NCBI GenBank assembly: GCA_002269645.1
Contig: NIVC01002601.1
Coordinates: 93,950-157,949, forward strand
Length of the DNA stretch: 64,000 bases
Direction: 5' to 3'
Source: Macrostomum lignano
Lineage: Eukaryota
How positions within the stretch are numbered: the stretch's first letter is position 1; every line of letters begins with the position of its first letter. The position numbers were made by a program, and so were the translations under genes. Shown here piece by piece: positions 1 to 64,000 of the stretch. The notes below the pieces were generated by a model that saw only the letters and a list, made by a program, of their open reading frames with translations, was not told the origin of the DNA and did no database searches.

Positions 1-620
1 CAGAATGCTGATCCCTATTCCCAGAATGCTGATCCCTATTCCCATAATTCTGATCCCCATTCCCATAATCCTGATCCCCATTCCCATAATGCTGATCCCT
101 ATTCCCATAATGCTGATCCCTATTCCCAGAATGCTGATCCCTATTCCCATAATGCTGATCCCCATTCCCATAATGCTGATCCCTATTCCCAGAATGCTGA
201 TTCCTATTCACAATGCTGATCCCTATACCTATAATGCTGATCCCTATACCTATAATGCTGATCCCTATTCCCATAATGCTGATCCCTATTCCCAGAATGC
301 TGATCCCTATTCCCAGAATGCTGATCCCTATTCCCATAATCTTGATCCCTATTCCCATATTGATGATCCCTATTCCCAAAATCCTGATCCCTTTTCCCAG
401 AATGCTGATCCCTATACCTATAATGCTGATCCCTATTCCCATAATGCTGATCCCTATTCCCAGAATGCTGATCCCTATTCCCAGAATGCTGATCCCTATT
501 CCCATAATCTTGATCCCTATTCCCATATTGATGATCCCTATTCCCAAAATCCTGATCCCTTTTCCCAGAATGCTGATCCCTATTTGCATAATCCTGATCA
601 CTGTTCCAATATTCCAATCT
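1..620. repeat. 21-bp minisatellite (AATGCTGATCCCTATTCCCAG/CAT)
   Basis: About 29 tandem, slightly diverged units; runs off the window start; explains ORFs 5-622, 204-644 and 213-701. Confidence 0.95.
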
Positions 621-1324
621 AAGATCCCATATTCCTGGCATCATCTTCCAGAATTCCTATCTACCTCTCCCACGATTCTAATTATCACGATTATTTCTTA
701 AAATTCCAGTCTTAGAATATTTATTCAGAAACTGACCTACATCATGTTTCGGCAGTCCTACTGTTAGTAGCAAAGAATGCACTGACTGTTTTATCTGCAC
801 ATATCTATTTTATAAACTTCTCTCTGGAATCTCAACACTTTCTAGTCTAGACTACGATCAATTTAGTCTCCCAATTTTTTCAGTAAATCCTAAAACGGTG
901 CCTTTGTTTAGCTAGAATCATTCTGAGTTGATTAATTTATTTCAGATGTTAACTGGATAAGGATTGTAATATATTCGGTAAATATCTCTGTTTAGCTTAT
1001 CCGCCTGGAAAATACAAGCTTATTATATTGTGTCATTTCGCACTTAATCTTGCTGGCGTGCCCGTTTAGTCCCAGTACACTTTCTGGTTTTGTTGAAAAT
1101 CTGTTTGAGAGGCTGGTTTTGTACGCTATTTTATTATTTTATTTAAAATTTTACCAAAGAGATGCACATGCATAGATATGCGCTAGTTGCTACTTACAAT
1201 ATTAATTGTAAGTACAATATGTTTCATTTTATGTGCAATAGAGGGACCTGATGCTTAAAGTATTATGAAAAGTTTTCTTTTTACACAGGCTAGAATAAAA
1301 TTTCGGCAGGTAGCTGCAAAGATA

Positions 1325-2545
1325 AGAATGGCAGATAACAGGGGTAGATAAGAGCAAATAGCAGGGGTTGATAAGGGCGGATAACCGGGGTTGATAAGGG
1401 CAGATAACAGGGGTAGATAACGGCAGATAGCAGAAGTTGATAAGGGCAGATGACAGGGGTAGATAAGAGCAAATAGCAGGGGTTGATAAGGGCGGATAAC
1501 CGGGGTTGATAAGGGCAGATAACAGGGGTAGATAACGGCAGATAGCAGAAGTTGATAAGGGCAGATGACAGGGGTAGATAAGAGCAAATAGCAGGGGTTG
1601 ATAAGGGCGGATAACCGGGGTTGATAAGGGCAGATAACAGGGGTAGATAACGGCAGATAGCAGAAGTTGATAAGGGCAGATGACAGGGGTAGATACATGT
1701 AATGGCAGATTGCAGGGGTTGAAAAGGGCAGATAGCAGGGGTTGATAAGGGCGGATGACAGGGGTAGATACATGTAAGGACAGATTGCAGGGTTCATAAG
1801 GGCAGATATCAAGGGTTGATAAGGGTAGATTGCAGAGGTTGATAAGGGCAGATAGCAGAGGCAGATAAGGGCAGATATCAGGGGTAGATAAAGGTAGATA
1901 GCAGGGGTAGATAAGGGCAGATATCAAGGGTTGATAAGGGCGGATGACAGGGGTAGATAAATGTAAGGACAGATTGCAGGGTTTACATGTATAAGGGCAG
2001 ATAGCAGGGGTGGTTGATAAGGGCAGATATCAAGGGTTGATAAGGGTAGATTGCAGAGGTTGATAAGGGCAGATAGCAGAGGCAGATAAGAGCAGATATC
2101 AGGGGTAGATAAAGGTAGATAGCAGGGGTAGATAAAGGCAGATAGCAGGGGTAGATAAAGGCAGATAGCAAGGGTAGATAAAGGCAGATAGCAGGGGCAG
2201 ATATAGGCAGATAGCAGGGGTAGATAAAGGCAGATAGCAGGGGTAGATAAAGGCAGATAGCAGGGGTAGATATAGGCAGATAGCAGGGGTAGATAAAGGC
2301 AGATAGCAGGGGTAGATATAGGCAGATAGCAGGGGTAGATAAAGGCAGATAGCAGGGGTAGATAAAGGCAGATAGCAGGGTAGATAAAGGCAGATAGCAG
2401 GGGTAGATAAAGGCAGATAGCAGGGTAGATAAAGGCAGATAGCAGGGGTAGATAAAGGCAGATAGCAGGGTAGATAAAGGCAGATAGCAGGGGTAGATAA
2501 AGGCAGATAGCAGGGTAGATAAAGGCAGATAGCAGGGGTAGATGC
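1325..2545. repeat. ~23-bp minisatellite (GCAGATAGCAGGGGTAGATAAAG) with variants
   Basis: Period 23 verified (TAGATAAAG at 2221 and 2244); the left half is more diverged. Confidence 0.93.
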
Positions 2546-2999
2546 ATGCAGCAAGAGGCGTGGATACAAAACAGGCAGCAGGGAGAGGATAGTGAAGGCC
2601 AAACAACCCAGGAACAGACAGGGATGTTGCGGATCAGTTAGCTGCGGTGGCACAAATCTCATGAGAGTGTTTTCGTCACTTGCAGAAATCTGATCTGTTA
2701 TTCATTTATTTAATCCAGCTAACAGCACGTCCTCTCCGAATTGATTAGCAGATTTTGTCAGCGGTTGCTATGGGGTGGAATTTTTGCGAATCACGCAGTT
2801 CACTACCCGAGTCAGGTTACCCCACTAATTAATTAGTAGACAAAAATTGTCACTTTGAGAAATCCCGGAAGCATGCCGGCTTGTCGTCAAGATTAGGAAA
2901 TTTGTTTGAAAAGTATATTGAAATATGCGAGACGTTGCTACTTGAATGGTGGCGCCTGAGGTCGTAATTGATTTCATGAGTTCGTACGGTAAGTTCATG

Positions 3000-3677
3000 A
3001 ATGAGTGATTTATTGATTAAGTGAGGGAATGAATGAGGGAGTAAGTGTGAGTGTGAGTGTGAGTGTGTGTGTGTGTGAGTGATTGATTGATTGATTGATT
3101 GATTGAGTGAATGAATGAGTGAGTGAATGAATGAGTGAGTGAGTGAGTGAGTGAGTGAGTGAGTGAGTGAGTGAGTGAGTGTGTGTGTGTGTGTGTGTGT
3201 GTGAGTGATTGATTGATTGATTGAATGAATGAGTGAGTGAGTGAGTGAGTGAGTGAGTGAGTGAGTGAGTGAGTGAGTGAGTGAGTGAGTGAGAGTGTGA
3301 GTGAGTGAGAGTGTGAGTGAGTGAGAGTGTGATTGAGTGAGAGTGTGAGTGAGTGAGAGTGTGATTGAGTGAGAGTGTGAGTGAGTGAGTGAGTGAGTGA
3401 GTGAGTGAGTGAGTGAGTGAGTGAGTGAGAGTGTGAGTGAGTGAGAGTGTGAGTGAGTGAGAGTGTGAGTGAGTGAGAGTGTGAGTGAGTGAGAGTGTGA
3501 GTGAGTGAGAGTGTGAGTGAGTGAGTGAGTGAGTGAGAGTGTGAGTGAGTGAGAGTGTGAGTGAGTGAGAGTGTGAGTGAGTGAGAGTGTGATTGAGTGA
3601 GAGTGTGAGTGAGTGAGAGTGTGATTGAGTGAGAGTGTGAGTGAGTGAGAGTGTGAGTGAGTGAGTGAGTGAGTGAA
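3000..3677. repeat. Compound microsatellite (GAGT)n/(GATT)n/(GT)n
   Basis: Direct reading of the sequence. Confidence 0.95.
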
Positions 3678-4351
3678 TGGTATGCAATTCGAACCACCTG
3701 TTGAATCAGCAGGCGTGACTGCCAGAAGCGATGAAGTGAGTTTGCACTGCACTTTATTGGTACTACATGCAGGTATAAAAGGCCGTCAGACGGGCTTCTA
3801 GAATTTAATGGCGCACCAATTTAGACAGTATTGAATTTTATCAATTGATTTTAGCCGTCACGAGGAAGTGGAGCGGCTGCTGTGTTGCCTGGCAGGCGGG
3901 GGCAGAGCAGAAAACATCGCGTGCAGCTATGGGACTCAGGGGCAGTCAGAGGTTTTTTCTTGTTTTCTTATTTTCGGCTCGCTCACCGTCAACATTGTGA
4001 GCAGTGAAAATTCACCAGCTCACACAACTATCGGGTAGAGACATTCCTGCGGCAGAATTGATAATAATGATTGACAGGCAGGATGAGGCAGGGGGATGCT
4101 GGACTAGCCATCAATTTCCGCTCGACTGTGGGATCAACAGCCTCGCTCCCTGGCACCCCCCAGACCGGAGGCGCCACGGAAAGGGGAAGGATGAATTTGG
4201 AATCTTAGGGGAAATTTGGTCAAGCAAGCTCAAGCAGGGCAGCCAGTCGTCAGTCTGCTCAGTTGCCGTCTGACTGATCCAGTCTCCGTTGTTCTGTGCA
4301 CTCCTTTATGTGTGCCTCAATGTGCCAGCATTTTTGTTTGATTTTGCACCT

Positions 4352-5290
4352 CACCTCTCCTCTGCTCTCTCCTCTCCTCTCCTCTCTTCTCATGTCATCT
4401 CATCTCTCCTCTCATCTCTCCTCTCCTCTCCTCTCTCTTCTCTCTTCTCCTTTCTCCTCTCTCTCCTCTCCTCTCTTCTATCCTCTCATCTAATCTCATC
4501 TCTCCTCTACTATTCTCTCTCCTCTCCTCTCTCATCTCCTCTCCTCTCATCTCATCTCATCTCATCTCTCCTCTCTCTCCTCTCCTCTCCTCTCTTCTCC
4601 TCTCCTCTCTCCTTTCCTCTCCTCTCCTCTCATGTCATCTCATCTCTCCTCTCCTCTCATCTCTCCTCTCCTCTCTCTTCTCTCTTCTCCTCTCTCCTCT
4701 CTCTCTCCTCTCCTCTCTTCTATCCTCTCATCTCATCTCATCTCTCCTCTACTATTCTCTCTCCTCTCCTCTCTCATCTCCTCTCCTCTCATCTCATCTC
4801 ATCTCATCTCTCCTCTCTCTCCTCTCCTCTCCTCTCTTCTCCTCTCCTCTCTCCTTTCCTCTCCTCTCCTCTCATGTCATCTCATCTCTCCTCTCCTCTC
4901 ATCTCTCCTCTCCTCTCTCTTCTCTCTTCTCCTCTCTCCTCTCTCTCTCCTCTCCTCTCTTCTATCCTCTCATCTCATCTCATCTCTCCTCTACTATTCT
5001 CTCTCCTCTCCTCTCATCTCATCTCATCTTGTCTCTCCTCTCTCTCCTCTCCTCTCCTCTCTTCTCCTCTCCTCTCTCTTCTCCCCTCCTCGCTCCTCTT
5101 CTCTCTCCTTTCTTCTGTTTCCTCTCCCCTCTCCTCTCTCCCCTCTCTCCTCTTCTTTCTCTTCTCTCCATTATTCTTTATTTCGTCATCTTTACTCGCT
5201 TTTCTCCTATCTTCTCTCTCCCATTTTTTCTCTCTCTCCTCTACTCTCTCCTCTCTCCTCTCTATTTCTGCTATTTCTATTTTCTCTATT
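4352..5290. repeat. CT-rich low-complexity tract (CTCCT/CTCAT)n with internal block duplications
   Basis: Almost pure pyrimidine strand with repeated blocks; source of the Leu/Ser ORFs. Confidence 0.92.
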
Positions 5291-5619
5291 TTTTATTCTA
5301 GAACTATGTTTGCAACAAAACATGCAGATTTCATGACTGGCTTCCATGCTCAGCTATCGCACTCATTTGCAACTGGAATACCTAAGCTAGAGTGCGTGCC
5401 AGCCTAATCCAGGGTTCACTCTATATCTACGAGAAATAAAACACTTCCTCTTTTAACTGATTCAAGACTGGCGGAGTTGGAATTTCTTATTCGAGGACTC
5501 TTATTTACAGAGAGAGGCCCGGAACTCTGCATCCAGGTGTGCCGACTGTAACTGTCTGAGATTTCGGGACTTTGCAAGTCACGAAAACGGAAATACATCT
5601 AGCTCGTGGTGTGATGGTG

Positions 5620-5988
5620 GATCTTCACCCACGTCTCACCTCTGCCCTACACCCACGTCTCACCTCTGCCCTACACCCACGTCTCACCTCTGCCCTACAC
5701 CCACGTCTCACCTCTGCCCTTCACCCACGTCTCACCTCTGCCCTACACCCACGTCTCACCTCTGCCCTACACCCACGTCTCACCTCTGCCCTTCACCCAC
5801 GTCTCACCTCTGCCCTACACCCACGTCTCACCTCTGCCCTACACCCACGTCTCACCTCTGCCCTTCACCCACGTCTCACCTCTGCCCTACACCCACGTCT
5901 CACCTCTGCCCTTCACCCACGTCTCACCTCTGCCCTTCACCCACGTCTCACCTCTGCCCTACACCCACGTCTCACCTCTGCCCTTCAC
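5620..5988. repeat. 24-bp minisatellite (CACCCACGTCTCACCTCTGCCCT(A/T))
   Basis: About 15 near-perfect units; a partial unit resumes at 6982-6999 after an insertion. Confidence 0.95.
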
Positions 5989-6981
5989 TAAGGACGTCGC
6001 CACCGCCCATCTTTGTGACCCGTTATGGAAATCAATATTTTTGCTTCCCAGGGCGACAAAATATATAGTGCCTACGGCGCTAAAATGAGTGCCTACGGCG
6101 CTAAAATGAGTGTCTACGGCGCTAAAATGAGTGCCTACGGCGCTAAAATGAGTGTCTACGGCGCTAAAATGAGTGCCTACGGCGCTAAAATGAGTGTCTA
6201 CGGCGCTAAAATGAGTGCCTACGGCGCTAAAATGAGTGTCTACGGCGCTAAAATGAGTGCCTACGGCGCTAAAATGAGTGCCTACGGCGCTAAAATGAGT
6301 GTCTACGGCGCTAAAATGAGTGCCTACGGCGCTAAAATGAGTGCCTGCGGCGCTAAAATGAGTGCCTACGGCGCTAAAATGAGTGCCTACGGCGCTAAAA
6401 TGAGTGCCTACGGCGCTAAAATGAGTGCCTGCGGCGCTAAAATGAGTGCCTACGGCGCTAAAATGAGTGCCTGCGGCGCTAAAATGAGTATCTGCGGCGC
6501 TAAAATGAGTGCCTACGGCGCTAAAATGAGTGCCTACGGCGCTAAAATGAGTGCCTGCGGCGCTAAAATGAGTGCCTACGGCGCTAAAATGAGTGCCTGC
6601 GGCGCTAAAATGAGTGCCTGCGGCGCTAAAATGAGTGCCTACGGCGCTAAAATGAGTGCCTGCGGCGCTAAAATAAGTGCCTGCGGCGCTAAAATGAGTG
6701 CTTGCGGCGCTAAAATGAGTGCCTGCGGCGCTAAAATGAGTGCCTGGGGCGCTAAAATGAGTGCCTACGGCGCTAAAATGAGTGCCTGCGGCGCTAAAAT
6801 GAGTGCCTGTAGCGCTAAAATGAGTGTCTGCGGCGCTAAAATGAGTGCCAGTAGCGCTACAATGAGCGCTGACAACCTCGATTCTGAAAATAATGTGCAT
6901 GTAGGAATTTCAAGTCATGTACATGTAGAATTTTTGGCTTTGTACCCCCCCCCTATCATAGAATCCATGGCGACGCCCCTG
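5989..6981. mobile_element. hAT-like MITE carrying an internal 21-bp minisatellite
   Basis: Imperfect 14-bp TIRs TAAGGACGTCGCCA ... TGGCGACGCCCCTG; 8-bp TSD CCCTTCAC (5981-5988) / CCTTTCAC (6982-6989); the host 24-bp array resumes after it. Confidence 0.75.
6067..6865. repeat. 21-bp minisatellite (GTGCCTACGGCGCTAAAATGA)
   Basis: About 38 units; produces the (SAYGAKM)n ORF. Confidence 0.96.
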
Positions 6982-7359
6982 CCTTTCACCCACGTCTCAG
7001 ACGTCTTTTTCATCAACTTCATCCCCTGTTGTGTATCATGCTGGAGCAGAAAATCATTTTCTTCTTGCAGCTGCTCTCCTTCGATAAAGCTCGAGTCAAC
7101 GTCGCAGCGCAGAGAGAAAGTCTTGGGAATTTTTATTGGTGGATAATAAAATAGAAAAAATTAGCAGTATTGGGGATCTCTTGCTGAGGCCTCTAAATTC
7201 TCCAGTTTGCCATAAAATAATATAATAAATTCTAATTTTTATCGCAATTATGACTGCCATAATTGCTCTCAAATGTTCTTTTCTCAAAGTTTTATGCACT
7301 CGTAGTTTATCCATGGCTACAAATGCTGTGCTGCTCAGGACTGCTCAAAAGTTAAGGAA

Positions 7360-8100
7360 AAGATGAGACGTGAGACTGAGGCTGAGATGAGACATGAGAC
7401 TGAGATTAGATATGAGACTAAGATGAGACATGAGACTGAGATGAGATATGAGACTGAGGCTGAGATGAGACATGAGACTTGAGACATGAGACTGAGATTT
7501 GATATTAGATATGAGACTGAGATGAGACATGAGACTGAGATGAGATATGAGACTGAGGCTGAGATGAGACATGAGACTTGAGACATGAGACTGAGATTTG
7601 ATATTAGATATGAGACTGAGATGAGACATGAGACTCAGATGAGATAATAGACATGAGACTCAGATGAGATAATAAACATGAGACTCAGATGAGATAATAG
7701 ACATGAGACTCAGATGAGATAATAGACATGAGACTCAGATGAGATAATAAACATGAGACTCAGATGAGATAATAGACATGAGACTCAGATGAGATAATAG
7801 ACATGAGACTCAGATGAGATAATAGACATGAGACTCAGATGAGATAATAGACATGAGACTCAGATGAGATAATAGACATGAGACTCAGATGAGATAATAG
7901 ACATGAGACTCAGATGAGATAATAGACATGAGACTCAGATGAGATAATAGACATGAGACTCAGATGAGATAATAGACATGAGACTCAGATGAGATATAGA
8001 CATGAGACTCAGATGAGATAATAAATATGAGACTCAGATGAGATAATAAATATGAGACTCTGATGAGATAATAGACATGAGGCTGAGATGAGACATGACA
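7360..8100. repeat. ATGAGAC-based minisatellite grading into a 25-bp unit (AGACATGAGACTCAGATGAGATAAT)
   Basis: Period 25 verified at 7801/7826. Confidence 0.93.
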
Positions 8101-8774
8101 GATCAGTGAGTGGTCTCAGTCGCCCACTTCATTTAAAGAGATTCAATCCCAGCAGATGAGCGAGTGCTGTTTAGAAGAGCTGGTTCACTTTGGTTCAGCG
8201 GCGGGATTGCTGTGAAACTACAATGCTAGCCTAACAAGCAGAGATATTTAGTATTCAAAATTCATGTATAGATAGATAGAGATATAAATCTATACATTCC
8301 ATATATAGCTCGGTTCTGGGGGGGGGGGGGCTGAGGGTCGGTTCGACAAATTCGAGTTTCGCATGCCTGCTGGACTCGAAGTCATTAATAATGAAGGGGC
8401 TGCTGAATGAGACAGGAGGTTTACTGTGAGTTGCTCCTCAGCTGCCTAAAGCCCCTAAACCACCCTAGAAAACCAAGCAATTCAGGCCTTCGGGAACTAA
8501 GCGGAAAAGTACATTTTTTCTTGGAAACCTTCCCAGAATTTTCGCACCCGCAAATCTGCGTTTAATCGATAGCTGCCGCTCTGTCTGTGAGGTCTCAGAC
8601 CAACTTCTAAATAAATTGAAAATGAACTGCGATCATAGCAGCTGCTCTGAGGTTTCCTAATTTATTTCTCAGCTGCCAAATCTTATTGCCCTGATCCTAA
8701 TAGAAGAACTTTTTCGTCGAAATGCAGTAATGAATTTTAATGTACGAGTTTCCATAGTGAATAATTGTTGTCTA

Positions 8775-9170
8775 CTCACGCTTCAGATATGGGCATTCAC
8801 GCTTGAGATAAAGACATTCACGCATTAACGCTTTAGATTAAGGCATTCACACTTAAGATAAAGACATTCACGCTTTAGATCAAGACATTGACACCTACAC
8901 CTAAGATAAAGGCATTCACGCTTAAGATAAATATATTCACGCTTAAAATGTATTCACGCTTTAGATAAAGACATTCACACTTAAGATAAAGTCATTCACA
9001 CTTAAGATAAAGGCATTCACACTTAAGATAAAGGCATTCACACTTAAGATAAAGACATTCACACTTAAGATAAAGACATTCACACCTAGGATAAAGACAT
9101 TCACGCTTTAGATAAAAGTCATCTGCGCTTAAGAAAATACATTCACGATTAAGATAGAGCATTCACACTG
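8775..9170. repeat. Degenerate ~22-bp minisatellite (GCATTCACACTTAAGATAAAG)
   Basis: Recurring ATTCAC(G/A)C-TTAAGATAA units. Confidence 0.85.
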
Positions 9171-9515
9171 AAAATAAAAATAAATGTTGCTTGAAAGCAT
9201 AGAACTGCATACGCTAAATTAACTTCTCAATATTTTCATATCAAGATCATATTTCATTTTCAATTTCAATTTAATTTGATTGAATAACGATCACAGTGGA
9301 TTAACAGAAATTCACCCTCGTTCTCTATCATAATCTGCAGTATAAAACAGACTGGATATTCAAACCAAGCTTCCTTCTGCATAAGTCACGTGATCAAGCA
9401 ACGAACGAGCAGGATCATTGGGGAACTGTTTGTCCTGTTTACAAAATTCTGCTTCCGCACCAAAGAGTCTGGGGTTGCTCTCGCAATCAGTTAAATGAAG
9501 TGTCCTCAGAGTCTG

Positions 9516-9554
<39 letters not shown>

Positions 9555-9984
9555 GGGGCATTTACGGTTCAAAGAAAATGTCTACCGGCAATAGACAGGC
9601 CTTTTATGATTTCATTTATTATTTAATTTATTAATTTAAGTTTTCCTTCCCAGAAGGAAACTTCTGGGAATGTTTCCTTCAAGGAGAGGAAGACTTGGGT
9701 TTGCCGTCGGGCCCTTGTCTGTTGGGATGAGGTGTTCTACGGATGAACTAAAAAATATTGTAACGAGTGTCCACGAACCGAGAGCCTCCAGAATCGAAAG
9801 AAAAAATACATGCAGTCCTATTGCATAGTTTTATGGCTATTTGTACTATATTACATGTATTAATATTATTATATTATTATAAATAGGGCGAGAGAAGACA
9901 GCTGTGTGAGGGTACAATAGACAGTCGAGTGGATTGATACTAGTATGCAGTAGTGCAAAGCCTCTCTACCCGGGCCTTCGGGTC

Positions 9985-10139
9985 CTTTGAAACTTCACAA
10001 TAGCAATCCGGCCCGCTCAAGGTTTGAGGGTTTGTGTCTCTTCTCAGCTCTCTCTCCTCTCCTTTCCTCTCTCACCTGGCGCGCAGGCTTGACTTGGATT
10101 CTTTAGCTGGCCCTTAAGGTAAAAGTTTGCCCACCCCTG
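9985..10139 (-). mobile_element. Short copy of a hAT (MER58/Charlie-like) MITE family
   Basis: Ends AAAGTTTGCCCACCCCTG (reverse complement CAGGGGTGGGCAAACTTT); shares CTTCACAATAGCAATCCGGCCCGCTCA with the copies at about 35.5k and 48.7k, and its CCGGCCCGCTCA end with the copy at 57.1k. Confidence 0.7.
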
Positions 10140-10545
10140 CAGTAGAGTGTCGAGTAGATGGATCGAGTAGATGATCGAGTAGAGTGTCGAGTAGATGATC
10201 GAGTAGAGTGTCGAGTAGATGATTGAGTAGAGTGTCGAGTAGATGATCGAGTAGAGTGTCGAGTAGATGATCGAGTAGAGTGTCGAGTAGATGATCGAGT
10301 AGAGTGTCGAGTAGATGATCGAGTAGAGTGTCGAGTAGATGATCGAGTAGAGTGTCGAGTAGATGATCGAGTAGAGCGTTTAGTAGATGATCGAGTTGAG
10401 CGTTTAGTAGATGATCGAGTAGAGCGTCGAGTAGATGATGAGTAGAGCGTTTAGTAGATGATGAGTAGAGTGTCGAGTAGATGATCGAGTAGAGTTTCGA
10501 GTAGATGATCGAGTAGAGTTTCGAGTAGATGATCGAGTAGAGCAA
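10140..10545. repeat. 24-bp minisatellite (GAGTAGATGATCGAGTAGAGTGTC)
   Basis: About 17 units starting right at the MITE end. Confidence 0.93.
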
Positions 10546-10934
10546 ATGGTATATTCGGTGGTAGTTACTCAAGGTAAGTCATTGTGAGTGAGTGGAGGAG
10601 CGGTGAGCTCTCCTCACCTCGTTTGGCACTCCCAACTGAAGTCAGCTTAGGAGCTAAAGGATGCCTGCCAAAGGGGAGCTGAAAACGGAGAAAGGCTGGT
10701 GCCTGCCATGTGAGCAGGCGAGGTGTCTCGCCAGCACTCGTCGGTGCAACTAATAGACGGAAACGTAGTGTCAAAGTTTGCACTGAGCGTCAGCCGCCAG
10801 CTCAGCTGGAAAAGTCAATTATGCATGACGGAGCTGGAGTGACGAGTTTTCATCGTCTCCATCAAAGAGCCTGAGCCGATCCTGCTCATGTCTTAGAAAA
10901 TAGAGAACGCATGGAATCAAACAGAGGTCACGTG

Positions 10935-12925
10935 CTACACTCTCACTTTCACCCACTAACCATCTGTCACTCTCGCTTTCACCCACTAACCATCTGTCAC
11001 TCTCGCTTTCACCCACTAACCATCTGTCACTCTCGCTTTCACCCAATAACCATCTGTCACTCTCGCTTTCACCCACTAACCATCTGTCACTCTCGCTTTC
11101 ACCCAATAACCATCTGTCACTCTCACTTTCACCCAATAACCATCTGTCACTCTCACTTTCACCCATTAACCATCTGTCACTCTCACTTTCACCCATTAAC
11201 CATCTGTCACTCTCGCTTTCACCCACTAACCATCTGTCACTCTCGCTTTCACCCACTAACCATCTGTCACTCTCGCTTTCACCCACTAACCATCTGTCCC
11301 TCTCGCTTTCACCCAATAACCATCTGTCACTATCACTCACTAACCATCTGTCACTATCACTCACTAACCATCTGTCACTCTCACTCACTAACCATCTGTC
11401 ACTCTCACTCACTAACCATCTTTCACTCTCACTCTCACCCACTAACCATCTTTCACTCTCACTTTCACCCACTAACCATCCGTCACTCTCACTCACTAAC
11501 CATCTGTCACTCTCACCCACTAACCATCTGTCACTCTCACTCACTAACCATCTGTCACTCTCACTCACTAACCATCTGTCACTCTCACCCACTAACCATC
11601 TGTCACTCTCACTCACTAACCATCTGTCACTCTCACTCACTAAACATCTGTCACTCTCACTCACTAACCATCTGTCACTCTCACTCACTAACCATCTTTC
11701 ACTCTCACTCTCACCCACTAACCATCTTTCACTCTCACTTTCACCCACTAACCATCCGTCACTCTCACTCACTAACCATCTGTCACTCTCACCCACTAAC
11801 CATCTGTCACTCTCACTCACTAACCATCCGTCACTCTCACTCACTAACCATCTGTCACTCTCACCCACTAACCATCTGTCACTCTCACTCACTAACCATC
11901 TGTCACTCTCACCCACTAACCATCTGTCACTCTCACTCACTAACCATCTGTCACTCTCACTCACTAAACATCTGTCACTCTCACTCACTAACCATCTGTC
12001 ACTCTCACTCACTAACCATCTGTTACTCTCACTCACTAACCATCTGTCACTCTCACCCACTAACCATCTGTCACTCTCACCCACTAACCATCTGTCACTC
12101 TCGCTCACTAACCATCTGTCACTCTCACTCACTAACCATCTGTCACTCTCACTCACTAACCATCTGTCACTCTCACTCACTAACCAACTCTCACTTTCAC
12201 CCACTAACCATCTTTCACTCTCACTTTCACCCATTAACCATCTGTCACTATCACTTTCCCCCACTAACCATCTGTCACTCTCACTTTCACCCACTAAACA
12301 TTTTTCACTCTCACTTTCACCCACTAACCATCTTTCACTCTCACTTTCACCCATTAACCATCTGTCACTATCACTTTCCCCCACTAACCATCTGTCACTC
12401 TCACTTTCACCCACTAACCATCTTTCACTCTCACTTTCACTCACTAACCATCTGTCACTCTCAGTCACTAACCATCTGTCACTCTCACTCACTAACCATC
12501 TGTCACTCTCACCCACTAACCATCTGTCACTCTCACTCACTAAAAATCTGTCACTGTCACTCACCAACCATCTGTCACTCTTACTCACTAACCATCTGTT
12601 ACTCTCACTCACTAACCATCTGTCACTCTCACTCACTAACCATCTGTCACTCTCACTCACTAACCATCTGTCACTCTCACTCACTAACCATCTGTCACTC
12701 TCACTCACTAACCATCTGTCACTCTCACCCACTAACCATCTGTCACTCTCACTCACTAACCATCTGTCACTCTCACTCACTAACCAACTGTCACTCTCAC
12801 CCACTAACCATCTGTCACTCTCACTCACTAACCATCTGTCACTCTCACTCACTAACCAACTGTCACTCTCACTCACTAACCATCTGTAACTCTCACTCAC
12901 TAACCATCTGTCACTCTCACTACCC
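10935..12925. repeat. 24/30-bp minisatellite (CACTAACCATCTGTCACTCTCACT[TTCACC])
   Basis: About 2 kb of mixed 24- and 30-bp units; source of the 693- and 723-aa pseudo-ORFs. Confidence 0.96.
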
Positions 12926-13384
12926 TAAGTTTTTATCCCCTGCCCCTAGCCAAATAATCCCAATCCCCAGTTTCAAAGCCACGAGCCAGCAAAAGCAGAA
13001 GACAATGCATCCTCTCTGTAAGCCCAGTGCAGGGCCACATCCTTCCTGCAGAAACAGACTTTCCTCATTCATCTTTCCATAGGCACAATTTCCCTTTTAG
13101 TCGGTGCTTCAGCCCATTGTAAAAACGGACCACGCGGTCAGCCTCCGCTTCCTCAAAGCAAGGATCTGGCAGGAAGTGCTCGGGAATTTCTGGCAAAGTT
13201 TTTTATTAAAGAAAAAATTGCTATTAAAGGTTTGAACAGGGACTTCGTCATAGCAACTAGCTCTTTCCTTCTTGGTCTATGGAATTCCGTGCTACAAGAC
13301 TTCAAGAGGAACTTCGAAATCTTCTAAAAATCTTCGATTTTTCTATACCCGAATGACGGTTGAATTACCAGCTAGGAGACAAAG

Positions 13385-13655
13385 CAGTTTTCATTCCGAA
13401 TTCTTGATAATAGCTGTTCATGGTTCAATCCGGTATAGTAGTTTCCATTCCAGAATCTTGAATATAGCTGTCCATGGTTCAATCCGGTATAGTAGTTTCC
13501 ATTCCAGATTCTTGAATATAGCTGTCCATGGTTCAATCCGGTACAGTAGTTTCCATTCCAGATTCTTGAATATAGCTGTCCATGGTTCAATCCGGTACAG
13601 TAGTTTCCATTCCAGATTCTTGAATATAGCTGTCCATGGTTCAATCCGATATACA
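13385..13655. repeat. 54-bp tandem repeat, about 5 copies
   Basis: AATATAGCTGTCCATGG recurs at 13461 and 13515 (period 54). Confidence 0.92.
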
Positions 13656-14390
13656 TGGAGTACGAGCTAGTTTACAGTTCAGACTCTAGCCTCCATTCTA
13701 GAAGCTAGATTTTAGTAGCCCATGGTCTGCTCAGTAGTCCATGTTCAGCACCCAATGCCGACTCCTTATCGGTTCCCCGGTGAGCCTTTCATGTTTTTAA
13801 TCGGAATGCCCCGCTGACAAAAAATAAAATATCCCCCAATGACCGAGAGAAAGCACCAGACGGAGAACTGAAGGAAAAGCCGAGCACTTTAATGACAAAT
13901 ATGACCGTGAATAGCGATATGCATAATAATGAATTAATGCGCCGCTATCAGCGTCATCAACTAGAAAAAAATCATGAGGAGAAGTGGACCCTCCTCTGTC
14001 TGGGAAAATTTCACATATTTACATATTAATGAGTCACTGGTGAATAGAGTCTTAGATTAAAAAAAACACAAAATATTTTTACAATGGTTTGAAGCCGACT
14101 AACAAAGTAAAGCGAGCGCCTGATGTCCATCTTCAAAGCTCAATAATTCGTGAATTGCAGCAGCAAACAAAGTGAAATATTTAAATCTGTGCTTTGCTTC
14201 TTAAATATAGGTTTTTGTTCTTTACTGTAACTCTGTGGTAGGAAATAGACTCTAGTATTGCCAATCTGAGATAAATAGCTATTAACACCATCCCACATCC
14301 CCAGTTGCTGGGCCAGCCTCCCATGCAGATCCTCAGTTGCTGGGCCAGCCTCTCAATCAGCTGAGCACTCCAGCGCAGTGCATCGCAGGC

Positions 14391-14859
14391 TCAGACGAGG
14401 CCGTCGTCCTCACCAACCCGCCGGCTGTCTTTCTCCAGCTGTTCATCAGCAAGTCGGTAGTCGCCAGCAACCGGCTTCAGAAGCTGCAGACTGCAGGCCG
14501 CCTCGTCCTCTCGCCGCTGCCGCGGTGGCGAGGCATCTCGAGCGGGGCCGCCCCGGCGCGTAGAGGTCCTCCAGGTGCGGGTCCGCTGCGACCGCAACGA
14601 GCTGCGCACCGTCCGGGCCAGCGATTTCAAATCGCCAACAAAAAGCGAGGATGTGGTGCTGAATATGAAGAAGTGGGTCAGGTGGTTCAGCCGTTCAAGA
14701 ATCTTCCAGGCGAACTCCAGTCTGGTGCACTTGGTGCCGTTCTCGGCGAAGTTGCAGGCGTCGCTGACCCCCAGGTACCAAATGACGATGGGCGAAGTGA
14801 ACAGCAGGTGGCACAGCGCCATGCAGAACACGGTGCAGAATATCTTGTTAGACGCGCGT
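14391..14859 (-). CDS. Class A GPCR, exon 2 (TM6, TM7, C-tail); full CDS 1239 nt, 412 aa
   Basis: Acceptor CCACAG| at 14860 joins in frame (AG+A = Arg, then RASNKIFCTVFCMALCHLLFTSP); TM7 LNHLTHFFIF; stop at 14391-14393. Confidence 0.86.
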
Positions 14860-14869
14860 CTGTGGCGTT

Positions 14870-16115
<1,246 letters not shown>

Positions 16116-16832
16116 GAGAACCCTAACTCTCACACCCCAGCTACAGGCAACTCTGACACCCCAGCTACAGTCTATTCTGACACCCCAGCTACAGTCTATT
16201 CTGACACCCCAGCTACAGTTTATTCTGACACCCCAGCTGCAGTCTATTCTGACACCCCAGCTGCAGTCTATTCTGACACCTCAGCTACAGTCTATTCTGA
16301 CACCCCAGCTACAGTCTATTCTGACACCCCAGCTCCAGTCTTATCTGACACCCCAGCTACAGTCTATTCTGACACCCCAGCTACAGTCTATTCCGACACC
16401 CCAGCTACAGTCTTATCTGACACCCCAGCTACAGTCTATTCGGACACCCCAGCTACAGTCTATTCTGACACCCCAGCTACAGTCTATTCTGACACCCCAG
16501 CTACAGTCTTATCTGACACCCCAGCTACAGTCTATTCTGACACCCCAGCTACAGTCTATTCTGACACCCCAGCTACAGTCTATTCTGACACCCCAGCTAC
16601 AGTCTATTCTGACACCACAGCTACAGTCTATTCTGACACCCCAGCTACAGTCTATTCTGACACCCCAGCTACAGTCTATTCCGACACCCCAGCTACAGTC
16701 TTATCTGACACCCCAGCTACAGTCTATTCTGACACTCCAGCTACAGTCTATTCTGACACCCCAGCTACAGTCTATTCTGACACCCCAGCTACAGTCTATT
16801 CTGACACTCCAGCTACAGTCTATTCTGACACC
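16116..16832. repeat. 21-bp minisatellite (CTGACACCCCAGCTACAGTCTATT-type) in the GPCR intron
   Basis: About 34 units abutting the donor site; produces the (ILTPQLQS)n ORF, whose 8-aa period suggests the unit may be 24 bp. Confidence 0.9.
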
Positions 16833-16837
16833 CTCAC

Positions 16838-17607
16838 CTTCCAGTCGGACCTCCGCCGCCGCCACCGTTGCCGCTGCGCCCGCTGCGCGCCGCGGCGCTC
16901 CTGTCGGCATTGGCGATGGACGCAGTGGACGCCGCTCCGTGCCTTCGCCGGCGCTGGCCCAGCTTAGCCACGATAACCCCGTTGGTACCCACAATCAGAG
17001 CGAACGGCACGTAGGAGTAGATCAGAGAGTCCAGAGTGTGAAAGTGCCAGGACAAATGCTTGAATCGTTTGTCGGCATCGCAGAGCTGGCCGGGCTCGAT
17101 AATGACCAGCAGGTAGAGATTGCAGGCGGCCGAGAGAGCCCCGGCCACCAGGAGGGCAATGAGGCCGTTCCGCTGCTTGCACAGCACTCGCATGTCAAAC
17201 GGGCGCAGTACGCAGACCAGCCGTTCGCAGCACATCAAGCAGATGATCCAAACCGAATAGGTGCTCAGCCAGGTGTACAAGAACATTGGCGCTCGGCAGC
17301 CGAGCAGCGGCCGAATGTCAACGCAGGCGACGGTCATGAGCAGGTGGCGGAGGCAGCCCTGCACCAGGACGAGGGTGTCCACGATGCAGAGGCTGGTTAG
17401 GAGCAGAGCGGTGGAGCCGCGAGAGTCGTACATTCGACGAGACCAGAGCACGCTGGAGACGACATTGGCTGGGACGCCAATGACCAGAAACAGCAGGGGG
17501 TAGATTAACAGCAGGTAGCGGACCACCGCGTCTCCGTCTTGACCGTTGAAAATTGATGTATAGTTGGAACCCCGCTGTGAACAGTTTGGCAGCTTCATCT
17601 TGTCCAT
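16838..17607 (-). CDS. Class A (rhodopsin-like, peptide-receptor-type) GPCR, exon 1 (TM1-TM5)
   Basis: ACCATGG start at 17607; TM1 GVPAN, TM2 LCIVD, TM3 CERL, TM5 YSYVP; phase-2 donor AG|GTGAGG at 16837. Confidence 0.88.
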
Positions 17608-17879
17608 GGTGAACTTGATGCCGAGAAATTGAGTTGTCTCTGTGCTCAATGCCAGTGTTTGGACTGAGCCGGCGCTTTAATGCCCGGCATACCGGCTTGC
17701 TCGATTGGCTGTCCAAGGGAAGCGGTGGATTGCTGAGCAGTTGCGTAATTAATTTGTACTGAAGTTGTGCTAATTTTTACTGATAGTAGAGTATTTAGCA
17801 AATTTTGTTTCGTGAGGGGCTTGTCTCGTAGTTTAGTTTTTCCGTGCCCTGCGGAGACACTGAGCACTCCGTCCGGAAG

Positions 17880-19420
17880 CTAAACACTATATTGGAGACT
17901 TTATCTAGAAACTAGCAGCTACTGCAGTATCTAGAGACTAAACCCTCTATCTAGAGAATAAACACAACCATCTAGGACTAAACAATATCTAGAGGCTAAA
18001 CACTCCATTTAGGGACTAAACACTCTGTTTAGCGACTAAACACTATCAAGAGACAACACTCTATCTAGAGACTAAGCACTCTATCTAGAGACTAAGCACT
18101 CCATCTGGAGACTAAGCCCTCTATCTGGAGACTAAACACTCTATCTGGAGACTAAGCACTCTATCTGGAGACTAAGCACTCTATCTGGAGACTAAACACT
18201 CTATCTGGAGACTAAGCACTCTATCTGGAGACTAAGCACTCTATCTGGAGACTAAGCACTTTATCTGGAGACTAAGCACTCTATCTGGAGACTAAGCACT
18301 CTATCTGGAGACTAACAACAAAAACAAAGTACGCAGCAGCGCATGCAAGGTCACATTTAGAGCAGGGTGCGTCAGATGGCGCGCCGCAGAGCCTGGGAGC
18401 GGATGAAGTCCGCTCCGTTGGCAGTGTCGGGCGCCCCAGTGTCGCACAGCAGGCAGTCCACGTATCGACGGGTTTGGGCCTGACCCCCCCCCCCTGAACG
18501 GACCCTGCAAGGTGAGCAGCAGGACGTCCTGAACAGGTTGGGGGCAGTAGCCCTCGGCCCGGATCACGTGGCCCGCCAGTTGAAGTCGCCGCCGCGCCGC
18601 TGCAGCTTGGCCCGATCGTACAGGGCCTCGGTCCCGACGCTCTCGTCAGCTCGAAAGGCCGCAGGGAGCAGCCCTGAGTGCGCCGAGTCCAGCTGCCGCT
18701 CTAGCGTGGCCGTCAGCGTCCACGTCTCGGCGTTGCATAGCAGGACGGTTTCGACCACCGCCTGCCACAGCCGAGCCCTCTGGCGGTCGGGCAGCGCTTC
18801 GGACTGGAGGACGGCCCGGATCGAACGGAAGACCGCCCAGGCAAGTCCTCTGCGCCGCCGGAGGTCCTCTTCCACGTACGTGGGGCACCAGACCGCCGAG
18901 GTAGGTGAACCGCTGGCAGCGTGCGAGCCTGGTGGTCTGCCCGTCTGCGCCGCGGCACGTCAGGTCCGCTGGGATGTCGGCCGGCACAGTCAGCACCTCG
19001 GTCTTCAGCGTGTTGATGATCAGACCGATGCTCGATTCCACCTCGACCAGCCTGTCGATTTGGCGCTGGGCGCCTTCAACGGATGAGGACAGGAGGGCGA
19101 GGTCGTCGGCGTAGCCAAGCACGCTTAGGCGCTTTTCGCTGTGGCGGCGACCGATGCGTCTGCGCAGCAGGAAGCCGTCGTCAGCCGAGGGGAGTGCGGT
19201 CCGAAGCATCCAGTCCAGCAGCAGCACGAAGAGGAACTGCGCCAGCGTGTCGCTCTGGCAGAGCCAGGCACTGCTAGGCTTAGAGACTAAAAACTCTATC
19301 TAGAAACTGAGCACTCTTATCTAGAGACTATAAGAACTATCTAGAGTCTAAGCACTTTATTCTAGAGACTAAACACTCTATCTGAGGCTAAACACTAACT
19401 AGTAGAGTCTAGGCTCTGTC
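17880..19420. repeat. 20-bp minisatellite (CTATCTGGAGACTAAGCACT) interrupted by a LINE fragment
   Basis: Units at 17880-18312 and a degenerate continuation at 19270-19420. Confidence 0.85.
18312..19262 (-). mobile_element. 5'-truncated RTE-clade non-LTR retrotransposon fragment (reverse transcriptase, frameshifted)
   Basis: QSDTLAQFLF...LGYADDLALL...GLIINTLKTEV...FTYLGG, then VETVLLCNAETWTL in a second frame; a 4-bp duplication (CACGTACGTG near 18873-18882) shifts the frame. Clade assigned from motif resemblance only. Confidence 0.85.
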
Positions 19421-19799
19421 TAGAAAAGCAAGTGAATGCGTGGAAATATTCTAACAAAAAATAGAAGCGCATGTTTGTTAGAGCCTGCAAGAGTTATGAA
19501 GACTTGGTGAGTTTATTAAAAAAAATTTTCATTTAGATACATGTAATAATAATGCTTGTGGTCTGATCTAACCAAAACTCAATGTTGCCTAATTATTTCA
19601 CCACAGTGTGAACAGTAAGAAACATGTCTGCATCATACTACTGATATATACACTGCAGTAGTGTCAGTCGATCTGCATAGAAATAGTTTTAAATTTTTTG
19701 CTTAATTATGGCTAGTTGCAGGTATACTAGTCAAAAAGAAAAAGTTGCTGCGTAACGCTACTTAGAAGAGCAGTAGCAAAATTGAATATTGTCAGATTT

Positions 19800-19957
19800 T
19801 TAATCGTAGCTTGGCAGCACGTTATCGGCAAATTGGCCGGCCAGATTTCCGCCAGGCCGGTAAAAGCAGGCGGCGTACTGGTCTCCGGTGTCCGGGTCCA
19901 CGGCCAGCCCGACGCCCAGGTCCTCGGAGGAGCACCAAACCAGCTGGCTGAAGTGAC
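19800..19957 (-). CDS. Double-CAP protein, exon 4; full CDS 1563 nt, 520 aa
   Basis: Acceptor AACAG| at 19958 gives GHFSQLVW...YRPGGN...DNVLP; stop TAA at 19800-19802. Confidence 0.88.
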
Positions 19958-20029
19958 CTGTTGTGAAAATAATGCATTTTGGAATGCACCACATCATGAT
20001 ACCAGCAAAACCAGACCCTAGTACGCACG

Positions 20030-20545
20030 GAACCAACCCTACATACACACGGAACCAAACCCTACATGCACACGGAACCAAACCCTACATACACACGGAA
20101 CCAAACCCTACATAGACACGGAACCAAACCCTACATACACACGGAACCAAACCCTACATAGACACGGAACCAAACCCTACATACACACGGAACCAAACCC
20201 TACATACACACGGAACCAAACCCTACATACACACGGAACCAAACCCTACATAGACACGGAACCAAACCCTACATACACACGGAACCAAACCCTACATACA
20301 CACGTAACCAAACCCTACATACACACGGAACCAGACCCTACATACACACGGAACCAGACCCAATGTACACACGGAAACAGACCCTACATACACACGGAAC
20401 CAAACCCTACATACACACGGAAACAGACCCTACATACACACGGAACCAAACCCTACATACACACGGAACCAGACCCAATGTACACACGGAACCAAACCCT
20501 ACATACACACGGAACCAGACCCTACATACACACGGAACCAAACAC
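20030..20545. repeat. 23-bp minisatellite (CACACGGAACCAAACCCTACATA), CAP intron 3
   Basis: About 22 units. Confidence 0.94.
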
Positions 20546-20607
20546 ACGGAACTCTACTCTGGATACCTACAGACCAGCCTATCCACACCCCCAGAAGGTA
20601 AAGGTAA

Positions 20608-20775
20608 CAGCCCCAAACGGCCCTCAGAGGGTAGAGATGCCAGCCCCAAACGGCCCTCCGAGGGTAGAGATGCCAGCCCCAAACGGCCCTCCGAGGGTAG
20701 AGATGCCAGCCCCAAACGGCCCTCAGAGGGTAGAGATGCCAGCCCCAAACGGCCCTCAGAGGGTAGAGATGCCAG
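20608..20775. repeat. 33-bp tandem repeat, 5 copies, CAP intron 3
   Basis: CAGCCCCAAACGGCCCTCAGAGGGTAGAGATGC units. Confidence 0.92.
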
Positions 20776-20794
20776 ACCAAGCCCGGCTACGCAC

Positions 20795-21589
20795 CTCCGC
20801 ATATGTCGCCAGGGTCGGGCCTCCCGAAGTCGAACCGGTGTCTCTCGCCGTACCACTGCAGCACCAGCTGCCTGCCAGCCTGCCGCCAGTCCCACCCGCT
20901 GGTGTCCTCCGCCGGCCTCTTCGCGATATTCTGCCCAACGCTGGCGTCGTTGAAGTCCTCGGCTGGGCGATGCTGCAGCCTCCCCGACTGGCTGAGCAAC
21001 TCGGCCCAGCTCTGCGCCAGCCGGTCCAAAGACTTCGATCGGCGAAGCTCCGGAGCTCCGTGCCTCCTGCGCAGCTCGTTGTGCTGCTTGGCCACCTCGT
21101 CAGCGAATGTCTCTCTAAGCTCGGCGTCGTCTTCGCCGCCGCCGTCATTGCCAGACACCGTCGGCGGAGCGGCAAAATTTCGACGAAATCGAGTCGGCTG
21201 GATGATCATCTCCTGGCCGATGTCGGGGCGCGCCGGCTGGGAGCCGCCGTCCTGACTAGTCGTGGTCTCCTTCGACAGCTGGTAGCGACTTCCGTCCGGC
21301 CTGGCGAAGGTCACCGTCACCGTCACGGTCTTCTCGCCGTTCACAATTCGAGTTTTCGTGGCTTTGCCAACCGGCCGGTCACTCGGATCGGCCGGGTCGG
21401 GTTCCTGGCCGCCTCCTTGGCTGATGACTGACTGCTGGGGCTGCTGCGGCTGCTGCGGCTGCTGCTTGATGTACTGCTGTGGCTGCTGCGGCTGCTGCTT
21501 GATGTACTGCTGCGGCTGCTGCGGCTGCTGCTTGATGTACTGCTGCGGCTGCTGCGGCTGCTGCTGCTGCTGCGAGCTTTGGCCGCCCA
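20795..21589 (-). CDS. Double-CAP protein, exon 3 (Q-rich linker and start of CAP domain 2)
   Basis: Acceptor AACAG| at 21590, phase 1; HNELRRRHGAP, RLQH, GQNIA, WYGE; donor G|GTGCGT at 20794. Confidence 0.85.
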
Positions 21590-21689
21590 CTGTTCGTGAC
21601 AAGGGACTGGATAATGCTCCACCTGTCCATTCTTTTCATCTGCAGTCTCACTCCATCTTTATCTATAGTCTCTCTTACCCATCTCATCT

Positions 21690-22110
21690 ACAGGCTCTCT
21701 TTTCCTCATCTCATCTCCAGTCTCTCTCTCTCATCTCATCTCCAGTCTCCTTCCCCATCTCATCTCCAGTCTCTCTCTCTCATCTCATCTCCAGTCTCTC
21801 TTCCCCATCTCATCTCCAGTCTCTCTCTCTCTCATCTCATCTCCAGTCTCTCTTCCCCATCTCATCTCCAGTCTCTCTCTCTCTCATCTCATCTCCAGTC
21901 TCTCTTCCTCATCTAATCTCCAGTCTCTCTTCCCCATCTCATCTCCAGTCTCTCTCTCTCATCTCATCTCCAGTCTCTCTTCCCCATCTCATCTCCAGTC
22001 TCTCTCTCTCTCATCTCATCTCCAGTCTCTCTTCCTCATCTAATCTCCAGTCTCTCTTCCGTATCTCATTTCCAGTCTCTCTTTCCCATCTCATCTCCAG
22101 TCTCTCTTCC
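21690..22110. repeat. CT-rich minisatellite (CATCTCATCTCCAGTCTCTCT), CAP intron 2
   Basis: Direct reading. Confidence 0.9.
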
Positions 22111-22192
22111 CCTTCTCATTGCAGCTCATTCTCTGAATCTTCAACCTTGCAGAATGAAACGATTTAACAATTTATGTCATCTTGGCACTCAC

Positions 22193-22378
22193 TGATATCG
22201 TCGCGCGTCGGCACCCAAATCTCACCAGACAGGGGCGCGGGAATGTTGGCGCGCCACTTGTTCATGAAGTTTCCCGGGGGAGAGTACTGCCCGACTGTAA
22301 ACATCTTGCCGTCTGGTGCCATCGCCTTCCCGAAGCCGGCCTCCTTGGTGCTCTTCCACACCACCTGAGAGAAGTGAC
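22193..22378 (-). CDS. Double-CAP protein, exon 2 (end of CAP domain 1)
   Basis: Acceptor TGCAG| at 22379 gives GHFSQVVWKST...YSPPGNF; donor A|GTGAGT at 22192 (alternative G|GTGAGA at 22225). Confidence 0.88.
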
Positions 22379-22419
22379 CTGCAGTTAACACGGGACAGCA
22401 GATAATTGCAGCATCGATG

Positions 22420-23245
22420 CCCCAGGTAGATAATCGGTGCCCCAGACCCTCCACCCCAGCCAGGTAGATAATTAGAGCATCGGTGCCCCAGCCCCTCCAC
22501 CCCAGCCAGGTAGATAATTACAGCATCGGTGCCCCCAGCCCCTCCACCCCAGCCAGGGATATAACTACAGCATCGGTGCCCCCAGCCCCTCCACCCCAGC
22601 CAGGGATATAACTACAGCATCGGTGCCCCAGCCCCTCCACCCCAGCCAGGTAGATAATTACAGCATCGGTGCCCCAGCCCCTCCACTCCAGCCAGGGAGA
22701 TAACTACAGCATCGGTGCCCCCAGCCCTTCCACTCCAGCCAGGGAGATAACTACAGCATCGGTGCCCCAGCCCCTCCACCCCAGCCAGGGATATAACTAC
22801 AGCATCGGTGCCCCAGCCCCTCCACCCCAGCCAGGGATATAACTACAGCATCGGTGCCCCCAGCCCCTCCACCCCAGCCAGGGATATAACTACAGCATCG
22901 GTGCCCCAGCCCCTCCACCCCAGCCAGGTAGATAATTACAGCATCGGTGCCCCAGCCCCTCCACTCCAGCCAGGGAGATAACTACAGCATCGGTGCCCCC
23001 AGCCCTTCCACTCCAGCCAGGGAGATAACTACAGCATCGGTGCCCCAGCCCCTCCACCCCAGCCAGGGAGATAACTACAGCATCGGTGCCCCAGCCCCTC
23101 CACCCCAGCCAGGTAGATAATTACAGCATCGTTGCCCTAGCCCCTCCACTCCAGCCAGGGAGATAATTACAGCACCGGTTTCCCCAGCCCCTCCACCCCA
23201 GCCAGGCAGGTAACTACAGCATCGGTGCCCCAGCCAGGCAGGTAG
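22420..23245. repeat. ~46-bp minisatellite, CAP intron 1
   Basis: GATAA(C/T)TACAGCATCGGTGCCCCAGCCCCTCCACCCCAGCCAGG units, about 17 copies. Confidence 0.93.
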
Positions 23246-23257
23246 TTCTCAACTCAC

Positions 23258-23681
23258 CGCAATTCATCTGGTTCTCTCCACCGTTGAAGTCGTACATCTC
23301 AATCTCCGAGTACCACTGCGCCGTGCACTGACTGCCCCTGTACTCCTGACTGCCCTGCACCATCTTCATGGCTATGTTCTCGCCGTAGCTGCCTCTCGGG
23401 TTGGGCGTGCTGTGCTGCAGCCGGCCAAGACTGGCCAGGTGGTTGGCCCAAGCCTGAGCACTCCTAGCCAGCTTCTCCGACAGCTCCAACGGTGGACAGC
23501 CGTGCAGTTCCCGGCATTCGTTGTGCGCCTCCAGGCACTCCTCGTTGAACTCTTCGTCAACGACGATTGGAGCGGAATTGGTCCGCTGCTCAAGCTGCTG
23601 CTCAAGCTGCTGCTCAAGCTGCTGCTCAAACTGCTGCTCAAGCTGCTGCTCCATCTGCTGCTCCATTTCGAGTTCAGACAT
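23258..23681 (-). CDS. Double-CAP (SCP/TAPS) domain GAPR-1/GLIPR2-like protein, exon 1
   Basis: HNECRELHG, RLQH, YGENIA, WYSEI motifs; phase-1 donor TGC G|GTGAGT; no signal peptide; N-terminal (EQQL)n repeat. Confidence 0.9.
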
Positions 23682-24229
23682 ATCTAGGCTTGAAAGCTTG
23701 TTAGAAGCTAAAACAACCGAGTGCAGGCTGTGAGCTAGGTTGACCCCTGCGCCTACTATTCACAGTCGTCGTTTTTATTTCTATCCATTTTTCTAGACTT
23801 TTTGTTCTATAGAAGAGAGAGAGAGAGAGAGAGAGAGACCGAAGGTGGGCAAACTTGGCGCTTAGCTTAGACCAAAGTATTATTCTGTGTAGAATAGCTA
23901 TCTGTCTTATTCTTTACCAAGCATGGGCACACAGATGGGTCTGATAAGTAAACATCTTTTCATTGTGAGGCGAAGAATGCCAAGAATCTTTCTGACGCAG
24001 CCCCACCCGCCCCTCTGCTTGGCTAACTATTACAAAACTGTTTAAAATACTGGTTCGGTTATTAGATACGACTCTTTTACGGGATTTTACGGGAAACCGG
24101 TTGGTAAGGACGGAAACGCCCCAGTGCTGTCCCGCAAGGGTTGTTGAAATTCTGCTGTTTTCTACTCAAATTTCTAGATAATTTTACTCTACCTGGAATA
24201 CGATCGCTAAAAGAATATATGATAAGTCG

Positions 24230-25478
24230 TATGGATCCCTTCCCCAAAGTCCTTATGGATCCCTACGACCTCCACTAAGTCCCTATGGATCCCTATCATC
24301 CACTAAGTCCCTATGGATCCCTATGACCTCCACTAAGTCCTTATGGATCCCTATGACCTCCACTAAGTCCTTATGGATCCCTATGACCTCCACTAAGTCC
24401 TTATGGATCCCTATGACCTCCACTAAGTCCTTATGGATCCCTATGACATCCACTAAGTCCCTATGGATCCCTATGACATCCACTAAGTCCCTATGGATCC
24501 CTATGGCCTCCAATAAGTCCTTATGGATCCCTATGACCTCCACTAAGTCCCTATGGATCCCCACGACCTCCACTAAGTCCCTATGGATCCCTATGACATC
24601 CACTAAGTCCCTATGGATCCCTATGACCTCCACTAAGTCCTTATGGATCCCTATGACCTTCACTAAGTCCTTATGGATCCCTATGACCTTCACTAAGTCC
24701 TTATGGATCCCTATGACCTCCACTAAGTCCCTATGGATCCCTATCATCCACTAAGTCCCTATGGATCCCTATGGATCCCTATGACCTCCACTAAGTCCTT
24801 ATGGATCCCTATGACATCCACTAAGTCCCTATGGATCCCTATGACCTCCACTAAGTCCTTATGGATCCCTATGACCTTCACTAAGTCCTTATGGATCCCT
24901 ATGACCTTCACTAAGTCCTTATGGATCCCTATGACCTCCACTAAGTCCTTATGGATCCCTATGACATCCACTAAGTCCCTATGGATCCCTATGACATCCA
25001 CTAAGTCCCTATGGATCCCTATGACCTCCACCAAGTCCCTATGGATCCCTATGGCCTCCAATAAGTCCTTATGGATCCCTATGACCTTCACTAAGTCCTT
25101 ATGGATCCCTATGACCTCCACTAAGTCCCTATGGATCCCTATGACCTCCACTAAGTCCCTATGGATCCCTATGACCTCCACTAAGTCCTTATGGATCCCT
25201 ATGACCTTCACTAAGTCCTTATGGATCCCTATGACCTCCACTAAGTCTTTATGGATCCCTATGACCTTCACTAAGTCCTTATGGATCCCTATGACCTTCA
25301 CTAAGTCCTTATGGATCCCTATGACCTCCACTAAGTCTTTATGGATCCCTATGGCCTCCAATAAGTCCTTATGGATCCCTATGACCTCCACTAAGTCCCT
25401 ATGGATCCCCACGACCTCCACTAAGTCCCTATGGATCCCTATGACCTCCACTAAGTCCCTATGGATCCCTATGACCTA
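24230..25478. repeat. 30-bp minisatellite (ATGACCTCCACTAAGTCCTTATGGATCCCT)
   Basis: About 41 units, each with a BamHI site. Confidence 0.96.
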
Positions 25479-25711
25479 ATTATCACAGTTGACACCTATA
25501 CGAGCGTGTACCAATTCTATCAAGCACCGGTGAAACCAAATTGGTTAAAAAAACACAAAAAGTAGCACATTAAATCTTTACATTCGTACGTCAACGATTT
25601 TCACCATAGACTTCCAGACCAAACTTTTCATAAATTTGAACGGTAAGACACGTACATTACTTAATCATTCATGCAATTATAAATCATTGGTTTAAAAAGC
25701 AAAAAATCGCC

Positions 25712-25972
25712 ATGTCATTCAGCATAAAAGAGTTTTATAGCCTCAGCACTAAGGAGAAGACTGCAGACTATGTATTCTACAAGCAGCCACTGGTCATTGT
25801 AGTTCTGGTTATCCTACTGCTCCTACTGCTGATTGTCACTCTGGAAAATCTTGTGCTGCTTTACCAGCGAATTCTACTTCACAGAAGGCAGAACGTGCTC
25901 AGAAACAAAGTGAAGGCTCGCTTCCAGGAGATGCAGCACGACCAGGATTCTGTGACAGAAAACAGAGCGTGA
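25712..25972 (+). CDS. Candidate 86-aa single-pass membrane microprotein
   Basis: Non-repetitive ORF with CGCCATG start, one long hydrophobic segment followed by a basic cluster, and ATTAAA about 45 nt after the stop. No family recognised. Confidence 0.45.
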   Translation: MSFSIKEFYSLSTKEKTADYVFYKQPLVIVVLVILLLLLLIVTLENLVLLYQRILLHRRQNVLRNKVKARFQEMQHDQDSVTENRA

Positions 25973-26199
25973 CGTTCGTTTAACTTTTTAAAAGATTCTG
26001 TGTGCTTAATTCTGATTAAAATGTCGCTAAAGTTGTGTGATCAGGATTTACATGTAAAGCTAGAATATAACGTCATTAATCTGTGTTTTGATTCCTCAAT
26101 GCTTACGTGCCAGAACTTTATATATGCTTATTAGCTACATGTAGCTGCTCGTTCAACATCTTGTCACCTAGCTGTAGCTGTAGCACCCCCCCCCCCCCT

Positions 26200-26590
26200 G
26201 TTCCAGTGAGCTGCAGCCCCTCCCCAATTCCAGTGAGCTGCAGCCCCTCCCCAATTCCAGTGAGCTGCAGCCCCTCCCCAATTCTATGAGCTGCAACCTT
26301 TCCTTGATTGCAGTGAGCTGCAGCCCCTCCCCAATTCCAGTGAGCTGCAGCCCCTCCCCAATTCTATGAGCTGCAACCTTTCCTTGATTGCAGTGAGCTG
26401 CAGCCCCTCCCCAATTCCAGTGAGCTGCAGCCCCTCCCCAAGTCCAGTGAGCTGCAGCCCCTCCCCAATTCCAGTGAGCTGCAGCCCCTCCCCAATTCCA
26501 GTGAGCTGCAGCCCCTCCCCAATTCCAGTGAGCTGCAGCCCCTCTCCAATTCCAGTGAGCTGCAGCCCCTCCCCAATTCCAGTGAGCTGC
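26200..26590. repeat. 27-bp minisatellite (CAGTGAGCTGCAGCCCCTCCCCAATTC)
   Basis: About 14 units. Confidence 0.92.
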
Positions 26591-27664
26591 TATCTACCAA
26601 ATTCATGCTTCTCTGCAGCTATTCAACATGCTGCACTGTTTTTAAACTCCTATTTTCCCGTCTCAATGCCTCCCGTTTGATCGTTTTTGAAATGGCCGAA
26701 AACAATAAAAAACGTTGAAATCGAAATGAAATGACTGCTCCTTCTACGGTCCAGCTGTTCCGAGTGGGCGCGATGCATTTATGCCAAGTTAATTGGGATA
26801 TTTTTACCTGTACAGGCAATGCTAAACAGTATTCTGCTTGAATGCAAGGGCGGCGGGCGCACTGAAGAAGACGGCAAAATAACAAAGCAGTTGATTCTAC
26901 ACCGACAAAGGTTTGCTCCACAATGGGTGGCGAAAACAATAGGTTATTGTTCTCCACCAAGCTGCAGTCATCGCAGCGGAGCGGATCACACTCAGCTCAG
27001 GGGTTTTTCTCGTAGCCAATTTTTTCTTGCAGCGGAAAGCAGTTAGCTGTGGAAAATAAAAACTATTTTTTTAAATTGATTTTTTCTGCTGTTGCTGTTT
27101 CTGCTGCCGATTTCTGGAAACAATTAAAAGCAACTCTGCTTTGTTGCAATTGTGAGCAGCGGCTTCTTCAAGACAGTTGACTGCTGCTGGGAAGCTGAAT
27201 AAAGCCCATTGAGTCTGTGCTATTGTTTGCGCATAATACCAGACTGGGTTTTCTTTGTCTTGCCTAATATAATACTCATTTACAATCCTTCTGTGGGGGG
27301 GGGGCGCCGCGATCCCCTCTTCTAATTGGGGAGTCGATTGCTGCGATGCGCAATAGATTTTGTTGATTTATCTCAATCCGTTAAGACTTTTTTGCGGCAT
27401 GAATTTTGAGCAGTTTTTTATTGTTCTGTCCTGTTCCTCTCAGCTGCTGAGAGAGTATTTAATTTTCTAATAATTATAAATAGTAAAACAAATGACATAA
27501 CTTTTGTCGGCTGTGTTTAATAAGATGTGTACTTGGGTATATTTTTGCAAAAAAGAAGTTTATTTCACAATATAAGAGTAAGACACCAAGACACATTAAT
27601 GTTACTGAAAACATTATAAATTAAATTTTGATTTTGTAATCCACGACATGACAGCAACAGGTAG

Positions 27665-30600
27665 TCAATTAACTGAGAATTATCTATCAATTAACTGAGG
27701 ATTATCTATCAATTAACTGAGGATTATATATCAATGAACTGAGGATTATCTATCAATTAACTGAGGATTATCTATCAATTAACTGAGAATTATCTATCAA
27801 TTAACTGAGGATTATCTATCAATTAACTGAGGATTATCTATCAATTAACTGAGGATTATCTATCAATTAACTGAGGATTATCTATCAATTAACTGAGGAT
27901 TATCTATCAATTAACTGAGGATTATATATCAATGAACTGAGGATTATCTATCAATTAACTGAGGATTATCTATCAATTAACTGAGAATTATCTATCAATT
28001 AACTGAGGATTATCTATCAATTAACTGAGGATTATCTATCAATTAACTGAGGATTATCTATCAATTAACTGAGGATTATCTATCAATTAACTGAGGATTA
28101 TCTATCAATTAACTGAGGATTATATATCAATTAACTGAGGATTATATATCAATTAACTGAGGATTATCTATCAATTAACTGAGGATTATCTATCAATTAA
28201 CTGAGGATTATATATCAATTAACTGAGGATTATCTATAAATTAACTGAGGATTATCTATCAATTAACTGAGGATTATATATCAATTAACTGAGGATTATC
28301 TATCAATTAACTGAGGATTATATATCAATTAACTGAGGATTATATATCAATGAACTGAGGATTATCTATAAATTAACCGAGGATTATATATCAATTAACT
28401 GAGGATTATCGATCAATTAACTGGGGATTATCTATCAACTAACTGATGATTATCTATCAATTAACTGAGGATTATATATCAATTAACTGAGGATTATATA
28501 TCAATTAACTGAGGATTATCGATCAATTAACTGGGGATTATCTATCAACTAACTGATGATTATCTATCAATTAACTGAGGATTATATATCAATTAACTGA
28601 GGATTATATATCAATTAACTGAGGATTATCTATCAATTAACTGAGGATTATCTATCAATTAACTGAGGATTATCTATCAATTAACTGAGGATTATATATC
28701 AATGAACTGAGGATTATATATCAATGAACTGAGGATTATCTATCAATTAACCGAGGATTATATATCAATTAACTGAGGATTATCGATCAATTAACTGGGG
28801 ATTATCGGTCAACTAACTGATGATTATCTATCAATTAACTGAGGATTATATATCAATTAACTGAGGATTATATATCAATTAACTGAGGATTATCTATCAA
28901 TTAACTGAGGATTATATATCAATTAACTGAGGATTATATATCAATTAACTGAGGATTATCTATCAATTAACTGAGGATTATATATCAATGAACTGAGGAT
29001 TATATATCAATGAACTGAGGATTATCTATCAATTAACTGAGGATTATCTATCAATTAACTGAGGATTATATATCAATGAACTGAGGATTATATATCAATG
29101 AACTGAGGATTATCTATCAATTAACTGAGGATTATCTATCAATTAACTGAGGATTATCTATCAATTAACTGAGGATTATATATCAATTAACTGAGGATTA
29201 TATATCAATTAACTGAGGATTATATATCAATTAACTGAGGATTATATATCAATTAACTGAGAATTATCTATCAATTAACTGAGGATTATCTATCAATTAA
29301 CTGAGGATTATCTATCAATTAACTGAGGATTATATATCTATTAACTGAGGATTATATATCAATTAACTGAGGATTATATATCAATTAACTGAGGATTATC
29401 TATCAATTAACTGAGGATTATCTATCAATTAACTGAGGATTATCTATCAATTAACTGAGGATTATATATCTATTAACTGAGGATTATCTATCAATTAACT
29501 GAGGATTATCTATCAATTAACTGAGGATTATCTATCAATTAACTGAGGATTATCTATCAATTAACTGAGGATTATATATCAATGAACTGAGGATTATCTA
29601 TCAATTAACTGAGGATTATATATCAATGAACTGAGGATTATCTATCAATTAACTGAGGATTATCTATCAATTAACTGAGAATTATCTATCAATTAACTGA
29701 GGATTATCGAACAACTAATTGAGGATTATATATCAATCAACTGAGGATTATCTATCAATTAACTGAGGATTATCTATCAATTAACTGAGGATTATCTATC
29801 AATTAACTGAGGATTATCTATCAATTAACTGAGGATTATATATCAATGAACTGAGGATTATCTATCAATTAACTGAGGATTATCTATCAATTAACTGAGA
29901 ATTATCTATCAATTAACTGAGGATTATCTATCAATTAACTGAGGATTATCTATCAATTAACTGAGGATTATCTATCAATTAACTGAGGATTATCTATCAA
30001 TTAACTGAGGATTATCTATCAATTAACTGAGGATTATATATCAATTAACTGAGGATTATATATCAATTAACTGAGGATTATCTATCAATTAACTGAGGAT
30101 TATCTATCAATTAACTGAGGATTATATATCAATTAACTGAGGATTATCTATAAATTAACTGAGGATTATCTATCAATTAACTGAGGATTATATATCAATT
30201 AACTGAGGATTATCTATCAATTAACTGAGGATTATATATCAATTAACTGAGGATTATATATCAATGAACTGAGGATTATCTATAAATTAACCGAGGATTA
30301 TATATCAATTAACTGAGGATTATCGATCAATTAACTGGGGATTATCTATCAACTAACTGATGATTATCTATCAATTAACTGAGGATTATATATCAATTAA
30401 CTGAGGATTATATATCAATTAACTGAGGATTATCTATCAATTAACTGAGGATTATCTATCAATTAACTGAGGATTATCTATCAATTAACTGAGGATTATA
30501 TATCAATGAACTGAGGATTATATATCAATGAACTGAGGATTATCTATCAATTAACCGAGGATTATATATCAATTAACTGAGGATTATCGATCAATTAACT

Positions 30601-32025
30601 GGGGATTATCGGTCAACTAACTGATGATTATCTATCAATTAACTGAGGATTATCTATCAATTAACTGAGGATTATATATCAATTAACTGAGGATTATCTA
30701 TCAATTAACTGAGGATTATATATCAATTAACTGAGGATTATATATCAATTAACTGAGGATTATCTATCAATTAACTGAGGATTATATATCAATGAACTGA
30801 GGATTATATATCAATGAACTGAGGATTATCTATCAATTAACTGAGGATTATCTATCAATTAACTGAGGATTATATATCAATGAACTGAGGATTATATATC
30901 AATGAACTGAGGATTATCTATCAATTAACTGAGGATTATCTATCAATTAACTGAGGATTATCTATCAATTAACTGAGGATTATATATCAATTAACTGAGG
31001 ATTATATATCAATTAACTGAGGATTATATATCAATTAACTGAGGATTATATATCAATTAACTGAGAATTATCTATCAATTAACTGAGGATTATCTATCAA
31101 TTAACTGAGGATTATCTATCAATTAACTGAGGATTATATATCTATTAACTGAGGATTATATATCAATTAACTGAGGATTATATATCAATTAACTGAGGAT
31201 TATCTATCAATTAACTGAGGATTATCTATCAATTAACTGAGGATTATCTATCAATTAACTGAGGATTATATATCTATTAACTGAGGATTATCTATCAATT
31301 AACTGAGGATTATCTATCAATTAACTGAGGATTATCTATCAATTAACTGAGGATTGTCTATCAATTAACTGAGGATTATCTATCAATTAACTGAGGATTA
31401 TCTATCAATTAACTAACTGAGGATTATCTATCAATTAACTGAGGATTATCGAACAACTAACTGAGGATTATCGAACAACTAATTGAGGATTATATATCAA
31501 TCAACTGAGGATTATCTATCAATTAACTGAGGATTATATATCAATTAACTGAGGATTATCTATCAATTAAGTGAGGATTATCTATCAATTAACTGAGGAT
31601 TATCTATCAATTAACTGAGGATTATCTATCAATTAACTGAGGATTGTCTATCAATTAACTGAGGATTATCTATCAATTAACTGAGGATTATCTATCAATT
31701 AACTGAGGATTATCTATCAATTAACTGAGGATTATCGATCAACTAACTAACTGGGGATCATCGATCAACTAACTAACTGGGGATCATCGATCAACTAACT
31801 GAGGATTATCTATAAATTAACTGAGGATTATCTATCAATTAACTGAGGATTGTCTATCAATTAACTGAGGATTATCTATCAATTAACTGAGGATTATCTA
31901 TCAATTAACTGAGGTCTATCTATCAATTAACTGAGGATTATCTATCAATTAACTGAGGATTATCTATCAATTAACTGAGGATTATATATCAATTAACTGA
32001 GGATTATCTATCAATCAACCACTTA
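27665..32025. repeat. 22-bp satellite array (TCAATTAACTGAGGATTATCTA), about 4.4 kb
   Basis: About 198 units, with variant units recurring at a fixed 1804-bp offset. Confidence 0.98.
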
Positions 32026-32143
32026 ACTGATGATTACCTGTAAATAAACTTTATCCTAGTCATAAATCTGCCAACATGCGAGTAGCTTAGGATAAACTAA
32101 ACTGCAGAGCAGCAGTCCCCGAATCCCACAGTCAAACAGACGC

Positions 32144-32340
32144 CTATCCCAATCTGAAGGCGGATGGCTGCTCCACCCAGCCCATCAGCAGGCTGTACGA
32201 GGCCAACGATCTCTGGAATTCAGCAGCGGCGGCAGCGGCGGCAGCTGAGGAGCTGCAACCAGGCGGTTCGAAGACGGCGACGCCATTGCAGCCGCAGCCG
32301 CAGATTGGCGGCCTCAGTGGCACCGGCGTCTGTGGCAGCT

Positions 32341-32379
<39 letters not shown>

Positions 32380-32517
32380 ATCCGATGGTGAAGCTGCAAG
32401 GAAGCTGCGACTGCATCGACAGTGCCGGCGGTGGCTGTGGCGGCGGCAGCGGCAGGCTGCAGACGTGGAGCCCCGCCGAGTTTGATCGACGTTGGCCAGA
32501 TGAGCCATTCGGCGCCG
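32144..32517 (-). CDS. SoxB: SoxB gene, exon 2 (Pro/Ala-rich C-terminus); full CDS 765 nt, 254 aa
   Basis: Acceptor ATAATTTCAG| at 32518 joins in phase 1 to the frame ending ...FQRSLASYSLLMGWVEQPSAFRLG*. Confidence 0.72.
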
Positions 32518-32584
32518 CTGAAATTATTTGCGTTTTTGGGGCAGACGCCGTGGAAATTCATGGCAGAGACTGCACTCGCTGATC

Positions 32585-32920
32585 CCATCCCTTCCCCACC
32601 TGTCCCATCCCCGCCAGTCCCTTCCCCACCTGTCCCATCCCCGCCAGTCCCTTCCCCACCTGTCCCTTCCCCACCTGTCCCATCCCGGCCAGTCCCTTCC
32701 CCACCTGTCTCTTCCCCACCTCTCCCTTCCCCACCTGTCCCTTCCCCACCTGTCCCTTCCCCACCTGTCCCTTCCCCACCTGTCTCTTCCCCACCTCTCC
32801 CTTCCCCACCTGTCCCTTCCCCACCTGTCCCTTCCCCACCTGTCCCTTCCCCACCTGTCTCTTCCCACCTGTCCCTTCCCCACCTGTCCCTTCCCCACCT
32901 GTCCCTTCCCCACCTGTCCT
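32585..32920. repeat. 15-bp minisatellite (CCCTTCCCCACCTGT), Sox intron
   Basis: About 22 units. Confidence 0.93.
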
Positions 32921-33519
32921 GTCTCTTCCCTTTCTTACCTGTCCTCTCCCATCCAGTCTAGAAGCACAGAATTAAGAGAACTAGCGGTAATTAAGTGAAT
33001 GATAAATAATTTTTAATCTACAAGCTCTTTTAAAATAGCACTAGGTCTTGTTTTGCATCTAAAAGACAATAGTAGGTTATAATTTGGAAAGACTGCGGCC
33101 AGTGGAAGCTAAGAGTCATAAAAGTTTGCAAGCAGAGTTCTTTGGCAATTTGAACAAAAACAAACACAATTCTCAATATGAACAAAGAAACTGCACCACC
33201 CGAATAAGCTGCTAGATTGGTATCTGCTACGCTTGGCCTATGGGCATTTTTGACAAAGACCATTTGCAGTATTGCAGGCGCTTTGTGCGGGACAGAACAA
33301 GAATTACGGAAATCGGAGCACCAGATCCGGAACAGATGATAATGGGGTGTAAGGCTAGCCCATGCACCATATGGGCCGTAATAATGGCTATCTATGTCAA
33401 AATATTAGTTTCCTAATAAATAAAGCTCCGCTTCTTCAGAGTGTAATAAAACCTTTCAAAATATGGACAGTGTGGACTTTTTAATGAGTACAATAATATA
33501 ACTAATGGACAGCCAGACG

Positions 33520-34790
<1,271 letters not shown>

Positions 34791-34830
34791 CAAACAGGGG
34801 AAGCCTGTCCGCCCTCCCTGTACAACTAAC

Positions 34831-35221
34831 CGGCAGCTCTGGATGCCTTCCGCCGAGGCCGATACTTGTATCCGGGATGGTCGCGCATGTGCAGGTCCCT
34901 CAACCGGCTGGCCGCCTCAATGTAAGGCTTCTTGGCCGCCTCAGGCAGCTCACGCCAGGCGGCGCCCAGTCTCTGACTGATCTCGGAATTGTGCATCCGC
35001 GGATTCGCGCTGGACATCAATCGGCGCTGAGCCCGACTCCACACCATGAAGGCGTTCATTGGACGTTTCACGCGAACGCCAGAAGTGTCACCTGTTCCGG
35101 AACTTGTGGTTGTTGCCTGCAGCGGTGGCGGCGGTGGCAGGTGCGGCAGACTTGCGCTGAAGCTGGCTTCAATTTCGAATGGAATCGACATTGGAATGTC
35201 GCTTTGACTGCCGGTTGTCAT
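34831..35221 (-). CDS. SoxB: SoxB-group HMG-box transcription factor, exon 1
   Basis: [18 protein letters not shown]...[16 protein letters not shown]...[11 protein letters not shown]; phase-1 donor G|GTTAGT at 34830. Confidence 0.93.
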
Positions 35222-35494
35222 GCTTTCAATTAGAATGGAATTGTTGCTTCAAGGTTTTACCATTATTCAGTTCAGTAACGCATTCGTATTTTATAAAGAC
35301 GACCCCATGCAGATTTTTAGCGTTTGATTGGCTGGCTGACAGTTTGGCTGGGCCAGTTACAATTTGTTGGCAATTGGAATTTCTACGGGATAAAATTCTG
35401 TCCCATGAGGCCAACAATTTGTAGTATAATGCGATAAGGAGCTTGTTTTGGAGCACGGGGGAGCCATGCATTACGGAGGGGGGGGTACCACTCA

Positions 35495-35863
35495 AGGTTA
35501 CCACTCAAACTCTCTCTGTCTGGCCCACGGGTCCTTTGAGACTTCACAATAGCAATCCGGCCCGCTCAAGGTTTGTGTCTCTTCTCTCCTCTTTTCTCAC
35601 CCTCTGCTTTCATTTTCGCTCCTTGGCTTATCATCTTGCTTATCATCTCTCTCTCCTTTCTCCTAATCTTTCTTGTCTCCTCTTATCCTTTCTCTCATCT
35701 TCTCTCTCGCCTTTTCTCTTTCCGTCATCTCGAATCTCGGATCTCCTATTCTCCTCTATCCATTATTCCTTCTCCTTTTCTCTCCCTCTGGTCCGCAGTC
35801 ATGAGCTGCTTTCTTTGTCTGGCCCTTGGCCTTAGATAAAAAAAGTTCGTTCCCTCTGCCCCT
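35495..35863 (-). mobile_element. hAT-like MITE family copy with a CT-rich core
   Basis: Shared CTTCACAATAGCAATCCGGCCCGCTCAAGGTTTG and GGTCCGCAG...TCTGGCCCT segments; decayed termini. Confidence 0.65.
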
Positions 35864-35996
35864 AGTCGGCGTAGCGTACTTTAAGTAGAAAAAATCGGAC
35901 AAAAAAATAATTCAGCTTACGGCTCGCGGCTGAAGCGCAGAACTGTTGCCCTTGCTAGAGCCAGCTGGTGTGTTCCACCTAATTTCACTTTGCCAT

Positions 35997-36105
35997 GCCG
36001 ACGGTCTCCTACTGCGAAGACTCATAATTTTGCATGGTAAGACACCGCGTGGATCCAATTGAGCGATCTACTCAATTTTTGACAAGCCGCGCTTCCGCGG
36101 CTGCC
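35997..36105 (+). ncRNA. Spliced-leader (SL) RNA gene
   Basis: About 40-nt leader ending in ATG (36034-36036), then a GTAAG donor; stem-loop II GTGGATC/GATCTAC (36049-36071); Sm site AATTTTTG (36074-36081); 3' hairpin AGCCGCG-CTTC-CGCGGCT (36085-36102). Confidence 0.88.
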
Positions 36106-36500
36106 TAACAAAGCCTAAATTAATTGATTATTAATAATTATCCGTGTGTACAATAAATAATGATTATTCATTCGCCCTCGAGTCGCACCAGCAGCATCAA
36201 GAGACACATAATACAGCGAGCGCATCGCGGTGTGCAGTACACAGTGCAGGCTCGATCTCTTGGATCGATTTGCCATAATGAAATGTATTTTTTAGATCAA
36301 TTGCTCTTCTATGACTATATAGGAGTACATGTACAATTGTACAACTTTTTTATGGGATGGCGCTAGTTAAAATTAAAAAGTCGAACTGCACTGCACTTGC
36401 GTTGAGCTAGCTATTGGTTGATAATGTCAATCACCACCAACTGTTGCTCTTATATATGAGACGAGACGCCCCGTAATTAAGCGTACTACCTATTAGGTAT

Positions 36501-36759
36501 CAGTGGTGGCGCCGGGGGGGGGGGGGGGCAGAGGGTGCTGCTGCCCCCGGGCGACCTCCTACCTACCCTCCTGGGGGGTGGTGACTTACATGTACCTCCC
36601 ATCCCTCCGTGGTCTGACCCACAATAATTTCTTTAGTACGAGCTCGTTATATGCGTTTTTGTGAGATTTTATGCGATGCTCTAAAAATTCGCCGGCGAAG
36701 GGGGGGTGACCACCCAACAACCACCCCCTCTAATCGGAGTTGGTGCTGCGCCGCCACTA
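36501..36759. mobile_element. Small MITE-like insertion between the SL and 5S genes
   Basis: Inverted ends CAGTGGTGGCGC ... GCGCCGCCACTA and a G-run; no TSD found. Confidence 0.4.
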
Positions 36760-36819
36760 CTGTTATTATGTATAGCTGCAGGTTCAGGTTAATTATGAGC
36801 TAAGCTCCTATTAGCCAGT

Positions 36820-36939
36820 GGCAACGGCCATACCACGTTGAAAACACCGGTTCTCGTCTGATCACCGAAGTTAAGCAACGTTGGGTTTGGTTAGTACTTG
36901 GATGGGTGACCGCCTGGGAATACCAAATGCCGTTGTCTT
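36820..36939 (+). rRNA. 5S rRNA: 5S rRNA gene
   Basis: 120-nt canonical sequence (GGCCATACCACG...GATCACCGAAGTTAAGC...TAGTACTTGGATGGGTGACCGCCTGGGAATAC); helix I GGCAACGGC pairs with GCCGTTGTC. Confidence 0.97.
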
Positions 36940-36943
36940 TTTT
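36938..36943 (+). terminator. Pol III terminator (T6) of the 5S gene
   Basis: TTTTTT directly after helix I. Confidence 0.9.
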
Positions 36944-37319
36944 GTGAATTCTACATTAAAAATGATGTGTACCGTGTACGTAAAATGTTCCATCTATTAA
37001 CTAGACTTTTTACAAACCTCTTACAGACTTTTTACGAGAAGGTCGGTTTTTTATGTTGATTGAATTGAGAATCATTTATAAGCGTACCGTACTTTTAAAT
37101 CGTTGTTGATCTCATTATTTTAATATCTGATTTAATAATTTAGAAAAAAAAATTGATTTAACTGATTAACTTATCAGTTATAATTATAATGAAAACAAAT
37201 CTAGTCTTTCTTGAGAAAATATAAGCATTCTAAAATATGTACGACATTTTGCTAATTTTTCTACTGTTAGTAGCTAAAGTAGCCCTCACAAGATTAATAT
37301 GTTGAGACACGTCAACTTA

Positions 37320-37390
37320 AGAACATTCTAGAATTTTCTTAACGCATTACAATTTGGAATATTCTGGAAGGTCAGAGCAAGTCTATTTAA
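37320..37390 (+). promoter_or_regulatory. Two heat-shock elements plus TATA box of the small HSP gene
   Basis: aGAAcaTTCtaGAAttTTCt (four inverted nGAAn units, 37320-37339); gGAAtaTTCtgGAAg (three units, 37356-37370); TATTTAA at 37384-37390. Confidence 0.88.
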
Positions 37391-37473
37391 GCTAGAAAGC
37401 ACATCGTGTTTAGAAGTTAAGTTTTCACCGAACTGTTCAAATCAGCAATTATAATACGCCAGTCAACAACAGC

Positions 37474-38322
37474 ATGTCTCTCTGGCTAGCGCCTAGCAAC
37501 GTCTATACTCCATTCTCGCATTCGCTGCCTTTGCTGGCAGCTCTAAGCGAGCTGGACGACGCCCTGCTGCCCCACCACGACCCTCTGGTGCACCGGCTGA
37601 GGAGCCGCGGGCCGAAGCGGCCGCGCCAGTGGACTCGGTCGGTGGACCTGCGAGGCTTCGAGCCCAGCGAGGTGTCGGTGAAGCGAGACGGCTGCAAGAT
37701 GCGGATAGCGGCACGCCACGAGGACGGCGAAGATGTCACTGAGGTCAAGCGAACCATCGACGTGCCAGAAGACGTTGATGTTGAGAAGCTTAGCAGCGGA
37801 TTTACTAGAGAAGGAATTCTTCTACTGCAGGCGCCGTTCAAGGAGGAGCTTCGGGACCAGCAGCAGCAGCAATTGCAGAAGCAGAAGACGGAGAACTCAG
37901 TGTGGGATGAGCTGCGCGAGTTACTGAGAGCGCCGGACATCAGCCAGGACTCCATGGGCCACGTCGAAGATGTCGACGGGGGCGGCAAGCGATTCTGCGC
38001 CGAGCTGTCCGTGCGCGAGTTCAAGCCGGAGGAGATTCGCGTCAGACAGCAGGGCGACTGCGTGCTGGTTGAGGCGGAGCACAAGGAGGAGGCCGGCGGG
38101 CAGCGGGTGTACAAGAAGCTGGAGCGAATCTTCCAGCTGCCGGACGGCACCAAGCTGGACCAGGTGGCGAGCAAGCTCAGTCACGACGGCCGGCTGACCA
38201 TTCTGGCGCCGTTCGAGGCTCCGCCAGCCCAGGAGAAGCCGCATGTGAAGGACTTGCCAATGGAGACTGAACAGCAGCCGCCAGCTCCAGTGGTCGATGG
38301 TGATGGTCAAACCGCACCGTGA
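37474..38322 (+). CDS. hsp20: Small heat-shock protein with two alpha-crystallin domains (flatworm p40/Tsp36-type), intronless, 282 aa
   Basis: Two ACDs (VDLRGFEPSEVSV...SSGFTREGILLLQAP and LSVREFKPEEIRV...SKLSHDGRLTILAP); upstream HSEs. Confidence 0.94.
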   Translation: MSLWLAPSNVYTPFSHSLPLLAALSELDDALLPHHDPLVHRLRSRGPKRPRQWTRSVDLRGFEPSEVSVKRDGCKMRIAARHEDGEDVTEVKRTIDVPEDVDVEKLSSGFTREGILLLQAPFKEELRDQQQQQLQKQKTENSVWDELRELLRAPDISQDSMGHVEDVDGGGKRFCAELSVREFKPEEIRVRQQGDCVLVEAEHKEEAGGQRVYKKLERIFQLPDGTKLDQVASKLSHDGRLTILAPFEAPPAQEKPHVKDLPMETEQQPPAPVVDGDGQTAP

Positions 38323-41300
38323 AGCGTCGATATAATTAAACTTAATCCTATTCCTGAAATCATATCAACAATTTCAACCATGTTTCATAAACTAAGGCGT
38401 TTTAATTCTTTAAATAACTAATACAAACTACGTTTAAACGAATGCTTTGCGAAATCAGTACCTACGAAATCAGTAGTGTATATCAGTACCTCTAAACAAA
38501 TTATAGTAAATTCTAGGCCTAAATAGCATACACTGTAGTTATTAAATATACCCGGTGTAATTCTTCAACCTTTTACTATAGAAGAAGCAAAAATTTTGTT
38601 TTTTCAACCTTCCATTCTTTCCAATAAAAAATCAAATAGAATAATAAACAACTTAAAACACATTTCATGTTTTAGGAGGTTGCGCGTTAAAATGATGTGA
38701 TTGAAAAAAGTTATCGATAGCAGATTTGCTCTATAAGAAAACTGGTCTGAACAACACTTCTCAAAGTAAACTAGCTCAGCTGCCTATTGAATAATTGACG
38801 ACAAAAATTGAAGTAAACAATGCACAGGGGCCGCCACAACGAATTTTTATGGTGCTATAAATGTAGTTCCTACATGTACATGTATTGGAAAACTAAGCTG
38901 TGTTAATTTCCTCTGGTACGTGATTTTGGCCCTTAGCTCGTGCATTCTACCGCCTATATCAGCCCCCTTGACGCACTTTGACCCACGATCTGCTCCCTTG
39001 CCTCAACCCACTTTATTTGGCAGCTTGTCAGCTTCTGAGCAGCTTGACCCACTCAGCCCCCCCTGACCATGCAGTTGAAACCAAATTACTGTAGCTCCTG
39101 GATCACCAGCTTGACCCTCGACAGCTCAACTGACTTCACTCTGTCGACAAACTGAAGAAATTATAAGGCCCCTCCAAAATTGGAAATTTAGGTAGAACAC
39201 AAAATTGACTCGGCCACCATCCGGCCCGCGGCACCTTGTAAGAAAATCCTGGTAAATCCACGTAGTACCACTGCCTGAATTCTGCGAGTGCAAGGCCATG
39301 CAATCCATGTATGAGTCGTTCATGACTTGTTTATTAGTCATTTTTTACCCTGCTTCGATTCCTAGCTGCTTATGGTCCTTAATAGCTTGAAGATCATTTT
39401 ACATTGATAGGTAAGTTATGGTAGGGATCCTTCAGTTGAGAGTTCCTGCTGGTGACATGCAAATATTTCATGTGAATCATTAAAAATGCAAATTTGAATA
39501 AAAAGTTTTTCTGAAAACGAATAAGCTTAGCAAATTTAAAAGGCAATTAAAATTGGGGTATACGCCCTTTTTGGTGCCTGAGCCTTTTGGTACCCTCCAT
39601 TTCGGTACCCCTGTTTTCTTTTCGGTGCCTTAAGTATCAGATTTAAAGGGCATATGTCGTATAAACCATAAACATAACAGACTTTACGTGATACCAAATA
39701 AAATCCCGGAGAACGCAAATATTGCCACAAAAAATCTTTACCACTATAGAAAATAGAACAAAAACTAAAAATTAGGTCCTAATTTAAAAGTAAATTATCA
39801 GTAGTACTTTTTCTTGAAGTAACTAAAGTAATATTTTTTGTTAAGTTGACGCACTACTTATTTTTAAAAATATCTCGTTTCATTGAAATGAATTGCGCGG
39901 CCGGTGACTTGCTGCGCGAGAAAAGTTCTTTTTTTTCTTGTTACTGACAATACATTTATAAATAATATTGACATACTTTTGATGTCAATTTTCGTGACGA
40001 ATTAAAGCAAAAGTTGAAATTACATGAATTTAAATTTAGATTGTCGAATACCACATGAGTTGAATCAGTGCATGTTTTTTATAAAATTTGTAGTGCTCAT
40101 TCCCATCCCATCCCATCCCATGGTCCCATCTCATGCCAGTATAGGCCCTAATGCTCTGCTTACTCGCACGGACGTCATAACATGTATCGTGATAGGCCCC
40201 TAACGACTATCTATTGCATTTAGTTTTTGTAGCTAATGAGACATGACTCACTTTGCTTTAGGGCCTAATAATTTATGGAGAGCTTGTTTGCATGGCAGCT
40301 GTCGACATAGTGTTATAATTGCGTCCATGGCGGCTATCCACCTAGTGCTTTAGTTGCATGCATGGCAGCCATCCGCCTAGTGTTTTAATTGCGTGCATGG
40401 CAGCCAGCAGTTGGCTACAGTATAGGCCTAGTGAATTGGACCCTTTCTTTTAAATCTGTGCATTGCTACTAGGCCCCTAGACCTAACTAAACTAGGCCCT
40501 AAACCTAATTAATTTTTTTGTTAAATTGTTTATAATTTTTTATCCCACATACACTATGTATGCCTAATGTAATCTGAATTCATTGCTATTTTTGTTAATT
40601 TGAATATAATTTGAATAGGCCTAGTATACACCCTATAACTTACTATATATACATCTATACAAATAGATGTGGCTGCTTTGCATGCAATTATAATTATAAC
40701 ATTGGATGGATAGCTGCCATGCACACAAGCTCTTCAAATAATTTAACATCATGTCATCATTAGACATTAGACATCAGTTTAATCTAGGCCCAGGGCCTAA
40801 TAAAATCTGTATTGCATTGGTCTAGTAGTCTAGTCTGGAATCCAGACTCTGGATCAAATTTAAGTTGTGAGGCAATGTAGTATATTTAGCCTTACAGTTA
40901 CAGTATAGAATATTTCTGTTACGCAAACAACTTATTTCCTAAAAATTATCATATTCAAATTTCTGCCAAATAATAATATTTTTGTTTTAATGTTGTGTGC
41001 ACAAATATTAATAATATTGTACAAAATTAAGTTTGTTTTAAATACATAGATGAAACAGTATAAATAGAAGCCCAGAATAGGCCAAGAGGAGCATATCTTG
41101 CATTCGCTTTTCAAGTAAGACAGTGACAATTAGTCCACTCAATAAATGTTCCAAAAACATTCTTACTTGACTTATTCATTGCGACAATATAAAGCCCCAA
41201 ATTGGGAGTATTACTAAAAAGACCATTAGAAAGCGAGAATCACCTTAGGCAGTAATCTCAGAGTATATAAATCACTTCAGGGCAGTAACTTCAGAGAGTA

Positions 41301-41931
41301 TATAAATCGCCTTAGGGCAGTAACCTCAGAGAGTGTATAAATCGCTTTAGGGCAAAGAATTTGCTAAGGCTATGAACCTCTGATCCAGGGAATGCCCAGG
41401 ACCTATAGGAGTAGACAGTGCCATTAGACCACTCAGGCCAAAGAGTACAGTACATGTACATATGCTACCAATAATAAGAGTACAAGTTTTCATGCAAAGG
41501 TACATTAATTAAATAGAAGACAACCAGGTGGCTAACCAAAGGGATTATTGATAAGGACAGAAGCAAACCCTATGTCAACTTTGGTGGCATTTGTAAGATT
41601 TCTAGAGAGAGCTAAAAGGCCCTATTACATTTTGTGAAGTCATATTATAGCTGAAATTTTAAAGTCTAATTTTGAAATTCTTGGATGCCATTATTTGCAT
41701 TAATTTACAAAAAAACCCAGTTACATAGCTACTTACCATAGGACCATGAGAATAAGCATGGCTTTTTGAATGGCAGCTTTAGGGGGGCATATAGGGCACC
41801 TGCAGTATGCTCCCATCTAGTTTAAATTTGTTCTTTTTATACAAAAAACATTTATTATGTAAGTTACATACATTTATATATACCTTTGTAATATGCGCCT
41901 CCCATTTAAAATTTTCTAGATCTGTACCTAT

Positions 41932-42884
41932 TTAACCCTATTGAACCCGATGGTACGCATAGCATACCATGGCTCACAGCTTTGCCCGCTTACTATCATA
42001 GACAACTTTTTTTAAACCTGCAGAAATCTTAAGATGCAAGAACACAGACTTATAAGTGACAAATGGTATGCCATGCATGCCATGATTAGAGATGCAATTA
42101 CTTCGTGGCTTTCGAAAGTTTTTTATTAAAGCTTTTAATAATTAAGTACTATAGAAATAAACTAATTTATCAAACATTTTCTCAATAATTTCTTGCAATA
42201 AAAACTGGAACAAAGAAAGGCATATCATGAAAATTGTACCGTCTAGAAAAGTATAAAACATGAGAAAGGTTTTTTGAAGGAGGTAAGGAAGGAAGGAAGG
42301 AAGGATTGAGGAAAAACTGATATTTGAAGTTTTTAAGCATTTGTTTCTTATGTTTTGACCCCATATGAGCTACTTGGAACTCACAAGCACCTGTAATTTT
42401 TTCAGATAACTAAATTGTCTGATGTCGTTCATTGCTAATAAAAATTTACAACTTTTTACAATATCTAATCCATATCTGACATTAGAACAAGAATAATAAA
42501 CAACGATACATACTCAAGTTTCGTACATTGCACAGGATAAGTTGCGCAAACTTGTGTAAGCTCTAAATGCTGGCTGAAGAGTCACACAAACCAGGGACTG
42601 CACTTAAACGTGCCACTGCTCGAAACAGTCTCCAATGCACAGTCCCGGCTGATTCACACAACCCTTGCAGATGGTCACTGTGCACTTTGATACTCCATTT
42701 CTGTAGCAGACACGACAGCGCTTAGACGGATATGGATTTCCCTGGGTAGGTGGGAGCTTTGAAGGAAAGTGTCCTTCAAAGGATTAGTATTAGGTTTAAA
42801 ATCTGTGGGTTTTACTAGCTTGTAAAAATATTAAATAAAAACCATTTGCCTTCATTATCTTATATGTATCTTCTCAATAGGGTT
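41932..42884 (-). mobile_element. Internally deleted piggyBac element retaining the transposase C-terminal Cys-rich domain
   Basis: TTAA|CCCTATTGA end at 41932 and an 11-bp inverted match TCAATAGGGTT at 42874-42884; minus strand 42780-42604 encodes GHFPSKLPPT...RCRVC...TICKGC...PGLCIGDCFEQWH*. Confidence 0.72.
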
Positions 42885-45800
42885 TGTCTTTTTAATTTTT
42901 AGTATAAATATAAGACTATTTTTAGTATATGGATTAGCTAGTAAATAGTATTTTGTCAGGTAACCAAATTCTCAACAATGCATAGTAAGGTAAACCAAAC
43001 TTTTCAATGACAATAAAGTTGACAAATTAGGTGTTGACCAATTCAGTGGCATCTAATGATAGATATAGGCCTAGCTAATTTAGAATTTTATCAAATAAAT
43101 TGTTTTCCAAAATAAAAAAGCATGCTAGTTTAACAAAATAAATAATGGTTTTGTTGTAATATAGTGTAGGCCTATTTTTTATTATATTATTATAATTACT
43201 TTTTTGCCTTTTGTATCATAGGCCTAAACTAGGCAAAACTAGCATAGAAACTTAAAAAAATTGTAACATTGACAAAAGTTTTATGTTTTAAAAAATAAAC
43301 AAAAATCAAAAGTTCTATTATGAATAATCATTAAAAGATACAAAATTGCAATGTCAAATTCTGCAGAAAAGGTTTTGACTACTCTAGCTATATTAGATTT
43401 AATCTTATAGTTATTCATATAATATATAGAATAAAACAAACTGCGCAAAGTAGACCCTCAAAAAATAATTAATAGTAACAAATCTTGACCTTTTTGAGAT
43501 CTTGATAATTGCAATAAAAATCTTATTTGACATCTAATGAGGCATATAAGTTAGTTTAATATGCCTTAGGGCCTATTGAAAATGTATTAAAATATTTGCA
43601 AAAGTTATCTTCTACAAAAATTATAATAGAGGCCTAGGCTAACCTAATGGGCAAATTGCATTAAGATATTAAAAAGGTAAATTAAAGATACAAAAATGGT
43701 TTGTAGGGCCTTATCCCTACTTTTTTATTACTTGATAATTTTTTTAAATTAAGGGAAGATGTCTTTTTAATTCTGCCTTAGTCTTAGATAAATGAGATTT
43801 ATGGAATTGAATAATTAAAAAAATAAAAGTAACTTGAAAATCTTATTATTGGGCCATTACCTAACTAAAGCATTATTCTTCTATTGTCATATTAATAATT
43901 CTTTAGGTCTAGAAGACTAGAAATATTGATAGTGACATTTTATATTAATTGTACTATAAGGGATATCCTAAAAGTAGTATTATATTTGCTCCCATTATAT
44001 ATATAGACATTGCCCTCTTTTCTATAAAGTCTCTTTGCAGCTAGACACACTTGCCATTAAAGATGAAATGTATTGATCACATTGGTGTAGAATTCTGAAG
44101 AAATCTTATGAACTAGGATATAGTCAATAGTGTCTATGATACAATTATAATTATCAAATGTGAGCCCATAGTAGTTGCTTTAGATAGGGAACAAGGCTGA
44201 TTTCAAGACTCTAGAGGGCAAATATGGCATGTTATTGCCTTTCTAAAAATAAATCTTGCATCTATGACATTAAAAAACCTTGTTATTTGTGCTTTGCTAG
44301 TCTGTACTGTCTTAGCTCCACTGAGATGCTTGCTTTTACTGAAGTTGGAATAGACTGTATACACTATAAATCTAGAAATCTATGGCCAAGGGTCTTTATA
44401 TCATAACTCACTATGCTGAATCATAGTGAGAGTATGGGACTTTGACCCTATAAAGCCAAGAAAAGCCACTTTGCAAATGAAGGCAAATTTACTTTTAGTA
44501 CCTTATCAGAATCATGATGGCAAACAAAAGTGACACTACTTTTGGGATATCCCTCATACATTGGCAAAGAAATGAATTAGAGAAAACTTAGCTAAGTCTT
44601 GTAATAGGCTTAGCCTGCCTTATTATATAATATGTTCTAGGCTAGACAATTTTGCTTTTTATCCTAGACAAGTTAATTTATTATATATATTATTATTATA
44701 TTATTATTATATTATTATTACAATATATTAAAAAACAAGTATTTTTAAGCATTTACAAGAAAGCTCATGTTCAATAATATAATACATTTTACCTCCTATT
44801 TTGAACAAAGTCTTGTCTTTATAAAGAACAAACAAAACTTCAGTCTAAAAAAATTACAATTTAGGAAATATCATCATTTAAGTTAGTCCATTTTCAACTT
44901 AAGCACTAAAGAAGATCAGATTAAAAAGATAATTTGAATTGCTATAAGGAATGGAATTAATGAATTTGAAGTAGAATTTAAGGCTTATATGTTATTCTTA
45001 AGTTGATATATTATGCTTTATCTCTTTGTTAAAAGAAAGTGTAATTGTTTTTTTTTCAAATCTGCATATGCATGTTACTGTGTGTAGTAACTGAGCTTTT
45101 GGTTGCTCGAGCTAGGTGTTATTACTCGAATCCCACCGCTATCACCAGTTTTATACTTTAGTTGTTAGGGTGGTTTGGCAGGTTTTGATATCCCACTGCT
45201 ATCACCAGTGACAGCTTGGCTTTCTGGCTTCTGTGGTGGGGCAGACTGCTGTCCAAAGCAACCTTGCTGAGTATTCTTATGGGGGCTAAGACTGGGGAGA
45301 AATCTAAAATTAAGGGTAGTGCTGCTACCAGCGTGGGAACCATAGTATCTGCAATGAAGGGGTCTGTTTGGGCTTCATGCAAATAAATAACACTAGAACA
45401 ACTAGTCTCAGATATTTCAATGTCCAAGTGACAGGGCTCAATGGTAGCAAATGGCCTGAGTGGTGTAGTCCTGGTACTGACAAATGTCCACGCTTGAGCA
45501 TGTCTGAGTTTAGCTCTCAGAGGACCCCTAACTCCTATAAACTAATAGCTATGTCTCGCGCAGATGGGCGGCAAGGAAATAAGTCTATGTGCCTATGGCA
45601 GCAATAGACTCTAGGCCTATAAACTAACAGCTAGTCTTAGAATCGCGCACGAGTGCTGTGACTGCACACTCACTCTCACTCTTTTTTGCGCCTGTGTCGC
45701 GAATAGACACTAGCAGAATGGCTTCAGCCAACTGATTTCCTGCCAATAGAGTGGGCTGGGAAACCAGAGCTATAGCACTAGCAATGCTCTACCAAGACTT

Positions 45801-47429
45801 GCTCAGGAGCGTGCTTTCTGCTTGAGCGTTGCAATGCTCTACCAAGACCTGCTCAGGAGCTTGCGGCTGCTTTTAGCGATGCTTTGCTCTACCAAGACCT
45901 GCTCAGGAGCTTTGCTTCGCTGTTAACTGGTGCTAGAGCGCTTTCTCGGAGATAGCTCTCAATGAGTCTAACCAGTGGTCAAAAAGGTTCTAAGGAAAAA
46001 TTCAGACAAGCAGGCCTGCATTTGTTAATATAGAACGCGGAGGGTGGAGCGTTTGGGCATTCTGTGGCTTGACCATGGAACTGCAGCCGAAAAGTGCGGA
46101 TAATGATGCACAACAGATATTGATTAAACATTGGGGGGGGAGAAAGTAGCTTGTACGAAGCGCCAACAGTTGCCTCAAGCCACCAGTGACAATACCATGC
46201 CAAATTTGGGCTTGTGCGCACAAGGCTGCATGTGAGGGAGGGTTCAGCTCGGGACATGGGGTCCGCGAAACCCTCATTCCTCCTGCATCCGAGCCTCTCC
46301 CCATGTGTCATTCTATTTTTAGACTAAGAGAGAAAAAGGGGGAAAGGGTCCAGAGAGTGCACAGGGGAGGAGTGTGGCTAACTAGACTTTGCGTACACTG
46401 AGCGGTCATACGCGGCAGGCCAGGCAACAACATTACAGGCAAGCGCCAAATTTGGCGGCTTCCACTAACTAACCCTAAGGCTAGGCAAACTTCCTAATTT
46501 CCTATGTTAAAGAGTCTCATTATGATGACTCGATTGCGCCATATTGTGCAACTTCTGAGTGCTGAGGAAGGCTGCTTAGAGTGCATGGAGGCAGCAGAAA
46601 ATTCCTATTCCAGATACTAGCAGCAGACAGCAGTGCCTAAGATGTGACTGCGGCCCTATGCTTGCAGCAAAAGGCTGCGGCCACATCACTTGAGAAGTTT
46701 TGGCCATAAACAGTCTAAGTTGACTTAATTTTGTTTCAATAGAAAGGACTTTTCTGCAAGAATTTTTGCAAGTTCTAAGATTTCTTTAAGTGTTTGAATT
46801 GAAATCCTACTTGTTTTTTAATATGAATTGGTTTAAATAGGAGGTAAAATAGTATTATGGTTTATGGCTATCAATCAAATAATTTCTCTGTTTATTTGGC
46901 CATACACCTTGCAGTTTCTAATGAATAGACAAAGCAGCATTCCTATATGCAATTGTCTGATTAAAGCAACATATTGAATGACAATAATAATTTTTTTTTC
47001 TAGCATACAGGCCACTTTCCTGAGTATAATTTATAGAAATATTCTACAAAGTCCTAGATAGGCTAGTCATTTGCTCATCCTCCAATGAATGAAGACATTT
47101 AAAATTAATTCCAAATATTTAGTAGTGAAATAATTTCAATGCTATAGGTTTTATTAATATGAGAAAATTAAATTTCAAATGCACATTGCTTTTTCACTTA
47201 CTAGAATCTTTAAATTCATTTTGAAAAAATAACAATGCCATTTAGAATGCAAAGTTGTCTGTTTTTTGTTAATATTGTATACTATATATTTTTTAAACAT
47301 AATATTTGAAAGTTTGTTTTAGTAAGATTTTCTTAGAAACATATGCATTGTATACTATATTATTAAGCTATCTTTTTACACCACATTTAGGAGGCTAAAC
47401 TTAAGGGTCTCATTTTTGTTCAGGGCAGC

Positions 47430-47785
47430 CAGAGCTGGTATCTCATCTCAGTGTAGTTTAGGTCTGGCATCATTTGTAGTTCAGATTTAGTATCTTGTAT
47501 GTGACTCAGACAGTGCTGGTGTCTCATGGGTTCAGTGCTGGCTGGTATCTTGCAGGTCAGAGCTGGTATCTCATGGTTTCAGTCCTGGCTGGTATCTCGC
47601 ACGTCAGAGCTGGCTGGTATCTCGCAGGTCAGAGCTGGTCTCATGGGTTCAGTGCTGGCTGGTATCTCGCAGGTCAGAGCCGGTCTCATGGGTTCAGTGC
47701 TGGCTGGTATCTCGCAGGTCAGAGCTGGTCTGTCATGGGTTCAGTGCTGGCTGGTATCTCGCAGGTCAGAGCTGGTCTCATCAGT
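47430..47785. repeat. ~45-bp minisatellite next to the orphan exon donor
   Basis: TCATGGGTTC recurs at 47641 and 47686. Confidence 0.88.
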
Positions 47786-47820
47786 TCGCGGCTTCTCCTA
47801 GGCCATTCGCCATCACTTAC

Positions 47821-48085
47821 TCTCCGATTGCTTCGCTCCCCCGGACTGTGTCAGCAAGGCTTCAAAGCGCCCCGCCGCTACAGTGAAACGCTGGTTGATG
47901 CCGGCCTCCCAAACCGCGAATTCAACGTGTCGACGCCTGCGAGCTTCAGAAGATTCCGCTGCTCTTTTTCTAGCCTCGGCCAGTGCAGCCGCCTCTGCTG
48001 CAGCTGCAGCTTCATCCGCTTCGTCTTCTTCCAACTGATTGTTGGCAATCGTGGCATTGTCCTGCGTAGTGCCTTGGTGACTCAT
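47821..48085 (-). CDS. First coding exon (88 codons) of an unidentified gene; downstream exons not found
   Basis: GC-rich ORF (acidic/Ala-rich helical) ending at a strong phase-1 donor A|GTAAGT (47820); pyrimidine-rich AG acceptor directly before the ATG. Confidence 0.55.
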
Positions 48086-48680
48086 CTTGAAATCCAGTTG
48101 AAAAGCTAGGTGGTAATATTTGGTTGGAAATTTCTGGAAGCGTCGCAGTGAATAGGCTCTTATTGTAGGGATTGCGCTTCAACCTTTTCTCCCTATCTGT
48201 CCAACTCTTGCCCCAAGCTGCTCCAGATAGATCCCCGCCACTTTGGGAGCGAGGGGAGAGGAAAGGTGGGCGTGTTGCTATGCAATAACGACTGTTTCTC
48301 CTCCCCCCACTGTTCCATTGTTCTTTCTCAACATTCCCATCTGCATCTCTCTCTCTTCTAGCCTTCCCCTCTCTATATATCCCCATCCTGTATTTCCCAG
48401 ACTAATGCTGCTTAACTGTACACAGCGGATGGACAAATTTGTTTTTCTTTCACTAAGCACTGGAGACTTGAAAATGAGGCTGGAATGGGCCAAGCCAGGT
48501 CGATTCATTTAAAAAGAAACAGCTCTGGAAAAATAGGCTGAAAGATGTTCGATAAACAGCGGAACCCATATTTGGACAAATGCTTGATTTCAAAACACAC
48601 TTTAATCCATTCTGTCTATAGACTCCATATTGTCATCTGTCATGCACATACGAGCTGAATAGTTTAGTTTTGATTTATTG

Positions 48681-49000
48681 CAGGGGTCGGCAAACTTTTT
48701 TACCCTAAAGGGCCAGATAGAAAACCTATAGCGCTTAACTGCGGGCCGCAATAGGGGAGAGGAGAGATAATAGAAAAGAGAGATGGTGGAAAGAAGAGGC
48801 AAGGGAATAAAGGAGAAGAGAGGAAAGACGAAATAGAAGAGAGAGAAGAAAAGTGAGAGGAGAGAGGAGGAAGAAGAGGCGAGACTGGAGAAATGAGAGG
48901 AGAGAAGGGAGAGGAGAGACAAACCCTGAGCAGGCCGGATTGCTATTGTGAAGTTTCAAAGGACCCGAGAACCGGATGTGGCCCGCGTGCCGGAGTCTGA
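48681..49000 (+). mobile_element. hAT (MER58/Charlie-like) MITE with a GA-rich core
   Basis: Starts CAGGGGTCGGCAAACTTTTT...AAAGGGCCAGATAG and ends ...GGCCCGCG(T)GCCGGAG, the typical hAT-Charlie MITE layout. Confidence 0.75.
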
Positions 49001-49317
49001 GTTATTGCAAAGCAGCCCAGTGATTAACGCGCACCTGACTCACGCGCTACAGTCCCCAGGTTTGAGTCCTTACGCGGCCGCATTAACTCGGGGCTTGTGC
49101 ACGAAAATTGGCCCCGGGAGCTTTCTAATGATGTTTAGAAATTCAGGGCGTGTGCTTGTTCTGTGGGGGGGGGCACAACTGATGGGCTGCGAGTCGACTG
49201 TCGCCTTGTACGAGTATTTACGTAGCACTAATTAGAAACTGTAAGAAACTGAAACCTTACAAGCTTCGCGCATCAAAACAAATACTCGTTGCAGCCAAAG
49301 CCAGTTAGCCGGCACTG

Positions 49318-49509
49318 ATGGAGCCGGGCCAGACTCCCAAACCGGGCGTTGTTCCGCCGCCGAAACTGCACGCAGTTGTCTACATCTGCGGCGACTGTCA
49401 TAAGGAAAGCGAAATCAAAGCCAAGGAGGTGATCCGCTGTCGGGAGTGCGGCCATCGGATTATGTATAAGAAGCGCACGTCCCGAATGATTGTGTTTGAC
49501 GCGCGTTGA
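49318..49509 (+). CDS. POLR2K: RNA polymerase I/II/III shared subunit RPABC4 (RPB12), intronless, 63 aa
   Basis: YICGDCH...[16 protein letters not shown]...VFDAR zinc ribbon; AATAAA at 49626. Confidence 0.96.
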
Positions 49510-50113
49510 ATAACTAAGAAAATCATTTTGCTTGCTTAGTTTACTGTTCTGTGCACTTGCATTTGATTTGTTGTCTAAATAATGGTTTGTATTTTAGGTA
49601 ATACCGCTGAAAACTGTTTGAATGTAATAAATTTATTTGGCTATGTTTGGTTTCAATTTTTATTATTAAAATGAAAATAAAAGTTCCGCTTTACTTGCTG
49701 TTTCTGTGGTTACTGTACTGTTACCATGGCTCAGTGTCTTGCACGACTGGATATAATTAGTATTCGTGTGATGTTTTGTTTTCGAAATTCATTTTGGAGT
49801 TGCTTATTGGAAATCATTCAGTCAAAAAATATCTAAAAACTAAATCTGATCTGGATGGTTCGCAATTTTACCATAATTTGTACCGTTATGTACATTGATA
49901 TTTCAAAGCGGGTTAACTTTAACAAGATCAATAATCCAACATTATTTTATTAGTTCACTAAATGTACGTGAATTACAGTACAGTTCAACAACTACAAAGT
50001 TTCTGAGTTAGATGTAAGCAACAGAACAGTTTTTTACTATCGGTTATGATACTACGAGATGATACTCGTACATGTAGAACAAGTGTTCGAAATATCTGTA
50101 CGCACATGTATAA

Positions 50114-51434
50114 ACCAAGGACCACTAGAAGTTACCGTTGTATCAGGACGCAACCCTCGTAAATATTGCAAAATTATTTGAAGGCCCGCTTGTTTGCATT
50201 GCAGCTGAACTTTAAATGCTCATAACTCCCTAAACTCCGGACTGGTTGCACTTAAAAAGATATTTTTTTCGCCAGGTTGCTCAAAATTTTGTTTTCTTTA
50301 ATATGATGCAAAGTTTGGCGCTATATATCTACATGTAGGAGCGGCGGGCGTACAGTAAAGTAACGGCAATACACAATATTTCATTGCATTCAAAATGAAT
50401 AAAGTTTCAGTTACTTCAATTATTGCCTCCTAGTCTCGATAAAGTAGCAGACCATACTTTATATCCCCCAGTTTGGAAGCTTTATAAAGCAGATAATCTG
50501 TACAGAGTTGAGTAGGCTGCAAAGGCATTATACACTTCACTATCAAAAACCAGTATAATCAAAATCAGGAAGGCATAATATTTCCGAAATCTTGGTATGA
50601 GCTGCATAAAATGCAGTCATATTTGCGAAGGACGGCTGCACCTAAAACTTGCTGCGTAATTTGCATTTTGTTCTGTGTAGCCTATAAGAGTTTACGTTCC
50701 CACGCGCCTGTTCTGCAGTGTTTAAAATAAAAGGAGAGACAGTGGAGGCGCTCACTTCACTTTTCTCTCGCCCGCATCTGCGGGCCTAAAGGCATGGCCA
50801 TTGCCTCGGCTGGGCTGTAGGCCGCAGCAGCCTGGGCCCAGAAAACCGTGCTTCGAGTTCAATTCTTTGTTATCCGACGTGAGCAGAAGGTGCAGGCAGG
50901 ATGGACACAAAATCCTACCTGTTACACTTGGTACACCTGCCCAACAAGGACTCCAACATTCAAATGACAACTGCCATGACAGCAAAAAAGCTAAGGCTAG
51001 GCCTATAAGTTAGTAAAATAATATACTTGTTAAACTACTTTTTTGTTGATAGTTAATTAGTTAGAAGCCCATCTGATCCTTTTCTCAAGCTTTGTCGAAT
51101 TAGTAGTTCTAGCACTTAGCAGTATATGTCAACTGTCTGCATAAAACCTTGGCTTAGGAAATTCTAAAACGAGTTTCATATAGTGATATAATTACTTTAA
51201 AATTAATTTGCATCTAGATTTAATAGATTAAAGCCTAAATAAAGTATAAATACACCTATTTATGGAGCTTCTGAGGCTCAAATGTAGTGCATGTTTCTTT
51301 AAAACAGTCAAGTAGAATACTTTTTTGAAGGCAAGTACCGATAAATACACGTAAACAAGCGGGCCTTCAAATAATTTTGCTATATTTACGAGTGTTGCGT
51401 CCTGATACAACGGTAACTTCTAGTGGTCCTTGGT
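50114..51434. mobile_element. Non-autonomous DNA transposon, 1321 bp, 82-bp TIRs, 4-bp TSD (ATAA)
   Basis: 50114-50195 is the reverse complement of 51353-51434 with 2 mismatches; ATAA flanks both ends; no transposase ORF. Confidence 0.85.
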
Positions 51435-52711
51435 ATAAACATGCATTATAAAAATAATTCGGAGTGAATTAATATAAAAACACGCACTATACGAGCTTTT
51501 GCTTTGCAGTTTATTCAAGATGGGGAATTTCCATTGCCTAATCGACTGACTGTATTAAGTAAGTATGATTTATTTGTCCTTGGTGAATACGTAATTACAC
51601 CTCAAGATTACAATAAGATTAATTTGTTTAAGTATAAAGTAAACAAGCAGCTTGTTTTACATGTTAAAAAACACGTCTATTGCTGAATTTAAACTTTTTA
51701 CTATTAAATTTGTTATAGCTTTATATTGCTAGATACGCTTCAGATATTTAACTTTTCTAAAAATATCGAATTCGCATTTGCCATGCAATTATGCATCTAC
51801 ATGACATGATTAGATCTAGGTTAGTAGGTTTATTGCATACTCAACAGTTTACCAATCTAACAGATTTTGTCTGAGACAGTCAGTATTAGAATTAATTAAT
51901 AAATGCATTTTACTACGTTTCTATATCATTCTAGGATAATGTGCCTTTCGTCCGAGTATAAAAATGTATTAATAGCAATATTGTCGCGCTGATTTTACCA
52001 GTTGTTATGTTCCTGCTTCTAGGCTTTAGAAATTGTTTCTTGAGCGGCTGTTTCAATGGCTTCCTAATTGTCATTCTTAATTAATATAATCAGCATATCT
52101 ATTTGAAAACCTGTTTTTAGCAATTTTTTAAAATACATACATATTTTTTTACTTTTTCTGGATGCACTTACTATGGTGGTACTTGCATATTTAGAAATTA
52201 AAACAGTTTGTATTGCAGTATTATTTTATGTTAAACCGAATTTTAAAATGAACATATCTAAAAAATATTTAATATCTAATCACCTTTATTTTAGAAGGCA
52301 TAAATACAATGGATGATGTACATTGTCCATATAAACTTGTCCAAATCATCAAAAGGTTTATGATTTCCAGACAATTGTTTTTATTGTTTCTATTGAGTAT
52401 TGTTAATATGAATTCCAAGTAGATAATTTAGTTTGAGGAATCTGTACCTTAAATTTATTTTAAGCTAGTTAAGACGTCCATTACCAAACCTGTAAGACCA
52501 AGTTAATATGGTTCATTGAATTAATTTATTCAGCCATTCTGCCAGAAACGAAAAAGCTAACCTTTAATTAAGCTTGCTGATCTATTAGTAATAAACTGGA
52601 TTGATTCCTCAATTTGTTTTTTTAACAAAATATTATGTTTCTAGTCATTTGAATTTCATTCTTTATACAACAAATAGCCGACAAAAATACATTGCAGATC
52701 CCCAACCAACA

Positions 52712-53156
52712 ATGGGAAAGAAGAAAAAGGGAGGCGGCAAGAAGTCTAAGAAGTCTTCGCGCGCCCAATCTGGCGCCACTGGACAGGCTGGCGCGGGCGC
52801 CAAATTGGCGCCAGCATTGCCAGACAAGCGCGAACAGGAGGCCAAACTGCGCCAATTGAAGGATCTCCAACGTCGAGTAAGCGGACTTCAGAGACGCTGC
52901 GACGAGTTGGAACTGTTGAACGACCAATTGAAGAGCAAGCGGGTGACGGTGTCGGGCGACATGGAGGAGATCACAGAGTACCTGCGCGACCGGGTGAGCG
53001 AGAAGACGAACACCTGCGCCGAGCTGCAGGAGGAGCTGCGCGCGCTTCAAGAGGCCTACGAGAAGGATCAGAAATCCTACGAGGAGAGAATGGAGAAGCA
53101 GAAGAAAGAATTTCGGGACACGAAGGAGCAGCTGGAGCAGGACGGGTTCACGCTGC
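52712..53156 (+). CDS. CFAP157: Cilia- and flagella-associated protein 157, exon 1
   Basis: Lys-rich N-terminus, then coiled coil (LKDLQRRVSGLQRRCDEL...EFRDTKEQL) resembling CFAP157 as I recall it; phase-1 donor C|GTGAGT. Confidence 0.88.
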
Positions 53157-53536
53157 GTGAGTTGAATTGAACGAAATTAAATTAACTTCAGTTACATGCG
53201 TTGTAGCGCTCTCCATCTTTTGGCGCCCTCTTGAATTAAATTCATTTCGCGCCCTCGTGAAATTCAATTTTAGCGCCCTCGTGAAATTCATTTCGGCGCC
53301 CTCTTGAAATTCATTTTGGCGCCGTCCCTACACTTATTCAATATTTCGTCGCCCTCTTGACATTCATTGTGACTTCCTTATAAGAATCATTTTGACGCCT
53401 TCTCGACACCCAATTTGGCGCCTTCCCGACACTCATTTTGGCGCCACATCCACTAAGTTTGGCTACCATTCACATGCAAGTTACAAAAGTATCTGTGAAT
53501 TGTTAACAGCTTGCTGTACGCCGATCCCAACCGCAG

Positions 53537-53958
53537 AGAGCAAGCTGACCACCCTGGACGAGTACCGGATCCAGAAGGAGGAGATGCACGAGAAGTTCCA
53601 AGAAATGGACGAGAAAATGAAGCGCCAGGAGGAGATTCACAAGGAGGAGATCTACCTACTGGAGAGGGAGACAGTAGTGCAGAAAGACTCTCTGCGCAAG
53701 GAGATGGTCGAGAAAGTGAACGATGTGGCCAGCGAATTCCGCAAGGTGTCCAACAGGCAGATGGCAGAGACGACCCGGAAGACGATCGAAGAGAACGCGG
53801 CGCTCAACAGGCAGCTGGGCTCGCTCAGCGAGAAAATCACCGGCCTGATTGAGGAGAACGACAAAGTCAAGGCCAAGGAGAAGGAGCAGCAGCGGGAGAT
53901 CGAGGTGCTGGAGTCCATCGAGAAGGAGATGCTGGCCAAGACTGCCAACTCGTTGAAG
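53537..53958 (+). CDS. CFAP157: CFAP157, exon 2
   Basis: Acceptor CGCAG| in phase 1; KLTTLDEYRIQKEE...KDSLRKEMVEKVNDVASEFRKVS...ETTRKTIEEN; phase-0 donor AAG|GTAAAC. Confidence 0.92.
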
Positions 53959-54139
53959 GTAAACTCGATCGCCTTCCAGAGTCACGGACGGACAAGAAAT
54001 TAATTTGGGTTTTACAATTACTTGTGTGCTTTACTGATTCAATAAGAAGCCTATGCTCAAGTACTAGCGGAGGTTAACTAAGCTTTCCGCATAATATCTA
54101 TAAATTTGAAGGTCATTTGGCTCTCACTGGAAGTCAAAT

Positions 54140-54400
54140 TTTCACTGACAGTCAATTGTCATTGACAGTCAAATTGGTCACTGACAGTCAAATTGGTCAT
54201 TGACAGTCAAATTGGTCACTGTTAGTCAAATTGGTCACTGTTAGTCAAATTGGTCACTGTTAGTCAAATTGGTCACTGTTAGTCAAATTGGTCACTGACA
54301 GTCAAATTGGTCACTGTTAGTCAAATTGGTCACTGTTAGTCAAATTGGTCACTGATAGTCAAATTGGTCACTGATAGTCAAATTGGTCACTGACAGTCAG
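54140..54400. repeat. 19-bp minisatellite (GGTCACTGTTAGTCAAATT)
   Basis: GGTCA at 54195, 54214 and 54233. Confidence 0.92.
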
Positions 54401-54647
54401 CTGTGTTTAAGATCAGTCTTTGAAAGGCAGAAAAGCATTACAACTCTGTCGAATACTTCAAAGTTATACAGTCGATTCGGTGTTTCCCATAATTATTAAC
54501 AGCAGAGTTTGGGAGAACTTTTGCTTTAAAAATGCAACAGAAAGGATGCTAAAAAGGTGGCTAGCATTGTATAAACATAAAACTACAAGCCAGAATGGTT
54601 CAGAAGAAAATATTCGCACCAGATAAAACCTTTAGCTCGTAAACTAG

Positions 54648-55284
54648 TTAATTGGAATAGCTCGGCTTCAAAGCGGCCAGCAGGTCCCGATCAGCCGAGC
54701 CGAGCTCCTGCTGGCTAAAGTTGAACAGCTCCAGTTTGTCGCTAGGAAGCCGCTGTCTGAGCTCGTCAAAGAACGGGTGCGCCAGAGCTCGCAGCGGTGC
54801 CAACCGGCTGCCAGGCTGGTAGGCGAGCAGGCGGCACAGCAGGTCCAGCAACTCGGGCGGTGTACCAATCGGGAAGCTCAACTGCGGGTCAGGGGCCACC
54901 TGTGGCAGCGGGAACTTCTCATATACTGGATTCATAGCCAGCAGGTCGCGCTTGGTTGGCGTGCCCAGCACCCGGATGATGGCCACCAGCTGGTCCAGCG
55001 AGTTGTTAGCCATGAACAGGCAGTGGCCGATGCACAGCTCGGCAAGCACGCAGCCGACTGACCACAGGTCGATGGCACAGCTGTAATTAGTAGAGCCGAA
55101 CAGCAGCTCGGGAGCTCGGTAGTACCTAGAGCTGATGTACGCCACTCCGGCTGCGGCGGCCGCGTTGGCGCCGCTGCCTTCGGCAAGTTCGCCGGGCAGC
55201 GGCAGCTCCTTGGCCGAGCCGAAGTCGCACAGGCGCAGGCGGCAGTCGGATTCGTCAACGAGAACGTTCGGGCTCTTGATGTCC
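54648..55284 (-). CDS. GSK3: GSK3-like kinase, last exon; 387 aa without and 448 aa with the cassette exon
   Basis: (R)DIKSPNVLVD, LCDFGSAKEL, VAYISSRYYRAPELLFGS, IDLWSVGCVLAEL, ALAHPFFDELR; stop TAA at 54648-54650. Confidence 0.92.
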
Positions 55285-55384
55285 CTTGGGAAGGAAAGTA
55301 ATCCGGTTCCAAGACACTATAATGCTGCAGTCACGTGTTAGGCCTTGTTTTTAAGGCCTAACGCCAGCCCCACATGTCCCCTTT

Positions 55385-56385
55385 TTTTTCTGGGCCAGCT
55401 TCCCAGATCCTCAGTTGCTGGGCCAGCCTCCCAGATTCCCAGTTGCTGGCCCTGCCTCACAGGTCCTCAGTTGCTGGGCCAGCATCCCAGATCTCCAGTT
55501 GCTGGGCCAGCCGGCCAGATCCCCAGTTGCTGGGCCAGCATCCCAGATCCCCAGTTGCTGGGCCAGCCTCCCAGATCCTCAGTTGCTGGGCCAGCCTCCA
55601 AGATCCCCATTTGCTGGGCCAGCATCCCAGATCCCCAGTTGCTGGGCCAGCCTCCCAGATCCTCAGTTGCTGGGCCAGCCTCCAAGATCCCCAGTTGCTG
55701 GGCCAGCCTCCAAGATCCCCAGTTGCTGGGCCGGCCGGCCAGATACCAGTTGCTGGGCCTGCCTCTCAGGTCCTTAGTTGCTGGGCCAGCCTCCCAGACT
55801 CCCAGTTTCTAAGTCTGACGCTGTTCCAGATGGTCATAGCTGCTCCGTCATCAGCCGCTCACCTGTGGCAGATGCGATGCGAATGCATATAATTGATAGC
55901 TCGCAGAAGCTGGTAGGCAAAGATTCGCACTTTGAGCATGGAAGGCAAAGTCTCAGCTTTCCTGTATCTTGCCAGCAAGTCTAACAGACTCTCCGGGAAG
56001 AGCTCAGTAACCAGGTGCAAATAGAGCTTCGGGCTCTTGATGTCCCTTGGGAAGGAAAGTAATCCGGTTCCAAGACACTATAATGCTGCAGTCACGTGTT
56101 AGGCCTTGTTTTTAAGGCCTAACGCCAGCCCCACATGTCCCCATTTTTTTCTGGGCCAGCTTCCCAGATCCTCAGTTGCTGGGCCAGCCTCCCAGATTCC
56201 CAGTTGCTGGGCCTGCCTCACAGGTCCTCAGTTGCTGGGCCAGCATCCCAGATCTCCAGTTGCTGGGCCAGCCGGCCAGATCCCCAGTTGCTGGGCCAGC
56301 ATCCCAGATCCGGCCAGATACCAGTTGCTGGGCCTGCCTCTCAGGTCCTTAGTTGCTGGGCCAGCCTCCCAGACTCCCAGTTTCT
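55385..56385. repeat. ~26-bp minisatellite (CCCAGATCCCCAGTTGCTGGGCCAGC) in both copies of the duplicated kinase intron
   Basis: Arrays at about 55385-55800 and 56150-56385. Confidence 0.9.
55863..56045 (-). CDS. GSK3: GSK3-like kinase, duplication-derived in-frame cassette exon (183 nt)
   Basis: Intact copied acceptor (56046) and donor (55862); reads DIKSP-KLYLHL...ICHR. Confidence 0.5.
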
Positions 56386-56437
56386 AAGTCTGACGCTGTT
56401 CCAGATGGTCATAGCTGCTCCGTCATCAGCCGCTCAC

Positions 56438-56805
56438 CTGTGGCAGATGCGATGCGAATGCATATAATTGATAGCTCGCAGAAGCTGGTAGGCAAAGATT
56501 CGCACTTTGAGCATGGAAGGCAAAGTCTCAGCTTTCCTGTATCTTGCCAGCAAGTCTAACAGACTCTCCGGGAAGAGCTCAGTAACCAGGTGCAAATAGA
56601 GCTTGCCCGGGTCCATCTTGCCCCGGCAGTAGTAGTGGTAGCGCAGTCGCACCAGATTCTCGTGCTCACCAAGTGCGTACAGAGTGCGCAGTTCCCGATT
56701 TTTGTAGCGCGGATCCTGCAGCACCCGCTTGAGAGCCACCGACTCGCCTGACTCGGACAGGCGGCCTCGGTACACGGAGCCGAACGTGCCGGATGCGATT
56801 GGCCC
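56438..56805 (-). CDS. GSK3: GSK3-like kinase, exon 2 (subdomains I-VIa)
   Basis: Acceptor TCATCAAG| at 56806; ASGTFGSVY, VALKRVLQDPRYKNREL, ICHR; phase-2 donor AG|GTGAGC. Confidence 0.9.
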
Positions 56806-57142
56806 CTTGATGAATGAAGTTTAGAGCGCCTGCGCTATATGGTGATGCAGTTACTCGTAATACCAGGCGCCAAACGATCGTATTCCATTTTATTTTATTT
56901 TATCCAATTCAAATTGGCGCCAAACACTGGGACTGCTAAATTGTCGTTTATAGTATTCCGAAAACAGCTTTAAAAACAAACACAATTAATAAAATATTTA
57001 GCTGTGTTAACTGCTTAACGATTGTTTATTTAACAATACCGTTTTGGCGCCAAATTTGAACTAGATTGAATTTTAACGAACGCCAAAACGAGAAAAATTC
57101 CATTTTTTAGAAAGTACAGAAGAAAATTGAGTCTCTAGTTAA

Positions 57143-57906
57143 CAGGGGTCAGCAAACTCCGGCCCGCTCAGTGCTTATATCTCTTCTCAGCGCTCTTCTA
57201 TCTAATCTCCTCTCTCCTCTCCTCTCCTCTACTCTACTCTTTCCTTTCTCCTCTCCTCTTCTCTCCTCTTCTCTACTCTACTCTACTCTCTCCCCTCTAC
57301 TCTCCCCTCTCCTCTCCCCTCTCCTCTCCTCTCCTCTTCTCTCCTCTCCTCTTCTCTACTCTCCTCTTCTCTACTCTACTCTCTCCCCTCTACTCTCCCT
57401 CTCCTCTCCCCTCTCCTCTCCTCTCCTCTTCTCTCCTCTCCTCTTCTCTACTCTACTCTCTCCCCTCTCCTCTCCCCTCTCCTCTCCCCTCTCCTCTCTC
57501 CTCTCCTCTCCTCTTCTCTCTTATCCTCTTCTCTCCTCTCCTCTTCTCTACTCTACTTTACTCTCTCCCCTCTCCTCTCCTCCCTGCTCCTCTCCTCTAC
57601 TCTACTCTCTCCCTCTCTCCTCTCCTCTCCTCTCCTTTCCTCTCTCCCTTCTCCTCTCCCTTCTCCTCTCCTCTCCTCTCCTCTCCTCTCCTCTCCTCTC
57701 CTCTCCTCTCTCCTCTTCTCTCCTCTCCCAATTCATCTCTTCTTGTTCTTTCCTCTCGTCTTCTCTTTTCTCGTTAATTCCCTCGCTTCAAGCCTCTTTC
57801 TCCCTATCTCCCCCTTCTTTATTCCCTCCTCTTCCCTCCTCCGGTCCGCAGTTATGACCTAGGTTCTCTATCTGGCCCTTGTGGTAAAAACGTTGGCCAA
57901 CCTCCG
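57143..57906 (-). mobile_element. hAT-like MITE with a ~650-bp expanded CT tract, in kinase intron 1
   Basis: CAGGGGTCAGCAAACTCCGGCCCG start and decayed ...AAAAACGTTGGCCAACCTCCG end; CTCTAGT at 57133-57139 and 57907-57913. Confidence 0.7.
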
Positions 57907-58008
57907 CTCTAGTATTTCATGTCGTTATTCGGGCAGTTTTACGCATTGTAAATGCACAACTCGACTCAATGCGAAATCGTACACTACTCGTACATGCAAG
58001 TCGCTTAC

Positions 58009-58167
58009 CGTAGACACAGTCAGTTCAATTTGTCTATAAGACTGTCTCTGGATCGGATCAAAAGCCGGACAAGCCATGACGGAAACTTGCAACTGTTTTT
58101 TTTGTCGGCTGTGCGACGAGCGCGTCTTCTCGCCGTCGAATTGGTCGTCATAGCTGATTAAGGACAT
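58009..58167 (-). CDS. GSK3: GSK3-like kinase, exon 1 (nested antisense in CFAP157 intron 2)
   Basis: MSLISY...LQVSVMACPAFDPIQRQSYRQIELTVST resembles the GSK3 pre-kinase segment; phase-0 donor ACG|GTAAGC at 58008. Confidence 0.72.
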
Positions 58168-58859
58168 TTCTTGCTTCTTGTTTGCGAGTCCCAAGTCTTG
58201 GTTCAACAAAAAAGTGCCTATTTAACTTCGATTTGGTTCAGCAGGCGTTCTATTGAAGCCAATTGTTGGGTCCTGGCGTAGAATTTTATAACTTTGGGGT
58301 GGTTGGGTTTGGGGGGTTTGTTTTGGGTTTTATGACCCCCCTTCCTCAAACACCCATTTATAGTGAATGTACAATGCAATGTACATTTAGAAATAGCTTC
58401 TTAGTACATCTCGTCTAACAAGTTTTTCTGTACAGTTTTCACGTTGATTGATTGTAAATTTCTTTGTAATTAATTATCTGCAATACCTCACCAGAGCAGA
58501 GCTTGCTGCCTAGTCAGTTTTACATCAATTTTGAAAACCCCCTCTGAGTCTGTCATTGGAATACAGACTGCTACAAACTATACATGTACAATAGTTTAAC
58601 TGAAGTGAACTGAAGTTTTTTTTAAGTGCCACTTGGTCTGGTTTTTCACTGGACAGACAATACGAGCGTTGTAATGCGATGTAAAAGATGGTTATTTTGG
58701 TTGATGCTGCTCGGCAGGGAAGAGCAAAAGGTCGCGGCTCCCGACCGGTACTGGCCCCGGGTCGCCCACCATCACTAAACCGAAAAATCACAACTCCGAA
58801 AAGCATTGTCCATCATAGGCTCGATATATCATAGCACCGAAAGTGCTAGCGGGTTTGTC

Positions 58860-59010
58860 GTTTGTGATATTTACGGTTTGTGATATTTCGGGTTTTTGAT
58901 ATTTCGGGTTTGTGATATTTCGGGTTTGTGATATTTCGAGTTTGTGATATTTCGGGTTTGTGATATTTCGGGTTTGTGATATTTCGGGTTTGTGATATTT
59001 CGGGTTTGTG
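58860..59010. repeat. 16-bp tandem repeat (CGGGTTTGTGATATTT)
   Basis: Period 16 at 58921/58937; about 9 units. Confidence 0.9.
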
Positions 59011-59114
59011 ATGCCCTCTGGCCCATTCTATGTAACCTCCAAAGACGCAGCCTCTGCATTGATAATAATCTTTTTAAGAAACAATTTTTTTATCTCCTTT
59101 TTTTTTAATCGCAG

Positions 59115-59828
59115 ACAATCCGCAGCCTCGCCGACGCGTGCCGCGACCGCGACACTCAACTAATCGACATGGAGGAGCGAGCCGAGGCTGGCGACTCCGT
59201 GCAGTCCGAGCACAGCCTGCTCGGCGCCCAGGCCGAGTCACAGTCCCAGGAGCTAGTTGCTATGCGCACCGAGACATCCAACCAGCTAACCGAACTGGAC
59301 CGCCTGGCCGAGCTGGCCCGCCAGACCGCGCGCATCCACAGGCGGTTCCAGCGCCTGCTGCGCCAGTCGGAACGCGCCGTGTCTGACGCATTTTCAACTT
59401 TAACGCCGGACGAAGAGATGACAGAAGCTGAGGCGGTCATACTCCGTCGCAAAATGTTGGTGAGCCTGCTGGAACTGCTGCACATGGCGGCCAGGGTCGG
59501 CCTGGGCCCTGAACCGGCCAGTCTCGGCCGCGCTGGCCAGCCGGGCACGGTTGAGCGGAAACCGTTGCGAGCGTCGTCAGCTTCCGGCGGTGCGCCTTCG
59601 TCCGCTGGCAAACGCGGCAGCGGCGGCGGCCTGGTCAGCGAGCGCCTCAGCGAACTCGGCCTGGCCCCGGCAGCCGCCGCCACAAAGCGCAGCGGCGGAG
59701 GCGGCGGTGGCGTCTCCTCCCGGACGGAGTTCGTGGCCGAGAAGCTGGCCACCCAGCTGCCGCCAGGCGGCCTGCTGGAGCCGCTGATCCTTCGCCGCGG
59801 CCGTCCAGTGCCCGCTGGCATCTTCTAG
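59115..59828 (+). CDS. CFAP157: CFAP157, exon 3; full CDS 1581 nt, 526 aa
   Basis: Acceptor TTTTTTAATCGCAG| in phase 0 gives TIRSLADACRDRD...RRKMLVSLLELL; stop TAG at 59826-59828. Confidence 0.82.
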   Translation, partial: TIRSLADACRDRDTQLIDMEERAEAGDSVQSEHSLLGAQAESQSQELVAMRTETSNQLTELDRLAELARQTARIHRRFQRLLRQSERAVSDAFSTLTPDEEMTEAEAVILRRKMLVSLLELLHMAARVGLGPEPASLGRAGQPGTVERKPLRASSASGGAPSSAGKRGSGGGLVSERLSELGLAPAAAATKRSGGGGGGVSSRTEFVAEKLATQLPPGGLLEPLILRRGRPVPAGIF

Positions 59829-61020
59829 AGGAAGGACTACAGTAGATGGGCTTCTCGTTTAATTTTCTTGCAAAAAGCGCTTAGTCTACTTTCTTTTGGG
59901 CATATGAGCGCGCATGGCTATCTAAATTTATCTGAATTCTCCGTTAGAATTTCAAATTTCAGTAAGAGAAGAAAAGAAACAGATAAAGAGGCTGGATAAA
60001 TTAACCGACTTGATGTCGTTGTCGTCACAATGTACATTTTGGGGAAGACAATAAATTGGGGGTAGTTTTTTATTTCACCTCAGCGCGCAAATTTATTTAA
60101 CAAGACGCCAAACAGACGCCCAAATCGAAAGTAGTATTTTCTATTATTTGGCCTTGATGACTAAATTCCAACTGTAACACACTTCAATCCTGTTTGCTCC
60201 ATTGTTTCCAATGGTTTTCTTTTCATTTTTTTACAAAACTCTTAGACCTCCCGTCTCTCCGTGTGTCCGTCACGTTTCATTTTGCTTGCTTTTTTGTCGA
60301 CTTGTCCAAATGGGCCTTTTTTATTTTGTTATTTTCGTGTGAAAAAAATTCAAAAGTAACGAATTTGCTTGCGTCACTAAGATCAAGAGTGGAGGCTGTT
60401 ACGCGTATATATTCTAACGTATTTTGTTTTCGTATTTTTTACTCCGTCCTTTCTAACTATATTACTTCTATCATTCCGTTAAGTAGTACGTACGGTATGA
60501 TGCAGATGTATACTTTAATATGTGCTTGTCAGAGAGAGAACTGCCACATTCAAGCAGATTTCAAACTATAATTTGTCAATAATTTTGGGTTTTAAATGTC
60601 AGAAGCACCACCAGGTATAATAATTACAGTTTGCCTCACTGAAATGAATGCTTCATTCACTTTAATCACTGTCACGGAAAAATATAGCTGCATGCATGGA
60701 TGAGGCCCTGGAATATAATGGGAACACGATAACTGGCTGTGGCAATTTGATTGCTCCAAATTAACAGATAAACATAATAACCCTAACCTAAACCTTATCC
60801 TAAACTTGAGTTTATAAAACTCAACCTTAACTAAAGCCCTCAGCCCTAACCTAAAACCCAAACCCCAGCCTAAACCCCAACGCTCACCCTACTAACCTAA
60901 AGTGTCAATTGTCGTGGACCCAAAAATAATTTGTTTGCGTAATATCTATAATGGCGAATTACTTTTAGGCAGCCTAATTTTATTGACTCATTAATTTTTC
61001 AAATTTATCAATCTATAGAT

Positions 61021-61926
61021 TTATGACGCGGACAGAAAGTTGGTGTTAATCAAGTAGTGCTCGTAGCAGCAGGCCCTGACGATGCCCGACAGGCCTTCAA
61101 AGAATACCGACTGCGGATTCCTGTGCGAGTGCCAGACGCGAAAGCCGAGATCAAAGAGGCGCCGCCACACTCGCAGAAATTTCGCATAGTCCGAGCCTTG
61201 GCCGCGCATCTCGGCAGTGTGAGACTCGAACATCAGCTGCTTGACCCGCCTCAGGCAGCCTTCACTGATGGCCCGGTCAAGACTGTCCCACTCCCAGTAT
61301 TCGATGTCCACTTTGACGATGTCCACTTTGCCGTCACTGAAGCCGAGATCCGCGAACAGCTCGCACAGTGTGCGCATCCTCCAGCCTGAGCTCCCCTCGC
61401 TGCTCTTGTTGCCCCAGAGGCCCACCTGGTAGAACCAGGCGGACCGGCTTCGCTGGTGATCCGGCACCGGCATGCTGGGGTCGAACATGTACACCTTGCA
61501 GCCGAACCGGCCCGACAGTTCGTCGTCGTAGCTCCAGACGTTGTTGATGCCGAACGAGAACGCCACGCAGGACTTGCCGATGTTGAAGGGCTCGCTGATG
61601 CAGACATCCCAGCCTCCATCCAGAGCGTCTCCAACTCGGACACTGGTTGGACAGGCGATCTGTAGCTCGTCAGTCACGTTGAAGTAAAGATTCTCAAGCT
61701 CAACAGCAGACAGCTGATTTAAGTTTATATTGCTTAGCGCGGGACCTTTGTGCGACCTCGGGGTCGGAGCTGCAGCTTTCGACTGGCCAACATTAATGTT
61801 TCCAATTCCTGCGATTCTGTGACTAATAGGAAAGTTGTTGAATATGCGAATGACAGCGACTGACAGAAGCAGCAGCAGCACTATTGCTGCAGAGAACAGC
61901 AACTGAAAGCGTTGCACCAGAGGCAT
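61021..61926 (-). CDS. METTL24: Methyltransferase-like protein 24 family (Methyltransf_22-type), intronless, 301 aa with an N-terminal signal anchor
   Basis: Hydrophobic N-terminus; DGGWDVC, CVAFSFGINNVWSYD, GCKVYMFDPS, VDIVKVDIEYWEW, VKQLMFESH, CCYE motifs. ATG taken at 61926; the track's 62019 start is a GTG. Confidence 0.85.
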   Translation of the reverse strand: MPLVQRFQLLFSAAIVLLLLLSVAVIRIFNNFPISHRIAGIGNINVGQSKAAAPTPRSHKGPALSNINLNQLSAVELENLYFNVTDELQIACPTSVRVGDALDGGWDVCISEPFNIGKSCVAFSFGINNVWSYDDELSGRFGCKVYMFDPSMPVPDHQRSRSAWFYQVGLWGNKSSEGSSGWRMRTLCELFADLGFSDGKVDIVKVDIEYWEWDSLDRAISEGCLRRVKQLMFESHTAEMRGQGSDYAKFLRVWRRLFDLGFRVWHSHRNPQSVFFEGLSGIVRACCYEHYLINTNFLSAS

Positions 61927-62394
61927 TTTCGAGTGAATGATAAATTTCAAAGAAAGCTTTCCGAATGATGCACTATTCAATCGAACGTATTTGTAGTGAA
62001 CAGGACTTGGATTTTTCACCTTGTTTATTCAGGCAACGTGGTATCCCCAGAGCCTATAATGACCTGAAACCAAATAACTTCTCAAACCCGATCCATTTAC
62101 GAGCTAAATTGGAAATTGAATAAATAAGATCGCAAATGAATTGTCAGTGGTACAGCTGAGAACATAATCGTTAGAATCCTGCTTTTTCTTTTGACTTTTG
62201 CCGTTGCAACGTAAGTGATATGGCGCCTGCATGAGTATGTAACGTGAACAGAGTGTTGGAATTACGAGCATAGTACTCGTAGTAGCAGTCTATACGGTAT
62301 ATTCTGCACTGGATTATTTGAAGTAATGGATTTTAGATATATTTAGACGGCAAACTTTCTAAGGACACAGGGCACTAACTTAATTAGGCAACAG

Positions 62395-63065
62395 ACTAGC
62401 TATCTGAGAGGACATGACCTCAGACAAATTTATGCAACAGGCTATCTGAGGACATATGACCTGAGAGACAAATTTATGCTACAGGCTATCTGAGGACATG
62501 ACCTCAGAGACAAATTTACGCTACAGGCTATCTGAGGACATGACCTCAGAGACAAATTTATGCTACAGGCTATCTGAGGACATGACCTCAGAGACAAATT
62601 TATGCAACAGGCTATCTGAGGACATATGACCTGAGAGACAAATTTATGCTACAGGCTATCTGAGGACATGACCTCAGAGACAAATTTATGCTACAGGCTA
62701 TCTGAGGACATGACCTCAGAGACAAATTTATGCAACAGGCTATCTGCATGAGGACATGACCTCAGAGACAAATTTATTCTACAGGCTATCTGAGGACATG
62801 ACCTCAGAGACAAATTTATGCAACAGGCTATCTGCATGAGGACATGACCTCAGAGACAAATTTATGCAACAGGCTATCTGAGGACATGACCTCAGAGACA
62901 ATTTATGCAACAGGCTATCTGAGGACATGACCTCAGAGACAATTTATGCAACAGGCTATCTGAGGACATGACCTCAGAGACAATTTATGCAACAGGCTAT
63001 CTGAGGACATGACCTCAGAGACAAATTTATGCAACAGGCTATCTGAGGACATGACCTCAGACAAC
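62395..63065. repeat. 42-bp minisatellite with an internal palindrome
   Basis: GGCTA at 62526 and 62568; each unit holds TCTGAGG-ACATGA-CCTCAGA. Confidence 0.95.
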
Positions 63066-64000
63066 CAATGCAGTCAACAAATTTTGTCAGAAAAAATATT
63101 TGAAGACACGGAAAAGCAAATGCAAAGGCATGTACATTCTCTTCGCCTTGAATTTGTTAATCGCAAGATATCCCTTACCACTGAGCGGCTCTGCCCCTGT
63201 CAAATGGGGTTTTACCGTAGACAATACGAGTAGTAATAATACTATAATTGATTACACCTGCCCTAGTTGCAGGGCCAGATGTGCAACCAACAGCTCAGCC
63301 GCAGCTATTGCGCGGCGCATCTTGAAGGCTGCGTACACTGTCACAATCTAAGGCCTTGATTCACTGTACATATGAAGGTGATCCGACACACCATTATCTA
63401 CATGTATTTATAGAGCTATTATCTGTATGGAGTACATGTGAAATAATGCAACGCAAAGCATTATTAGATTTTGCAATAAAACATAGACGAATCAGGAGAC
63501 GCGGTGATACGCTTTCTGAGAAAGCGCTGCTGCTGTCTTTCGCTAAATTCTCCTCATGGAATCTGTGCCTTACAATCGCGGCTGATGAAGAACGCGCGTG
63601 TCTCAATAATTCAAATTCTTATAAATCATTTGTCTACAATATTTTTTGATTACATGCATGACCGCATTTTTTGCATTTTGCAATTTTTGTGTGAGTACAG
63701 CCGAAATAAGCTGTATATGTACATGTACATGTAAGTCATATTGCAGCTGTATGCATGGCCGTACCCCATCAAAACCAGCCATCCAACCATATCCCGGAGC
63801 GATCCAAAAATACTTGTGGTTTTTTATATATTCCTTGCCACAGGTGAGTTAATTAGTCGGCCAAAGTGGCGACAAAGGACACTAGACTTTCCGGAATAAC
63901 TTCTACATGTAGGGTGGTCCTTGATGGCGGCGACTAAATGGACATATCGAAGAAAAGAAAGTTGATGGCTCCATCATGTAGAGATTTTTTATTCGGGACT

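What the first reader, a model, noticed from the sequence alone, without database searches (positions are those of the whole stretch)
35997..36105. Structurally complete SL RNA gene with an apparently variant leader
Seen: leader GCCGACGGTCTCCTACTGCGAAGACTCATAATTTTGCATG, a GTAAG donor, two perfect downstream stem-loops and an Sm site. Established: flatworm SLs end in AUG. From memory (unverified), the commonly used M. lignano leader is CCGTAAAGACGGTCTCTTACTGCGAAGACTCAATTTATTGCATG. This copy would lack TAAAG, carry one T>C change in the arm that pairs with the donor region, and replace a 6-nt block (ATTTAT to TAATTT) just before TGCATG while keeping the intron part intact. Inference: a second SL class, which could serve particular tissues or downstream operon genes as nematode SL2 does.
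Basis: partly seen in the sequence, partly recalled or inferred. Interest (0 to 1): 0.8.

Follow-up and report, generated by a model that had tools for sequence, protein, structure and literature searches.

The report
Divergent spliced-leader RNA gene in Macrostomum
This is a real, structurally intact extra copy of the flatworm Macrostomum lignano's spliced-leader RNA gene with a leader unlike the only one published, but these tools cannot show whether any mRNA receives it.

Summary
Window 35997-36105 (+) carries the quoted leader, a GTAAG donor, two hairpins and an Sm site. The window is Macrostomum lignano assembly Mlig_3_7, contig NIVC01002601.1.

Two environmental macrostomid SL RNA genes I recovered carry the same exon. 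The window copy is therefore a true intraspecific variant.

Corrections:
- All canonical genes share CTTTGCC at the start site. This favours a 45-nt leader starting at 35992, with no deletion and 9 mismatches: two blocks plus one single site.
- Two other near-identical M. lignano contigs carry the same locus. Their differences cluster inside the gene and include two leader positions.
- A solitary 5S rRNA gene and a heat-shock HSP20 gene lie downstream. The 5S-HSP20 linkage is conserved in another species.

My reading is a diverged, single-locus SL RNA paralogue that looks competent for trans-splicing. It is probably a minor, unspecialised donor or one drifting towards decay. An SL2-like specialised class is untested, and parasitic flatworm data argue against it. 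Use on mRNAs could not be tested here.

The parts
35992..36105 (+). Variant SL RNA gene. The likely transcript is about 114 nt; the 3' end is not defined experimentally.
   Evidence: Aligns end to end with canonical macrostomid SL RNA genes L011 and L012. Folds into the three-hairpin SL RNA shape, -35.7 kcal/mol, z = -2.3.
35988..35994 (+). CTTTGCC start-site context shared with canonical SL RNA genes
   Evidence: Identical 7-mer at -4 to +3 in L011, L012 and the window.
35992..36036 (+). Leader exon, 45 nt if it starts at the canonical position. It ends in ATG (36034-36036).
   Evidence: Ungapped alignment to the canonical 45-mer gives 9 mismatches at nt 4, 6-8, 18, 34-36 and 38. It contains ATG at nt 4-6 and an in-frame TAA at nt 34-36.
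36037..36041 (+). 5' splice donor GTAAG
   Evidence: It is the same donor as reported for the M. lignano SL RNA (PMC8629364) and as in L011 and L012.
36003..36046 (+). Stem-loop I. Leader GGTCTCCTAC pairs with donor region GTAAGACACC, and there is an inner GCGAAG/UUUUGC stem.
   Evidence: The C at 36009 makes a C.A mismatch; copy L001 has T there, giving a U-A pair.
36047..36052 (+). Intron GCGTGG, which can pair with leader CCATGC (35993-35998) to extend stem I
   Evidence: MFE folds of all three copies. The alignment shows C-G in the variants against A-U in the canonical genes at one pair.
36057..36077 (+). Stem-loop II (AATTGAG / CTCAATT, 7 bp). An alternative is GTGGATC (36049-55) / GATCTAC (36065-71).
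36074..36082 (+). Sm-binding-type site AAUUUUUGA
   Evidence: It fits RAU(n)GR. Its first 4 nt overlap the 7-bp version of stem II.
36085..36102 (+). Stem-loop III (AGCCGCG cttc CGCGGCT)
   Evidence: The homologous hairpin AGCCC...GGGCT is present in L011 and L012.
36820..36938 (+). Solitary 5S rRNA gene followed by a T-run, 715 nt downstream of the SL gene
   Evidence: Rfam RF00001, 117.4 bits, E = 2.9e-25. It matches the published M. lignano 5S primers (PMC5704211).
37474..38322 (+). HSP20 (alpha-crystallin) gene. It served as the handle for finding the source contig and the two sister copies.
   Evidence: Pfam PF00011, 5.2e-23, two stretches. P0001 is 100% identical and is carried on three contigs of GCA_002269645.1.

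Best explanation
This is a genuine, diverged paralogue of the Macrostomum lignano spliced-leader RNA gene. It sits at a single locus beside a solitary 5S rRNA gene. The locus is present in three near-identical homeologous or allelic copies in the assembly.

The inferred mechanism is that of any SL RNA. A transcript of about 110 nt is made, presumably by Pol II. It binds Sm proteins at AAUUUUUGA between two 3' hairpins. Its GUAAG donor is held in stem-loop I against the leader. The spliceosome transfers the leader, ending in AUG, onto 3' acceptor sites of pre-mRNAs.

The gene keeps every element needed for this, so it looks competent. Most likely it is a low-use, unspecialised donor that has escaped the homogenisation keeping the major copies identical, and its leader is drifting. 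It is not an SL2-like dedicated class.

Shown: the sequence, the structure, the difference from the published SL, and the copy-to-copy variation. Inferred: transcription and any use in trans-splicing.
For: Source and published SL:
- The window is M. lignano Mlig_3_7.
- Only one SL is published for this species.

The gene is intact:
- The 21-nt core, TGCATG|GTAAGACACCG, the Sm site and the 3' hairpin are all present.
- The three copies fold at -35.7 to -39.9 kcal/mol, at least as stable as the canonical genes L011 and L012 at about -33.4.

The leader changes are confined to two blocks and do not damage the fold:
- Changing nt 38 from A to U turns an A.A mismatch into A-U.
- C8-G replaces A8-U.
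- CCAUGC/GCGUGG adds a 6-bp helix.

Other points:
- The start-site context CTTTGCC is kept.
- The same two blocks appear on three contigs, which excludes a sequencing error.
- SNVs among the copies are concentrated in the transcribed 117 nt: 4 of 26 in 4.5 kb, Poisson P about 0.003. There is no SNV for 490 nt upstream or 155 nt downstream. Transcription-associated mutation or ectopic gene conversion would give this pattern.
- In parasitic flatworms, divergent SL-RNA paralogues with an intact AUG and donor are used, without specialisation.
Against: - I could obtain no transcript evidence.
- Published k-mer and read-based surveys report one SL. They searched for the canonical string and would miss a minor variant.
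- The canonical 45-nt exon is identical in M. lignano, M. cliftonense, M. hystrix and two environmental macrostomids. The variant exon differs at two positions among nearly identical copies, so purifying selection on it is not visible.
- The C at 36009 weakens stem I in two of the three copies.
- The 7-bp form of stem II covers part of the Sm site.
- The SNV-clustering test is post hoc.
- The extra helix has roughly a 5% chance of arising at random (my estimate).
- The canonical M. lignano intron was not available, so the apparent compensatory changes may be species differences rather than paralogue differences.
Confidence: 0.5

Rival explanations
1. It is a silent relic. An SL RNA gene copy, perhaps once part of an SL-5S unit, was stranded outside the homogenised gene set. 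It is no longer transcribed or used and is decaying neutrally.
For: - It is a single locus, against eight or more canonical copies.
- Only one SL is reported for the species.
- Two leader positions vary among copies whose flanks differ by about 0.5%.
- A stem I pair is broken in two copies.
- The two block changes could each be a single mutational event. For example, a 7-nt micro-inversion plus one substitution explains nt 33-39. The copy need not be old, so intact motifs need not imply selection.
Against: - The donor, AUG, Sm site, all three hairpins and the start-site context are intact.
- The changes avoid or improve base pairs.
- Neutral decay cannot by itself raise SNV density above that of the intergenic flanks.
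- The loci called pseudogenes in parasitic flatworms had lost the AUG or the donor. This one has not.
Confidence: 0.3
2. One reading: a second, functionally distinct SL class, serving particular tissues, conditions or downstream operon genes, like nematode SL2 or planarian SL3.
For: - The leader differs in two discrete blocks while the RNA fold is preserved.
- The locus context is old. The 5S-HSP20 linkage is kept in a species whose spacer DNA no longer aligns. If the SL copy is equally old, its preservation would imply selection.
- Planarians have several SL classes; a stem-cell-specific SL3 paper is listed in the references of PMC8629364.
Against: - There are no usage data.
- Divergent SL-RNA paralogues in 24 parasitic flatworms show no target specialisation.
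- The variant leader is polymorphic between copies.
- No variant-type leader appeared among the few environmental macrostomid hits: 3 metagenome contigs and 1 MAG contig, all canonical.
- Whether the gene exists upstream of the 5S gene in the other species could not be seen, because that contig breaks inside the 5S gene.
Confidence: 0.12
3. It is an artefact: a mis-assembled or mis-polished canonical SL RNA gene, or the 5' end of a trans-spliced mRNA mistaken for an SL RNA gene. The latter happened with the first published M. lignano 'SL RNA'.
For: - Mlig_3_7 is a redundant long-read assembly.
- Some of the copy-to-copy SNVs could be polishing noise from paralogous reads.
Against: - Both variant blocks are identical on three separate contigs.
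- The leader is followed by GTAAG, an Sm site and hairpins, not by an mRNA body.
- Block substitutions of 4-5 bases are not a typical consensus error.
Confidence: 0.03

Closest known systems
Canonical Macrostomum lignano SL RNA gene (109 bp, 8 copies in the deduplicated genome; Ustyantsev & Berezikov 2021, PMC8629364)
   Same: Same species, size class and architecture: leader at the 5' end in hairpin I, GTAAG donor, and an Sm-like site between two further hairpins. 36 of 45 leader bases are identical, including a 21-nt core and the terminal TGCATG.
   Different: The leader differs at 9-10 positions: nt 4-8 GTAAA>ATGCC, nt 18 T>C in two copies, and nt 33-38. It has an extra AUG near the 5' end and an in-frame UAA. 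It is a single locus rather than a multi-copy gene. The introns could not be compared.
Canonical SL RNA genes of two environmental macrostomids (L011, JGI contig Ga0302322_100095745; L012, contig JAGQZA010000190.1)
   Same: Same start-site context CTTTGCC, same donor region GTAAGACACCG, a shared GATCCAAT motif, a U-run Sm site and an AGCC...GGCT 3' hairpin.
   Different: Their exons are identical to the published SL. Their introns are 85% identical to each other but only about 70% identical to the window gene. Neither contig holds a 5S rRNA gene; L012 carries a U1 snRNA gene upstream of the SL RNA gene and L011 no recognised RNA gene.
Divergent SL-RNA paralogues and pseudogenes of parasitic flatworms (Calvelo et al. 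2025, PMC12582326)
   Same: Within-genome SL-RNA sequence variants occur alongside a dominant, concertedly evolving set. The conserved AUG-GU junction and an Sm-like motif are present.
   Different: Those variants were found from transcript evidence, whereas this one is known only from DNA. The loci called pseudogenes there lack the AUG or the donor, which this gene retains. The Sm site here fits the canonical RAU(n)GR, unlike those of the parasites.
Nematode SL1/5S rDNA unit and SL2 family (from general knowledge; SL2 specialisation also summarised in PMC12582326)
   Same: An SL RNA gene lies within 1 kb of a 5S rRNA gene, as in the C. elegans SL1-5S repeat. A second leader sequence exists in the same genome, as with SL2.
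   Different: Here it is a single SL-5S pair in the same orientation, not a tandem array. No evidence links the variant to operons.

Membership tests
Macrostomum / flatworm SL RNA gene | 5' leader homologous to the genus SL | tested here: met
   36/45 identical in ungapped alignment. The 21-nt core is exact and unique in the window.
Macrostomum / flatworm SL RNA gene | Leader ends in AUG and is followed directly by a GU donor | tested here: met
   ATG at 36034-36, GTAAG at 36037-41.
Macrostomum / flatworm SL RNA gene | Hairpin I pairs the leader with the donor region | tested here: met
   GGUCUCCUAC pairs with GUAAGACACC with two mismatches; one of them (C.C) also occurs in the canonical genes, and copy L001 has only that one..
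Macrostomum / flatworm SL RNA gene | Sm-binding site between two 3' hairpins | tested here: met
   AAUUUUUGA at 36074-82 lies between hairpins II and III. Caveat: the 7-bp form of hairpin II overlaps its first 4 nt.
Macrostomum / flatworm SL RNA gene | Leader found at the 5' end of mature mRNAs | not testable with these tools
   No access to M. lignano reads or transcripts. The protein-database route gave nothing. The few environmental transcripts carry the canonical SL.
Macrostomum / flatworm SL RNA gene | Transcribed as a small capped Sm-class RNA | not testable with these tools
   No expression data. No conserved upstream promoter element could be defined, even between the two canonical genes, beyond CTTTGCC.
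Major (published) M. lignano SL | Leader identical to CGGTCTCTTACTGCGAAGACTCAATTTATTGCATG | tested here: not met
   5-6 mismatches within those 35 nt in all three copies.
Specialised second SL class (nematode SL2-like, planarian SL3-like) | Leader sequence distinct from the major SL | tested here: met
Specialised second SL class (nematode SL2-like, planarian SL3-like) | Preferential use at downstream operon genes or in particular cells | not testable with these tools
   This needs RNA-seq reads. Parasitic flatworm paralogues show no such bias.
SL RNA pseudogene (criteria of PMC12582326) | Loss of the terminal AUG or of the splice donor | tested here: not met
   Both are intact in all three copies.
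SL RNA pseudogene (criteria of PMC12582326) | Negligible transcript evidence of trans-splicing | not testable with these tools
   No read data available.
Rfam SL families | Match to a curated SL covariance model | tested here: not met
   No SL family matched even at E <= 10. No Rfam family matched the canonical macrostomid SL RNA gene on L011 at E <= 0.01, or the one on L012 at gathering score, either. Rfam therefore appears to lack a model for this lineage.

The most novel reading that the evidence does not exclude
M. lignano expresses a second spliced leader from this locus. The variant SL RNA gene has been kept beside the 5S-HSP20 pair since before the split from the species represented by L004. 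It supplies a leader with its own mini-uORF (AUG...UAA) to a defined subset of mRNAs or conditions. That would make M. lignano a two-SL flatworm like planarians.
Probability: 0.1. Interest if true: 0.7.

Novelty: new member of a known kind. Interest (0 to 1): 0.4.

Why it matters
M. lignano is a transgenic flatworm model in which 30-39% of genes are reported as trans-spliced. All of its annotation pipelines trim and map reads using one leader string. If a second leader is used, some trans-splice sites and gene starts are being missed. It would also become possible to ask, in a tractable animal, whether SL paralogues specialise. If it is not used, the locus shows how an SL RNA copy behaves once it escapes concerted evolution. 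Either answer can be had in an afternoon from public reads.

Tried and rejected
1. Exact-protein look-ups of window ORFs found nothing. A homologue search was needed to locate the source contig.

2. I tried to find SL RNA genes or SL-bearing transcripts through artefactual ORFs that read across the gene in five frames. Nothing scored; such short ORFs are apparently not in the protein collection.

3. I considered searching for leader-encoded peptides on mRNAs and rejected it. The ATG frame of the variant has a stop. In addition, short-k-mer assemblies keep only about 20-30 nt of a shared leader, judging from L004 breaking 23 nt inside the 5S gene. Any match would therefore be 7-9 residues, which is indistinguishable from chance.

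4. I tried to reach the canonical M. lignano SL RNA gene by synteny with the Na/K-ATPase beta gene next to the L011 SL gene. No M. lignano hit was returned.

5. Pattern scans:
   - The viral collection was empty.
   - Metagenomes gave three contigs and the GTDB genomes one, all canonical.

6. Literature string searches for the variant block and for the intron start found nothing relevant.

7. A promoter comparison found no convincing shared element apart from CTTTGCC. A TAGTAG-like motif lies about 95-108 nt upstream in all three genes, but the evidence is too weak to use, and it is not visible upstream of the U1 gene in L012.

8. Rfam has no family that matches this gene, and none matched the canonical macrostomid genes on L011 (E <= 0.01) or L012 (gathering score).

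Full report
**What is there**

The features, in order, are:
- the leader GCCGACGGTCTCCTACTGCGAAGACTCATAATTTTGCATG;
- GTAAG at 36037-41;
- a hairpin AATTGAG/CTCAATT at 36057-63/36071-77;
- AAUUUUUGA at 36074-82;
- a hairpin AGCCGCG/CGCGGCT at 36085-91/36096-102.

The 21-nt core occurs once in the window and in none of 100 shuffles. A profile built from five macrostomid SL RNA genes finds no second copy in the 64 kb. Rfam has no matching SL family. It does call a complete 5S rRNA gene 715 nt downstream at 36820-36938 (117 bits).

**Source**

The ORF at 37474-38322 is an HSP20. Its annotated form (P0001) lies on three contigs of GCA_002269645.1, namely NIVC01002601.1, NIVC01003399.1 and NIVC01001104.1. 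NIVC is the M. lignano Mlig_3_7 assembly. The window is NIVC01002601.1. The published M. lignano 5S primers match the window's 5S gene.

**The published leader**

The 35-nt core is given in PMC8629364. PMC10468722 Table S3 gives the 45-nt form GCCGTAAAGACGGTCTCTTACTGCGAAGACTCAATTTATTGCATG for M. cliftonense and a 43-nt form without the first two bases for M. hystrix. A 2025 review of flatworm SL RNAs states that a single SL was identified in M. lignano. The variant strings occur in no relevant paper in the library. The window copy is therefore a real, unreported variant within the species. It is not another species' orthologue.

**Canonical genes from elsewhere**

A pattern scan allowing C or T at the polymorphic site gave the following:
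- two environmental transcripts with the canonical SL spliced to mRNA bodies (L009, L010);
- a canonical SL RNA gene on a JGI metagenome contig (L011, 615-722);
- another canonical SL RNA gene on a eukaryotic contig mis-binned into a Flavobacteriaceae MAG (L012, 1589-1697), with a U1 snRNA gene just upstream.

Both genes have the published exon, 45/45. Their introns are 85% identical to each other and about 70% identical to the window gene. The canonical exon is thus invariant across at least five macrostomid species, while the introns drift.

**Re-alignment of the leader**

L011, L012 and the window all have CTTTGCC spanning the start site. Without gaps, the window aligns from 35992 as GCCATGCCGACGGTCTCCTACTGCGAAGACTCATAATTTTGCATG. 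That is 45 nt with 9 mismatches, at nt 4, 6-8, 18, 34-36 and 38.

On this reading the leader carries an AUG at nt 4-6 and an in-frame UAA at nt 34-36. Being 3 nt from the cap, that AUG would probably be scanned past; this is an inference from general knowledge. The 3' block can be explained by a 7-nt micro-inversion plus one substitution.

**Structure**

All three M. lignano copies fold into the SL RNA shape at -35.7 to -39.9 kcal/mol, against about -33.4 for the canonical genes. The leader changes do not damage the fold:
- the A-to-U change at nt 38 turns a canonical A.A into A-U;
- leader C8 pairs with an intron G where the canonical genes have A-U;
- CCAUGC can pair with GCGUGG to lengthen stem I.

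These points suggest constraint, but they are weak. The sample has two lineages. By my estimate the extra helix has roughly a 5% chance expectation. The canonical M. lignano intron could not be obtained for comparison.

**The three copies**

Between 34.8 and 39.3 kb the three contigs differ at about 0.5% of sites. Of 26 SNVs, 4 fall in the 117-nt gene, along with a 2-nt indel. There is no SNV for 490 nt upstream or 155 nt downstream (Poisson P about 0.003, post hoc).

Two variable sites are in the leader. One is nt 18, C or T; T is the canonical state and restores a stem I pair. The other is nt 33, A or T. There is therefore no visible purifying selection on this leader, in contrast to the frozen canonical exon.

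A density above the intergenic background is not what simple decay predicts. It fits transcription-associated mutation or patchy conversion from paralogues. Both are inferences.

**Context**

- The HSP20 gene has textbook heat-shock elements (37321-38, 37356-69) and a TATA-like box.
- In another species (HSP20 73% identical; Logan runs SRR316284xx), the contig upstream of the HSP20 orthologue ends in the last 23 nt of a 5S gene. The spacer does not align with M. lignano.
- The 5S-HSP20 pairing is therefore old. Whether an SL gene lies beyond that 5S gene could not be seen.
- The main M. lignano 5S array is a tandem repeat with a unit of about 1.65 kb on chromosome MLI2. The window's 5S gene is a solitary copy outside that array.

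**Interpretation**

The gene is a bona fide SL RNA paralogue with every element needed to donate its leader. I put 0.5 on a transcribed, competent but minor and unspecialised donor whose leader is drifting. I put 0.3 on a silent relic, 0.12 on a specialised second class and 0.03 on artefact.

Three things argue against the SL2 analogy. Flatworm SL paralogues studied so far show no specialisation. The leader is polymorphic between copies. There are no usage data at all. The published M. lignano pipelines searched for the canonical string only, so they do not exclude a minor variant.

**What could not be done**

No tool gave access to M. lignano reads, transcripts or the rest of its genome. The comparison with the canonical M. 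lignano intron also remains open. Both are simple with public data.

Noticed in passing
window 36820-36944: A complete 5S rRNA gene with a T-run terminator lies 715 nt downstream of the SL gene on the same strand. It is the only 5S gene in the window, whereas the main M. lignano 5S genes form a ~1.65-kb tandem array. SL RNA / 5S linkage is classic in nematodes and protists but, to my knowledge, not described for Macrostomum.
   Followed up: partly
window 37321-38322; L004 1-1713: The HSP20 gene has two alpha-crystallin stretches, two perfect heat-shock elements and a TATA-like box. Its orthologue in another species (73% aa identity) is also preceded by a 5S gene, although the spacer is unalignable. 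The 5S-HSP20 pairing is therefore conserved.
   Followed up: partly
window 37432-37473: The annotated product P0001 (296 aa) starts 14 codons upstream of the ATG at a non-start codon (ACT). This looks like a 5'-partial or over-extended CDS in the GenBank annotation.
   Followed up: no
window 1-34800 and 54100-63100 (e.g. 27665-32019): The window is extraordinarily dense in minisatellites. There are about 25 distinct arrays with 12-54-bp units, plus several runs of 4-5-bp units. They include a 4.3-kb array of a 22-mer (GC 27%) and arrays that create long spurious ORFs on both strands.
   Followed up: no
window 36500-36730: Between the SL and 5S genes there is a 16-G run followed by G/C-rich complementary segments (GGGGGTGACCACCC...ACCACCCCC). 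The length of the G-run differs among the three copies.
   Followed up: no
L001/L002/L003 outside window ~29.8-39.7 kb: The three M. lignano contigs are nearly identical across the SL-5S-HSP20 core. On both sides they become unalignable or carry large insertions. Upstream SNVs group L001 with L002, while downstream SNVs show mixed patterns. This suggests recombination or structural change around the locus.
   Followed up: no
L012 (JAGQZA010000190.1) 1121-1697: A contig binned in a 'Flavobacteriaceae bacterium' MAG carries a metazoan U1 snRNA gene (152 bits) and a canonical Macrostomum-type SL RNA gene 300 nt apart. This is eukaryotic contamination of the MAG, and it shows U1-SL linkage in that macrostomid.
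   Followed up: partly
L011 (Ga0302322_100095745) 615-2922: On an environmental macrostomid contig, a canonical SL RNA gene lies about 1 kb upstream of a Na/K-ATPase beta-subunit gene (PF00287). No M. lignano orthologue was returned by the protein search.
   Followed up: partly
window 16834-17649 (-), 20787-21602 (-), 61021-62019 (-): Other coding exons in the window: a rhodopsin-family GPCR, a CAP/SCP-domain protein preceded by a Q/P-rich repeat, and a Methyltransf_22-domain protein.
   Followed up: no

What the first reader, a model, noticed from the sequence alone, without database searches (positions are those of the whole stretch)
55269..56604. Intragenic duplication builds an in-frame chimeric cassette exon in the GSK3-like kinase
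A segment spanning the 3' part of exon 2, the intron and the first bases of the next exon is tandemly duplicated. The junction CCG AAG CTC (2-nt AA overlap) is in frame. The new 183-nt exon (56045-55863) has intact splice sites and encodes DIKSP plus a second copy of the hinge/alphaD-alphaE region up to ICHR. Skipping gives a normal 387-aa kinase; inclusion gives 448 aa with two HRDIK catalytic loops, probably misfolded or dominant-negative. The intron copies differ in minisatellite length (578 vs 392 nt) and at a few bases, which argues against a trivial duplicate. This would be intron/exon gain caught in progress.
Basis: seen in the sequence. Interest (0 to 1): 0.7.

Follow-up and report, generated by a model that had tools for sequence, protein, structure and literature searches.

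The report
Young in-frame duplication inside flatworm kinase gene
One copy of a GSK3-like kinase gene in the flatworm Macrostomum lignano carries a real, recent head-to-tail duplication that adds an extra in-frame exon and intron, a known way for genes to gain exons, and an undamaged sister copy of the gene sits elsewhere in the same genome.

Summary
On the minus strand, 56604-56028 (577 nt) and 56029-55267 (763 nt) are tandem copies. They differ by two intronic substitutions and a 186-nt minisatellite indel. The junction CCCGAA|GCTC has a 2-nt overlap.

The result is a 183-nt in-frame chimeric exon (56045-55863) flanked by exact copies of the constitutive splice sites. Skipping gives 387 aa, identical to GenBank PAA57716.1. 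Inclusion gives 448 aa.

The gene is a divergent GSK3-family kinase of Macrostomum lignano. The same junction and the same 392/183/578 architecture occur in two other contigs of the public Mlig_3_7 assembly. A third homeologous contig, about 2.5% diverged, has the single-copy gene, so an assembly artefact is unlikely.

The "cassette exon" reading is untested. I could reach no transcript data, and the only skip-type annotation comes from a pipeline prone to multi-mapping. Because the splice signals are identical, I expect inclusion by default. That would give a kinase with a 61-aa internal tandem duplication, tolerated because this neopolyploid keeps an intact homeolog.

Propagation of an existing intron by internal tandem duplication is already described (Arabidopsis TOUCH3; Gao & Lynch 2009). 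This is a new member of a known kind, of modest interest.

The parts
54648..58167 (-). Coding span (ATG to TAA) of a divergent GSK3-family kinase gene of Macrostomum lignano
   Evidence: The skip product is identical to P0122 / PAA57716.1, 387 aa. Pfam Pkinase matches. The best PDB hits are GSK3-beta at E about 1e-89.
58009..58167 (-). Exon 1 (coding part, 159 nt, phase 0), followed by GTAAGC
56806..58008 (-). Intron 1, containing the GA/CT-rich microsatellite 57206-57728
56438..56805 (-). Exon 2 (368 nt). Its last 167 nt (56604-56438) are part of the duplicated unit. It ends CACAG|GTGAGC (phase 2, inside the Arg codon of HRD).
56028..56604 (-). Duplication copy 1 (577 nt, first in the transcript): exon-2 tail, the 392-nt intron and 18 nt of exon-3 head
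56046..56437 (-). Intron 2a (392 nt, GT..AG) with a short, irregular 28-nt minisatellite (56151-56382)
55863..56045 (-). Chimeric 183-nt in-frame exon: 18 nt of exon-3 head joined to 167 nt of exon-2 tail with a 2-nt overlap. It encodes (R)DIKSPK-LYLHLVTE...HSHRICH(R).
56024..56033 (-). Duplication junction CCCGAA|GCTC. The AA at 56029-56028 is the microhomology shared by both parental sequences.
   Evidence: The same 20-mer junction is found in L001 and L003.
55267..56029 (-). Duplication copy 2 (763 nt): exon-2 tail, the 578-nt intron and 18 nt of exon-3 head
55285..55862 (-). Intron 2b (578 nt) with the longer 28-nt minisatellite (55390-55807, 15 units)
54648..55284 (-). Exon 3 (637 nt including TAA at 54650-54648): the rest of the catalytic loop (DIKSPN), DFG, the activation segment and the C-lobe

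Best explanation
This is a real and evolutionarily young head-to-tail duplication inside one homeologous copy of a divergent GSK3-family kinase gene of the neopolyploid flatworm Macrostomum lignano.

Origin (inferred from the junction): a non-homologous event, either replication slippage/template switch or microhomology-mediated end joining, used only a 2-nt AA overlap. It copied the last 167 nt of exon 2, all of intron 2 and the first 18 nt of exon 3.

What the sequence shows: the pre-existing intron is propagated, so one intron becomes two. A 183-nt in-frame chimeric exon is created, and its 3' and 5' splice sites and flanking intron sequence are exact copies of the constitutive ones.

Expected splicing (inferred): with identical signals and nearest-neighbour, co-transcriptional pairing, each donor should pair with the next acceptor. 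The exon would then be included by default. The product would be a 448-aa kinase with a 61-aa internal tandem duplication of beta5, hinge, alphaD, alphaE and HRDIKSP.

Expected protein (inferred): it can at best fold with the second copy in the catalytic core and the first copy extruded between beta4 and beta5. It is probably destabilised.

Why it persists (presence of the intact copy is shown; tolerance is inferred): the same genome holds an un-duplicated homeolog, about 2.5% diverged and with 3 amino-acid differences, that encodes the normal 387-aa kinase. The duplicated allele is therefore best read as a tolerated structural variant, an early step of homeolog divergence or decay after whole-genome duplication. 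It is not a demonstrated regulated cassette exon.
For: - Repeat structure and junction.
- Frame and products of 387 and 448 aa, with skip identical to PAA57716.1.
- Species and family. All catalytic and priming-pocket residues are conserved in alignment A2 (K79, E91, R90, HRD 175-177, N182, DFG 196-198, K201, Y225).
- The same junction and the same 392/183/578 architecture occur in NIVC01002452.1 (L001) and NIVC01004173.1 (L003).
- L001 differs from the window at 55450 and 55077, where it carries the L002 state, and has a private 16-nt insertion. It is therefore a separate haplotype sequence, not the same consensus.
- The un-duplicated homeolog NIVC01001104.1 (L002) has a single 493-nt intron and a product identical to P0001.
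- Age: the copies differ at 2 of 575 aligned nt (1 of 575 in L001), against 73 mismatches in 2868 nt between homeologs. The CDS has 11 differences, 8 synonymous and 3 non-synonymous. This matches the published subgenome divergence of 2.2% genome-wide and 1.1% in CDS (PMC10733133).
- Structure: AlphaFold2 places copy 2 (183-243) in the core at pLDDT 88-97 and leaves copy 1 (119-180) at 42-71 with its beta5 strand lost. The same residues score 94-97 in the 387-aa control.
- The Pfam Pkinase match is split into two stretches in the 448-aa form.
Against: - No RNA evidence could be reached, so default inclusion is inference only.
- The one full-length annotation at a duplicated locus (L001) is the skip form of 387 aa. 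No 448-aa protein is present among about 15 billion proteins. This weakly favours skipping, or low or no expression of the inclusion form.
- All contigs come from one read set and one assembler, from the inbred DV1 line.
- L001 is a mosaic that switches relatedness at the intron-1 microsatellite. Published work finds 36% of this assembly's length in chimeric scaffolds. The claim of two independent haplotypes therefore rests on a few SNPs.
- The AlphaFold register is biased, because MAFFT aligned all homologs to copy 2.
Confidence: 0.55

Rival explanations
1. One reading: this is a new-born cassette exon. The duplicated allele makes both a normal 387-aa kinase, by pairing donor 56438 with acceptor 55284 across a 1153-nt intron, and a 448-aa isoform. 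Function would be kept by skipping while the new exon is tried out.
For: - Skipping is arithmetically in frame and gives exactly PAA57716.1.
- GenBank annotates that 387-aa product at the duplicated locus L001, while the un-duplicated L002 locus carries only a 121-aa model.
- No inclusion-type protein is on record.
Against: - The annotation is genome-guided (StringTie/TACO plus BLAT at minId 0.8) in a genome where 93% of read pairs multi-map. Reads or transcripts from L002 could produce the skip model at L001.
- L003 has the same exons and architecture as L001 but was annotated with 121 aa, so these models are not reliable guides to isoforms.
- All four splice sites and their surroundings are identical, so nothing marks the new exon as weak.
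- From established knowledge, intragenic tandem exon duplications, for example in DMD, are normally included in mRNA.
Confidence: 0.25
2. The duplicated copies are transcriptionally silent or decaying pseudogenes. All kinase mRNA would come from the un-duplicated homeolog, and the extra exon would have no consequence at the protein level.
For: - Annotation at this gene is fragmentary, with 121-aa models at two of three retrieved loci.
- No transcript-derived proteins from public run assemblies fall in this cluster.
- The gene lies antisense inside an intron of another gene.
- The neopolyploid background provides redundancy.
Against: - Apart from the duplication, every exon is intact in the window, L001 and L003.
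- The 8 synonymous to 3 non-synonymous pattern against L002 indicates purifying selection over most of the divergence time.
- The duplication is too young (0.2-0.35%) for decay to be visible either way.
Confidence: 0.15
3. This is an assembly artefact: a false tandem duplication from a mis-join of two haplotypes or subgenome copies that differ in minisatellite length.
For: - Polyploid assemblies of this species are known to contain expanded and chimeric haplovariants.
- The window and L003 are such a redundant pair, at 99.76% identity with 3 mismatches in 18 kb.
- The two intron copies differ mainly in minisatellite length.
Against: - The junction joins non-homologous positions, exon 3 base +18 to exon 2 base -167, which an overlap mis-join would not create.
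- The identical junction and identical 392/183/578 architecture occur in three separately assembled contigs, one of which (L001) has different flanks and private variants.
- Neither intron copy matches the third homeolog's intron (493 nt, several percent diverged), while the two copies differ from each other by only 1-2 substitutions. They are therefore not two subgenome versions laid end to end.
Confidence: 0.05

Closest known systems
Propagation of a pre-existing intron by internal (intragenic) tandem duplication: Arabidopsis TOUCH3 (Knowles & McLysaght 2006) and the genome-wide cases of Gao & Lynch 2009, as summarised in PMC4974935 and PMC3443670
   Same: The head-to-tail unit contains an entire existing intron plus exonic sequence on both sides. 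The reading frame is kept. The gene gains one intron and one exon. The ancestral single-copy state is visible in a close paralog.
   Different: Here the event is very young (0.2-0.35% between copies). It lies in a kinase catalytic core rather than a repeat-tolerant protein such as a calmodulin-like EF-hand array. It is present in only some of the homeologous copies of a neopolyploid genome.
Intron creation by tandem duplication of an AGGT-containing exonic segment (Rogers 1989 model; Hellsten et al. 2011; potato RdRp case, PMC4974935)
   Same: A small tandem genomic duplication inside a gene changes the intron number.
   Different: In that model a new intron is made from formerly exonic sequence and the protein is unchanged. 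Here both introns are copies of an old intron, and the protein gains 61 residues if the exon is spliced in.
Tandem exon duplication giving mutually exclusive or alternative exons (Kondrashov & Koonin 2001; Letunic et al. 2002; reviewed in PMC9013439 and PMC9741552)
   Same: Duplicated coding sequence is arranged in tandem inside one gene and could in principle be used alternatively.
   Different: Those events duplicate whole exons, with breakpoints in introns. The copies substitute for each other, and most are ancient and diverged. Here the breakpoints are inside exons, the new exon is a chimera of two exons, and the only alternatives are inclusion or skipping, not substitution.
In-frame internal tandem duplications and kinase-domain duplications in protein kinases (FLT3-ITD, EGFR-KDD, BRAF-KDD; from general knowledge, not tested here)
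   Same: An in-frame head-to-tail duplication within a kinase gene yields a longer kinase.
   Different: Those are somatic, duplicate either a regulatory juxtamembrane segment or a whole kinase domain, and activate the kinase. Here a germline event duplicates only part of the core, from beta5 to the first half of the catalytic loop. This is more likely to destabilise the kinase than to activate it.

Membership tests
Internal tandem duplication that propagates a pre-existing intron | Two adjacent head-to-tail copies inside one gene | tested here: met
   Copies at 56604-56028 and 56029-55267, with 2 substitutions and one minisatellite indel
Internal tandem duplication that propagates a pre-existing intron | The unit contains a complete intron plus exonic sequence on both sides | tested here: met
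   167 nt of exon 2, the intron (392 or 578 nt) and 18 nt of exon 3
Internal tandem duplication that propagates a pre-existing intron | The ancestral single-copy state is documented in a close relative | tested here: met
   Homeolog L002 (NIVC01001104.1) has one copy, a 493-nt intron and a product identical to P0001
Internal tandem duplication that propagates a pre-existing intron | The reading frame is preserved through the new exon | tested here: met
   183 nt, a 448-aa open product
Cassette (alternatively spliced) exon | Both inclusion and skipping isoforms are observed in RNA from the same allele | not testable with these tools
   No read or transcript data were reachable. Only an ambiguous 387-aa annotation exists at L001, and no 448-aa protein is on record.
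Intron gain by AGGT tandem duplication (Rogers model) | The new intron derives from duplicated exonic sequence, with the coding sequence unchanged | tested here: not met
   Both introns are copies of the old intron, and the coding sequence gains 183 nt
GSK3 family (CMGC) protein kinase | Protein kinase domain whose best matches are GSK3 | tested here: met
   Pfam PF00069 at E 4e-57. PDB GSK3-beta at E 3e-89 over residues 18-378.
GSK3 family (CMGC) protein kinase | Catalytic Lys/Glu, HRD, Asn and DFG, the activation-loop Tyr, and the primed-substrate pocket (Arg96/Arg180/Lys205 equivalents) | tested here: met
   K79, E91, R90, H175-R176-D177, N182, D196-F197-G198, K201 and Y225 fall in invariant columns of the 48-sequence alignment
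GSK3 family (CMGC) protein kinase | One-to-one orthology with canonical GSK3 | tested here: inconclusive
   Identity to GSK3 from any other species is only 40-49%. It looks like a divergent lineage-specific paralog, but no tree was built.
False duplication (assembly artefact) | The junction is confined to a single contig or consensus | tested here: not met
   The junction 20-mer and the same architecture occur in the window, L001 and L003

The most novel reading that the evidence does not exclude
The duplication may be a functioning new-born alternative exon. The duplicated alleles would produce both the normal kinase, by skipping, and a 448-aa isoform in which the extruded first copy acts as a regulatory or dominant-negative module. 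The variant may also have been copied between subgenomes by gene conversion or recombination, which is suggested by the near-identity of L001 and the window across 6.3 kb against a background of about 2% divergence. That would make it a live example of exon birth and spread in a neopolyploid.
Probability: 0.15. Interest if true: 0.5.

Novelty: new member of a known kind. Interest (0 to 1): 0.3.

Why it matters
If the picture holds, this is a clean, datable example of how an internal tandem duplication adds an exon and an intron to a gene. Both the ancestral and the derived states sit side by side in one neopolyploid genome.

It offers a small natural experiment on two points:
- How a spliceosome pairs four identical splice sites.
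- Whether a kinase core tolerates duplication of beta5 through the catalytic loop.

It is also a practical warning for annotation of Macrostomum lignano. Identical loci were given 387-aa and 121-aa models. It does not open a long-standing question or reveal a new mechanism.

Tried and rejected
- My first guess for exon 1 (ATG at 56888 with a 29-nt intron) gave an in-frame stop. The 387-aa homolog showed that the real exon 1 is at 58167-58009. An off-by-two exon-1 end was also corrected.
- P0001 has no contig on record.
- A full-text search for the gene identifier Mlig023110 found nothing.
- Gao & Lynch 2009 (PMC2791625) is not held, so it is cited only through PMC4974935 and PMC3443670.
- The supplement of PMC10733133 has no per-scaffold subgenome table, so I could not assign the contigs to S, L1 or L2.
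- A whole-window direct-repeat scan was swamped by a 22-nt satellite and gave no information on other segmental duplications.
- I considered and rejected the idea that the two intron copies are two subgenome alleles placed end to end (see the artefact rival).
- I could not force AlphaFold to test the alternative register with copy 1 in the core, because the aligner places all homologs on copy 2.

Full report
**1. What is in the sequence**

The feature lies on the minus strand. The repeat finder reports two exact or near-exact direct repeats. 55267-55550 matches 56028-56311 at 99%, and 55735-56029 matches 56310-56604 at 100%, with a spacing of 575.

Aligning the two units end to end gives copy 1 (56604..56028, 577 nt) and copy 2 (56029..55267, 763 nt). 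They differ by two substitutions (56211 C vs 55450 G; 56143 T vs 55382 A) and one 186-nt block. All differences lie in the intron, and the block lies in a 28-nt-unit minisatellite. That unit occurs nowhere else in the window.

The junction reads GGACATCAAGAGCCCGAA|GCTCTATTTGC. The parental sequences are ...GGGCAAGCTCTATTT... in exon 2 and ...AGCCCGAACGTTCTC... in exon 3, so only AA is shared.

**2. The gene**

A protein search identifies the gene as a Macrostomum lignano kinase. P0122 (PAA57716.1, BOX15_Mlig023110g1, 387 aa) and P0001 (UniRef A0A1I8GWD3, 387 aa) are 99-100% identical to it. The next-best hits, GSK3/shaggy proteins from many phyla, reach only 40-49% identity.

The gene model:

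| Element | Window coordinates | Length |
|---|---|---|
| Exon 1 | 58167-58009 | 159 nt |
| Exon 2 | 56805-56438 | 368 nt |
| Intron 2a | 56437-56046 | 392 nt |
| Chimeric exon | 56045-55863 | 183 nt |
| Intron 2b | 55862-55285 | 578 nt |
| Exon 3 | 55284-54648 | 637 nt |

Skipping the chimeric exon gives 387 aa, identical to P0122. Including it gives 448 aa with no stop. Retaining either intron stops translation at codon 177 or 238.

The protein matches Pfam Pkinase and GSK3-beta structures at E about 1e-89. All catalytic and primed-substrate-pocket residues sit in invariant alignment columns. It is a divergent GSK3-family paralog. I did not establish orthology.

The duplicated peptide runs from the start of beta5 (LYLHLVTE) through the hinge, alphaD and alphaE to HRDIKSP. 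In the first pseudo-loop the catalytic Asn is replaced by Lys (HRDIKSPK).

**3. Real or artefact: comparison with other copies**

Exact-protein look-ups retrieved three contigs of the public Mlig_3_7 assembly, GCA_002269645.1.

| Locus | Contig | Duplication | Notes |
|---|---|---|---|
| L001 | NIVC01002452.1 | yes | same junction 20-mer, same 392/183/578 architecture, identical products |
| L003 | NIVC01004173.1 | yes | same junction 20-mer, same 392/183/578 architecture, identical products |
| L002 | NIVC01001104.1 | no | single 493-nt intron; encodes P0001 exactly |

L003 is essentially the window's own sequence assembled a second time, at 99.76% identity with 3 mismatches in 18 kb. This fits the published finding that 4-copy blocks in this assembly are mostly expanded haplovariants (PMC10733133).

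L001 is a different molecule:
- Its flanks and intron 1 differ strongly from the window.
- It has a private 16-nt insertion.
- At 55450 and 55077 it carries the L002 state.

The junction joins non-homologous positions. Neither intron copy resembles the third homeolog's intron, and the two copies differ from each other by only 1-2 substitutions. A haplotype mis-join is therefore very unlikely.

Two caveats apply. All contigs derive from one read set. L001 is also a mosaic: it is 0.66% from L002 upstream of the intron-1 microsatellite and 0.06% from the window downstream of it. This could be a true recombinant or a chimeric contig, and 36% of the assembly's length is reported as chimeric.

**4. 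Age and context**

The copies differ at 0.2-0.35% of aligned bases. The duplicated and un-duplicated homeologs differ at about 2.5% across the gene. In the CDS they differ at 0.95%, with 11 sites of which 8 are synonymous and 3 non-synonymous. This matches the published subgenome divergence of 2.2% genome-wide and 1.1% in CDS. The duplication is therefore roughly ten-fold younger than the divergence of the three subgenomes (S, L1, L2) of the DV1 line. Purifying selection acted over most of that divergence.

The locus is typical of this genome. The window is dense in 19-46-nt minisatellites, and tandem repeats make up 15% of the genome (PMC5730564).

**5. How it most likely works**

Shown: the chimeric exon is in frame. 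Its acceptor and donor, with at least 266 nt and at least 128 nt of adjoining intron, are exact copies of the constitutive sites.

Inferred: with no difference in signal strength, and with intron 2a complete about 760 nt before the second acceptor is transcribed, donor 1 should pair with acceptor 1 and donor 2 with acceptor 2. That is default inclusion, as is usual for intragenic tandem exon duplications (general knowledge).

The 448-aa product was modelled with AlphaFold2 using a 48-sequence alignment:
- The N-lobe plus copy 2 (183-243) form a confident kinase core at pLDDT 88-97.
- Copy 1 (119-180) drops to pLDDT 42-71 and loses its beta5 strand.
- In the 387-aa control, the same residues score 94-97.

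This is compatible with an intact core carrying an extruded 61-residue insert that includes the normally buried alphaE helix. However, the alignment placed all homologs on copy 2, so the chosen register is not an independent result.

Because L002 encodes an intact kinase, the organism does not depend on skipping. I read the duplicated allele as a tolerated structural variant in a redundant, recently polyploid genome.

**6. What remains open**

No transcript data could be reached. The collection of about 15 billion proteins holds no 448-aa form. The 387-aa skip model annotated at L001 comes from StringTie/TACO/BLAT on a genome in which 93% of read pairs multi-map. The equally structured L003 and the un-duplicated L002 both received only a 121-aa model. 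The annotation therefore neither proves skipping nor excludes inclusion.

**7. Comparison with the known, and verdict**

Tandem internal duplications that copy a whole pre-existing intron with exonic sequence on both sides are described for Arabidopsis TOUCH3 and in Gao & Lynch's survey. The literature explicitly distinguishes them from de novo intron creation by AGGT duplication (PMC4974935; PMC3443670).

The case differs from classical tandem exon duplication with mutually exclusive splicing (PMC9013439, PMC9741552), because the breakpoints lie inside exons. It differs from oncogenic kinase internal tandem or kinase-domain duplications because only part of the core is duplicated.

This is a new member of a known kind, of modest interest.

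Noticed in passing
window 52601-59828 (+ strand); L001 8385-15248, L003 5185-12314: The kinase gene lies antisense inside an intron of a plus-strand coiled-coil gene. ORF pieces are at 52601-53170, 53392-54003 and 59169-59828, and the gene is annotated as 530 aa in the public contigs. No Pfam family scores above its cut-off. The duplication therefore also lengthens the host gene's intron by 575 nt.
   Followed up: partly
L001 versus window about 57.2-57.4 kb (intron-1 GA microsatellite); window 50.9-62.9 kb: The three copies are related as a mosaic. Upstream of the microsatellite L001 is closest to L002 (0.66%). Downstream it is almost identical to the window (4 mismatches in 6.3 kb), while L002 is 1-5% diverged there. 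This could be recombination or gene conversion between subgenomes, or a chimeric contig.
   Followed up: partly
L001 10001-13300, L002 10001-10366, L003 10001-10366: The public annotation is inconsistent. Identical exon structures are annotated as 387 aa at L001 and as a 121-aa C-terminal fragment at L003. The intact un-duplicated L002 also gets only 121 aa.
   Followed up: partly
window 27665-32019: A 4.4-kb satellite of 197 copies of a 22-nt unit (TCAATTAACTGAGGATTATCTA), 94% matches, in a stretch of about 27% GC.
   Followed up: no
whole window, e.g. 4-611, 1330-2543, 6067-6849, 10943-12921, 16128-16833, 22433-23235, 24247-25477, 62399-63064: The density of minisatellites with 19-46-nt units is very high. 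Several produce long spurious ORFs on both strands, for example 10819-12900 and 10911-13082.
   Followed up: no
window 54124-54399 and about 58870-59010: A 19-nt tandem repeat (14.7 copies) lies about 250 nt downstream of the kinase stop codon. A 16-nt repeat (ATATCACAAACCCGAA, about 9 copies) lies about 700 nt upstream of exon 1. Both vary between the homeologous contigs.
   Followed up: no
window 61021-62019 (- strand): A single 332-aa ORF with a Methyltransf_22 domain (E 6e-11) and a predicted N-terminal hydrophobic segment. It is probably an intronless or single-exon gene next to the host gene.
   Followed up: partly
window 55390-55807 / 56151-56382 (transcript strand): Each 28-nt intron minisatellite unit contains the short inverted repeat CCCAG-CAA-CTGGG. 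The intron RNA could therefore form a string of small hairpins. The L002 array is more homogeneous (unit ACTGAGGATCTGAGAGGCTGGCCCAGCA).
   Followed up: no
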